This document shows, piece by piece, positions 1 through 27,703 of a DNA stretch of 27,703 nucleotides. The translations under genes were made by a program, and so were the position numbers. Position 1 is the first letter of the stretch, and each line of letters starts with the position of its first letter. The notes below the pieces were generated by a model. That model had not been told where the DNA came from and searched no databases. It was given only the letters and a program-made list of their open reading frames with translations. Source of the DNA: Nanobdellati archaeon (GTDB lineage: Archaea > Nanobdellota > Nanobdellia > Woesearchaeales > JAADFO01); contig JAADFO010000053.1 in NCBI GenBank assembly GCA_013152815.1, forward strand, positions 1-27,703. The letters run 5' to 3'.

Positions 1-1205
1 ACATAGAACGCAAGCATCGGAAGGAAAGTAATCCACCACACCCCTTTTTTCCAGGCATAGATGGACTTTCCTGAGAAAGGACGCAGAGGAAGCATCTGGA
101 TGAAGCCTATGCTGATGGCCAGGAGCATGATCATCTGGACGAGGACAGAGGGTGCGAGGAAGTTCCAGACGAAGAAGACAAGGAATGCAAGAAACGTCAT
201 GAGATTGATGTAGAAATTGACTTTTCCTTCAGTCTTCTTGTCCTTCTCATCCTCAGAGATCACATAGCCCGCGAGGGAGAAGGTGTTGCCGAGCCAGCCG
301 GACAGGATCGTTATCAGTCCGCCCCACCACCAGAACACATACTCAGTATGATGGCCATGCACCCTGTCGAAGACGAGCCGGGTGAGGTTTCTCAGGGCGT
401 AGATGACCATGTTGGCCAGCACGTTGACCAGCACGAACTCAAGGACCGACTCGTCGCTGAGAAAGGTATATGAGATGGCGATGGCAAACACTAAAGCAGC
501 CATGAAGATGGCCAGCCATTCCCGCCATTTGATGCGGATGCCCTTGAGATGGGTACCTCTAAAATGGGCCTTCAGCTCTTTCTTTTTTATCCGCTTCATG
601 ACCTTTGCCGAGACGAACAGCCGCAGGATCTTATTGGAGAAGTGGAAGAGGAATTTCCAGAGCCAGAGCAGGAAGAAGCTGATGCCGGTGGCGACGACAG
701 GAACATACTTGACCGGGATGAAGGATGCCAACGGAGACTTTTCAGCTGATGTCCTGGCTGCATTGTAGTAACCTGCCTTGTCCGAGAAGATGATGGCGAC
801 CTTTCTTCCCTTTTCATAGACAAAATCAACGACCGCTGTCGTGAGCTCATGGTGCTCGACACGCAGATCAGGGTTGTCCAGAAGCTCTTTGCTGATGCTG
901 TTCTGCTTCGGTCCTCCGATAAGGACAAGGATTGTAGATGCGTTGGGATCCCATGCAAAGGATGATTCTGGGACAGGCTCCATCCGTGCCACCTGGGGCT
1001 GCGACTCCCGAAGATAGGCGAAGGCCAGCCGCTCTGCAGCTGTCGTATAGGTTCCCTGGACGATCTGGATCTCGCCCGACGAGGATTCCAGGAAGGCATG
1101 CACCTCTTCCTCGATGCCAGAGAAATCATCAACCAGGGCGCCCTGGACCATAAGAGACTGAAGAAGGAAGAGGAAAGCCAAGAGGTGGAAGAGTTTGACC
1201 ATCAT
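1..1205 (-). CDS. Membrane protein, truncated at the window edge (C-terminus lies beyond position 1). Signal peptide, ~200-aa extracytoplasmic region, polytopic C-terminal TM domain. Function unknown.
   Basis: Own reverse-strand translation runs uninterrupted from the ATG (complement of 1203-1205; MMVKLFHLLAFLFLLQSLMVQG...) to position 1. It is absent from the ORF track, presumably because edge-truncated ORFs are excluded; the clear +strand ORF at the 3' end of the window is also unlisted. It contains several long hydrophobic helices. Track ORFs 403-768(+), 596-1132(-) and 938-1153(+) are other-frame artefacts of GC-rich DNA. Confidence 0.55.
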   Translation of the reverse strand, partial: MMVKLFHLLAFLFLLQSLMVQGALVDDFSGIEEEVHAFLESSSGEIQIVQGTYTTAAERLAFAYLRESQPQVARMEPVPESSFAWDPNASTILVLIGGPKQNSISKELLDNPDLRVEHHELTTAVVDFVYEKGRKVAIIFSDKAGYYNAARTSAEKSPLASFIPVKYVPVVATGISFFLLWLWKFLFHFSNKILRLFVSAKVMKRIKKKELKAHFRGTHLKGIRIKWREWLAIFMAALVFAIAISYTFLSDESVLEFVLVNVLANMVIYALRNLTRLVFDRVHGHHTEYVFWWWGGLITILSGWLGNTFSLAGYVISEDEKDKKTEGKVNFYINLMTFLAFLVFFVWNFLAPSVLVQMIMLLAISIGFIQMLPLRPFSGKSIYAWKKGVWWITFLPMLAFY

Positions 1206-1635
1206 GTATCGAACAGAGGGCAAGACTCCCTATTAATTAATTTTTTGGATAGGATAACAATCAGACGACAAAGGACAAAAAGTCTTCAGGAGGATGATCC
1301 AACAGACAACGGGCTGCTCTCCAGATCTCCGACCTTCAAGATGTGCAGAACCAATCTTCAATGCATTTACAGCAGCAGGTTTCTTTGAGCATCTCAGAAT
1401 CAGGTCGAATACGTCGTTTCAACCGATACGGACGGCAGCGATGGCCGGATCTGAACGAGCAATCGCTCTTCGCGACAAGAAGAAGAAAGCAGAAGAGAGG
1501 ATGAAGTGAAATTCTGATATTTTTCGGAATCCTTGCGGGAAATCTTTTTATTTCCATATGGAAAGGATAAGAGTAAGCACTCTCAAGTAAGAAATTATTT
1601 TAAAGAAGAATCCATTCCTTAAAGGGGGGATCACA

Positions 1636-2790
1636 ATGGGACAAATCAACATCATCGAGTCTGGGCTGTATACACATCGGAGCTACAATTTTCCCAGACA
1701 ACAATATTTCAATCTTTTCAATGCGAGAGCAGCAATAAAAAGAACAGCCTCATCCGATCTAGAGAAGAAGATCATCTCATCTTTTTATTATCAAGGACAA
1801 ATCGACAAGACACGTCCAGTTCAGACAGGCACATTCAAGTTAAGGTCAGAAGAAAGCAGACAATATTCCCTGGACATCACCGATTATATCATCGAGATGC
1901 TCTCTGATTCCGCTCTCCGGGATGAAATCAATGAACATCTTGGCAGATCAGGTCGTGAACCTGAAGAATTGAAACCAAGCCGGAAAGATATGGTGATCAC
2001 CAGCGGAAGAATAAGCGATATTCATGTCAGGGAAGTAAGAGATGTCAAGAACGAACTACGACCATTCTCCATTTCTGATCCGCATGGGGCCACACTGGAA
2101 CTCAAGGATCTTTTTTCTGGAAAAGAATATCATTCGGATCGAAGAGAATTCTCTCCAGGCATTTCAGATGTCCTTCAACAGCCAGATTCCCTTTTTGCAT
2201 TAGCATTTCAGAAAGCAGAATCCAACCAGACGGATCTAGAAGAATTCAAGAGAGCATATCATCCTGAGATACGTGATATGGTATATTCTCCCGAAGACAA
2301 ACATGTTGTCTTCTTCGAAAACATGAGAGCGAACATCGATCTTCAGATGAACATAGCAGCAGTAGCAAGTTTCAATACACAGGCATACAGGTTTTTTTCA
2401 GGTAAGACAAAAGTCAATCGCAAAGCAGACATAGTCATACCTGCAAGAATCAATGTTGATGCAATCCTTGATCCGGTCTATCACTATCCCTTCGCGATCA
2501 GGTTCAATTCTATCAAAAACATGGCGTTCTCAGATCATCTCCCGAGAAGGCGTGTTAAAGTCAACCAGGTATATGATAAGTCAAAGACAACAGAGGAAGG
2601 GAATAGTGTATTCTGGACCTGGTTTAGCTACTCGAGCATTTTCACGCAGGTAGGTAGTTACCTGATAGGTCATGCAAACAATCAACCGTTTTTGGGATCG
2701 GTGCTCGGGGGGCTTGAAGTATCTGGAATCATCGGACTCATCGCCACAGTGTATCATCTGAAAAATAAATACGTCCAACAGCCGTGGTGA
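1636..2790 (+). CDS. Hypothetical protein, 384 aa, with C-terminal hydrophobic/glycine-zipper TM segment(s) (FLGSVLGGLEVSGIIGLIATVYHL). First gene of a three-gene operon.
   Basis: Long ORF in an AT-richer block. A G-rich SD-like element (aaaggggggatcacaATG) and a TATA-like aaattattttaaag lie ~35 nt upstream. No recognisable catalytic motifs. Confidence 0.7.
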   Translation: MGQINIIESGLYTHRSYNFPRQQYFNLFNARAAIKRTASSDLEKKIISSFYYQGQIDKTRPVQTGTFKLRSEESRQYSLDITDYIIEMLSDSALRDEINEHLGRSGREPEELKPSRKDMVITSGRISDIHVREVRDVKNELRPFSISDPHGATLELKDLFSGKEYHSDRREFSPGISDVLQQPDSLFALAFQKAESNQTDLEEFKRAYHPEIRDMVYSPEDKHVVFFENMRANIDLQMNIAAVASFNTQAYRFFSGKTKVNRKADIVIPARINVDAILDPVYHYPFAIRFNSIKNMAFSDHLPRRRVKVNQVYDKSKTTEEGNSVFWTWFSYSSIFTQVGSYLIGHANNQPFLGSVLGGLEVSGIIGLIATVYHLKNKYVQQPW

Positions 2791-2799
2791 AACAATAAG

Positions 2800-3588
2800 A
2801 TGGCAGACGACCTCATGGCGAAGAAGAATCTCGAGAGGATCCTGAACAACACGTCTATCGGTAAGATTCGCCAGATCGAATCCTTCTTTAATTTTAGTCT
2901 CGACGATCAAAGCTACACGGCAGAAGAAAAGCTCGCGTTCATCAAGAGCTACACGATTGTCAAGAAGAACGCTGCTGCCCATTCTGCCAGCAAAGACCTC
3001 ATCCATGAACAGAAACAGGCCGATCTTGAAGTGGAAGACTATAAACACGAGAAATCCATGGAACTTGAAGCGGCAAGGTTCAAGGCGCTCGACTACACAC
3101 TCACCAAATTCTTGGGGATGCTCGCTGAGAATAACCAGAGTCAACTCAAACAGATCGAAAGCAAGTTCAACGAGATAAGCGAACAAGCAAAAGGGATCAA
3201 GCTGCTGCCTGAACATGCGAGCACCATCCCTTCTGAACATGATGATGCTTCAGAATATGTTGCGTTGATGCCCACCTATTCAAATTGTTGGAGAAAACAT
3301 GACGATGGTCATGCCGGACCAGAACACGCCATCCTGACCATGACCGCCAAAGATGGGCTTCATATGCGCTGTCTCGTTGCATACGCTGCTCAAAATCCGG
3401 GAGACAAAGGATTTGCACGATTGAAATACCAGATATTCCACGAAGAACTTTTGCGCCAGGGAGATTGCCCCAGGCCATACAGCCGCAGCATCTCCCGCAG
3501 GATTCCAGGCATCAGTTGGCTTCTTACAAAACCCGGCATCTGCCCCTTAGCTGATGGCAAAGAACACGTCATAGCATACAACACGTAA
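2800..3588 (+). CDS. Hypothetical protein, 262 aa. The N-terminal half looks coiled-coil-like; the C-terminal half is Cys/His-rich (NCWRKHDDGH, HMRC, GDCP, GICP).
   Basis: ORF begins 10 nt after the stop of the previous gene and ends 1 nt before the next ATG (operon arrangement). No recognisable family motifs. Confidence 0.65.
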   Translation: MADDLMAKKNLERILNNTSIGKIRQIESFFNFSLDDQSYTAEEKLAFIKSYTIVKKNAAAHSASKDLIHEQKQADLEVEDYKHEKSMELEAARFKALDYTLTKFLGMLAENNQSQLKQIESKFNEISEQAKGIKLLPEHASTIPSEHDDASEYVALMPTYSNCWRKHDDGHAGPEHAILTMTAKDGLHMRCLVAYAAQNPGDKGFARLKYQIFHEELLRQGDCPRPYSRSISRRIPGISWLLTKPGICPLADGKEHVIAYNT

Positions 3589-3589
3589 A

Positions 3590-4528
3590 ATGAACCTCAT
3601 CCCAGACAGTAGCTTTATGGATCCCGAAGATGTCAAGCTAGAGGGACTCATCAACGCCGCTCAGGATGAGATAGCAGGTGCAAAAGACCCGAAGATCTAT
3701 GTCGTCAACCTCATCGAAGACATCTTCCATCCGAACATGAAGAAACTCATCGCACAGATTGATGCCTACGGAGACCCCGGGAAGTCGTTAATACCTTTCT
3801 TCCAGGACCACATGAATGCTGCAAGCTTTCTCAACAGCATCGGTTATACCTCTTTCAGACCAGACGAAGTCGCAAGGCTCTTTAATGTAGTCACAAGGAT
3901 GATCATTGAAGATTCCATTCGCTCCAATAATGTTGAGCTTGATAACCTGATCGTTCCTGACATGCTTTCCCGAGAACTGACAACCAAGACAAACCAGAAG
4001 TTACAGACCATTGAACAAGATATCTACTTCAATCCCGAAGAACTCACACAGTATGGATATCTGAGGGATAAGGCTTTTGATTTCATGGACCGCCAGTCCG
4101 GAGAGTTAGATTATGATCTCCTCTTTGACCAAGGCATGAAAGATCTTAAAGTCGGACAATCACATAAAGAACACATCTACCTAAAATATTGGTTGACGCA
4201 GGCGTTCCTGCACCATGAAGGGATCATACACCAGGACACCATCGAAAGCATGGCTCAACTGAAAAGAACCTACAAAAAACAAGCAGAAGAGTATCTTGAG
4301 CAGCTTAGAGAAGAAGGCGGTCCGGTCTCTGCAACCGACAAGAGAGACGGGGCTCTCATGATCAAGAATATGCATCCCACGTATAATGCGGGCAACTATG
4401 CAGGAAAGTTCATGCAATTCAGAGAACGTAAGATCCTGGCCGCGTTAAAGGAGTTAGGCATCTGCAAGGGAGAAGGCGCTTTCCCGAACATGCAAGATAA
4501 GTCCAGAGATACGCAAAAATTCTGCTGA
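3590..4528 (+). CDS. Hypothetical protein, 312 aa, soluble, no recognisable domain. Third gene of the operon.
   Basis: The ATG overlaps the preceding stop (taaaATG). Long ORF with the same low-GC composition as its operon neighbours. Confidence 0.65.
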   Translation: MNLIPDSSFMDPEDVKLEGLINAAQDEIAGAKDPKIYVVNLIEDIFHPNMKKLIAQIDAYGDPGKSLIPFFQDHMNAASFLNSIGYTSFRPDEVARLFNVVTRMIIEDSIRSNNVELDNLIVPDMLSRELTTKTNQKLQTIEQDIYFNPEELTQYGYLRDKAFDFMDRQSGELDYDLLFDQGMKDLKVGQSHKEHIYLKYWLTQAFLHHEGIIHQDTIESMAQLKRTYKKQAEEYLEQLREEGGPVSATDKRDGALMIKNMHPTYNAGNYAGKFMQFRERKILAALKELGICKGEGAFPNMQDKSRDTQKFC

Positions 4529-4727
4529 TCATTCTCGATCGACAGACGGATGGATTGCTTCATTTTATGGCCATAATCATGCACACAACCATTATAACCT
4601 ATACTTTGGAGAGGTTGTTTTTATGGGTTTCGTCCGAGCCACACTAAACCATTCAGGGACGAGAAAGTGCTTGAAGTGCGACTAGGAGCCATCCCAATTA
4701 CGACTCTTACAGATCCTAACACAAAAT

Positions 4728-5096
4728 TCATTTCTTCTTATAGCCGAATAATTTATTGTATTTATCATGATCCAGATACTCAAGAATAAATGCAATTATT
4801 TCTACTTCGTCACCAATAAGCGTATAGAGAAGCCTCCAATAGCCGACAAGTTCAACTCTAAAAAGTTTATCTGTTCCGTAACGATTGGCAACTTTGTTAT
4901 TTATGTATTTCCTGGGTATCAAATCACCAAAATAAGGATTTGCTTTTATGTTTCGAATGGCTGTATTAATTGAAGTGAGTAGTTGTTCATATGTTGGCTT
5001 CTTATTTATCTTTTTTCCTTTGGCAACGCATTCTTGTAACGCCTTAAACTCTTCATATGCTTCATCATCAAATTTCACAACTACTTGCTTATCCAT
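4728..5096 (-). CDS. RelE/ParE-family type II toxin.
   Basis: C-terminal ...KLFRVELVGYWRLLYTLIGDEVEIIAFILEYLDHDKYNK matches the RelE/ParE pattern [FY]R..LG.YR[LI][LI]Y.[VLI]...V.I..I..R...Y, as in archaeal aRelE. The N-terminus begins VVKFDDEAYEEFKAL. Its start lies 1 nt after the stop of the upstream small gene. Very AT-rich. Confidence 0.65.
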   Translation of the reverse strand: MDKQVVVKFDDEAYEEFKALQECVAKGKKINKKPTYEQLLTSINTAIRNIKANPYFGDLIPRKYINNKVANRYGTDKLFRVELVGYWRLLYTLIGDEVEIIAFILEYLDHDKYNKLFGYKKK

Positions 5097-5097
5097 C

Positions 5098-5382
5098 TTA
5101 CATTACAGTGACCGCTTTCTTAAGCTTAATTTTTAGCTTATTACTTATGTCCTCTTTGTAGATCCAGATTATTCCTGCCTCTAGCATTGCAATCTTTCCG
5201 CTCTCTTCCAAATAAGATAAGATCAGATTCAATGTCGGTCTCATTATTTTCTTGGCAAGTCGTCTATCTATTTCATTTTTGGATAATGGCTCTTTTGCAG
5301 CTTTCATTATAGTCTCCACATTAAGTATAGTATCAAGCCGCGGGTAATGTAAAACTCGTTTCAATGCTTGCATCATAGTCAC
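5098..5382 (-). CDS. Putative antitoxin or transcriptional regulator with a winged-helix-like region (LSKNEIDRRLAKKIMRPTLNLILSYLEESGKIAMLEAGIIWI), cognate partner of the RelE/ParE toxin.
   Basis: 94-aa ORF immediately upstream of, and co-directional with, the toxin (1-nt gap). A BRE/TATA-like aaaaggtttatatat sits ~45 nt upstream on the minus strand (about 5408-5422). Confidence 0.5.
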   Translation of the reverse strand: MTMMQALKRVLHYPRLDTILNVETIMKAAKEPLSKNEIDRRLAKKIMRPTLNLILSYLEESGKIAMLEAGIIWIYKEDISNKLKIKLKKAVTVM

Positions 5383-5768
5383 CTATAAACTTATATCATA
5401 GCATAAGTACATATCATATATAAACCTTTTCTTTCTAGAGGAGACAGTGACCGTAAAGGTATAACCCAGAAGAGCTTTTTAGGACAATGAAACCGACTAT
5501 CTTGAATGAGCCCGGAGATGCGCAGACACCCCATAATATGCGCAAATACTTCATAATATGTATGTGTGCTTGAGGGAAACCATAGGTTGACCGAAACATA
5601 CTTCGGGCTTCAGGATCGAAAAAGTACAGTGCACGGCAATCAAAGATTGCTGGCATCCCAAAAATCTAGAGATTTTTGAGGACAACCGCTAGGTTGCGAA
5701 CAGATCTGAGCCCAGAGATACACAAAAATTTCTGATTCTTGGATATCCCTGTCTCATTTCCAAGAAAA

Positions 5769-5884
5769 TGAGCCCAGAGAGATTTGAACTCCCGACCCCA
5801 CGGTTACTTTCGGACAGCGTCTGAAAGGAGCAGACGCCAGTCTGCTAAGAGCCGTGTGCTCTAGCCAGGCTGAGCTATGGGCCC
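5769..5884 (-). tRNA. tRNA-Lys(CTT) with a ~41-nt intron at the canonical 37/38 position; no encoded CCA.
   Basis: Reverse complement folds by hand into a cloverleaf: acceptor GGGCCCA/TGGGCTC plus discriminator A; D-arm GCTC-AGCCTGGCTA-GAGC; anticodon stem CACGG/CCGTG with loop CTCTTA[intron]A, giving anticodon CTT; variable GGGTC; T-arm GGGAG-TTCAAAT-CTCTC. Confidence 0.85.
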
Positions 5885-5931
5885 GTATGGTTACGGAATG
5901 GAACTGGCAGAACCGGTCTGTTTTATAAATG

Positions 5932-6363
5932 TTATTGCTTGAATGGCGTATCTTCCTTGGTCAGGGGTTCGTGCACAGGGTGGTCGGAGCCTTCATCGAC
6001 CTCAAGCAGCTTGTTGATCTTCTTCAGTTCTGCAGCTTTTGATTCAGCATCCTTGATAGAATCCTCGATGATCTCGAAATCATCGAACGCGTCCTTTGAA
6101 GCAGACCACTTCTCTTTGACAGTCTCGATGACCGCCTGCTCAGGACCATGCTTCGCCCATTTGAGCAGGTCCTTCAGATCTTTCTCATCACCTTCGGCGA
6201 CCAACTCGACATCACCATTTGGCAGGTTCTTGACCCAGCCGTTGCACATGAGATTTGCGGCGATGTCCCGCGCAGAGGTCCGGTAGAAGACCCCCTGCAC
6301 AAGCCCTTTGATGATGAGGTGGAGCCGTTTTTTGACCATGGACACCAGAAAATATTTTGTCAT
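5932..6363 (-). CDS. acyP: Acylphosphatase with a ~50-aa acidic C-terminal extension.
   Basis: Both acylphosphatase signatures are present: IKGLVQGVFYR and GWVKNLPNGDVELVAEG. The start may be the internal MVKK (6339). Confidence 0.85.
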   Translation of the reverse strand: MTKYFLVSMVKKRLHLIIKGLVQGVFYRTSARDIAANLMCNGWVKNLPNGDVELVAEGDEKDLKDLLKWAKHGPEQAVIETVKEKWSASKDAFDDFEIIEDSIKDAESKAAELKKINKLLEVDEGSDHPVHEPLTKEDTPFKQ

Positions 6364-6588
6364 TTATATGCATTACCCTGCGGCAAAGAGGAGCAGAGAA
6401 AGGTTAACCCTGCAGAGAGATGCCAGATACCTTCCCTACTCCATCATTGTCCTCCTTTCAGTCGGAAATGCTGACAGTGATGGCACAGACGGTCATGCAT
6501 CTGGCAGAAAAGCAGAGGGTCTCATAATTAGCCGCAGAGAAAGAAAAATATAAAGGGGATTGATATTCTCATCATCGGAGGAACAACC

Positions 6589-6999
6589 ATGGCAGACAAC
6601 ATCTTCATGAAGATAATCAGCGGAGAGATCCCCTGCGCAAAGGTCCATGAGGACGATAGGGCATTGGCATTTCTCGACATCGCTCCTGCTGTCAAGGGTC
6701 ATACCCTGGTCATCCCCAAGACGCATTATGAGACGCTTGGCGAGGTGCCTGATGATCTCCTGGCGCACCTCTACAGGATAGCCAAGCAGATCGCGAACAA
6801 GATGGTCGAAAGCCTCGGATGTGATGGCTACAACATCCTCTCCAACAACAGACCAGCAGCAGGACAGATAGTGCCCCATGTGCACATCCACGTCATCCCC
6901 CGCTACGAGAACGACGGGGCCGGCCTGGTCTGGGAACCCAACAGGGCTGCATACAAAGAAGGCGAGATGGACGAGATGGCAGGGAAGCTGAAGATATAG
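6589..6999 (+). CDS. HIT-family (histidine triad) nucleotide hydrolase.
   Basis: Histidine-triad motif HVHIHVIPR and the typical N-terminus IFMKIISGEIP. A BRE/TATA-like gaaagaaaaatataaagggg lies ~40 nt upstream, followed by a ggaggaa SD-like element. Confidence 0.9.
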   Translation: MADNIFMKIISGEIPCAKVHEDDRALAFLDIAPAVKGHTLVIPKTHYETLGEVPDDLLAHLYRIAKQIANKMVESLGCDGYNILSNNRPAAGQIVPHVHIHVIPRYENDGAGLVWEPNRAAYKEGEMDEMAGKLKI

Positions 7000-7004
7000 A
7001 CGCA

Positions 7005-7352
7005 CTATTTCATCGGCAACGTAGCAATATACTTTTCGAGGACAGCTGCATAGTCCTCTGGAACAACGAGCCACTTCTCTTCCTTAAAACCCTTCGTGAT
7101 CTCCTGAATCAGGGGATCCGGGGGATTATAGACCGGACCGGTTAAAGGCATCTTCGCACGAGCCATCTTTTCAAGACCATATGTCTCGATCAGGATCTCT
7201 GCTAACCCTTTTGCGAAGATGAACGCTTCGGTTTCATCCGGAAAGACAACGATCCGACTATCGCTGAATCCCTTCTCATCAATCGAACGCGCTAACTCAG
7301 ATCCAGTTATCGCGCCAGAACGAAACAGCTCGACAGGTGTTGTAACATACAT
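7005..7352 (-). CDS. Hypothetical protein, 115 aa.
   Basis: ORF convergent with the HIT gene and divergent from the aminopeptidase gene. No family motif recognised. Confidence 0.5.
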   Translation of the reverse strand: MYVTTPVELFRSGAITGSELARSIDEKGFSDSRIVVFPDETEAFIFAKGLAEILIETYGLEKMARAKMPLTGPVYNPPDPLIQEITKGFKEEKWLVVPEDYAAVLEKYIATLPMK

Positions 7353-7470
7353 CCATATAGATAACAGAGAGCAGTTTTTAAAGGATCATATTGTTCATTT
7401 CCGTTACATTTAAATATCAGTATACAAATTAGGCTACTAATAGGGAAAACTATGATTCGCTGGCCATAAG

Positions 7471-8562
7471 ATGGATATTAAGACATACCTGGACTGGATA
7501 GCAAGAGAAGGACTGCTGAAGTATGTCAAGAAAGCCCATCCGGTCTTCATCCATGCGCTGCAGCAGAGTCTCACCCCCAAAGAAGGAGACACCATCCTCA
7601 TCGCAGGGGACAGAGGAACGTTGGACAGGAGAGTGCCTGCCCTGGTGCTCGCCAACTACATAGTCGCGGCGAAGAAGCTCAGGCTCGACCTGCGATTCGC
7701 GCTCCAGAAGCCGAAGGCGACCGGCTCAGCAGTGGGAGAGCAGGTCATGGAAGAGCTCCTCATGCTCCCTGAGAAGTCATTGATCGCCCTGTCACTTTCA
7801 GGAAAGCTCGGAAGCAGCAAGGAGATGGGCAAGTCCTTCCGGAAGTTCGTGAGCCAACATCGGCATCGGTTCATATCGACACCATCCCTCTCAGGCATGG
7901 TCACTCCAGGATTCAAGTATGTCGTCTCGGCCATGGATATTGATCTCCTCTCGCTCAGGGACCGGGGAGAAAAGCTCAAGCAGGTCTTGGATACGGGTGA
8001 AGAACTCCATATCTCGACCCGGAGAGGCACTGACCTCACGGTCGGGATAAGAGGCATGAAGTCCATCAACAACGACGGGATATACACCGAACCGGGTACC
8101 GGCGGCAATCTGCCGGCAGGAGAAGTGTATATCCCTCCCGCTCCTCTCAAGGTCGAGGGAACAATCGTCATCGACGGCTCGCTCAAGGACAAGGACAGGT
8201 GCAGCATCATCAGGAAGCCGGCCACGTTCATCGTCGAGAAAGGACGCATCGTCAGCATAGAGGGGGATGCGCTGGCCCGGAAGCTGGACCGTGACCTCGG
8301 ATGGGCAGAATCGGTCTCCAGGAGACCGAAGAACGTCAGGAAGATCGGCGAGATAGGCATCGGCACCAATCCCCGCGCAAAGGTCATAGGCCCGACCATC
8401 ATCAACGAGAAGGCATACGGCACAGCCCATGTCGCCATCGGCTCCAACGCATGGTTCGGCGGCGACATCAAGACCTTCGTGCATCTCGACCAGGTGTTCT
8501 ACGAACCCATCATCCAGGTGGATGGCAAGCTCTACAATCCGCACGGAAGGTATCAGCCATAG
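7471..8562 (+). CDS. M29-family aminopeptidase (AmpS/PepS/aminopeptidase T-like).
   Basis: Motifs NLPAGEVYIPP, EIGIGTN and AHVAIGSN at the spacing typical of thermophilic-metalloprotease (M29) aminopeptidases; 363 aa. Confidence 0.8.
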   Translation: MDIKTYLDWIAREGLLKYVKKAHPVFIHALQQSLTPKEGDTILIAGDRGTLDRRVPALVLANYIVAAKKLRLDLRFALQKPKATGSAVGEQVMEELLMLPEKSLIALSLSGKLGSSKEMGKSFRKFVSQHRHRFISTPSLSGMVTPGFKYVVSAMDIDLLSLRDRGEKLKQVLDTGEELHISTRRGTDLTVGIRGMKSINNDGIYTEPGTGGNLPAGEVYIPPAPLKVEGTIVIDGSLKDKDRCSIIRKPATFIVEKGRIVSIEGDALARKLDRDLGWAESVSRRPKNVRKIGEIGIGTNPRAKVIGPTIINEKAYGTAHVAIGSNAWFGGDIKTFVHLDQVFYEPIIQVDGKLYNPHGRYQP

Positions 8563-8611
8563 GGTTCTATCATCCATAAGGTTTATTAGGGAAGAAGCCA
8601 TCCCAGAAAGC

Positions 8612-9367
8612 ATGGCAATCGAAATGTATCTCATCGGACTTGGTGCAGCATACCTTTTTTCAGGATTCAAGGTCGTCAATCAATTCGAACGCGGTGTGAA
8701 ATTCACCCTGGGAAAGTTCGGCGGCATCATGAAACCAGGACTCCATCTCGTGTTTCCCATCATCCAGTCATGGAACAGGGTCGACATGCGCATTGTCACC
8801 GTCGACGTCCCCTCCCAAGAATGCATCTCCAAAGACAACGTGTCCATAAAGGTGAACGCTGTCCTCTATTACCAGGTCAACGACGCAGAGAAGGCCATCA
8901 TCGAGGTGGAACATTTCGAGTATGCCGTCTCTCAACTTGCACAGACGACCATGAGAAACATGGTCGGTGAGTTCGAGCTCGACGAGATCCTGCAACAAAG
9001 GGAGAATATCTCGAACAAGATCTCACAGATCGTCGACAAGGAGACCGACCCCTGGGGCATCAAGGTCGACAAGATCGAGATCAAGGACATCGAACTCCCC
9101 CAGGACATGAAACGGGTCATCTCCAAGGAAGCGGAAGCAGAACGAGAGAAACGGGCAGTCATCGTCAAAGCGTCGGGAGAAGTCATCGCAGCGACCAACC
9201 TGTCGAAGGCCGCGAAGATGCTCTCTGCGGCAAACGGCGCCCTGCATCTCCGGACATTGCAGACGTTGAACGATCTCTCATCCGATCAGTCCAACACCAT
9301 CATCTTCGCCATCCCCATCGAAGTGCTGAAGGCCATCGAGAGCATGGACAAGGGGAAAGGGAAGTAA
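8612..9367 (+). CDS. SPFH/band-7 (stomatin/prohibitin-like) membrane protein.
   Basis: N-terminal TM (MAIEMYLIGLGAAYLFSGF), then VVNQFERGVKFTLGKF..., an SPFH core, and a C-terminal coiled coil (EAEAEREKRAVIV). The track ORF start at 8429 is an upstream over-extension overlapping the aminopeptidase gene; the proposed start ATG 8612 follows its stop. Confidence 0.8.
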   Translation: MAIEMYLIGLGAAYLFSGFKVVNQFERGVKFTLGKFGGIMKPGLHLVFPIIQSWNRVDMRIVTVDVPSQECISKDNVSIKVNAVLYYQVNDAEKAIIEVEHFEYAVSQLAQTTMRNMVGEFELDEILQQRENISNKISQIVDKETDPWGIKVDKIEIKDIELPQDMKRVISKEAEAEREKRAVIVKASGEVIAATNLSKAAKMLSAANGALHLRTLQTLNDLSSDQSNTIIFAIPIEVLKAIESMDKGKGK

Positions 9368-9369
9368 GA

Positions 9370-9708
9370 ATGAAACAGGTCATCCTGGTAAGAGCCGATC
9401 TCAACCTGCCGAATGGCAAGATGGCTGCCCAGGTCGCACACGCGAGCGTCGAGGCAGTAGGCCGCTCTGCAGAAGAGAAGGTCTCCTCCTGGAAAGAGGA
9501 CGGCGCCAAGAAGGTCGTCCTCAGGGTCAAGGACAAGGAAGAGCTTTTCTCCTATCAACAGAAGGCAAAGGCAGAGGGCCTCGTCGCATCGGTCATAACC
9601 GATGCAGGTCACACGGTCGTGGAGCCTGGAACAATAACGTGCATGGCCATAGGGCCTGACAAGGAAGAGCTCATCGACAGGATAACAGGAAACCTGAAGA
9701 TGTACTAG
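9370..9708 (+). CDS. pth2: Peptidyl-tRNA hydrolase, archaeal/eukaryotic type (Pth2).
   Basis: KQVILVRADLNLPNGKMAAQVAHAS...ITDAGHTVVEPGTITCMAIGP is a canonical PTH2 sequence; 112 aa. The start follows 2 nt after the stomatin stop. Confidence 0.9.
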   Translation: MKQVILVRADLNLPNGKMAAQVAHASVEAVGRSAEEKVSSWKEDGAKKVVLRVKDKEELFSYQQKAKAEGLVASVITDAGHTVVEPGTITCMAIGPDKEELIDRITGNLKMY

Positions 9709-9783
9709 AGACGTCTGATACCATCGATACCATCTCGTTCTCCACCCAAACATTTATAAGCGAATCGTCACCCTGCTGTAGGA

Positions 9784-10128
9784 ATGGGCAAGAAGGCCAT
9801 AGCACAGGCGATGGAAGAGAAGATACAGACAGAGATCCGTCGCACCAAGCTTCCAAGGGGAAACCAGACATTGGGCATCCTTGAGGAACGGCTCGGCGGA
9901 TCCCGGGCAAGGGTCAAATGCCTGGACGGCAAGACCCGCATCTGCAGGATACCCGGAAGGCTCAAGCGTCGGCTCTGGGTCAGGCCAGGCGACATCCTGC
10001 TCATCGAACCCTGGGAACTGTCAGGTGATGAGAAAGGGGACATCATCTTCAAGTACCGGCCCACCCAGGTGGACGTGCTCCGCAAGAAAGGGATGCTCGA
10101 GAAGCTCCAGGACATGGACGAATTCTAG
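9784..10128 (+). CDS. eif1a: Translation initiation factor aIF-1A (eIF-1A homologue).
   Basis: RIPGRLKRRLWVRPGDILLIEPWE...KGDIIFKY; S1/OB-fold aIF-1A signature; 114 aa. Confidence 0.9.
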   Translation: MGKKAIAQAMEEKIQTEIRRTKLPRGNQTLGILEERLGGSRARVKCLDGKTRICRIPGRLKRRLWVRPGDILLIEPWELSGDEKGDIIFKYRPTQVDVLRKKGMLEKLQDMDEF

Positions 10129-10226
10129 GACAGGTCCCAGATTCCTGTCATCATCAGAACAGAGTGAAGCACCATCACCACTTCATCATAGAAATCAATA
10201 TAAACCATCGGATTAACCGCACAAGC

Positions 10227-10706
10227 ATGAAGGACACAACCTATTGGGCATATTTCCTGCTCACCTTGGGGGCATTGTTCGTCATCATTCTGCAGCTTGA
10301 CAGGCTGGGGACGTTCTGGAAGATTCTCGAGGGGCTTTGGATCATCCTCTTCTTCCTCCTCGCAGCCGCATTGTACCTTGCGGCCGCCAGGAAGGCGTCA
10401 GATGGCTATCTCGCCATGGTCCTCTTCGGACTGAACCTCATGAACGCCCTGGGGCTCTATTTCCTCACCGGATGGGTGACCATGCTCATCATCGGAGCTG
10501 TGGTGAGCCTCATCGGTTTTGTGATGGGAGTGGAGACGCTGAAAGCAGGCGTCCCGAAGACGTACCCTGGAGAAGAGCTGATCTACGAGGAGCCTGAGCC
10601 ACCGAAGAGAGCGGCCAAGGCGACCAAGAGCAGCAAGAAGAGACCTTCTTCACAGAGAAAGTCCCGCAGCAGAAAGACGACAAAAAGGAAACCCTCACGA
10701 AAGTGA
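10227..10706 (+). CDS. Small integral membrane protein (about 4 TM helices) with a strongly basic Lys/Arg/Ser-rich C-terminal tail.
   Basis: Hydrophobic helices followed by KRAAKATKSSKKRPSSQRKSRSRKTTKRKPSRK. The track start 10164 (MKHHHHF...) is probably an over-extension; the more plausible start is MKDTTYWAYF at 10227. Confidence 0.55.
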   Translation: MKDTTYWAYFLLTLGALFVIILQLDRLGTFWKILEGLWIILFFLLAAALYLAAARKASDGYLAMVLFGLNLMNALGLYFLTGWVTMLIIGAVVSLIGFVMGVETLKAGVPKTYPGEELIYEEPEPPKRAAKATKSSKKRPSSQRKSRSRKTTKRKPSRK

Positions 10707-10747
10707 ACAGGACAGCGGCATGCTTTCTTTTTTCCTTTTCTTTTTTC

Positions 10748-11275
10748 TTACCCTTCCTGTTTCTGCTTCTTCTTGCTCTTCGCGGTCTTTTGTCTCTTTC
10801 TCCAGACGCAGAACTCGTCCCTGAGGACAAGGAGGATCAACCCGCCCATACCTATGGAGAGCGCAGTATCAGCAAGGTTGAAGGCAGGAAAGAACGAGAA
10901 GCTGATGAAGTCGACGACCCCTGCCCTGAAGAGCCGATCGGCCAGGTTCCCCAAAGCTCCGCCCATGATGAGAGCATAGAACACCTGAGAGAGCGGGTCT
11001 GCAGGAAAATGGTCATGATAATAGATGAGCAGGCCGATGAAGATGAGGGCGATGAAGATGAGCAGGGTGTTTGACGTAGCAAGACCGGCGAGGAAAGAGA
11101 ACGCAGCACCCGTGTTCAGGGTCGAGACCAGGGACAGGAAAGGGAAGACGACGATGGGACGGGAAGCGAGATGAGTGACAGAGAAATATTTCAGCAGCTG
11201 GTCTGCGATGACAACCGCGAAGACCGTCAAAGGCACGAGGAGAAAGGAAGACCGCTTTCGCTTTTCCGATGACAC
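10748..11275 (-). CDS. lspA: Lipoprotein signal peptidase (signal peptidase II).
   Basis: All the LspA conserved blocks I recall are present: NTGAAFSFL, GGALGNLADRL, VVDFISF, FPAFNLADTAL. Confidence 0.85.
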   Translation of the reverse strand: MSSEKRKRSSFLLVPLTVFAVVIADQLLKYFSVTHLASRPIVVFPFLSLVSTLNTGAAFSFLAGLATSNTLLIFIALIFIGLLIYYHDHFPADPLSQVFYALIMGGALGNLADRLFRAGVVDFISFSFFPAFNLADTALSIGMGGLILLVLRDEFCVWRKRQKTAKSKKKQKQEG

Positions 11276-11286
11276 CTACGGGACAC

Positions 11287-11772
11287 CTACCAGCCTCTGT
11301 TCCGTTTCTCGTCTTCGCTGTAGGCAAGACGCTCGATGTTGGCCATGCGCTGGCCCAGGGAATCCAGCGATGCCCGAAGCGCATCCAGCTTCGAAGAGAT
11401 CAACTCGATGTTCTTGTTGATGAGATAGGCCTCATGGCTTGTGCTGAAGGTGACCTCCTGCGAAGGGGAAGGTTCTGCATAGGACGGGGACGGCTGGAAC
11501 GAAGGGGAGGAGGGCATCATCCCAGGATGAGCGCTGGCCTGCGGAGGCGCTGAAGACATCTGCTGCTGCATGTGCTGCTGGCCGAATCCTGAGACGTCCT
11601 GGGCAGGTGGCTGCACAGGCTGTGCAGCTGCTGTCTGAGGGTCTGCGAAAGAGGGCGTGAGACTGGAGCCGGGTTCAGGTCCGAGACCGAGATCAGCACC
11701 CAGATTGTCATCAAGCTTCAGGTCAGAGAAGTCGTCCTTCTTCCAGAACATGGCTTTTTCCAGCAGACTCAT
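11287..11772 (-). CDS. Hypothetical protein. Acidic N-terminus, long P/Q/S-rich low-complexity middle, C-terminal predicted coiled coil.
   Basis: 161-aa ORF on the same strand between the upstream membrane-protein gene and lspA. No catalytic motif. Confidence 0.5.
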   Translation of the reverse strand: MSLLEKAMFWKKDDFSDLKLDDNLGADLGLGPEPGSSLTPSFADPQTAAAQPVQPPAQDVSGFGQQHMQQQMSSAPPQASAHPGMMPSSPSFQPSPSYAEPSPSQEVTFSTSHEAYLINKNIELISSKLDALRASLDSLGQRMANIERLAYSEDEKRNRGW

Positions 11773-11798
11773 AAAATCCCTCTTTTGGTTCTCGGTAA

Positions 11799-12569
11799 TT
11801 ATGGATTGCTGTCCTTATAAAGGTTTGCCTTTTCGACGACGTCGATGAAGAGCCCTTCAGGGATGACCCGAAGGAACCGGAACATCACGGTCTCTTCATG
11901 GATCGTGAGGTGATGCCTCCTGAACTGGTCGAGGATGAAGAGCGGACCGTCCTGTTGTATGGCTGCACCCATGAGCGTCGCGAAGAGATAGCCCTTGAAA
12001 CCGGCAGGATCAGCGATGCCAAGACGTCGTTGTATGGCCTGGACGGTGAGGTTCATCTGAGCAGGAGGTATTGTGGTGTTGCCCATCTGTTCCTGCACAA
12101 AATCGTCCAGAGGATGGTCAGAAGAGAGCAAGCCCAGAAGAGAAGAGACAGGATAGCTTTTCCTGTCTATCTGGACATCCCCTATTGTCGAGAAGGCATC
12201 GGTGGAGAACAGGAACAGCTTGTAGGAATCGCCCTTCAGCGATGCAAGGTCGCGGTCATCAAGATCCTGCTGCATAGGGATCAAGTCAGGGCCGGTGAAG
12301 AACGTCACCCGGTCCAGGTCAGGAGAGGCCAGCTCCATTCCGGCAAGAAGCCGGCCATCCTTCTCAAGGAGAAAGGTGTTCTTGCCTACGGCCATCTGCT
12401 CCCTGAACTCCCGGGCATCGAGGAAGAGAAAGACGCCGCCCGCCAGAGTGATAATGAAGAGAAGGGTCGACAGCCAGAAGAGGACCCTGCCCAGACGAGG
12501 GAAGAAGTGATGGAGCAGCCAGAGCAGGACCATGAACAGGACAGACCAGAGTATCATCTCAACGAGCAT
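11799..12569 (-). CDS. Hypothetical membrane-anchored protein (two N-terminal TM helices plus a ~180-aa soluble domain).
   Basis: 256-aa ORF whose N-terminus is MLVEMILWSVLFMVLLWLLHHFF...FWLSTLLFIITLAGGVFLFL. The antisense +strand track ORF 11898-13853 is over-extended across it. Confidence 0.6.
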   Translation of the reverse strand: MLVEMILWSVLFMVLLWLLHHFFPRLGRVLFWLSTLLFIITLAGGVFLFLDAREFREQMAVGKNTFLLEKDGRLLAGMELASPDLDRVTFFTGPDLIPMQQDLDDRDLASLKGDSYKLFLFSTDAFSTIGDVQIDRKSYPVSSLLGLLSSDHPLDDFVQEQMGNTTIPPAQMNLTVQAIQRRLGIADPAGFKGYLFATLMGAAIQQDGPLFILDQFRRHHLTIHEETVMFRFLRVIPEGLFIDVVEKANLYKDSNP

Positions 12570-12674
12570 ACATTTCCCAAGAGAAGGATGTATTTAAGGA
12601 TTTTGGGAAAGAGCGGGCATAAGATTTATATGTTTACGCAGATTAACTTTTTTGAGAAGTGCTCATTTTCAAAG

Positions 12675-13853
12675 ATGGTAAACAAGAGTTTAGATACAGC
12701 AATAGAAGAATATGTCCCCCGGTCGGTCAGGATACAGGAACCCATACGAAAACTGGAGACGTTAAGAGAGATGGGCTTCAGGGGCCTTGACGATCTCATC
12801 GACCTCATAGCAAAGGAACACATACAGTTCCCCATCCTGACCAACGCCCATTACGCGTCGCTTCTCGACAAGGATGATCCAGAGGACCCTCTCCGCAAGA
12901 TCGTCATCCCCACAGAAGAAGAGATCCTCAGATATGTGAGAAGGCAGGGGCAGTTCGATACGAGCGGAGAACGCACCAACACCCAGGCGCCGGGGCTGCA
13001 GCACAAGTACGCGCCCACGGCCATAGCCCTGGTCAATGCGCTCTGCGCGTCCTACTGCCGGTTCTGTTTCAGGAAACGCATCTTCATGGGCGATGAAGAA
13101 TTCTATAGCACAGGACGTTTCCCCAACAAGGAGGCCATCCGCTACCTCCAGGACCACAGGGAGATCAATACCCTGCTCCTGACCGGCGGAGACGCCTTCA
13201 TGCTCGACAACGACACCGTGAGGTCATTGACCGGGATACTCAGCGACCCGAGCCTGGACCATATTCGCACCGTCCGGTTCGGCACCAGGATGGTGGTCTA
13301 CCAGCCGCAACGTATCGATGATGAGCTGGGCCAGATCCTGCAGGACTTCAGGGACACCACCGGAAAACGGGTCATGGTCGGCACCCACGTCAACCACCCC
13401 AGGGAAGTCACACCAGAGACAAAAGATGCCTTCGAGCACCTTCTCGACCACAAGATTGCATTGTACAACCAGACCGTCCTGCTCAAGGGCATCAACGACG
13501 ACCCCGCAGTCCTCTACGAACTCTTCGACAAGAAGCTCGCGTTCAACGACAACAGACCTTATTATCTCTTCCATGACCGTCCGGTAAGCGGTTCAGAGCA
13601 CATGCAGGTCCGTCTCGACGACGGACTCCACATCTACAGCGAGGTCGCCAAGAGGATGACCGGTCCCCACAAACCGAGATATGTCATGTCCACCAAAGGA
13701 GGGAAGATGGAGATCGACAGCATGCACCCGACGAAACCGAACGTCATCATCCTCAAATATCATTCAGCCAAGGACATGTCCCTGACCGGAAAGGCCGTCT
13801 TCTACGACCTCAGGGAGAACAACCCGTTCTGGTACGAACCGACAGTGGCTTGA
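12675..13853 (+). CDS. KamA-family radical-SAM enzyme (lysine 2,3-aminomutase-like).
   Basis: Radical-SAM CxxxCxxC (CASYCRFC) in the KamA-typical context APTAIALVNALCASYCRFCFRK, followed by LLLTGGDAFML. The proposed start ATG 12675 (MVNKSLDTAIEEY...) has a TATA-like gatttatatgttt ~40 nt upstream. The upstream 5' part of track ORF 11898-13853 is antisense to the real gene 11799-12569. Confidence 0.8.
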   Translation: MVNKSLDTAIEEYVPRSVRIQEPIRKLETLREMGFRGLDDLIDLIAKEHIQFPILTNAHYASLLDKDDPEDPLRKIVIPTEEEILRYVRRQGQFDTSGERTNTQAPGLQHKYAPTAIALVNALCASYCRFCFRKRIFMGDEEFYSTGRFPNKEAIRYLQDHREINTLLLTGGDAFMLDNDTVRSLTGILSDPSLDHIRTVRFGTRMVVYQPQRIDDELGQILQDFRDTTGKRVMVGTHVNHPREVTPETKDAFEHLLDHKIALYNQTVLLKGINDDPAVLYELFDKKLAFNDNRPYYLFHDRPVSGSEHMQVRLDDGLHIYSEVAKRMTGPHKPRYVMSTKGGKMEIDSMHPTKPNVIILKYHSAKDMSLTGKAVFYDLRENNPFWYEPTVA

Positions 13854-13890
13854 ACAAAGAACAGGACAAAGGCAACAGGCAGGTGAACAG

Positions 13891-15009
13891 ATGCTCAGAC
13901 CGGCAAAGAGGCTCATCACAGGACTGATGGACAAGGCAGGCATCGAACTCGGCAGGGACATGACGGTCCACGACGAATCGTTCTACAGGGATGTGCTCCT
14001 CAGGGGTTCTCTTGGGCTGGGGGAAAGCTATGTCAAAGGAAAATGGGATGCTGAAAAGCTCGATGACCTCATCACCAGGATGCTCCGGGCCGAACTGGAG
14101 GACCGGTTCTGGCTCGGGACCGTCGTCGGCCTGAACAGCCTCTTCTCCTCGCTCCTGACGAACCGGCAACAGGAAAGCAGGAACGAAGAGGTGGCAGACA
14201 AGCACTACAACATGGGCAACTTCCTGTTCCATTCCTTCCTTGACAAGAACAGGCAGTATTCCTGCGCCTATTTCAAGAAGGCAGACACCCTGGATGAGGC
14301 CCAGGTGGACAAGATGAAGCTCATAGCAGGAAAGCTCGACCTCAAAGAAGGAGAGCATCTTCTGGACATAGGATGTGGCTGGGGAGGCCTTGCGAATTTC
14401 CTGGCAGAGCAGTATGGTGTCCGGGTGAAAGGCATCTCCAATTCACAGGAACAGGTCTTGTTTGCGAAAACCCATGCCCATGAAGGGACAACGTTCGAGA
14501 AGAAGGACTACCGTTCCCTTGAAGGCAGCTATGACAAGATCCTATCCGTCGGCATGTTCGAGCATGTGGGCCCCAAGAACCACAGGACCTTCATGAGAAA
14601 GGTCGACGACCTGCTCAAGGAAGGAGGCATCTTCCTGCTCCACACCATAGGAGGCCACAGGTCGGTGAACCATACCGATCCCTGGTTCGACAGGGAGATC
14701 TTCCCCAACGGGGTCATCCCGTCGAAGAGGCAGATCAGGAAGGCATCGGAAGGCATCTTTGAGGTCAGAGATATCGAGGAGTTCGGCCCCTACTATGACA
14801 AGACATTGATGGCCTGGTACGACAATCTCAAGGCAGCCTGGAACAGCATCAAGGGAAAGTTCAAGGATCCTGACCGTTTCTTCAGGGTCATGGAATACTA
14901 TCTCCTGAGCAGTGCCGGAACGTTCCGCTCAGGCCAGAATACCGTGTGGCAGTATGTCTTTGCCAGGCCCGGAGAACAAGGGGGATATGCAGCATACAGG
15001 CTTCCCTGA
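13891..15009 (+). CDS. SAM-dependent methyltransferase of the cyclopropane-fatty-acyl-phospholipid (CFA) synthase family.
   Basis: Family-diagnostic blocks HYNMGNFLFHSFLDKNRQYSCAYF and LLDIGCGWGGLANFLAEQYGVRVKGISNSQEQ; 372 aa. Confidence 0.85.
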   Translation: MLRPAKRLITGLMDKAGIELGRDMTVHDESFYRDVLLRGSLGLGESYVKGKWDAEKLDDLITRMLRAELEDRFWLGTVVGLNSLFSSLLTNRQQESRNEEVADKHYNMGNFLFHSFLDKNRQYSCAYFKKADTLDEAQVDKMKLIAGKLDLKEGEHLLDIGCGWGGLANFLAEQYGVRVKGISNSQEQVLFAKTHAHEGTTFEKKDYRSLEGSYDKILSVGMFEHVGPKNHRTFMRKVDDLLKEGGIFLLHTIGGHRSVNHTDPWFDREIFPNGVIPSKRQIRKASEGIFEVRDIEEFGPYYDKTLMAWYDNLKAAWNSIKGKFKDPDRFFRVMEYYLLSSAGTFRSGQNTVWQYVFARPGEQGGYAAYRLP

Positions 15010-15073
15010 ACAACAGCAGCGAAAGGGATGCAGCACCAATATCCATATAAATTTCTCTGCATTTGCTCATCCC

Positions 15074-15640
15074 ATGGCACGGAGCAGAGCAGGGAAAGCG
15101 AAAGACATCCTTCTTCTCCTGGGAGCTTTGGGTGCAGGGACAGGCGTATCAGGATACATGACGCCAAACGAACCACCACAGGCAGGGCAGGCAACCGTCC
15201 TGCAGCAGGATGATCTCGCTTCCAGGGTCGCTGTCATCAAGGAATTCGTGAAGTCAGAAGGCACCTATTCCTCCACCACCATCAACGGGAAAGAGATAGA
15301 CATCTATGCATTCGACAGATTCAAGGGATACACTCTTCAGGCAGGGGATGATTTCCTGGCCATCTTCAAGAAGGACAAGGAAGACCGCTTCGCCATCATC
15401 GACTATGCAGGCTATGGGTCAGGCGATTACTTCGTCAGGCTGAAGAAGTACCCCGGCGTCTTCGTCACCATCGATGTGATCAGCAAGGTGGAAGAGATGA
15501 GAGACGCCAGGAAGACGAGGGCGACCTCTTCAGCAGGCAGCTATGAACGGGTACAGGGAGCGAAGGATCAGGACAACGTCCAAAGGGTCTACAGCAGCAC
15601 CATAGCGGATCTCGAGAAGCTCATGGCCGTCGGAGAGTGA
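15074..15640 (+). CDS. Hypothetical secreted or membrane-anchored protein (N-terminal signal/anchor ILLLLGALGAGTGVSG).
   Basis: Proposed start ATG 15074 (MARSRAGKAKD...) lies after the methyltransferase stop. The track start 14912 overlaps the methyltransferase gene. Confidence 0.5.
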   Translation: MARSRAGKAKDILLLLGALGAGTGVSGYMTPNEPPQAGQATVLQQDDLASRVAVIKEFVKSEGTYSSTTINGKEIDIYAFDRFKGYTLQAGDDFLAIFKKDKEDRFAIIDYAGYGSGDYFVRLKKYPGVFVTIDVISKVEEMRDARKTRATSSAGSYERVQGAKDQDNVQRVYSSTIADLEKLMAVGE

Positions 15641-15685
15641 GGGACACACAGGCAGTTTTATACGCATATACGCACTTTGCCGACG

Positions 15686-16300
15686 CTATGAAATGTGAAG
15701 ATTGGCGCTGTTCATATACAGGCGATGTGAGGCACGTTCTTTCTTTGTCATCTCTTTAAGCGAGGTATCCCGGCCCATGGCTTTTTCAACAAACTGATCG
15801 ATATGTTCTTTTGGAGGTATCTCAGAAAAATAGACCAGATTACCTGCTCCAAGGGGAACATCCCAGAGACGGTGCCTGAAGATGGGCGTCGTCAGACCAT
15901 CCCTATTCTCACCCCACTTTGAGATGACCAATCCATCTTCCTGAACATAGCCTGCATGGCTGAGCAGAAGGTCGTGATAGTGCTGCTCAGAATCATAGTG
16001 TTTCACCTGTATGAAATACCAGACAACACCCCCCTTCCCCGGTTTAACATCCTCAGAGACGGTCAGACTTTCTACGAGCGCGTCCACGCCTTTAATGAGA
16101 TCAGGACCCTCTTTCCCCAGAACATGGTTGAAACAATTATGATAACGTAACGCTTCAGGATGATCTGCAGCAGGCTCAATGCCCATCTTGGCCATCCGTT
16201 CTTCGACAGTTGACCGTTCCCCCCGATTGTATCCCAGAGTGATCTGTAGACGACGGATGTATTGATCCAGATTCTTGAAAAAGGATTGTGTGTTATCCAT
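15686..16300 (-). CDS. Hypothetical protein, 204 aa.
   Basis: Long ORF of backbone-like composition, convergent with the preceding cluster. No motif recognised. Confidence 0.5.
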   Translation of the reverse strand: MDNTQSFFKNLDQYIRRLQITLGYNRGERSTVEERMAKMGIEPAADHPEALRYHNCFNHVLGKEGPDLIKGVDALVESLTVSEDVKPGKGGVVWYFIQVKHYDSEQHYHDLLLSHAGYVQEDGLVISKWGENRDGLTTPIFRHRLWDVPLGAGNLVYFSEIPPKEHIDQFVEKAMGRDTSLKEMTKKERASHRLYMNSANLHIS

Positions 16301-16516
16301 GATTGCCTGCTGTTGGTCGCTCTCAATAAGGGAGAGATGAGATTCGGAAACAAACCATCACAAAACCATCTCACATATTCAGAACACAACCTCTCTTTAA
16401 AAAAGTTACTATCAGAGAGTGATATTTTTCCTTGTTTTCAGGATTGCGACTTTGGCAAAGAAACTAGCCCCTCCTGGAATAGCGGAAGATAGCCTCATTC
16501 TTTGGAGCTCGAGAAG

Positions 16517-16909
16517 TTACCTTAGTCTTTTTTTGATATGTTCAACCAGTGGTTCAAACAACGCCTGTGATATGGCGAGGGCATTTTCAGCTTCTTCTGG
16601 TCTGGGTTTATATCCGTAGTAGTTAATGTTGTGTCTCAGTCTCCTCATGTTATCGAGGATGCTTAGCGGTCGGGTAGTGTTCACTTTTAAGGTAAGTAGC
16701 TCCTTGATGGGCGTTATATGGTCTTCTGATTCGATGCCTTTCTCTGTCAGCAACGCATCTCCAAGCATCCTGAAGGATTCGTAGATATTGCGGATGATGG
16801 TTGCAGAAGATTCTTCTGTGACTGGCAGGGAAAGGGTGAACTTCATATCCCGTTCAGCAGCCTGAAGAATGCTCAGTGCATTTTTCCGGTCTGGTCTTTT
16901 ATACCTCAT
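16517..16909 (-). CDS. HEPN-domain protein, putative toxin of a HEPN/MNT pair.
   Basis: 130-aa all-alpha-looking protein with a C-terminal ...NMRRLRHNINYYGY segment resembling the HEPN R-x(3-6)-H motif. Its ATG overlaps the stop of the upstream MNT gene by 4 nt (ATGA). AT-rich. Confidence 0.55.
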   Translation of the reverse strand: MRYKRPDRKNALSILQAAERDMKFTLSLPVTEESSATIIRNIYESFRMLGDALLTEKGIESEDHITPIKELLTLKVNTTRPLSILDNMRRLRHNINYYGYKPRPEEAENALAISQALFEPLVEHIKKRLR

Positions 16910-17493
16910 GGTCTGACCTCCAAGAACCCCTCAAGCACTATGCCGTTTGCAATATTTGAGAATAAATTTATGTCTATCTTGTTGCGTGTGAATATGTGTA
17001 GATTAACAGGAACATCTTTTCTATATCCGAACCTGGGCATCCTGCCCATCTCGATTATTCTCACATCTTTATCGCTATTCACTTCAACTGCTATGTCAAC
17101 ATCACTTTTTTCTGTATCATCCCCTTTTCGGTAGCTTCCGAAAAGCACTATCGCGTTTGCGATGCCCACGATCTCCTGTATTTGGTTTTTTAGACTCTTG
17201 TTGTAAGCTTCAAACACCATCGATAGGTTGAACGCAATTTTTTTTGTGTAATTGTAAGGATGACTCCGGTTGCACGCAATCCGCCAAGCTTTGCCATACA
17301 CTTTTTTTATTAAGAATTCTTCTTCAACCATCCTTTCTACAATCTTCTTTGCAGTCGTTTTTGATATCTTGAGATACTCAGCAAGATCATTTAATCCCGC
17401 TTCCGTCTCGGGAAAAGAGAAAAACCAGGAGAGCACCTTATTATAGGCTTCATTTAGTTCAACCAGTCCAACATTTTCCAATCTCTTCGGCAT
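16906..17493 (-). CDS. Minimal nucleotidyltransferase (MNT) with an N-terminal winged-helix DNA-binding extension; putative antitoxin of the HEPN/MNT pair.
   Basis: NTase motif LFGSYRKGDDTEKSDVDIAVEV (GS...DxD). N-terminal region LAEYLKISKTTAKKIVERMVEEEFLIKK is wHTH-like. Lies upstream of the HEPN gene with a 4-nt overlap. Confidence 0.65.
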   Translation of the reverse strand: MPKRLENVGLVELNEAYNKVLSWFFSFPETEAGLNDLAEYLKISKTTAKKIVERMVEEEFLIKKVYGKAWRIACNRSHPYNYTKKIAFNLSMVFEAYNKSLKNQIQEIVGIANAIVLFGSYRKGDDTEKSDVDIAVEVNSDKDVRIIEMGRMPRFGYRKDVPVNLHIFTRNKIDINLFSNIANGIVLEGFLEVRP

Positions 17494-17499
17494 ATGAGC

Positions 17500-17537
17500 T
17501 GGTAACGAGAAGAACTATATAAACTTTTTGGTTACCA
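17500..17537 (-). promoter_or_regulatory. Promoter/operator of the MNT-HEPN operon: BRE/TATA-like aaaaagtttatatag flanked by a 7-bp inverted repeat tggtaac...gttacca.
   Basis: Seen directly: arms at 17500-17506 and 17531-17537 bracket the TATA-like element, ~25 nt upstream of the MNT ATG (minus strand). Confidence 0.4.
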
Positions 17538-17647
17538 ATCGGTAATTATGAGAACCAGATGAGTTTTTTTAGAACCGGTTTATGAGAGTTAAAAGAAATA
17601 ATGCAAACATAGAGCTCCCGACAGCATCATCACTAACAGGTGAACTC

Positions 17648-17666
17648 TAGCCCCGCCCGGATTCGA
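17648..17666. repeat. Direct repeat A: 19-nt copy of the 3' end of tRNA-Gln (tagccccgcccggattcga); attL/attR-like.
   Basis: Identical to 23570-23588 (the genuine tRNA 3' end plus 2 nt of flank); a third partial copy lies at 23477-23494. Confidence 0.7.
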
Positions 17667-17716
17667 GACTATGAAATTCTCCTCAGGAAAGGTTTATAAA
17701 GAGTATTTGTCTAAAA

Positions 17717-20700
17717 CTAAAGGGGATCATTGCCAGCCAATGAACCATTTGAAATTGGCCTGGGCTCAGGCGGAAGAGAATATGGATCGTTCTCATAACC
17801 ATGATTAAAGGGGGAAATGTTTAAGACTTTACCATCCACCACCAAAGTACTGCTCCCTCCCGGATCAAAGCCCATTGCATGAACCATGCCGTGTTTTAGG
17901 AGTATCCTTGCCATGTCCCTATGTGTGGCGCCGACTGACTCTCTAATACGCCCATTAACCACTAAGACTGAAAGATCTCCTTTTTTATCCAAGCCAACGG
18001 CAATCTTCGGACCTCTCATATCAACATAGTCGACACGCGCAGCTTGAGTTTTGATGGAGTTGCTTGATTTCCATCCTTCCCTTTCCATTTCAATCCTGAT
18101 TTTCTCATTTTTCAATAACATTGGTCCCGCTTCGATGCCATGCATTGTCTTATTGAACTCAGTCATAGTAATTGAGACCTCTGACCCGATATCCCAGCCT
18201 GTTGGAGCCTTGTTTCTAGGGAAAGAAAGGGTCAATCCGACCGGAATGATGCTCAGTCGCTCCCCCTGTTTCGTTTTGATGATTTCCTTGATAATGTTTC
18301 CTGCCAAACGATAGATCACCCTCCCATTGCCTTCGATGGTGTCTTCAGTGTGCATGAGATCATAAAAGCAGGGATCATCGCCTGGGTTCTTTCGGTTGTA
18401 GTGTTTTTTGGTTAACACACAAGCATGACGATTATGTGAGATAATCATCCCCTTGGAGCAATTGACTCGTCTGATTTCCAGTTTACCGGTAGAGTGGAAT
18501 AATATCGCCGGCTTATTAAAGAGGGGTGGAGAAATTATTCTATTGTCAGAGATCACCAGTCCCAGAGGACTACCCACATATGCTTTTGACAAGCCAAGTT
18601 TCCCAACAAGTTCTGCATTGAGAATGTACCCGCCATTCCACACAATTCGTGCTTTGCCCTTGTATCGACGCTCAAAAAGCTTTATGAAATGTTGAGCCGC
18701 GTGAGGTAGGTGGTTGCTAAACGAAGCATTAAACGTCCATTTCTTCTTAGCGTTGCTTAAGTTGGCTTTCGCAAGCACACCCGACCAAGGAAGGCCGTCA
18801 ACGTAGACTCCGCGCACATAGGAATATTCTACATCATCCTTTCCTTTTTTTCTTTGTTTATCGATTTTCTTCAATACGGTCATGACAGGAGAACCCTTTT
18901 CCTCAGCATCCTTTCGAAGAATGTTGAGTATCGATTTCTCCCCATGTTCTTTGCATAATCGTTTATACAGCTTACTATGAAAAGCATTCGAGAACTCTGA
19001 TGCTGTCTGAATGGGAGTAGGGTATGCTATTGTCGGCCGTAATCCCGGGGGAACCCATTCGACAAATCCCGAATCAAGCGGAATTCCCATTACCTTTGAA
19101 GTGAGTATATCCTTCACTTTTCCGATATGAAATGTTTCCAGATCCACAATATCGGTCATCATCGCTGAGTGTTCTCCAAACGTCATGATGTATCCATGAT
19201 GCTTTTTCACATAGCTGAGCGTATTCAGCGCATCCTTCCCTAACTGTCGGAAGTCTATCCCAACAGACATTTGCTCACTCGTGACAATTTTGCAGACATC
19301 ATGTTTATAAAGAAGCCTCAGTTCATGGTTTTCTCCGAGCAACAGATACTCACGCAATTCTTCAGCAGTGAAATAATTACCGAGGGGTTTTCGTTGTTTA
19401 ATGATGAAAATAGGTGCCAGTTTCTTCCTTAGCAACTCTTTTTCAGTTATGGGTTGCTCAAGGCTCAAACCAAGTCGCTCTCTTACGGTGTGTACGATGA
19501 AAATCTCCAGTTCATGTCTGATATATTTGCCTGGAAAGTAGGCAATCGGCACATTGCTGCGAAGTTTCTTAATTAATCGAGAACTATGATCAATGTGCAG
19601 ATTAGAACAATCAGCTAGTTGACAAAAAGCATTCCGTATATCGGTCAGGTGGTGGGGACGTCTTTCGTATCTGATTTTCAATGCGGAGGGATTAATAATT
19701 GAATTAAAGAGAAGGTTAATGACACCAGTTATTTCCTGATGAGTAAATTTTCTATATGGGAAGAGATCTTTATTTCTATGCCTATACGAGAAAGAATGGT
19801 CTATCCTCACAGAGATAGAGCCCTTTTTATAATGGAAGATATTATCAACGCAGTTATAGAATGCATGTCTTTTTTCTTTTGAGATATACTGGGTCTGGTT
19901 ATAGCTGTCAATAAGATATTTCGCAAATTGGAATGCTCTCCCTTTTATTTCCTGTTCCTCGACGCGGAAATAACTTGGATCAATAAGAGATTTAAGATAG
20001 ATCATAAAAGCCATTTTCCCATATCCCGGGAGATATTGGCGGTTTTTTTTATGAAGGATATCCTTCAGCGCAGGATAAGTTCTCGTCAATCTCCGTTCAT
20101 ACTTAACCATCTCTGAAATCGTTGCTTTCATCCCCTGCCGCCGGGGAAGAAGCTGAAGATATAGGCTATGGAGTATAGACTCCATGTTCTTCCGCAGGTT
20201 CTCCATGTTGTATCTTCTTTCCGCTACCTGTCTGTTGTGGTCCGCATCAACCAGATACTCATGAGGATGAAGTATTCTGCTGGCTATCTCATGGATGATC
20301 GAATGGGTGATCGAGTTGGAAAATTCAATTACGCGCAACCGCTGGCCGCTGGATAGATGCTCCCCGATAACTTCCGCATACACCTGGACAGGATAATATC
20401 TTCTCGTGAAGATGGGAGAGCGACTTGCAGCCGATTCAATGATCGGAAGACCCCTCCCTTCGGTTTCACTCGGAAGAAGAATCAAGTTTGCAATATTGTA
20501 GATATCCGAGATATCTATCGGATTAGAGAATCTTCTTTTGAATTCAGGTTTATCAGTCTCAGAAAAGGTGAAGGCCAGGAAGATTCTGTCTTTTAGACCT
20601 GAGGGGATCGTTTTAAGTGACGCGGAGAAATCAGAGAGGAGCTTCTTGAAATATGAAGCATGACCTTCTGCAATAGGCCCGGTAATCAATAAAGTGAGGG

Positions 20701-21868
20701 TAAGCCTCTTGTTGCTCTTAAAAAACAGAGTGAACTCCGGATGATGAAACAATTTATTGATCAACGTAAAGTTAACTTCGATCTTTTTTCGCTCGATGAT
20801 TCTGGTGGGTTGGAGAAAGACAATATTATTTTCTATAAAGTCAATTGTGCCTTTCTTAAAACCTGTTATGAACGGCGCGGGAGAGGTATCAAATTTATCG
20901 CCCTGCAACTGATCAATCGGCGTTACAGAAAGTTTTCTTTTATATCGGCTTAATATTCTTGAAATCTGGATGAATGTCTCTATTTTTCTTCTTTCGGTAT
21001 TATTCTTAAACTCATCCAAGTCGATTGCTGTTCCAATTTCGGCTATATTTGCCGGATTGTGGCCAAAGCGTTCTATTAAACATTTCGACTGAGCAGTGTT
21101 TATATTCACAGACATCCATGTCGCGGATTCCCAGGGAAAGATTACGTTGATAACTGAAAAGAATTCACCAATATCTGAATTCGTGAAGAAAAAATCTCTC
21201 GGGCCGGGTTTTAAGCCTTTTGTCTTGATGTCTATCTTTTTATTCCCGCCTTCCCAATAAAAATCGTGATTATTGCTGAGAACAGGAATATTCAGGTATT
21301 CCGAGAGAAGAACACAAGCTAAGGCCAATGACACATTTCCAGGATTTGAATTTACGTTGAGAAGATAGAGGAGTTGAATGCCATTCTTTTCTATATAACT
21401 GCCAAGCTTTTCGCAGATGACAAGAGTTTCCTTCCAGAACCTTTTTATTAGGTTGTTGTATATAGTGCCGCCTCGAGAAATTTTTTTATGGAAAAAATCA
21501 TCGTACAGGTCCCATTTTTTGAAACCGTTTATTTCGTCAATTTGGAATTTTTTTATGTCGGGCTGGATCAAGTGGCTTGACTCAGGATAGAATTCTCCAG
21601 CGATATAGTGAATTTTTTGCGTGTTCAGGATAGATCTGAAAATTTTAGCATATTTTGCGCATTCCATGGTGACTCCATCAATGGCATAATAGAAAGTAAC
21701 GAAGGCAACTCCCTTGGCTATGTGCTTCTTAAAATTTTCAAACGTCCCTTCAAATTGGATCGGCGGAGCGGTTCTTCTATCGCGTAATCTATCAATGAAC
21801 AGGCCTAGATCGAACCATGTAGCGATCTTCTCTGACTTTAATCTGTTCATCATTGATTTTGTTTCCAT
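17717..21868 (-). CDS. Giant (1383 aa) multidomain glycan-modifying protein. N-terminal/central GT-B (GT4-like) glycosyltransferase region, ~500 aa of unassigned sequence, and a C-terminal phosphodiester-glycosidase (NAGPA 'uncovering-enzyme'-like, DUF2233) domain.
   Basis: GT4 E-x7-E-type block PSETEGRGLPIIESAASRSPIF. C-terminal IAVGLDKKGDLSVLVVNGRIRESVGATHRDMARILLKHGMVHAMGFDPGGSSTLVV matches the phosphodiester-glycosidase pattern TAIG..DG.L.LVVVDGR...G.TL.ELA.LM..LG...ALNLDGGGSST. Confidence 0.7.
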   Translation of the reverse strand: METKSMMNRLKSEKIATWFDLGLFIDRLRDRRTAPPIQFEGTFENFKKHIAKGVAFVTFYYAIDGVTMECAKYAKIFRSILNTQKIHYIAGEFYPESSHLIQPDIKKFQIDEINGFKKWDLYDDFFHKKISRGGTIYNNLIKRFWKETLVICEKLGSYIEKNGIQLLYLLNVNSNPGNVSLALACVLLSEYLNIPVLSNNHDFYWEGGNKKIDIKTKGLKPGPRDFFFTNSDIGEFFSVINVIFPWESATWMSVNINTAQSKCLIERFGHNPANIAEIGTAIDLDEFKNNTERRKIETFIQISRILSRYKRKLSVTPIDQLQGDKFDTSPAPFITGFKKGTIDFIENNIVFLQPTRIIERKKIEVNFTLINKLFHHPEFTLFFKSNKRLTLTLLITGPIAEGHASYFKKLLSDFSASLKTIPSGLKDRIFLAFTFSETDKPEFKRRFSNPIDISDIYNIANLILLPSETEGRGLPIIESAASRSPIFTRRYYPVQVYAEVIGEHLSSGQRLRVIEFSNSITHSIIHEIASRILHPHEYLVDADHNRQVAERRYNMENLRKNMESILHSLYLQLLPRRQGMKATISEMVKYERRLTRTYPALKDILHKKNRQYLPGYGKMAFMIYLKSLIDPSYFRVEEQEIKGRAFQFAKYLIDSYNQTQYISKEKRHAFYNCVDNIFHYKKGSISVRIDHSFSYRHRNKDLFPYRKFTHQEITGVINLLFNSIINPSALKIRYERRPHHLTDIRNAFCQLADCSNLHIDHSSRLIKKLRSNVPIAYFPGKYIRHELEIFIVHTVRERLGLSLEQPITEKELLRKKLAPIFIIKQRKPLGNYFTAEELREYLLLGENHELRLLYKHDVCKIVTSEQMSVGIDFRQLGKDALNTLSYVKKHHGYIMTFGEHSAMMTDIVDLETFHIGKVKDILTSKVMGIPLDSGFVEWVPPGLRPTIAYPTPIQTASEFSNAFHSKLYKRLCKEHGEKSILNILRKDAEEKGSPVMTVLKKIDKQRKKGKDDVEYSYVRGVYVDGLPWSGVLAKANLSNAKKKWTFNASFSNHLPHAAQHFIKLFERRYKGKARIVWNGGYILNAELVGKLGLSKAYVGSPLGLVISDNRIISPPLFNKPAILFHSTGKLEIRRVNCSKGMIISHNRHACVLTKKHYNRKNPGDDPCFYDLMHTEDTIEGNGRVIYRLAGNIIKEIIKTKQGERLSIIPVGLTLSFPRNKAPTGWDIGSEVSITMTEFNKTMHGIEAGPMLLKNEKIRIEMEREGWKSSNSIKTQAARVDYVDMRGPKIAVGLDKKGDLSVLVVNGRIRESVGATHRDMARILLKHGMVHAMGFDPGGSSTLVVDGKVLNISPFNHGYENDPYSLPPEPRPISNGSLAGNDPL

Positions 21869-22074
21869 TACATTTCAACATCCTTTTGGTTTAAGCAGTG
21901 ACAATCAGAAATTCCGCCGCTCGGAGCTACCCTCGACCTAAACGCCCAAAAACAATGTTTCTGGCGTCCAAAAAATCAAGGATTTTTTTAAGAGGCGAGG
22001 GTATGACGCTCCTCGCATCAATAGACGGAATTTCTGGTCCCTTTGGGGTCCCAGCAACCGACGGTTGCTGTGGA

Positions 22075-22109
22075 ATGCAAAGGTTTCACGGTCATGCAAA
22101 GGTTTCACG
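22075..22109. repeat. Perfect 16-nt direct repeat atgcaaaggtttcacg x2 (period 19) in the upstream region of the giant gene; adjacent 8-bp-stem hairpin cagcaacc-gac-ggttgctg at 22052-22070.
   Basis: Seen directly in the intergenic region between the GT4 stop (22145) and the giant-gene start (21868). Confidence 0.6.
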
Positions 22110-22144
22110 TACTGAAGCGCGGGGTATGAAACCCATTGCATGAA

Positions 22145-23305
22145 TCATTTTTTTGCTCTTTTGAAATCTTTTAAAGCCTTTTTATAGGCAGCTTCATAGT
22201 CATCGACCATCCTTTCGACTGTGAATTTCTCCTGGACGTGCCTTCTACATTCCATGCGGTCAATCTTATCGATGTTTCTCAGTGCAGCAATCAACCCTTC
22301 AATATTAGGTTTTCCTTGCTTATTCCATGGTTTAACTATGAATCCTGTCTTGCCTTCATCAACTATTTCAGAAACAGACCCCCTATTGAAAGCAATAACC
22401 GGTGTCCCGCAAGCCATTGCCTCTATCATTACCAGTCCGAAAGGTTCTTCCCATTGAATAGGAAACAAGAGAGCCTTGGCGTTTCTTGCATATTGGAAAA
22501 CTAGTTTCCTTGGTAAAAAGCCCCTTTTCGTGATCTTTCCTTTGATGAATGGCTTTATTTTTTTATCCCAATACTCTAATTGGTCACTGTGAGGTTCCCC
22601 TAACAAAATCAGTTTATTGTCGGTCTTTCTGGCGACCTGGATTGCTTCAGAGACGCCCTTCTCTTCCCGGAACCTGCCAATGAACAGAAGATATTCACCG
22701 GTTTTTGTAGAAAACTTTATTTTCTTTAGATTGCTTAAACCATGATAAATGGTTGCAGCATAGTTTAGATTCGGAAGTGGCTTTCTTTGAGAGTCACTGA
22801 TGGAAACGTAGTATTGGGTGTTAGCATAAAACTTTAAGATTTGCTGGTTGTTGTAAGAATCTAACGGAGAATGCAGGGTAGAGATCGTAGGGATCGAGAC
22901 AAGCGGAGCATAATAAGCTGTCCTGATATCAAAATGACTATGGATAATATCAAACTGCCCCTTCGCGGCCATTTGGTAGGCTTTAGAGATTAAAAGATGT
23001 TCATAGGGTATATGATTCTTAACACCGGTGTTTCTATCACTGAGACTATCCTTCTTTGTAACGCTGACTAGACGCGCAGAAGTCTTTGAGTTACCTGAAG
23101 CGAATAGAGTAACATCGTGGCCCCGTTTTATTAATTCTTCAGAGATATCGTATACGACAGATTCGACAGCTCCGGCCCGCCCTTGCTTCAGAAATTTTTT
23201 AATTGGAGGAATCCTAATAAAATTTGAAGCAAGCATTGCAATTCTCAGTTTTTTCATGTTATCAGGCGATTTCAATTGTTTGCATACATCATAAATTGTT
23301 TGCAT
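22145..23305 (-). CDS. GT4-family (GT-B fold) glycosyltransferase.
   Basis: Canonical C-terminal block EEPFGLVMIEAMACGTPVIAFNRGSVSEIVDEGKTGF. N-terminal ...KKLRIAMLASNF... suggests the true start may be the internal MKKLRIAML, 16 codons downstream. Confidence 0.9.
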   Translation of the reverse strand: MQTIYDVCKQLKSPDNMKKLRIAMLASNFIRIPPIKKFLKQGRAGAVESVVYDISEELIKRGHDVTLFASGNSKTSARLVSVTKKDSLSDRNTGVKNHIPYEHLLISKAYQMAAKGQFDIIHSHFDIRTAYYAPLVSIPTISTLHSPLDSYNNQQILKFYANTQYYVSISDSQRKPLPNLNYAATIYHGLSNLKKIKFSTKTGEYLLFIGRFREEKGVSEAIQVARKTDNKLILLGEPHSDQLEYWDKKIKPFIKGKITKRGFLPRKLVFQYARNAKALLFPIQWEEPFGLVMIEAMACGTPVIAFNRGSVSEIVDEGKTGFIVKPWNKQGKPNIEGLIAALRNIDKIDRMECRRHVQEKFTVERMVDDYEAAYKKALKDFKRAKK

Positions 23306-23313
23306 ACATCATA
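23275..23313. repeat. Tandem duplication of 19 nt (attgtttgcatacatcata x2, period 20) overlapping the annotated ATG of the GT4 gene.
   Basis: Seen directly. Supports the internal start for the GT4 gene, with the repeat lying in its 5' leader or promoter. Confidence 0.6.
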
Positions 23314-23348
23314 TTTAAGGTTATAGTATGTACCTTGAGGATTATAAC

Positions 23349-23474
23349 TCAGATCATACAATCAGTTCTGACTGAATCTCTTCTGTCACGAAGTCCATCG
23401 ATGAATAACCCTGGATCAAACCACGTTGAGATCTGCTCTGATCTCAATTCCTGCATCATCTGTTTTACAGTCAT
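23349..23474 (-). pseudogene. 41-codon fragment paralogous to the 5' end (N-terminus) of the giant gene at 17717-21868.
   Basis: Own translation MTVKQMMQELRSEQISTWFDPGLFIDGLRDRRDSVRTDCMI* versus giant N-terminus METKSMMNRLKSEKIATWFDLGLFIDRLRDRR..., about 70% identical. DNA is also ~70% identical (23398-23470 vs 21790-21862). It ends 2 nt from att-like repeat B. Confidence 0.6.
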
Positions 23475-23476
23475 TC

Positions 23477-23494
23477 TATAGCCCCGCCCGGATT
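23477..23494. repeat. Direct repeat B: 18-nt partial copy of the tRNA-Gln 3' end plus flank (tatagccccgcccggatt).
   Basis: Identical to 23568-23585; 93 bp from the genuine tRNA 3' end. Confidence 0.7.
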
Positions 23495-23569
23495 GCTTTG
23501 CTGCCAAAAACGCCAAGCGTTTTTGAGCATGATCGAACGCGTGCTGGAAGAATACTTTCGAAGAAAGTA

Positions 23570-23687
23570 TAGCCCCGCCCGGATTCGAACCGAGGTCCCG
23601 ACCTGTCTCTCAACAGAGAGGCGCTCAGAAACGCCTGCGTTTCTGTTGTCCAGAGGGTCGGATGATTGGCCACTACACTACGGGGCT
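23570..23687 (-). tRNA. tRNA-Gln(CTG) with a ~45-nt structured intron at position 37/38; A1-U72 acceptor pair; no encoded CCA.
   Basis: Reverse complement AGCCCCG-TA-GTGT-AGTGGCCAA-TCAT-C-CGACC-CTCTGG[intron]A-GGTCG-GGAC-CTCGG-TTCGAAT-CCGGG-CGGGGCT-A. The 5' half closely resembles archaeal tRNA-Gln as I recall it (AGCCC...GTGTAGTGGCC.ATCATCC). The intron contains two hairpins (gaaacgc/gcgtttc and ctctc/gagag). Confidence 0.8.
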
Positions 23688-23820
23688 GTTGGTGTCAGTT
23701 TTGGGGCTTGACGAGCCCTGAATTGCCGAACGATGCCGTTCGGGCATATTCATCGCGAGGAAACCCCATTCGCATCCTGTGGGCGAAAAGGTGACTTGCT
23801 ATGCAAGGCACCGAGCACAG

Positions 23821-23855
23821 CTACACTACGGGGCTGCGTGTTGTCAGTTCTGGGA
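23821..23855. repeat. Duplicated copy of the tRNA-Gln 5' end (first 15-16 nt, ctacactacggggctg) plus ~20 nt of its 5' flank.
   Basis: 23821-23855 compared with 23673-23706: 16 identical nt, then (t)tg(g)tgtcagtt(c/t)tggg. 135 bp of unrelated sequence separates the copies. Confidence 0.6.
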
Positions 23856-23862
23856 CGTGTTT

Positions 23863-23880
23863 CTATTTATAAGCTTTTCT
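23863..23880 (-). promoter_or_regulatory. BRE/TATA-like promoter (minus-strand gaaaagcttataaatag) pointing toward the duplicated tRNA 5' fragment and the tRNA-Gln gene.
   Basis: TATA-like element ~29 nt upstream of the fragment's A1 equivalent. No comparable TATA is visible immediately upstream of the genuine tRNA 5' end. Confidence 0.35.
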
Positions 23881-23986
23881 TGAGTAATCTGCTCTGACAA
23901 TCATCGCCGATCCAGAAGACCGGTTCGGGCCTTCTCCAGAGCAGGGTTCTACCGATAAAGCAAAAGAACAACGCAACAACAAAAGA

Positions 23987-24406
23987 TCACTGTATCTCAA
24001 CAAGGAACTTCTTCGGCGAGAGCATCCGGATGACTGCTTTCCCTCTCTTCTTCCAGTTCCTCGTCAGTTCCTTAGGAAAGCGGATGAAATGAGAGCTACC
24101 ATCAAAATTGAGGGAACGGTCGAATCGAACAATGTCTTTGTCGTCCATCTTTTCCAGAAGCCAAAGATATTCTAATCTTGGTGATTCGTCAGGCTCGATA
24201 TAGGTTTCTCCGCACTTCTCACATACCCAAGCATTATAGGTGACAGAAATTCCTTTCACTGTGAGTTTTTTCTGTTTTTTCTTTGTCAACTGTCCGCAGC
24301 AATGAAAAGGGCCTTTAAATGCATCTTCGTCAATAGCAACATCCTTTATTTCTTCCAGGATATCTGACTCTTTGATATCCTCTTCGTCAAATTCATCGTG
24401 TTTCAT
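23987..24406 (-). CDS. YgiT-type zinc-ribbon (MqsA-like) protein with a C-terminal SpoVT/AbrB-like segment; putative antitoxin.
   Basis: HCCGQL...TVKGISVTYNAWVCEKCGETYIEPDE is a YgiT-type C4 zinc finger. C-terminal IRFPKELTRNWKKRGKAVIRMLSPKKFLVEI is AbrB/MazE-like. The ATG overlaps the stop of the upstream small gene (ATGA). Confidence 0.55.
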   Translation of the reverse strand: MKHDEFDEEDIKESDILEEIKDVAIDEDAFKGPFHCCGQLTKKKQKKLTVKGISVTYNAWVCEKCGETYIEPDESPRLEYLWLLEKMDDKDIVRFDRSLNFDGSSHFIRFPKELTRNWKKRGKAVIRMLSPKKFLVEIQ

Positions 24407-24663
24407 TTTTTCCTATACCTGTTCTTCTGCCAACGAGATGAAGGATATGCTGTGATGACAAACAAAGCTTCTTTCTTCAATACAGCAATAATCGTAAGAT
24501 AGCGTGGATAAGAAACGATAATGAGAGTTTTTCCATTGGCTGCATTGAAAAATCTTGGATAACCTAAACGAAGACCCATCAAGACTTCCTTTCTCGCTAC
24601 CCGATGGACACAAGCTATCTTTACCGCGACATCGTAGGGTATGATAATTTCTTTGAATCGCAT
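24403..24663 (-). CDS. DUF4258-like small protein (RelE-fold-type predicted toxin), partner of the YgiT zinc-ribbon protein.
   Basis: 86 aa; ...GKTLIIVSYPRYLTIIAVLKKEALFVITAYPSSRWQKNRY resembles the DUF4258/BrnT-like C-terminus (...vITvYp...krY). Gene order toxin-first with a 4-nt overlap, as in DUF4258/MqsA-family pairs. Confidence 0.45.
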   Translation of the reverse strand: MRFKEIIIPYDVAVKIACVHRVARKEVLMGLRLGYPRFFNAANGKTLIIVSYPRYLTIIAVLKKEALFVITAYPSSRWQKNRYRKK

Positions 24664-24678
24664 TTTTCGTACGTTTCA

Positions 24679-24717
24679 TAGTACTCTGTAGAGTACTATC
24701 TGTTCTTATATCTTTTG
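24679..24717 (-). promoter_or_regulatory. Promoter/operator of the DUF4258-YgiT operon: BRE/TATA-like aaaagatataag (24706-24717) and a 9-bp inverted repeat tagtactct-gt-agagtacta (24679-24698) between the TATA-like element and the start codon.
   Basis: Seen directly in the divergent intergenic region between this operon and bud32. Confidence 0.4.
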
Positions 24718-24852
24718 GTGAATGAAGAAGGATCCAGTTACATACTCTTGTCCCTGAAAACCGAAAAGAAATCGTCGCAGCAGCAAAGGACACAGCAAGG
24801 AACAAAGCATTTCCAGATAGGTTTATATCATACGAGAGCTTATCCAAATAAT

Positions 24853-25461
24853 ATGAAAGAGATAGCAAGAGGAGCTGAAGCAGTCATCTACAGAGACAGG
24901 GACATGGTGGTGAAGGAACGGATAGCCAAAGGATACCGGCTCAGGGAGATAGATGACAGGCTGCGGAAGTCTCGGACCAGGCGCGAGGCAAAAGTCTATG
25001 ACAAGCTCAAGGACCTTTCCTTCATCCCTGCCCTGGAAACCATGGACGACAAGGAGATGAGACTGGAGATCGAATACATCGCCGGCAAGAAACTGGCAGA
25101 CCATCTCGAGGGACTCGACTGGAAGAAGCTCTGCAGAGAGATCGGCAGGAAGATCGCAGAGCTCCACAACCGGCACATCATCCACGGCGACCTCACCACC
25201 TCCAACATGATCCTCAGGGAGAAGGATGGAAAGGTGTGTCTCATCGACTTCGGACTGTCGTTCTTCTCCCACAAGATCGAGGATATGGCCGTGGACCTGC
25301 ATCTCATCAGGGAGGCGTTGGAGTCGAAGCACCACACCATCCGGGAGCAGGGCTTCAGGGAACTGCTCAGAGGATATAAGGAAGAGGCGAAGGAAGCTGA
25401 GAAAGTGATCGCCCGGCTCGAACAGGTCGAAGCCAGGGGAAGGTACAAGACAAAGCATTAG
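24853..25461 (+). CDS. bud32: Bud32/PRPK (Kae1-associated serine/threonine kinase, KEOPS subunit).
   Basis: MKEIARGAEAVIY..., catalytic loop IIHGDLTTSNMIL, DFGLS; ~200-aa atypical kinase typical of archaeal Bud32. The track start 24715 is an upstream over-extension. Confidence 0.85.
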   Translation: MKEIARGAEAVIYRDRDMVVKERIAKGYRLREIDDRLRKSRTRREAKVYDKLKDLSFIPALETMDDKEMRLEIEYIAGKKLADHLEGLDWKKLCREIGRKIAELHNRHIIHGDLTTSNMILREKDGKVCLIDFGLSFFSHKIEDMAVDLHLIREALESKHHTIREQGFRELLRGYKEEAKEAEKVIARLEQVEARGRYKTKH

Positions 25462-25481
25462 GCGATATATTTAAAAAGGGC

Positions 25482-25754
25482 ATGGCGTTTCTCAGAGGCA
25501 TGGAAGGCACCATCGTCAATTTCCGTCAGGGAAGGCATCACCAGACCGACAACCAGCTCATCATCACCATACCCGGCTATGACAAGGAGAAGGCATCCTC
25601 ACTGGTCGGCAAGGAAGTGGTATGGAAGAGCCCTGCAGGCAAGGAGATGAAGGGCAGGATCTCTGCACCCCACGGCAATTCTGGTGCAGTACGGGCGTTG
25701 TTCGAGAAGGGCATGCCGGGCCAGTGCTTCGGCACCAAGGTCGATATCCGATAA
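25482..25754 (+). CDS. rpl35ae: Ribosomal protein L35Ae.
   Basis: GTIVNFRQG...VGKEVVWKS..GKEMKGRISAPHGNSGAVRALFEKGMPGQCFGTKV matches the L35Ae family pattern (HGnsGvvrAkF...lP..a.G). Confidence 0.85.
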   Translation: MAFLRGMEGTIVNFRQGRHHQTDNQLIITIPGYDKEKASSLVGKEVVWKSPAGKEMKGRISAPHGNSGAVRALFEKGMPGQCFGTKVDIR

Positions 25755-25835
25755 AACATCTTTATTCTCTCTTCCATCCACTCTTCTCCCGAGATCACCA
25801 TCTTGCTGGGCCCTTCTTCTTAGCACCCAATACTA

Positions 25836-26013
25836 TACCAAAAGGTATAAATACCAGATGGTATAAAGATACGATCGATGACCGAAAAGTATTTATATCT
25901 CAGTATACAAAAAGGTATATAGACCATATGGACTATCAGCGATCGATACGCAAAACATATATATGAGTATACTAAAAGGTATATAGGCCAAACGGTATAA
26001 GCGTGATGCGACA
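25836..26013 (+). repeat. Degenerate tandem array of ~67-bp units (about 2.7 copies), each with a BRE/TATA-like core aaaaggtata(a/t)a(t/g)(a/g)cca.a.gg and a gatcgat box.
   Basis: Unit starts (tac.aaaagg) at 25836, 25905 and 25971. The core resembles the promoter upstream of the RelE toxin-antitoxin operon (aaaaggtttatata). The array is intergenic between rpl35ae and the ATPase gene. Confidence 0.6.
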
Positions 26014-26823
26014 GTGAGCAGGGAAGCGACAACAGAGCAGGAATTCTTAGACAAGCATAGGTTCTCCTGTCTCACAGGACCCCTTCGTTCAGGCAAGACC
26101 TGGCAGCTCAGGAAGCATCACGACCATGCCGCTCTTTCTCTGTTTCTCGACCTTGAGCATTTCCCTCTGAGCCCGGAACTGTTCTCAATAACGCTTCTCG
26201 CCGAACTCAGGAACGTCGCACCCATCAAAGACAAGGCAAACATCGGCTTCATCGAGAACGAACTGGAAAAGATCAAGCCTGACCAGAAAGCCATCCTGGA
26301 AAGGGCGTTCGCTCTCCTTGACATCGTCGCCAAGGAACAGGGAAAGGAACTGCAGCTGCACCTCGACAATGTCGAGAGGCTCTTCGACCTGGAGAACTTC
26401 AGGGGCATCAGGGTCATGCCCTACCTCTCTGCCCTGAAACAGACAAAGGTGGCAGGAACCTCCAACTATCCCTCTTTCTGCAGAGAGAAGCTGAAAGGCT
26501 TCTCCTTCGAGACCCTGGCACACAGGACAGCAGGCAGGGAGAAGCTCGCCGCCTATTCTGAAGAGGGCCTGGTCTGCAGGCTGCACCTGGAACGGTCGCT
26601 GGGAAGGGCAAGAGGACAGACCCTGCTTGCAGCGCTCCTCCCCATCATCAGCGGGCAAGCAGCAACATTGACAGAACTGTCCAGGAAGATGTTCAGGTCT
26701 GCCCCGGTCACCAAATCATTATTGCAAAGGCTCATGGACGTCGACCTCATCGAGAGGAGGGACAGGAAGTTCTACATCAAAGATCCCCTGATGGACCGGT
26801 ATTTCAAGGAGGTGGAACGATGA
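26014..26823 (+). CDS. Archaeal-type P-loop ATPase (Arch_ATPase-like Walker A GPLRSGKT) with a probable C-terminal winged-helix (DUF234-like) domain.
   Basis: Walker A in the GxRRxGKT-like form characteristic of the archaeal ATPase family. C-terminus LLQRLMDVDLIERRDRKFYIKDPLMDRYF resembles the DUF234 wHTH. 269 aa. Confidence 0.55.
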   Translation: MSREATTEQEFLDKHRFSCLTGPLRSGKTWQLRKHHDHAALSLFLDLEHFPLSPELFSITLLAELRNVAPIKDKANIGFIENELEKIKPDQKAILERAFALLDIVAKEQGKELQLHLDNVERLFDLENFRGIRVMPYLSALKQTKVAGTSNYPSFCREKLKGFSFETLAHRTAGREKLAAYSEEGLVCRLHLERSLGRARGQTLLAALLPIISGQAATLTELSRKMFRSAPVTKSLLQRLMDVDLIERRDRKFYIKDPLMDRYFKEVER

Positions 26824-27703
26824 AAGCCTCCAGACTCCTCATCCTCCTCTTCACCCTCCTCGCCTCGACCGGTGTTGCCTCTGGCAAGAGCATCCTCGAC
26901 ACCATCACCCAGGCAACAGGAGGGATAAACACCCCCATCGTCATGACCGTCATCAATGCAGCCGTCCTGGGGATATTGTTCTTCATCGTCGTCTCCTTCG
27001 TCAAAGGGAAAGACGCAGACCAGAAGGTGGCCAACCAGCTCAACCTTGCCCTCCTGGCCATGGCCATCATCATCGCCATCGCCATCGGCGACAAGTTCAT
27101 CTGGAACGTCCCGTACGTGGCGAACTTCCTCCACGCCAAGGTGGCCATCAATACAGGCATCTACTTCGGATTGTTCTACCTCGCCTATGTCCTCTTCATC
27201 AAGAAGAAGGTCGAAGAGAAGGGAGCAGGCAGCAACATGGCAGCGATAATCGCCATCCTCATCCTCTCGCTCACCATCTCCATGGGCCCGTTCTCGGGCG
27301 ACAAGACCTGGGACCAGGTCGGCCCGTCCTACCAGTATCTCTGGCAGAAGGAAGATGTGGTCAGGCTGAGGTGGTTCGCCTTCGGCAACCCTGACACCGG
27401 GGACAGCAGATATACCAAGGCCGAAGTGGAACAGGCCATCAAGGCCGACAATCCAGACTATCCTTTGACAGGCGCAGGAAAGCCGGAGAAGGGTGAAAAA
27501 CCGGACTATTCGTCAGCCGTCCTCAAGGGGACAGGGCTCTTCATCTTCCTCTTCGGGACCCTGCTCCTCATCTGGCTCTTCTCCGAACTCGAGCTGAACA
27601 AGAACTTCACCCAGCTCAACTGGATACTGGCCATCTTCATCGCCTCCAACATCGCCAATGCGGGCATGGAAAAATCCACTTTTGTCAACCTGGCCATGGT
27701 GCT
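26819..27703 (+). CDS. Membrane protein with N-terminal signal peptide and several TM helices; truncated at the window end.
   Basis: Own translation from the ATG overlapping the previous stop (cgATGAaagcc): MKASRLLILLFTLLASTGVASG... continues open to 27703. Not in the track because edge-truncated. Confidence 0.6.

What the first reader, a model, noticed from the sequence alone, without database searches (positions are those of the whole stretch)
1636..4528. Three-gene operon of unrecognisable proteins, candidate novel defence or abortive-infection system
Three ORFs of 384, 262 and 312 aa are packed with 9-nt and 1-nt spacers behind one promoter, which indicates translational coupling. They sit inside the AT-rich island next to a toxin-antitoxin module and a tRNA integration site. 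None shows a motif I can place in a known family. Gene 1 ends in a C-terminal hydrophobic/glycine-zipper-like segment (GSVLGGLEVSGIIGLIATVYHL), gene 2 is coiled-coil plus Cys/His-rich, and gene 3 is a large soluble protein. A large soluble domain with a C-terminal membrane-spanning tail is recurrent in effectors of phage-defence systems. The defence role is inference from context only.
Basis: inference. Interest (0 to 1): 0.65.

Follow-up and report, generated by a model that had tools for sequence, protein, structure and literature searches.

The report
Orphan gene plus novel conserved pair
Two of the three genes are the core of an undescribed, horizontally mobile gene module shared by DPANN archaea and bacteria, the first gene is a true orphan, and a role in virus defence is plausible but unproven.

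Summary
The three ORFs, their 9-nt and 1-nt spacers, gene 1's C-terminal membrane segment and the lack of any known family are all confirmed. The trio is not one conserved unit.

- Gene 2 (family A) has about 30 relatives. It has a variable coiled-coil N-terminus and a very conserved ~110-aa Cys/His domain (62% mean identity).
- Gene 3 is a divergent member of family B, which lies directly downstream of A in 14 of 15 loci.
- In 12 of the 13 loci where the sequence continues past B, a TPR or FwdC-like beta-helix protein follows. The window is the only exception.
- Gene 1 has no homologue among 1.84 billion representative proteins, and its GC3 differs from genes 2 and 3.

The module occurs in DPANN archaea and in bacteria, always at different genomic positions. 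One copy lies in a clear defence island. Others lie beside transposases, a HEPN gene or toxin-antitoxin genes, and some sit between housekeeping genes.

In the window it lies on a ~4.5-kb low-GC island ending at an intron-containing tRNA with att-like repeats. One repeat overlaps the end of gene 3, so the third gene may have been lost there.

No match in Pfam, NCBIfam, PHROGs, PADLOC, PDB, phages or plasmids. Function unknown; defence is the leading guess (~0.35).

The parts
1592..1605 (+). AT-rich TATA-like element (AAATTATTTTAAAG) 31-44 nt upstream of the gene 1 ATG. Candidate archaeal promoter for gene 1.
   Evidence: Read from the sequence. Inference only; no transcript data.
1624..1629 (+). 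GGGGGG run 7-12 nt upstream of the gene 1 ATG, resembling a ribosome-binding site.
   Evidence: Read from the sequence.
1636..2790 (+). Gene 1: a 384-aa orphan protein with no Cys. It has a large soluble N-terminal part and a C-terminal membrane anchor.
   Evidence: ORF. Only a self-hit among 5.8 billion clusters and among 1.84 billion representatives by exhaustive phmmer. No Pfam, PADLOC, NCBIfam, PHROGs, PDB or plasmid hit. GC3 is 0.43. The single-sequence AlphaFold2 model is unusable, with pLDDT 31.
2686..2754 (+). Predicted transmembrane segment of gene 1 (residues 351-373, FLGSVLGGLEVSGIIGLIATVYH). A weaker aromatic-rich hydrophobic stretch lies at about residues 326-346.
   Evidence: Kyte-Doolittle window mean of 1.82. 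The low-confidence model places helices at 335-347 and 351-379.
2760..2772 (+). GAAAAATAAATAC, a TATA-like element 35 nt upstream of the gene 2 ATG, inside the last codons of gene 1. Possible separate promoter for genes 2 and 3.
   Evidence: Sequence. Relatives carry TTTAAATA 34-42 nt upstream of A's ATG in L007, L011, L012, L019, L020 and L021. Inference only.
2800..3588 (+). Gene 2: a 262-aa member of the new family A, with an N-terminal coiled-coil or helical hairpin and a C-terminal Cys/His domain.
   Evidence: 22 homologues at 34-65% identity, plus relatives in loci L006-L021. Alignments A1 and A5. AlphaFold2 gives helices 2-132 at pLDDT 71-94.
3262..3585 (+). Conserved C-terminal Cys/His domain of gene 2 (residues ~155-262). 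Invariant residues include C163, R165, H167, C191, F205-A206-R207, H214, C223-P224, I235-P236 and P249; C248 is present in 31 of 32. Putative metal-binding or catalytic core.
3590..4528 (+). Gene 3: 312 aa (303 aa if it starts at Met10, nt 3617). A divergent member of the new family B, the obligate downstream partner of family A.
   Evidence: hhalign against the family B alignment gives 94.6% probability and E 7e-8 over residues 40-290, with the shared motif HPTYNAGNY. Local hmmsearch gives E 1.2e-5. BLASTP to the L013 family B protein gives 8e-5. The syntenic position matches.
4498..4528 (+). att-like repeat overlapping the last codons and the stop of gene 3. It is a degenerate copy of the tRNA 3' end plus the sequence flanking it.
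   Evidence: The 22-mer at 4500-4521 matches 5709-5730 with 2 mismatches, where 0 are expected by chance. Gene 3 extends about 15 aa beyond the end of its closest relative.
5707..5730 (+). Exact duplicate of the tRNA's 3'-terminal 12 nt (TGAGCCCAGAGA) plus a shared flank. Another copy with one mismatch lies at 5507-5518. These look like integration scars marking the right end of the island.
5769..5884 (-). Intron-containing tRNA. The anticodon reads as CUU (Lys) from the sequence. Its 3' end faces the island.
   Evidence: Rfam RF00005, 49.1 bits, 43-nt insertion. Sequence. ARAGORN finds nothing.

Best explanation
**What it is.** Genes 2 and 3 are the conserved, tightly coupled core pair (A-B) of a previously undescribed, horizontally mobile gene module. 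The usual order of that module is A, B, then a repeat protein (TPR or FwdC-like GXGXG beta-helix). It occurs sporadically in DPANN archaea and in bacteria.

**The window's copy.** It sits on a ~4.5-kb foreign island (about 1250-5768) between a host membrane-protein gene and an intron-containing tRNA. It differs from the relatives in two ways:
- The third gene is absent. It was probably lost by recombination at an att-like site that now overlaps the end of gene 3.
- An unrelated orphan gene for a tail-anchored membrane protein (gene 1, of different composition) lies 9 nt upstream.

**Proposed mechanism (inferred, not shown).**
- A forms a coiled-coil oligomer through its variable N-terminus. 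Its invariant Cys/His domain acts as a zinc-binding or catalytic core.
- B binds A as an obligate partner.
- The exchangeable repeat protein acts as a sensor or scaffold.
- Together they act as an accessory conflict or defence module.
- In the window, gene 1 is either a recruited membrane effector or unrelated cargo.

**Confidence by step.**
- About 0.8 that genes 2 and 3 form a conserved mobile pair and that gene 1 is not part of the conserved unit.
- About 0.35 that the module's function is anti-virus or anti-mobile-element defence.
- About 0.15 that gene 1 is its effector.

The overall confidence given (0.35) is for the full statement including the defence function.
For: **Shown**
- Family A has 22 database relatives plus relatives in fetched loci.
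- Family B lies immediately downstream of A in 14 of 15 distinct short-form loci. Spacing runs from a 4-8-nt overlap to a 31-nt gap, or a larger overlap under alternative start choices.
- Gene 3 belongs to family B.
- A third repeat protein is present in 12 of the 13 loci where the sequence continues past B.
- The Cys/His domain is extremely conserved.
- The module spans both domains of life:
  - Archaeal: Woesearchaeota and Nanoarchaeia MAGs, and a locus with a Cdc6/ORC neighbour.
  - Bacterial: loci with RF-1, LytB, SpoIIE, fatty-acid synthesis genes, bacterial-type PheT and PEP-CTERM neighbours.
- Contexts are non-syntenic and often mobile or conflict-related:
  - L001: a DUF499/DUF3780/DUF1156-methyltransferase/PLD-helicase system on one side, Lit peptidase U49 and AbiJ on the other.
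  - L011: IS66 and IS630-type transposases.
  - L017: a HEPN gene.
  - L005: a DUF4258/MqsA pair and an HTH gene.
- In the window, GC3 is 0.43-0.56 for the three genes against 0.65-0.74 for host genes, and there are att-like repeats of the tRNA end.
- Gene 1 is an orphan and is unrelated to the third-gene families.
Against: - No component has a recognisable enzymatic, nuclease, NTPase or pore-forming domain.
- No family matches any PADLOC model.
- Only one distinct locus is in an unambiguous defence island. Several copies (L004, L014) sit between housekeeping genes with no defence neighbours.
- None is found on viral contigs, phage records or plasmids.
- TPR, beta-helix and coiled-coil proteins are equally typical of structural or scaffolding complexes.
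- The fold of the Cys/His domain could not be predicted (pLDDT 40-85). Metal binding and catalysis are therefore conjecture.
- Loss of the third gene at the att-like site is inferred only from the extended C-terminus of gene 3.
Confidence: 0.35

Rival explanations
1. The A-B-repeat-protein module is a non-defence accessory complex. It could be a structural, scaffolding or regulatory assembly of coiled-coil, TPR and beta-helix proteins that travels on mobile islands. The window carries a partial copy.
For: The third proteins are FwdC-type GXGXG beta-helices (E 1e-16 to PDB). One member gives a weak bactofilin hit and others carry TPR arrays. The long-form A genes sit among WD40, TPR, double-zinc-ribbon and NfeD-protease genes. 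No effector-type domain is present anywhere. Several loci have only housekeeping neighbours.
Against: The distribution is patchy, rare and cross-domain, with non-syntenic insertion sites. The association with transposases, HEPN and toxin-antitoxin genes and with one defence island fits conflict systems better than a cellular structure.
Confidence: 0.3
2. The window's locus is a mosaic remnant with no integrated function. Genes 2 and 3 would be a truncated module left after serial integrations at the tRNA. Gene 1 would be an unrelated, fast-evolving or recently arisen gene that merely abuts them.
For: Three distinct GC3 classes occur within 4.5 kb: gene 1 at 0.43, genes 2 and 3 at 0.55-0.56, and the toxin-antitoxin-like pair at 0.28-0.39. 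Four att-like copies are present. The third gene is missing only in this locus. Gene 3 is very divergent and has an extended C-terminus that overlaps a repeat. A promoter-like element for gene 2 lies inside gene 1. No integrase is present.
Against: All three ORFs are intact. Gene 2 keeps every invariant residue of its family. The 9-nt and 1-nt spacings are what co-expression would produce.
Confidence: 0.25
3. The genes form a toxin-antitoxin-like addiction cassette. Gene 1 would be a membrane toxin, and genes 2 and 3 would neutralise it and stabilise the island.
For: Gene 1 has a tail-anchored membrane segment. The genes are tightly packed on a mobile island.
Against: Genes 2 and 3 recur in 13 other loci without any gene 1 equivalent. 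The proteins are far larger than typical antitoxins. No DNA-binding antitoxin domain or toxin family was detected.
Confidence: 0.07
4. The genes encode a housekeeping or core metabolic function of the host archaeon.
For: None found.
Against: There is no homology to any pathway family. Codon composition is foreign. Only 2 of 185,579 species-representative genomes carry family A. The positions are non-syntenic.
Confidence: 0.02

Closest known systems
Multi-gene anti-phage defence cassettes with an exchangeable sensor or effector component, as catalogued in PADLOC and DefenseFinder (for example TPR-bearing Avs/STAND systems)
   Same: A small, tightly packed accessory operon. Patchy cross-domain distribution. 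Insertion in variable sites, including one defence island. A conserved core plus a modular third gene that often carries TPR repeats.
   Different: No protein of the module matches any PADLOC model. No NTPase, nuclease, protease, TIR, SIR2 or other known effector or sensor domain is present. Defence activity is untested.
FwdC / glutamate-synthase C-terminal GXGXG right-handed beta-helix proteins
   Same: The usual third gene of the module has this repeat fold.
   Different: The window has no such gene. In the module the beta-helix is fused to a module-specific N-terminal region of about 70-130 aa, which the TPR-type variants share. It is not part of a formylmethanofuran dehydrogenase or a glutamate synthase.
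Tail-anchored or C-terminal-transmembrane effectors of abortive-infection systems (for example the membrane effectors of CBASS and retron systems). This comparison rests on general knowledge.
   Same: Gene 1 has a large soluble part followed by a C-terminal membrane segment and lies on a foreign island.
   Different: There is no sequence or structural similarity to any of them. Gene 1 has no homologue at all. No link to a sensor has been shown.
tRNA-targeted integrated genomic islands
   Same: Low-GC DNA abuts the 3' end of a tRNA, with repeated copies of the tRNA's terminal 12 nt.
   Different: No integrase gene is present, and no repeat copy marks the far (left) end.

Membership tests
Known or candidate defence systems (PADLOC-DB v2.0) | At least one protein matches a system HMM | tested here: not met
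   No hit for genes 1-3. No hit for family A, B or C members from other loci apart from generic TPR noise.
Any curated protein family (Pfam-A, NCBIfam, PHROGs) | A match at or above the curated cut-off | tested here: not met
   Searches give only sub-threshold coiled-coil noise. No family recurs among 23 family A members or 9 family B members at E <= 1.
New A-B-repeat-protein module (defined here) | Family A protein with a C-terminal Cys/His domain carrying the invariant C163/R165/H167/C191/FAR/H214/C223-P/I-P/C248-P pattern | tested here: met
   Gene 2 carries every invariant residue.
New A-B-repeat-protein module (defined here) | Family B gene immediately downstream of A and tightly coupled to it | tested here: met
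   Gene 3 against family B gives hhalign 94.6% probability and E 7e-8. It starts 1 nt after gene 2's stop. However, identity is only about 16-20%.
New A-B-repeat-protein module (defined here) | Third gene downstream of B that encodes a TPR or GXGXG beta-helix protein with the shared N-terminal region | tested here: not met
   Nothing follows gene 3 except an att-like repeat and a convergent gene pair. Gene 1 is unrelated to family C (hhalign probability 0.1) and to the L007 paralogues.
Type II toxin-antitoxin module (the neighbouring genes at 4728-5382, minus strand) | Homology of one partner to a toxin family and of the other to an antitoxin or DNA-binding family | tested here: inconclusive
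   The 122-aa protein has no Pfam, PADLOC or PDB hit. The 94-aa protein has only a sub-threshold winged-helix hit (TBPIP, E 3.7e-4). The layout fits: two small genes 1 nt apart.
tRNA-integrated genomic island | Adjacent tRNA, direct repeat of the tRNA's 3' end, deviant composition, and an integrase | tested here: inconclusive
   The tRNA is present. Repeats lie at 5707, 5507 and 4498. GC3 is deviant. No integrase ORF and no repeat at the left end were found.

The most novel reading that the evidence does not exclude
The A-B-repeat-protein module is a new immune system shared between DPANN archaea and bacteria. Its ultra-conserved Cys/His domain would be a new effector or sensor fold. In this archaeon the module would have swapped its repeat-protein component for a novel tail-anchored membrane effector (gene 1).
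Probability: 0.2. Interest if true: 0.75.

Novelty: categorically new. Interest (0 to 1): 0.45.

Why it matters
[quoted passage not shown] The accessory genes of these tiny-genome symbionts are mostly uncharacterised.

This work turns three anonymous ORFs into a defined and testable object:
- a two-gene core with an exchangeable third gene;
- a ~110-aa domain that stays at about 62% identity across archaea and bacteria while the rest of the protein diverges;
- complete bacterial copies (L004, L014, L021) that could be cloned and challenged with phages.

If the module is a defence system, it adds a family with no recognisable effector chemistry. If it is not, the Cys/His domain is still a new conserved domain that moves between the two domains of life.

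"Categorically new" here means that the module cannot be placed in any known kind of system. It does not mean that a new mechanism has been demonstrated.

Tried and rejected
**Gene 1**
- Word-indexed search, exhaustive phmmer, PDB phmmer and plasmid tblastn found only the protein itself.
- hhalign against family C and against the L007 paralogues found nothing.
- The single-sequence AlphaFold2 model is unusable, with pLDDT 31.

**Fold of gene 2**
- AlphaFold2 with 23 sequences modelled only the coiled-coil confidently.
- Foldseek against PDB gave a best E of 1.7.
- The afdb50 library was unavailable.
- PDB profile searches with the full-length alignment and with the domain-only alignment found nothing.

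**Motif ideas for the Cys/His domain, considered by eye and rejected**
- Deaminase HAE...PCxxC: the Glu is not conserved.
- ADP-ribosyltransferase R-S-E: the spacing is too short.
- HNH beta-beta-alpha-Me finger: the His in the hairpin is not conserved.

**Family B**
- The N-terminus gave weak EF-hand-like PDB hits (E 0.0075-0.3). I rejected this lead because there are no canonical calcium-binding loops, and gene 3 does not align over that part.

**Viral or plasmid origin**
- Nothing in IMG/VR for A or C. Family B was too divergent to scan.
- Nothing in phage or plasmid records.

**Other dead ends**
- The window's own contig is not indexed for gene-context look-up.
- Literature searches for GXGXG or bactofilin proteins in defence found nothing relevant.
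- The sigma-70 promoter and intrinsic-terminator scan was at chance level and does not apply to archaea.
Full report
**1. The observation**

The window is an entire 27,703-bp contig of an NCBI MAG labelled "DPANN group archaeon". Genes 1 and 2 are locus tags GXP63_05370 and GXP63_05375.

- The three ORFs are at the stated coordinates: 1636-2790 (384 aa), 2800-3588 (262 aa) and 3590-4528 (312 aa).
- The spacers are 9 nt and 1 nt. JGI starts gene 3 at Met10, which would make the second spacer 28 nt.
- Codon-position statistics are those of real genes.
- GC falls to 0.36-0.47 over about 1500-5500, against 0.50-0.58 in the flanks.
- Gene 1 has one strong hydrophobic segment at residues 351-373.
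- Gene 2 has long, confident N-terminal helices and a Cys/His-bearing C-terminal part.
- No protein matches Pfam, PADLOC, NCBIfam or PHROGs at a meaningful level.

**2. Gene 1 is an orphan**

- The word-indexed search of 5.8 billion protein clusters returns only the protein itself.
- An exhaustive phmmer pass over 1.84 billion representatives returns the same.
- PDB and plasmid searches are empty.
- It has no profile similarity to any third-gene family of the related loci or to any neighbour.
- A single-sequence AlphaFold2 model is unusable, with pLDDT 31.
- Its GC3 (0.43) differs from genes 2 and 3 (0.56 and 0.55) by roughly 3-4 standard errors, and from host genes (0.65-0.74).

**3. Genes 2 and 3 are a conserved pair**

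Family A (gene 2):
- Gene 2 has 22 database relatives at 34-65% identity. None carries a name or a Pfam domain.
- More relatives turned up in fetched loci: two GTDB representative genomes, both DPANN (Woesearchaeota and Nanoarchaeia), and 11 metagenome loci.
- Across 32 distinct sequences the N-terminal coiled-coil averages 22% identity, while the C-terminal ~110 aa average 62%.
- Invariant residues are C163, R165, H167, G173-P174, C191, F205-A206-R207, H214, C223-P224, P226, I235-P236, S239, P249 and A251. C248 is present in 31 of 32.

Families B and C, from clustering the neighbours:
- Family B (254-318 aa) lies directly downstream of A.
- Family C (450-585 aa) follows B.

Gene 3 is a divergent family B member:
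- hhalign gives 94.6% probability and E 7e-8 over residues 40-290, including the family's HPTYNAGNY motif.
- Local hmmsearch gives E 1.2e-5 against a small database.

Final tally after adding loci L019-L021 and the partial B in L012:
- B follows A in 14 of 15 distinct short-form loci. The exception, L017, has a double-zinc-ribbon protein there instead.
- Spacing runs from a 4-8-nt overlap to a 31-nt gap, or a larger overlap under alternative start choices.
- In 12 of the 13 loci where the sequence continues past B, a repeat protein follows.
- The window is the only exception.

**4. The third component is modular**

- Most family C members are FwdC-type GXGXG beta-helices (PDB E 1e-16).
- The L001 and L019 members share only the N-terminal ~70 aa and then carry TPR repeats.
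- L007 has two paralogous proteins, each with TPR repeats plus an unknown domain.
- A long form of A (340-417 aa, with an N-terminal helical-repeat extension) has no B. It is preceded by a conserved ~400-aa partner and sits among WD40, TPR and double-zinc-ribbon proteins and an NfeD-type protease.

**5. Distribution and context**

The module is rare. Only 2 of 185,579 species-representative genomes carry family A.

| Locus | Likely host | Context |
|---|---|---|
| Window | Archaeal (DPANN) | Low-GC island at a tRNA |
| L006, L007 | Archaeal (DPANN MAGs) | Short contigs |
| L013 | Archaeal | Cdc6/ORC neighbour |
| L004 | Bacterial | Between housekeeping genes; RF-1, LytB, SpoIIE/STAS nearby |
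| L005 | Bacterial | Fatty-acid synthesis genes; DUF4258/MqsA pair and an HTH gene |
| L014 | Bacterial | Between bacterial-type PheS/PheT and a phosphoribosyltransferase |
| L017 | Bacterial | HEPN gene upstream; PEP-CTERM and PrmC nearby |
| L011 | Not assigned | IS66 and IS630-type transposases |
| L001 | Not assigned | Defence island |

- The positions are never syntenic.
- In L001 the module lies between a DUF499/DUF3780/DUF1156-methyltransferase/PLD-helicase system and Lit peptidase U49 and AbiJ genes.
- None of the families occurs on IMG/VR viral contigs or in phage or plasmid records.
- No PADLOC model matches A, B or C.

**6. The window's island**

- A minus-strand membrane-protein gene runs off the left end of the contig (about 1-1205).
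- The island therefore spans about 1250-5768 and ends at the 3' end of an intron-containing tRNA (5769-5884, minus strand; Rfam 49 bits). The anticodon reads as CUU from the sequence.
- The tRNA's terminal 12 nt recur exactly at 5707-5718, with one mismatch at 5507-5518, and degenerately at 4498-4509.
- The 22-mer at 5709-5730 recurs at 4500-4521 with 2 mismatches, where 0 are expected by chance.
- That last copy overlaps the final codons of gene 3. Gene 3 runs about 15 aa beyond the end of its closest relative.
- I infer serial integrations at the tRNA. One of them probably removed the third gene and placed the toxin-antitoxin-like pair (4728-5382) there.
- No integrase is present.
- A TATA-like element, GAAAAATAAATAC, lies at 2760-2772, 35 nt before gene 2's ATG. 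Relatives carry TTTAAATA at that distance. Genes 2 and 3 may therefore have their own promoter inside the 3' end of gene 1. "One promoter" is not established.

**7. Mechanism**

Nothing enzymatic is recognisable.
- The fold of the Cys/His domain could not be predicted (pLDDT 40-85).
- It has no structural or profile match.

My best-supported reading is an accessory, horizontally mobile conflict module:
- A oligomerises through its coiled-coil and carries a zinc-binding or catalytic Cys/His core.
- B is its obligate partner.
- The third repeat protein acts as an exchangeable sensor or scaffold.

Confidence:
- About 0.8 for the evolutionary anatomy.
- About 0.35 for a defence function.
- About 0.15 for gene 1 being its effector.

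Rivals:
- A non-defence scaffold complex (0.3).
- A functionless mosaic remnant in this particular locus (0.25, partly compatible with the best explanation).
- An addiction cassette (0.07).
- A housekeeping function (0.02).

**8. Comparison with known systems, and verdict**

The module works like the small modular defence cassettes catalogued in PADLOC and DefenseFinder, but every membership test against a known family failed. Within the module defined here, the window meets two of the three defining features: A and B are present, and the third gene is absent.

The families and the architecture are undescribed in every library and paper searched. I therefore rate it as unclassifiable and new, not as a variant of a known kind. 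That is not a claim of a demonstrated new mechanism.

Interest is moderate (0.45). It is a concrete, testable candidate relevant to the poorly known defence repertoire of DPANN archaea (PMC12988326). However, the functional evidence is contextual and thin, and the window's copy is atypical and possibly incomplete.

Noticed in passing
window 5769-5884 (minus strand): A tRNA with a 43-nt intron, anticodon CUU by reading. Rfam finds it at 49 bits, but ARAGORN finds no tRNA anywhere in the window.
   Followed up: partly
window 4498-4528, 5507-5518, 5707-5730: Several direct copies of the tRNA's 3'-terminal 12 nt. Two of them share a 22-nt flank. They bracket the two small convergent genes and overlap the stop of gene 3, which suggests serial integrations. 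No integrase is present.
   Followed up: partly
The 94-aa protein has only a sub-threshold winged-helix hit. Its GC3 (0.28-0.39) is the lowest in the window.
   Followed up: partly
window ~1-1205 (minus strand): A multi-pass membrane-protein gene runs off the left end of the contig, with a 409-codon open frame. The ORF tool does not list it for that reason. It forms the left border of the island.
   Followed up: no
window ~16000-25000, including 17717-21868 and 22145-23305 (minus strand): A second low-GC region (0.38-0.46). It carries a 1383-aa protein whose C-terminus resembles NAGPA-type phosphodiester glycosidase domains (PDB E about 1e-6), which suggests a surface protein. A 386-aa gene there has a GC3 similar to gene 1.
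   Followed up: partly
L001 1-8426 and 13783-20298: A rich defence island surrounds one relative of the module. On one side is a DUF499/DUF3780/DUF1156-methyltransferase/PLD-SNF2 helicase system. On the other are a Lit-type peptidase U49 and AbiJ. Two small genes of unknown function lie just upstream of A, one of them with 2 transmembrane segments.
   Followed up: partly
L020 893-1712: The family B gene is split into 137-aa and 124-aa ORFs at a poly-A run. This is either an assembly error or a frameshifted pseudogene.
   Followed up: no
L022/L023 1-7102; L015; L016; L017 6445-7728: Long-form family A genes sit in a cluster of WD40, TPR and double-zinc-ribbon proteins, with a conserved ~400-aa upstream partner and an NfeD-type protease. 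L017's family A protein is followed by a protein that shares the same double-zinc-ribbon tail (37% identity over 78 aa).
   Followed up: partly
neighbour set A4 (65 proteins from all loci and the window): The bulk PADLOC scan also reported PbeA (2 proteins, E 1.6e-31), mad2 (2 proteins) and MzaA (1 protein, E 3.7e-45).
   Followed up: no
L011-L014 (all from metagenome Ga0209541): Four distinct copies of the module, on different contigs and probably in different hosts, come from one metagenome. This suggests local enrichment or exchange in that community.
   Followed up: no

What the first reader, a model, noticed from the sequence alone, without database searches (positions are those of the whole stretch)
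17648..23588. Three direct copies of the tRNA-Gln 3' end delimit a 5.8-kb glycosyltransferase islet (att-like architecture) with no integrase
tagccccgcccggattcga occurs at 17648-17666 (A), 23477-23494 (B, 18 nt including 2 flank nt) and 23570-23588 (C, the genuine tRNA 3' end). The pattern tRNA-93 bp-B-5.8 kb-A is what tandem or successive site-specific integrations at a tRNA gene leave behind. The cargo is not viral or plasmid-like; it consists of two glycan-modifying enzymes. Either the element is a decayed integrative element that lost its integrase, or this is a tRNA-linked recombination hotspot exchanging surface-glycan cassettes.
Basis: seen in the sequence. Interest (0 to 1): 0.6.

Follow-up and report, generated by a model that had tools for sequence, protein, structure and literature searches.

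The report
Foreign gene stack behind archaeal tRNA-Gln
In this DPANN archaeon contig, a glutamine tRNA gene is followed by a stack of horizontally acquired gene modules, each bracketed by a short copy of the tRNA's end; this is the familiar scar of repeated site-specific insertion, seen here in an unusual host and with no recombinase gene left on the contig.

Summary
The 19-mer is exact at 17648-17666 (A) and 23570-23588 (C). B is a 16-nt exact copy at 23479-23494 (18 nt with flank). Shuffles give none. C is the 3' end of a genuine intron-containing tRNA-Gln(CUG) at 23570-23687 (-).

The architecture is larger than reported:
- A fourth, decayed copy (A2, 16465-16480, 13/16) lies behind a MntA/HepT-like toxin-antitoxin pair.
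- A 16-nt copy of the tRNA 5' end (D, 23821-23836) keeps the ancestral TATA promoter.
- A relic of the first ~32 codons of another allele of the 1383-aa cargo gene starts 4 nt after B.

All genes from 15686 to 24663 have GC3 of 0.37-0.49, against 0.69-0.77 for core genes. The 1383-aa protein belongs to a largely bacterial family. It is 85% and 75% identical to copies in two other DPANN contigs that sit in different contexts. No integrase is on the 27.7-kb contig, which is the whole record.

Best reading (about 0.6): an accretion array of integrase-less integrated remnants at tRNA-Gln, plus one cassette replacement. This is a known kind of feature in a new host. No empty site could be found, because no close relative is available. 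A "surface glycan" role is unsupported.

The parts
23570..23687 (-). tRNA-Gln(CUG) gene with a ~45-nt intron after the anticodon loop. It is the anchor of the array.
   Evidence: Rfam RF00005 scores 39 bits. The gene is conserved in L024.
23570..23588 (-). Copy C: the genuine tRNA 3' end (tRNA nt 100-118 including the discriminator).
23495..23569 (-). 75-nt hairpin-rich mini-insert between C and B. One of its hairpins resembles the tRNA intron hairpin (18/21).
   Evidence: The fold z-score is -2.6. The local alignment has p of about 0.014.
23477..23494 (-). Copy B: 16 nt exact (23479-23494), plus 2 flank nt shared with C.
23349..23474 (-). Pseudogene relic. It is the first ~32 codons of a 1383-aa-family gene (MTVKQMMQELRSEQISTWFDPGLFIDGLRDRR) followed by unrelated codons and a stop. 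Its ATG lies 4 nt after the B core.
   Evidence: BLASTN identity is 77% to the L019 gene start (E 9e-13), 75.6% to L025 and 66% to the resident gene.
22145..23257 (-). GT4 glycosyltransferase (370 aa from the annotated start).
   Evidence: Pfam Glycos_transf_1 at 4e-28 and Glyco_transf_4 at 9e-15. NCBIfam gives BshA-like and MshA-like matches.
21909..22151 (-). 243-nt intergenic segment that is absent from the otherwise colinear L025. It contains a tandem CGTGAAACCTTTGCAT repeat (two copies) and several hairpins.
17717..21868 (-). 1383-aa protein with a weak central GT-B glycosyltransferase-like match (residues ~343-565, below the curated cut-offs) and a C-terminal NAGPA/phosphodiester glycosidase domain. 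The family is largely bacterial.
17648..17666 (-). Copy A: 19 nt exact, 50 nt downstream of the stop codon of the 1383-aa gene.
16517..17493 (-). Toxin-antitoxin-like pair: a MntA-like nucleotidyltransferase (16906-17493) and a weak, sub-threshold HEPN match (16517-16909). This is the module between A and A2.
   Evidence: GC3 is 0.44-0.49.
16465..16480 (-). Copy A2: a decayed tRNA 3'-end copy, TAGCCCCTCCTGGAAT (13/16; 14/19). It is in the same orientation, intergenic, and 36 nt after the HEPN stop.
   Evidence: The call is post hoc. About 0.18 such hits are expected in the whole window, and far fewer in this one gap on this strand.
15686..16300 (-). 204-aa ORF of unknown function. It is the last gene of foreign composition before the core genes.
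   Evidence: There are no family hits. GC3 is 0.49.
23688..23709 (-). Leader of the present tRNA copy. It resembles the L024 leader but has no TATA box upstream.
23710..23820 (-). ~111-nt hairpin-rich mini-insert between D and the present tRNA leader.
   Evidence: The fold z-score is -2.9.
23821..23836 (-). Copy D: a 16-nt exact copy of tRNA nt 1-15 plus 1 leader nt. It is the displaced ancestral 5' end.
23837..23944 (-). Ancestral upstream flank of tRNA-Gln, with the TATA box TTATAAATA at 23864-23872. It is homologous to the region upstream of the L024 tRNA.
   Evidence: L024 104-224 aligns to 23820-23944 at 70%. The alignment is A1.
23987..24663 (-). Two small ORFs (a 139-aa YgiT/MqsA-type zinc-finger protein and an 86-aa protein) inserted between the tRNA and Bud32. 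They are absent in relatives.
   Evidence: In L024 the tRNA-to-Bud32 gap is ~163 nt, against 1165 nt here.
24853..25461 (+). Bud32 (KEOPS kinase). It is the conserved core flank, and the tRNA-Gln/Bud32/L35Ae synteny is ancestral.

Best explanation
This is a tRNA-anchored genomic island array in a DPANN archaeon, built by successive site-specific insertions at the tRNA-Gln(CUG) gene.

Proposed mechanism (inferred): each incoming circular DNA carried a short sequence identical to the end of the tRNA (a 16-19-nt core). A tyrosine-type integrase, now lost or encoded elsewhere in the genome, recombined that sequence with the gene. The recombination regenerated an intact tRNA and pushed the previous insert, with its partial tRNA copy, further downstream.

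Resulting order, read in the tRNA direction:
- tRNA (C)
- 75-nt remnant
- B
- glycosyl-enzyme module
- A
- MntA/HepT-like toxin-antitoxin module
- A2 (oldest and decayed)
- 204-aa ORF
- core genome

A comparable event at the 5' end displaced the original promoter and the first 15 nt of the gene (D). The present tRNA is probably transcribed from that displaced promoter.

The glycosyl module was then remodelled. A GT4 + 1383-aa gene block of the kind seen in L025 replaced most of an earlier 1383-family gene, leaving that gene's first ~32 codons next to B.

Shown: the repeats, their orientation and order, the foreign composition, the horizontal origin and patchy distribution of the cargo, the gene relic, and the absence of an integrase on the contig.

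Inferred: that a site-specific recombinase made the junctions, and the order of events.
For: - Exact, same-sense copies of the tRNA ends have sharp borders, and shuffles give none.
- The layout is the canonical one: an intact tRNA followed by distal partial 3' copies. The most distal copy is the only decayed one (A2 13/16 against exact A, B and C), as accretion predicts.
- All genes from 15686 to 24663 have GC3 of 0.37-0.49, against 0.69-0.77 for core genes (GC profile).
- The cargo is far closer to other lineages than the core genes are. The 1383-aa protein is 85% and 75% identical to two DPANN proteins that sit in different contexts with no tRNA-Gln or GT4 nearby. The GT4 has an 89% relative. 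The best Bud32 relative in the whole database is 70%.
- The 1383-aa family is otherwise bacterial (names, contexts, distances).
- In relatives L001, L005, L009 and L024 the tRNA-Gln sits directly next to Bud32. L024 shares D's promoter and flank, which shows that D is the ancestral 5' end.
- The D leader is only ~75-81% identical to the present leader, while the tRNA part is 16/16. This is expected if the two came from different sources and crossed over within the identical block.
- The second tRNA on the contig, tRNA-Lys(CUU), also has copies of its own 3' end downstream (12/12 and 13/14). The process is therefore not peculiar to one locus.
- Published precedent: archaeal att cores can be this short, with a median of 17 bp in Thaumarchaeota, and arrays form by re-use of one site (PMC6563490). 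The P. yayanosii island PYG1 lies between a partial and a complete tRNA-Gln (PMC9897764). Integrase-less att-flanked remnants and their accretion are described as CIMEs (PMC5704250).
Against: - No integrase, integrase fragment, attP or excised form was found. No SSV-type split integrase flanks the repeats, and the non-coding gaps are under 300 nt.
- No relative close enough to show an empty site exists in the collections searched.
- Four of the five inserts bracketed by tRNA-end copies are tiny (50-190 nt), which is awkward for 'decayed elements'.
- The foreign composition does not stop at A or at the tRNA, so the repeats do not by themselves delimit the foreign DNA.
- B lies 4 nt from a start codon, which leaves no room for a typical element arm.
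- The window is a metagenome-assembled contig, and its junctions could not be checked against reads.
Confidence: 0.6

Rival explanations
1. No site-specific recombinase was involved. The locus is a homologous or illegitimate recombination hotspot. DNA taken up from related DPANN cells recombines using the conserved tRNA gene as a homology patch. The tRNA-end fragments are then leftovers of duplicated or imported tRNA-Gln copies that were later trimmed by deletion.
For: - The gene relic next to B shows that at least one event was a replacement within the cargo gene rather than an att-to-att insertion.
- The present tRNA has its own L024-like leader, and D's 16th base matches L024 rather than the present tRNA. 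This hints that a whole imported tRNA-Gln copy is present.
- The hairpin in the C-B spacer resembles the tRNA intron hairpin (18/21, p of about 0.014), as if B belonged to a decayed intron-containing copy.
- No integrase is present.
Against: - Random deletions should leave fragments of varied length and position. Here every relic is the extreme 12-19 nt of a tRNA end with a sharp border.
- A 16-19-nt homology patch is poor substrate for homologous recombination.
- Campbell-type homologous integration of a circle carrying a whole tRNA would leave two full copies, and these are not seen (one search finds one tRNA in 17400-24000).
Confidence: 0.2
2. The tRNA gene works as a cassette platform. Promoter-less ORF cassettes bracketed tightly by tRNA-end cores are captured behind the tRNA by a trans-acting recombinase and expressed by read-through from the tRNA promoter. 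In function this would resemble an integron.
For: - All modules are co-oriented with the tRNA.
- The B core ends 4 nt before the relic's ATG.
- A and A2 lie 50 and 36 nt after stop codons.
- Homology with L019 is limited to the coding sequence.
- tRNA-Lys shows a similar pattern.
Against: - No integron-type integrase, attC-like structure or repeated cassette-end motif is present. The sequences next to the cores share nothing (inspection).
- The toxin-antitoxin module and the 204-aa ORF have 154-164 nt of upstream DNA of their own.
- The case rests on one locus.
Confidence: 0.08
3. The arrangement is an assembly artefact. The contig would be a chimera joined at tRNA-derived k-mers shared between genomes in the metagenome.
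For: - The window is a complete MAG contig.
- Composition shifts strongly within it.
- A related Logan contig breaks exactly at the tRNA 3' end.
Against: - The shared blocks are 16-19 nt, which is shorter than the k-mers assemblers use.
- The composition shifts lie at ~15.7 kb and ~24.7 kb, not at the repeats.
- The GT4 to 1383-aa gene adjacency is independently seen in L025.
- The tRNA-Bud32-L35Ae adjacency is seen in L024; L023 keeps the Bud32-L35Ae pair but has no tRNA there.
- D is contiguous with the L024-like flank.
Confidence: 0.05

Closest known systems
Archaeal integrated elements at tRNA genes. Examples are PYG1 at tRNA-Gln in Pyrococcus yayanosii, the thaumarchaeal iMGEs, and the 'gene capture' of SSV/pNOB8-type elements in Sulfolobales.
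   Same: - An intact tRNA sits at one end and a partial same-sense copy at the far end.
- The DNA in between is foreign.
- One site is re-used to give arrays.
- Short cores of about 17 bp are known in Thaumarchaeota (PMC6563490; PMC9897764).
- Gene capture after loss of the integrase is cited from my own knowledge of She et al. 2001-2004.
   Different: - No integrase or integrase fragment is present, and there are no viral or plasmid backbone genes.
- The modules hold only one to two genes each.
- The host is a DPANN archaeon.
- A copy of the tRNA 5' end with the promoter is also displaced.
CIMEs (cis-mobilizable elements) and tandem accretion in Firmicutes.
   Same: These elements have lost their integration and transfer genes but keep attL and attR. 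[quoted passage not shown]
   Different: - CIMEs are a bacterial concept tied to ICE and IME ancestry and to conjugation.
- No ICE or IME relative is known here.
- Mobilisation in cis is untested.
tRNA gene disruption by a mobile element in Caldiarchaeum subterraneum (Sugahara et al. 2012).
   Same: A 5' fragment of a tRNA gene is left upstream of the functional intron-containing copy after an element has integrated (PMC3293823).
   Different: There the 1.8-kb insert encodes a recombinase. Here the insert between D and the tRNA is ~111 nt and non-coding.
Integron gene cassettes.
   Same: This is a resemblance in function only: co-oriented genes are stacked behind a fixed site, each separated by a short recombination scar.
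   Different: There is no IntI and no attC hairpin sites. The repeated unit is the end of a tRNA.

Membership tests
tRNA-targeting integrated element / genomic island (tyrosine-integrase type) | Direct repeats identical to part of the target tRNA flank the insert, with the intact tRNA at one end. | tested here: met
   A, B and C are exact over 16-19 nt and lie on the same strand. One intact tRNA is present.
tRNA-targeting integrated element / genomic island (tyrosine-integrase type) | The inserted DNA is foreign in composition and phyletic distribution. | tested here: met
   GC3 is 0.37-0.49 against 0.69-0.77. The cargo is 85-89% identical to proteins of other lineages, while the best core-gene relative is 70%.
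tRNA-targeting integrated element / genomic island (tyrosine-integrase type) | An integrase gene lies inside the element, usually next to an att site. | tested here: not met
   No integrase hit in Pfam for any ORF of the contig; subsets also searched in PHROGs and NCBIfam without one. The non-coding gaps are under 300 nt.
tRNA-targeting integrated element / genomic island (tyrosine-integrase type) | Relatives show an empty site, or the element can be seen excised as a circle. | tested here: inconclusive
   The best relative, L024 (Bud32 70%), ends at the tRNA 3' end. The other relatives are only 52-63% identical and share no synteny downstream of the tRNA. No reads are available.
SSV-type archaeal integrative element | The integrase gene is split into int(N) and int(C) halves that border the element, because attP lies inside the gene. 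| tested here: not met
   The ORFs that overlap A, B and C are short and unrelated to integrases. The ORF that reads through B is the relic of the 1383-aa-family gene.
CIME (att-flanked element without recombination genes) | attL and attR are retained, and integration and transfer genes are absent. | tested here: met
CIME (att-flanked element without recombination genes) | The element derives from an ICE or IME by deletion and can be mobilised in cis after accretion. | not testable with these tools
   No related autonomous element was found. The 19-mer scan of viral contigs hit only whole tRNA genes. The cargo is absent from the viral, plasmid and phage collections.
Casposon | A Cas1 casposase gene and terminal inverted repeats lie inside a target-site duplication. 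| tested here: not met
   There is no Cas1 hit. The insert ends next to the cores are not inverted repeats (inspection).
Integron | An IntI integrase, attI, a Pc promoter, and cassettes that each end in an attC hairpin. | tested here: not met
   No integrase is present. The region around A shows no excess structure (z = +0.97). The module ends share no motif.

The most novel reading that the evidence does not exclude
DPANN archaea of this lineage may use tRNA genes as cassette-capture platforms. Very small units, sometimes a single ORF with only 4 nt before its ATG and ~40-50 nt after its stop, would be inserted and exchanged at 16-19-nt tRNA-end cores by a recombinase acting in trans. They would be expressed in the tRNA's orientation. 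The 50-190-nt 'mini-inserts' at both tRNAs of the contig would be empty or abortive products of the same machinery. This would be an integron-like gene-acquisition system built on tRNA ends in genome-reduced symbionts.
Probability: 0.08. Interest if true: 0.75.

Novelty: new member of a known kind. Interest (0 to 1): 0.35.

Why it matters
DPANN archaea have tiny genomes and depend on hosts, so how they gain genes is an open question. This locus gives a concrete and datable example. A tRNA gene serves as the entry point for at least three or four successive acquisitions. These include a large enzyme of bacterial type shared at 75-85% identity with two other DPANN contigs that have different gene neighbourhoods, and three toxin-antitoxin-like modules.

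It also shows a practical point. Intron-containing archaeal tRNAs missed by standard tRNA finders hide such islands from automated island callers. The mechanism itself, site-specific insertion at a tRNA followed by loss of the integrase, is well known, so the value is mainly as a documented case and as a lead to the recombinase that serves these cores.

Tried and rejected
- Chance was rejected: shuffles give 0 matches.
- Exact-protein look-ups of L35Ae and the GT4 were not on record.
- I looked for an empty site using the Bud32 flank in genome contigs, metagenome contigs and the 5.8-billion-protein collection. Only relatives at 52-70% identity turned up. They confirm the tRNA-Gln|Bud32 synteny but say nothing about the downstream side.
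- I looked for an attP by scanning viral contigs for the 19-mer. The three hits are all inside complete tRNA genes, two of them phage-encoded tRNA-Gln and one in a phage tRNA array. No integrase lies nearby.
- I tested whether the cargo is carried on viruses or plasmids. There is no relative in IMG/VR and none in PLSDB. Phages gave only two 5%-coverage NAGPA-domain hits.
- A casposon reading fails because there are no terminal inverted repeats and no Cas1.
- A retroelement primer-binding-site reading fails because no TGG precedes the complement of the tRNA end.
- The mini-inserts are not a repeated MITE-like family. They show no similarity to each other or to anything else in the window.
- Reading D plus the insert as a second tRNA fails because Rfam finds only one tRNA in 17400-24000 at E up to 10.
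- There is no further decayed copy behind the 204-aa ORF or behind the tRNA-Lys toxin-antitoxin pair.
- No direct repeats flank the two-ORF insertion upstream of the tRNA.
Full report
**Observation.** The 19-mer TAGCCCCGCCCGGATTCGA is exact at 17648-17666 (A) and 23570-23588 (C). A third copy is exact over 16 nt at 23479-23494 (B), or 18 nt counting the TA it shares with C at 23477-23478. One hundred dinucleotide-preserving shuffles gave no match. The 12-nt core with up to 1 mismatch is expected 0.07 times and occurs three times.

ARAGORN reports no tRNA in the window, and the default Rfam run found only another tRNA at 5769-5884. Searching 17400-24000 alone gives RF00005 at 23570-23687 on the minus strand at 39 bits (gathering score 29), with a ~45-48-nt insertion after the anticodon loop CUCUGGA. 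The gene is therefore tRNA-Gln(CUG) with a canonical-position intron. A Logan contig, L024, carries the same gene with an identical 3' exon, one change in the 5' exon, and an intron that differs by compensatory changes.

**Source organism.** The 1383-aa ORF is 100% identical to NOZ81099.1 of a 'DPANN group archaeon' MAG, on a contig of 27,703 nt. The window is thus the complete contig, and nothing beyond it can be read here. The core genes are archaeal: L35Ae, eIF-1A, PTH2 and Bud32.

**Gene content.** Between A and C lie two minus-strand genes.
- The first is a 1383-aa protein with a weak central GT-B glycosyltransferase-like match below the curated cut-offs (NCBIfam NF041101-like, residues 343-565) and a C-terminal NAGPA/phosphodiester-glycosidase domain (Pfam 5.9e-18; PDB 6pku, 5h3k).
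- The second is a GT4 glycosyltransferase (Pfam 4e-28; BshA-like and MshA-like).

Neither has an N-terminal or strong hydrophobic segment. 'Two glycan-type enzymes' is right, but 'surface glycan' is unsupported.

Left of A is a MntA-like nucleotidyltransferase plus a weak, sub-threshold HEPN match, a toxin-antitoxin-like pair, followed by a 204-aa ORF of unknown function. Right of the tRNA are an 86-aa ORF and a 139-aa YgiT/MqsA-type zinc-finger ORF, then Bud32 and L35Ae. No ORF of the contig gives an integrase hit in Pfam; this covers all large ORFs, including the two membrane proteins cut by the contig ends. PHROGs and NCBIfam, run on subsets of the ORFs, gave none either.

**Foreignness.** GC3 is 0.69-0.77 in core genes (Bud32, L35Ae, CMAS-like, radical SAM, Band 7, PTH2, eIF-1A). 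It is 0.37-0.49 in every gene from 15686 to 24663 (profile). The foreign-composition block is therefore about 9 kb and spans both sides of the tRNA. The A-C interval is only part of it.

**Origin of the cargo.**
- The 1383-aa protein has about 790 full-length relatives. Those that carry names are Bacteroidota, Chlorobi and Anaerolineae proteins at 48-55% identity, and the contexts inspected are bacterial, with sigma-70 and type IX secretion cargo genes nearby.
- Only two other proteins are close. One is 85% identical, in a Candidatus Woesearchaeota MAG (L019). The other is 75% identical, on a JGI contig. Both sit among different genes, with no GT4 and no tRNA-Gln nearby.
- Distances place the three close copies inside the spread of the bacterial sequences.
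- DNA identity to L019 is 83.5% and stops at the ends of the coding sequence.
- The GT4 has relatives at 89%, 76% and 73% on short metagenomic contigs. Its more distant relatives, at 50-60%, are in CPR bacteria.
- In L025 (85% DNA identity) the GT4 is followed 53 nt later by the start of a 1383-family gene. In L028 the two genes are convergent. The pair therefore travels together but is rearranged.
- The best relative of the core gene Bud32 anywhere is only 70% identical. The cargo is thus a recent horizontal acquisition from lower-GC DPANN lineages, and ultimately of bacterial type.

- *A2.* TAGCCCCTCCTGGAAT at 16465-16480 matches the core at 13/16. It is on the same strand, in the gap between the HEPN gene and the 204-aa ORF, 36 nt after the HEPN stop. 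About 0.18 such matches are expected in the whole window. A match in this particular gap and strand is unlikely, but the call is post hoc.
- *D.* A 16-nt exact copy of the tRNA 5' end lies at 23821-23836, 148 nt upstream of the gene. L024 positions 104-224, which cover its tRNA 5' end and 106 nt upstream, align to 23820-23944. D and L024 share the box AAAA(G/A)CTTATAAA about 28 nt upstream of tRNA position 1. The present tRNA copy has an L024-like 22-28-nt leader but no TATA box. D is therefore the ancestral 5' end with its promoter, displaced by a ~111-nt insert plus a second leader. The leaders are ~75-81% identical while the tRNA part is 16/16, which fits a crossover inside the identical block between DNAs of different origin.
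- *Gene relic.* From 23474, 4 nt after the B core, to about 23386 runs a relic of the first ~32 codons of a 1383-family gene (MTVKQMMQELRSEQISTWFDPGLFIDGLRDRR). It is 77% identical in DNA to L019, 75.6% to L025 and 66% to the resident gene. The homology to L025's region upstream of the GT4 begins at 23362 or earlier, right where the relic ends. An older copy of the gene once sat directly behind B, and a GT4 + 1383-gene block replaced it.

**Parallel at the second tRNA.** tRNA-Lys(CUU) lies at 5769-5884 on the minus strand and has a 43-nt intron. It has copies of its own 3' end 50 nt downstream (12/12, 5707-5718) and a further 188 nt on (13/14 including 2 flank nt, 5505-5518). A low-GC pair of small ORFs follows, which looks like a toxin-antitoxin module.

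**Relatives and the empty-site test.**
- In L001, L005 and L009 (Bud32 52-61%), tRNA-Gln(CTG) lies directly upstream of Bud32.
- In L024 (70%) the gap is ~163 nt, against 1165 nt here, so the two small ORFs upstream of the tRNA are also an insertion.
- Nothing is shared downstream of the tRNA.
- L024 begins 1 nt beyond the tRNA 3' end. The assembly graph branches exactly there, but a second tRNA-Gln isoacceptor could explain that equally well.

**Interpretation.** The layout has five relevant features:
- one intact tRNA;
- same-sense terminal copies downstream;
- only the most distal copy decayed;
- each interval filled with foreign, co-oriented genes;
- no recombinase.

This is what successive site-specific integrations at one tRNA leave after the elements decay. 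It matches archaeal iMGE arrays with short att cores (PMC6563490) and partial/complete tRNA-Gln pairs around islands (PMC9897764). It also matches the bacterial concept of CIMEs and accretion (PMC5704250). A displaced 5' tRNA fragment upstream of an intron-containing copy has precedent in Caldiarchaeum (PMC3293823). I put this reading at about 0.6.

**Unresolved points.**
- Four of the five bracketed inserts are only 50-190 nt long. They are hairpin-rich (z -2.6 and -2.9) and unrelated to each other.
- B leaves 4 nt before a start codon.
- The C-B spacer holds a hairpin that is 18/21 identical to the tRNA intron hairpin (p of about 0.014).
- D's next base matches L024 rather than the present tRNA.

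These points leave room for two rivals: a recombinase-independent history built on imported tRNA-Gln copies (about 0.2), and a cassette-platform mechanism (about 0.08). An assembly chimera is unlikely (about 0.05). The shared blocks are shorter than assembler k-mers, the composition breaks are not at the repeats, and two of the adjacencies are seen independently.

**Verdict.** The finding is a real feature and correctly read in outline. It is a new member of a known kind, an integrase-less, att-bracketed island array at a tRNA gene, in a DPANN host and with cargo of bacterial type. Interest is moderate to low (0.35).

Noticed in passing
window 5505-5884: A second intron-containing tRNA, tRNA-Lys(CUU), lies at 5769-5884 (-). 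It has partial copies of its own 3' end at 5707-5718 (12/12) and 5505-5518 (13/14). This is the same kind of scar as at tRNA-Gln, but it brackets only 50-nt and 188-nt inserts.
   Followed up: partly
window 4728-5382: Two very low-GC small ORFs (GC3 0.29 and 0.39) lie downstream of tRNA-Lys. One is a 94-aa winged-helix protein and the other a 122-aa protein whose C-terminus looks RelE/ParE-like by eye. They are probably a toxin-antitoxin pair, but no family hit was obtained.
   Followed up: partly
window 1636-4528: Three plus-strand ORFs (384, 262 and 312 aa; GC 0.43-0.48, below core) have no significant Pfam, PHROG or NCBIfam match. The only hit is a sub-threshold phage baseplate-wedge hit for the 262-aa ORF. 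This may be another foreign block.
   Followed up: no
window 25824-25995 and 7408-7428: Three ~38-nt direct repeats lie at 64-70-nt spacing (TATATCTCAGTATACAAAAAGGTATATAGACCATATGG) in the gap after L35Ae. A related 21-mer occurs upstream of the M29 peptidase gene. This could be a regulatory or promoter repeat.
   Followed up: no
window 21909-22151: A 243-nt segment between the GT4 and the 1383-aa gene is absent from the otherwise colinear contig L025. It contains a tandem CGTGAAACCTTTGCAT repeat (two copies) and several perfect hairpins.
   Followed up: partly
window 23987-24663: An 86-aa ORF and a 139-aa YgiT/MqsA-type zinc-finger ORF are inserted between tRNA-Gln and Bud32. Relatives have only ~50-160 nt there. 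No flanking direct repeats were found.
   Followed up: partly
L024 1-140 (Logan ERR10503273): The closest relative's contig begins 1 nt beyond the tRNA-Gln 3' end, so the assembly branches exactly at the att position. Its tRNA intron differs from the window's by compensatory changes.
   Followed up: partly
window 17717-21868; L019, L020-L022: The 1383-aa protein family (weak GT-B-like match plus NAGPA domain) is widespread and full-length in Bacteroidota and other bacteria. Close copies (75-100% identity) were found on only three contigs, this DPANN contig and two others, each in a different context. This is a candidate bacteria-to-DPANN transfer of a single 4.2-kb gene of unknown function.
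   Followed up: partly
window 23570-23687 and 5769-5884: ARAGORN with default settings misses both intron-containing tRNAs. The Rfam gathering run on the whole window missed tRNA-Gln, although it scores 39 bits when the region is searched alone. Automated island or tRNA annotation would overlook this locus.
   Followed up: yes

Follow-up and report, generated by a model that had tools for sequence, protein, structure and literature searches.

A conserved three-domain fusion of GT4-like, DUF89-like, and NAGPA-like domains on a tRNA-Gln islet of a DPANN archaeon

The tRNA-Gln islet and its large gene

Within the window, the whole 27,703-nucleotide stretch of archaeal DNA that we analyzed, an islet of foreign composition, inserted at tRNA-Gln, carries a single large gene (Table 1). 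GC3 is 0.40 to 0.45 on the islet versus 0.69 to 0.74 in core genes. The 3' end of the tRNA gene supplies the proximal copy of a direct repeat that flanks the segment, and the distal copy matches it in 19 of 19 nucleotides, with zero such repeats expected by chance. The islet further holds an ordinary GT4 glycosyltransferase gene, which among named sequences is nearest to those of CPR bacteria (48 to 52% identity), and the remnant of a paralogous copy of the large gene, which is 65% identical to residues 1 to 34 of the latter and has P in place of the invariant L21. The att-flanked islet, the second GT4, and the paralogous fragment, all three of which had been described in a sequence-only reading of this DNA, were borne out by the repeats, Pfam, and tblastn and hmmsearch searches, respectively. 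The ORFs of at least 80 aa between 11.9 and 25.5 kb, scanned against Pfam, included no integrase or other mobility gene. The family of the large gene was absent from plasmid and viral-contig collections, and a phage collection yielded only two short matches (5% of the query) to the NAGPA core.

Table 1. Features of the islet and of its large gene, in window coordinates
Feature	Position	Strand	Evidence or remark
Distal att-like copy, identical over 19 nt to tRNA-Gln 3' end	17648..17666	(-)	50 nt downstream of ORF stop
Complete ORF, three-domain protein	17717..21868	(-)	1383 aa + stop codon, ATG start
NAGPA/DUF2233-fold phosphodiester-glycosidase-like domain, aa 1012-1383	17720..18835	(-)	
D1335-P-G-G-S1339 loop, variant of NAGPA DGGGS motif	17852..17866	(-)	homologue conservation
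DUF89/ARMT1-fold (phosphatase-like) domain, aa 575-1008	18845..20146	(-)	no Pfam match in 1383-aa protein
G898-E899, aligned to [KRS]-G-[DE]-x-N-[YF]-x-x-L of divergent members	19172..19177	(-)	
D760-H761, end of first Rossmann strand, candidate DUF89 Asp-Asn nucleophile/metal dyad	19586..19591	(-)	
Conserved loop D690-H-S-x-x-Y-R-H-R-N699, candidate mobile "lid" with its Asp	19772..19801	(-)	
GT-B, GT4-like retaining glycosyltransferase domain, aa 1-572	20153..21868	(-)	AF2, Foldseek, NCBIfam
E470-x7-E478 nucleotide-sugar motif of GT4 enzymes	20435..20461	(-)	homologue conservation
Ordinary GT4 glycosyltransferase	22145..23305	(-)	PF00534 4e-28, PF13439 9e-15
36-codon remnant, 5' end of paralogous copy of the large gene	23367..23474	(-)	tblastn E=3.7e-9; family HMM hmmsearch E=2.9e-10
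Internal degenerate att-like copy	23479..23497	(-)	16/19; abuts paralogue fragment
tRNA-Gln(CTG), 45-nt intron; proximal att copy at its 3' end (23570-23588)	23570..23687	(-)	aragorn -i; Rfam RF00005 39 bits

The 1,383-aa ORF and the GT4-like and NAGPA-like domains originally called in it all proved correct, and the blocks quoted for these domains are present in the protein, with ETEGRGLPIIESAASRSPIF at aa 468 to 487 and IAVGLDKKGDLSVLVVNGR...GFDPGGSSTLVV at aa 1289 to 1344. The NCBI version of the product (P0001) starts at Met7 and has 1,377 aa. A few database representatives (P0247, 816 aa; P0308, 787 aa) comprise just the DUF89-like and NAGPA-like domains, as might be expected if the long ORF were an artefact of chimeric assembly or of a frameshift that joined separate genes. 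However, because about 120 independent homologues of 1,377 to 1,476 aa, from many phyla, share its domain order and are colinear with it over 98 to 100% of its length, this concern, raised along with the initial domain calls, is already refuted, and we assign it practically no chance.

The three domains are about equally conserved, and the two C-terminal ones, with 70 to 78% column identity, show the highest conservation in the protein. The putative catalytic residues of all three are each kept in at least 26 of 30 representatives with 18 to 30% identity. Among 1.84 billion representative proteins, the middle domain occurs only in proteins of this architecture (~1,380 to 1,560 aa) or in shorter, probably partial, sequences. 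Judged from these sequences, the fusion appears to be strict, with a middle domain that is never free-standing among the proteins searched, and the gene belongs to a conserved, previously uncharacterized family of three-domain fusions.

The three domains

The AlphaFold (AF2) model of aa 1 to 590 (pLDDT 89.8) has a GT-B fold with two Rossmann domains that matches GT4 enzymes. In the Foldseek comparison with the PDB, HepE (4xso) had the lowest E value (3.7e-14), SPS, MshA, GlgM, and BshA were also among the top matches, and the lipid- or polymer-acceptor GT4 enzymes PimB', WaaG, and glycogen synthases were likewise among the matches. In the E-x7-E motif, E470 is invariant and E478 at least 90% conserved across 120 homologues, and both are kept in 28 of 30 divergent representatives. 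The protein itself misses the PF00534 threshold (E=4.8e-4, 20.1 bits versus a cut-off of 26.4), which 4 of the 7 full-length homologues scanned do reach (26.7 to 35.2 bits). The best NCBIfam match is MggS (NF041101; E=3e-12); since it scores 45.9 bits against an equivalog cut-off of 640 bits, the protein is not an MggS orthologue.

The middle region, previously left as roughly 500 unassigned residues, can be assigned to the DUF89/ARMT1 fold, with a helical lid module, a Rossmann-like sheet, and the PDB relatives 2q40, 2g8l, 2ffj, 3pt1, and 7t7k (PF01937). By sequence, PF01937 gave no match in the protein and seven homologues, a central-domain profile found none among PDB sequences, and the divergent member P0337 reached 19.6 bits against a cut-off of 25. 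Stealth motifs, suggested earlier for this region, were not found either: no Stealth (CR1-CR4) Pfam family matched the protein or the seven homologues at E<=1, and no other phosphotransferase family matched in these scans. The DUF89 catalytic set consists of a lid Asp (Asp195), an Asp-Asn after the central strand, a metal Asp, a Gly-Asp general base, and a Lys (PMC9062747). We mapped these residues by secondary-structure order and motif alignment rather than by superposition. D690, present in 120/120 homologues and 30/30 divergent representatives, lies in a loop (with low pLDDT at segment residues 117 to 123) that may be analogous to the lid bearing Asp195. D760 is kept in 117 of 120 homologues and 26 of 30 divergent representatives, and the position after it is D in 61, H in 30, and N in 29. 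G898-E899 would be the equivalent of Gly-Asp363, although about half of the family has Arg-X in place of the Gly-acid pair. H761 is seen only together with G898 and an acidic residue at 899 (30/30), a covariation expected if positions 761 and 898/899 meet in one active site. D906 is kept in 28 of 30 divergent representatives, and R944 is a possible counterpart of the catalytic Lys. The central domain is, in sum, a strongly diverged version of the DUF89/ARMT1 fold, on which metal-dependent phosphatases are built, and phosphatase activity is predicted for it.

The C-terminal domain has the NAGPA/DUF2233 fold, whose enzymes cleave sugar-1-phosphodiesters at the sugar C1-O bond, and it may act in this way here. 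Its initial identification held in the profile search, where PF09992 matched aa 1233 to 1355 well above the gathering threshold (E=5.9e-18, 66 bits versus 25), and in the fold, for which 6pkg, 6pku, 3ohg, 5h3k, and 6ozd are PDB relatives. DPGGS occurs in 120/120 close homologues; in the divergent representatives the second position is P in 24/30 and G in 2/30, with D1335 kept in 26/30 and R1307 in 30/30. The loop thereby keeps the Asp, the Gly-Gly, and the Ser of DGGGS. In NAGPA, the DGGGS loop was reported to be strictly invariant, with D286 as a catalytic residue and the NH of G287 binding the GlcNAc N-acetyl group (PMC13474241). Because DPGGS replaces DGGGS, the backbone NH that makes this contact would be missing, so that the chemistry may differ or be lost, and the substrate need not be GlcNAc.

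These deviations raise the question of whether one or both C-terminal domains are noncatalytic, serving regulatory, scaffolding, or ligand-sensing roles on an active glycosyltransferase. The DPGGS loop would be in line with such a role, since each substitution tested in the NAGPA motif (D286A, G287A, G288A, G289A, and S290A) disrupts ER exit or abolishes activity (PMC13474241), as would a DUF89-like domain that falls under every Pfam threshold and is variable where DUF89 has Asn249 and Gly-Asp. However, these domains are the most conserved in the protein, and their clusters of invariant Asp, Arg, and His are still present at 18% identity, as is typical of active sites. We regard a noncatalytic role as improbable.

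Distribution, cellular location, and alternative readings

The three-domain family is found in 438 GTDB species (about 0.24% of species), almost all of them bacterial and mainly from Bacteroidota and related phyla. The architecture, initially put forward as one not characterized in archaea, is thus no archaeal speciality but that of a widespread bacterial family. In a quick neighbor-joining tree built without support values, the DPANN copies form one narrow clade nested in the bacterial radiation. The likeness to a Woesearchaeota contig is limited to the coding region (83.5% nucleotide identity), and the flanks are unrelated. Because the 438 genomes are almost all bacterial, the archaeal clade is nested among them, and the islet has its own GC3 and att-like repeats, we tentatively propose, as part of the overall explanation given below, that the DPANN copy reached the archaeon from bacteria by horizontal transfer.

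In a hydropathy scan, used in place of a dedicated predictor, neither a signal peptide nor a transmembrane segment was found in the 1,383-aa protein; the N terminus is hydrophilic, and the maximal 19-residue hydropathy (1.82) lies within the Rossmann core. The fusion protein is therefore predicted to be soluble and cytoplasmic, which would place the NAGPA-like domain in the cytoplasm and argues against direct action on the S-layer or on surface glycans.

This location bears on the function suggested in the sequence-only reading, in which a sugar-phosphate is tagged onto a surface or S-layer glycan and the covering sugar is then removed, as in mannose-6-phosphate tagging and uncovering, by the product of a variable surface cassette. 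The NAGPA-fold domain is indeed real, and the islet carries another GT4 gene in addition to the GT4 domain of the fusion. However, apart from the lack of a signal peptide or transmembrane segment, GT4 enzymes move a sugar, not a sugar-1-phosphate, the middle domain resembles DUF89 with no phosphotransferase family matching, and the loop reads DPGGS. In 80 related loci, moreover, the large gene occurs by itself, surrounded by housekeeping genes, without a conserved glycan cluster or linkage to envelope biosynthesis, and the islet GT4 is absent and hence not co-conserved. Conserved partner genes outside Bacteroidales synteny were not found. Neither the tagging logic nor the surface cassette is supported; the model is already largely refuted, and we consider it very unlikely.

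Alternatively, the protein may edit or recycle lipid-linked intermediates at the cytoplasmic membrane face. The NAGPA-like domain would then clip polyprenyl-(pyro)phosphate-sugars, the DUF89-like domain would dephosphorylate polyprenyl pyrophosphate, and a peripheral GT4 would act on a lipid-linked acceptor. Polyprenyl-PP-sugars contain linkages of the sugar-1-phosphodiester type, many GT4 enzymes are peripheral with lipid acceptors (as with the fold matches PimB' and WaaG), and the middle and C-terminal domains contain several invariant Arg residues that would fit (pyro)phosphate binding. We nevertheless hold this to be an unlikely account, as the hydropathy scan revealed no membrane-binding segment, envelope-biosynthesis genes are not linked in the related loci, and small-molecule glycosyltransferases make up most of the best matches in sequence and fold.

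A further possibility is control of, or damage control in, the nucleotide-sugar pool, with the NAGPA-like domain hydrolyzing (aberrant) NDP-sugar to sugar and NDP, the DUF89-like domain dephosphorylating the product, and the GT-B domain mainly binding nucleotide-sugar. NDP-sugars have the same sugar-1-phosphate linkage that NAGPA cuts, the uncovering enzyme hydrolyzes UDP-GlcNAc too, and DUF89 enzymes are fused to biosynthetic enzymes such as PanK4, all of which count in favor of this possibility. DUF89 enzymes are, furthermore, described as damage-control phosphatases (PDB descriptions; PMC9062747). On the other hand, the full conservation of the GT4 catalytic motifs argues for real transfer over mere binding, and so patchy a spread would not be expected of housekeeping repair; we strongly doubt that pool control is the main function.

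Proposed function and comparison with known systems

The explanation that we favor, though with less than even confidence, is a soluble cytoplasmic three-domain enzyme of bacterial origin, brought in via the tRNA-Gln islet, whose activities act in series on a soluble sugar-phosphate or nucleotide-sugar-type metabolite. From the three domains and their conserved putative catalytic residues, we infer the following serial mechanism. An NDP-sugar and a small phosphorylated acceptor would be joined by the GT4 domain, the reactants being those used by sucrose-phosphate, mannosylglucosyl-phosphoglycerate, and GlcNAc-inositol-phosphate synthases. The DUF89-like domain would take off a phosphomonoester, and the NAGPA-like domain would hydrolyze a glycosyl-phosphate bond, be it to mature the product or to turn over donor or product. 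Small-molecule glycosyltransferases predominate among the best matches, with MggS in NCBIfam and SPS, MshA, BshA, and GlgM among the top fold matches. Given this strict fusion and a gene that moves without partners, the protein probably provides a complete pathway of its own, leading perhaps to an osmolyte-like glycoside. Against the favored explanation, no compatible-solute pathway is known to use an NAGPA-type enzyme. Also against it are the fold matches to lipid- and polymer-acceptor GT4 enzymes, the scores of the DUF89-like domain below the Pfam thresholds, the change of Asn249 to His, the Arg-X of about half of the family, and the DPGGS loop.

More speculatively, and with considerable doubt, the family may constitute a previously unrecognized cytoplasmic one-polypeptide pathway that makes or remodels a novel sugar-phosphodiester or glycoside metabolite, such as an osmolyte, in sediment-dwelling Bacteroidota and their relatives. 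If true, this would be the first cytosolic role of the NAGPA (uncovering-enzyme) fold, which would work alongside a GT4 transferase and a cryptic phosphatase of the DUF89 type in a unit portable enough for capture by a DPANN archaeon as a one-gene islet.

The islet shares with tRNA-targeted integrated elements the tRNA 3'-end repeats, foreign composition, tandem arrangement, and degenerate internal att, but it differs from them in having no mobility gene among the neighboring ORFs scanned and a cargo of only two genes and a gene remnant. Human NAGPA has a signal peptide and is a type I membrane protein of the trans-Golgi network, whereas the domain described here is predicted to be cytoplasmic and forms the C terminus of a 1,383-aa fusion; in a hand-mapped alignment, the residues aligned with the NAGPA phosphate and sugar ligands E226 and T260 also differ. 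Compared with DUF89/ARMT1 proteins, the central domain of the protein has no significant sequence similarity, a gap between the two acidic motifs that is ~100 residues longer, His as the equivalent of Asn249, Arg-X for Gly-Asp in about half of the family, and no free-standing form among the proteins searched. With GT4 small-molecule glycoside synthases, the protein has in common the GT-B fold, the E-x7-E motif, and an Arg/Lys pair (P354-T-R356...R360-K361), while the motifs SNPGN and NNHDFYWEGG set its N-terminal half apart from MggS, SPS, MshA, BshA, and GlgM. SPS-SPP-type fusions carry a HAD-type phosphatase, unlike the DUF89-fold partner found here. The combination of a synthase with a phosphatase nevertheless recalls the route to mannosylglucosylglycerate, which is made in two steps by the synthase MggA and then the phosphatase MggB (PMC3736172).

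Integrity and topology of the fusion protein

The window comprises one complete contig of 27,703 bp from the MAG of a DPANN archaeon. ORF finding recovered a single reading frame of 1383 aa whose product is identical (100%) to its database copy, P0001, and contains both peptide blocks quoted by the sequence-only reading. Approximately 120 homologues of 1377 to 1476 aa cover 98 to 100% of the protein in alignment, and since they are colinear over this length, the ORF is not a chimera or frameshift fusion; this danger, which the sequence-only reading had raised, is thereby removed. Throughout the family alignment, conservation is even along the entire protein. Because no 19-residue window qualified as a membrane segment in a hydropathy scan and the N terminus is charged, the protein is predicted to be cytoplasmic. 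Set beside this topology, an alternative in which it edits polyprenyl-PP-sugars at the membrane appears improbable. Databases label the family only as "phosphodiester glycosidase family protein" or "hypothetical," and literature searches found no paper on a fusion of GT4, DUF89-like and NAGPA-like domains.

Three enzyme-type domains

The GT4-like N-terminal domain proposed previously was borne out by structure prediction. An AlphaFold2 model of aa 1-590 (pLDDT 89.8) has a GT-B fold, with retaining GT4 enzymes (HepE, sucrose-phosphate synthases, MshA, GlgM, BshA and PimB') as its best PDB neighbors, and the GT4 hallmarks E470-x7-E478 and P354-T-R356...R360-K361 are invariant or almost so in the family alignment. 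In Pfam, PF00534 (GT group 1) matches aa 448-495 only, under threshold, and the best NCBIfam match, mannosylglucosylglycerate synthase (aa 343-565, E=3e-12), lies far under the cut-off of that model.

The C-terminal domain is NAGPA-like, as had also been proposed: PF09992 matches aa 1233-1355 with E=5.9e-18, and PDB sequence searches returned Slr0280, vertebrate NAGPA and DUF2233 proteins as matches to the C terminus. In NAGPA, a DGGGS loop was reported to be strictly invariant, with D286 being catalytic and the backbone NH of G287 binding the N-acetyl group of GlcNAc (PMC13474241). The corresponding loop reads DPGGS in 120/120 close homologues and in 24 of the 30 divergent representatives, and around it lie the family-invariant blocks NSIxTQAAR, MRGPKIA and NGRIRESVGATH. 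The domain looks functional, with a sugar specificity that is probably other than GlcNAc.

The region between these two domains matched no Pfam family at E<=1 in the window protein and seven homologues. However, an AlphaFold model of aa 575-1383 (pLDDT 90, pTM 0.89) contains two domains, for which Foldseek independently returned the same two match sets, one of the DUF89/ARMT1 type and one of the NAGPA/DUF2233 type. The model therefore points to a DUF89-like middle domain. This assignment is structural because no DUF89 match emerged when PDB sequences were queried with a profile of the full family, a profile of the middle domain or the middle domain of P0337, a divergent family member; for the window protein, the relationship was detected neither by Pfam nor by phmmer/hmmsearch against the PDB, and P0337 showed a weak PF01937 match (E=5.9e-4). 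A search of 1.84 billion representative proteins with the middle-domain profile yielded 118 sequences only, none of them an ordinary DUF89 protein. All 118 are either proteins of ~1380-1560 aa in which the domain occupies the same place or shorter, fragment-like sequences, and since nothing but fusion-type proteins or apparent fragments was recovered, the middle domain is private to the three-domain fusion.

The active site of Schizosaccharomyces pombe Duf8901 comprises the lid residue Asp195, the nucleophile Asp248 with Asn249 directly after the central strand, Asp286, Asp363 with Leu364, and Lys401 (PMC9062747). By inference from secondary-structure order and motif alignment, several residues of the window protein are candidate equivalents: D690, which is present in all 120 close and all 30 divergent homologues and belongs to a D-H-S-x-x-Y-R-H-R-N loop that is flexible and strongly conserved; D760, at the end of the first Rossmann strand, with D, N or H as the next residue; a group that is almost invariant even among members at 18-30% identity, namely D906, G870 and R944; and G898-E899, where divergent members have [KRS]-G-[DE]-x-N-[YF]-x-x-L. 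This last motif is similar to the KGDxNY signature of DUF89 enzymes, which would hold Asp363-Leu364. Secondary-structure mapping had placed the DUF89 acidic residue at F778-P-G-x781, wrongly, since divergent members align [KRS]-G-[DE]-x-N-[YF] at aa 897-905. Positions 761 and 898/899 covary, with H761 occurring solely with G898 and an acidic residue at 899 (30/30) and D or N at 761 being mostly paired with R898-X, a pattern that fits the idea that these sites meet in one pocket. The family displays two DUF89-like active-site types: D-H...G-[DE], to which the DPANN clade belongs, and D-[DN]...R-X, the type of most other close homologues. With conserved residues of catalytic type in both C-terminal modules, we consider it unlikely that these modules are non-catalytic.

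Distribution and genomic setting

Relatives were sought in one genome per GTDB species, where 438 stretches contained a match. The best 80 of these 438 are nearly all from bacterial MAGs, mostly Bacteroidota, with Chlorobiota, Calditrichota, WOR-3, KSB1, Anaerolineales, Gemmatimonadota and Desulfobacterota-type lineages also represented and one archaeon only, a Woesearchaeota MAG. The window protein is closest to the protein of that Woesearchaeota MAG (85% identity), followed by a single JGI metagenome protein (75%), the remainder reaching at most 55%, and in a neighbor-joining tree without support values the two sequences from archaea group as a short clade within the bacterial radiation. Nucleotide similarity between the window and the Woesearchaeota contig ends exactly at the coding-region boundaries, and the three DPANN copies have unrelated gene contexts. 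In bacteria the gene is solitary; its recurrent neighbors (VanZ, HemW-like radical SAM, RpiB, NadA and Rrf2) are Bacteroidales synteny, and no conserved neighbor recurs outside Bacteroidales among the related loci compared. Plasmid and IMG/VR viral-contig collections contained no match to the family, and a phage collection gave two short matches only, to the NAGPA core (5% of the query). As a separate observation, a predicted multi-pass membrane protein of ~500 aa, the sole transporter-like neighbor seen among related loci, lies downstream of the homologue in three bacterial loci (L009, L012 and L059); it is sodium:solute symporter-like by eye only, and these loci are too few to weigh.

The att-flanked islet described by the sequence-only reading, with a second GT4 gene and a paralogous gene fragment, is present in full: between repeats of the tRNA-Gln 3' end, of which zero are expected by chance, lie a 36-codon paralogue fragment, an ordinary GT4 gene and the large ORF. 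GC3 is about 0.40-0.45 in the islet genes and the adjacent MNT/HEPN pair (0.44-0.49 in the pair) versus 0.69-0.74 in core genes, and no integrase was found among neighboring ORFs scanned against Pfam. The islet resembles what successive insertions at this tRNA would leave behind. A supposed second paralogue trace at 22113-22148 ("MIHAMGF") was not significant (E=3.1 and 6.2).

Features of the contig (positions in the window)
Feature	Position	Strand	Remarks
Three-domain ORF	17717-21868	-	1383 aa
tRNA-Gln(CTG)	23570-23687	-	45-nt intron; ARAGORN with intron detection and Rfam
Exact repeat of last 19 nt of tRNA-Gln	17648-17666		50 nt beyond stop codon of three-domain ORF
16/19 copy of tRNA-Gln 3' end	23479-23497		internal repeat
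Paralogue fragment			36 codons, decayed 5' fragment; directly adjoins internal repeat
Ordinary GT4 gene			within islet; nearest named relatives are CPR bacteria
Tandem duplication	23274-23313		exact, 20 bp, AATTGTTTGCATACATCATA x2; over 5' end of GT4 ORF
15-nt identity to tRNA-Gln 5' end	~23818-23832	-	AGCCCCGTAGTGTAG; ~130 nt upstream of intact tRNA
MNT/HEPN pair	16517-17493	-	stop/start overlap
tRNA-Lys(CTT)	5769-5884	-	41-nt intron
12-nt copy of tRNA-Lys 3' end	5707-5718		TGAGCCCAGAGA; 62 nt downstream of tRNA-Lys
Low-GC block (~0.42)	1500-5500		same side of tRNA-Lys as the 12-nt copy
ORFs in low-GC block	1636-2790, 2800-3588, 3590-4528		no Pfam match
Three imperfect direct repeats	25824-25995		~38 nt, 70 and 64 nt apart; between kinase-like gene and ORF 26014-26823

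Several further features accompany the islet. The toxin-antitoxin-like pair of a nucleotidyltransferase (MNT, with an N-terminal winged helix) and HEPN lies just beyond the att-bounded segment, yet shares its foreign GC3. The 20-bp duplication gives the GT4 ORF alternative ATG starts, resulting in 386 aa (ORF finder) or 370 aa (NCBI), and the 15-nt piece may be left over from a tRNA or belong to an att region that was rearranged. Both tRNAs of the contig have long anticodon-loop introns; ARAGORN found zero tRNAs in default bacterial mode and both with intron detection, and when the entire window was scanned against Rfam at gathering thresholds, tRNA-Lys was the only one listed. The block beside tRNA-Lys may be a second tRNA-associated islet. 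Elsewhere, the ~38-nt repeats, each with a TATAC...GTATA palindrome and a AAAAGGTATA core, may be a regulatory or iteron-like array.

Proposed function and relation to known enzymes

The protein, predicted to be cytoplasmic, is a strict fusion of three domains of enzyme type, all of which have conserved residues of catalytic type, and its gene moves alone. We tentatively favor a scenario in which a soluble metabolite, of sugar-phosphate or nucleotide-sugar type, is handled by the three domains one after another. Like SPS, MggA and MshA, the GT4 domain would form an alpha-glycoside with a phosphorylated acceptor; the DUF89-like domain would hydrolyze a phosphomonoester, and the target of the NAGPA-like domain would be a glycosyl-1-phosphate linkage. 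Glycosidase then phosphatase would be a natural order, because the product of a NAGPA-type reaction is a phosphomonoester, on which a phosphatase can act. The same domains might instead control the nucleotide-sugar pool, which seems to us rather unlikely. The sequence-only reading had proposed surface tagging and uncovering after the manner of mannose-6-phosphate; topology, the absence of a sugar-phosphate transferase and genomic context all speak against this function, which we regard as very improbable.

To our knowledge, what is understood of phosphodiester glycosidases comes from the lysosomal uncovering enzyme alone, and no physiological role has been assigned to their relatives in bacteria. 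A NAGPA-type fold that is predicted to be intracellular and is fixed in one chain with glycosyltransferase and phosphatase-like domains points to unexplored sugar-phosphate metabolism, and one recombinant protein offers three concrete activities for testing. The DUF89 fold would gain a very divergent branch overlooked by Pfam profiles, and what looks like a clean transfer of a 4.2-kb gene from bacteria to DPANN, at an att site of tRNA-Gln, informs how genome-reduced archaea gain metabolic functions. To specialists, a NAGPA fold placed in the cytoplasm and a cryptic DUF89 domain would be noteworthy.

All three domains are members of known fold families or resemble them. The window protein is a bona fide member of neither MggS nor the Pfam DUF89 family, and it differs from NAGPA both in a defining motif, with DPGGS replacing DGGGS, and in its predicted location in the cytoplasm.
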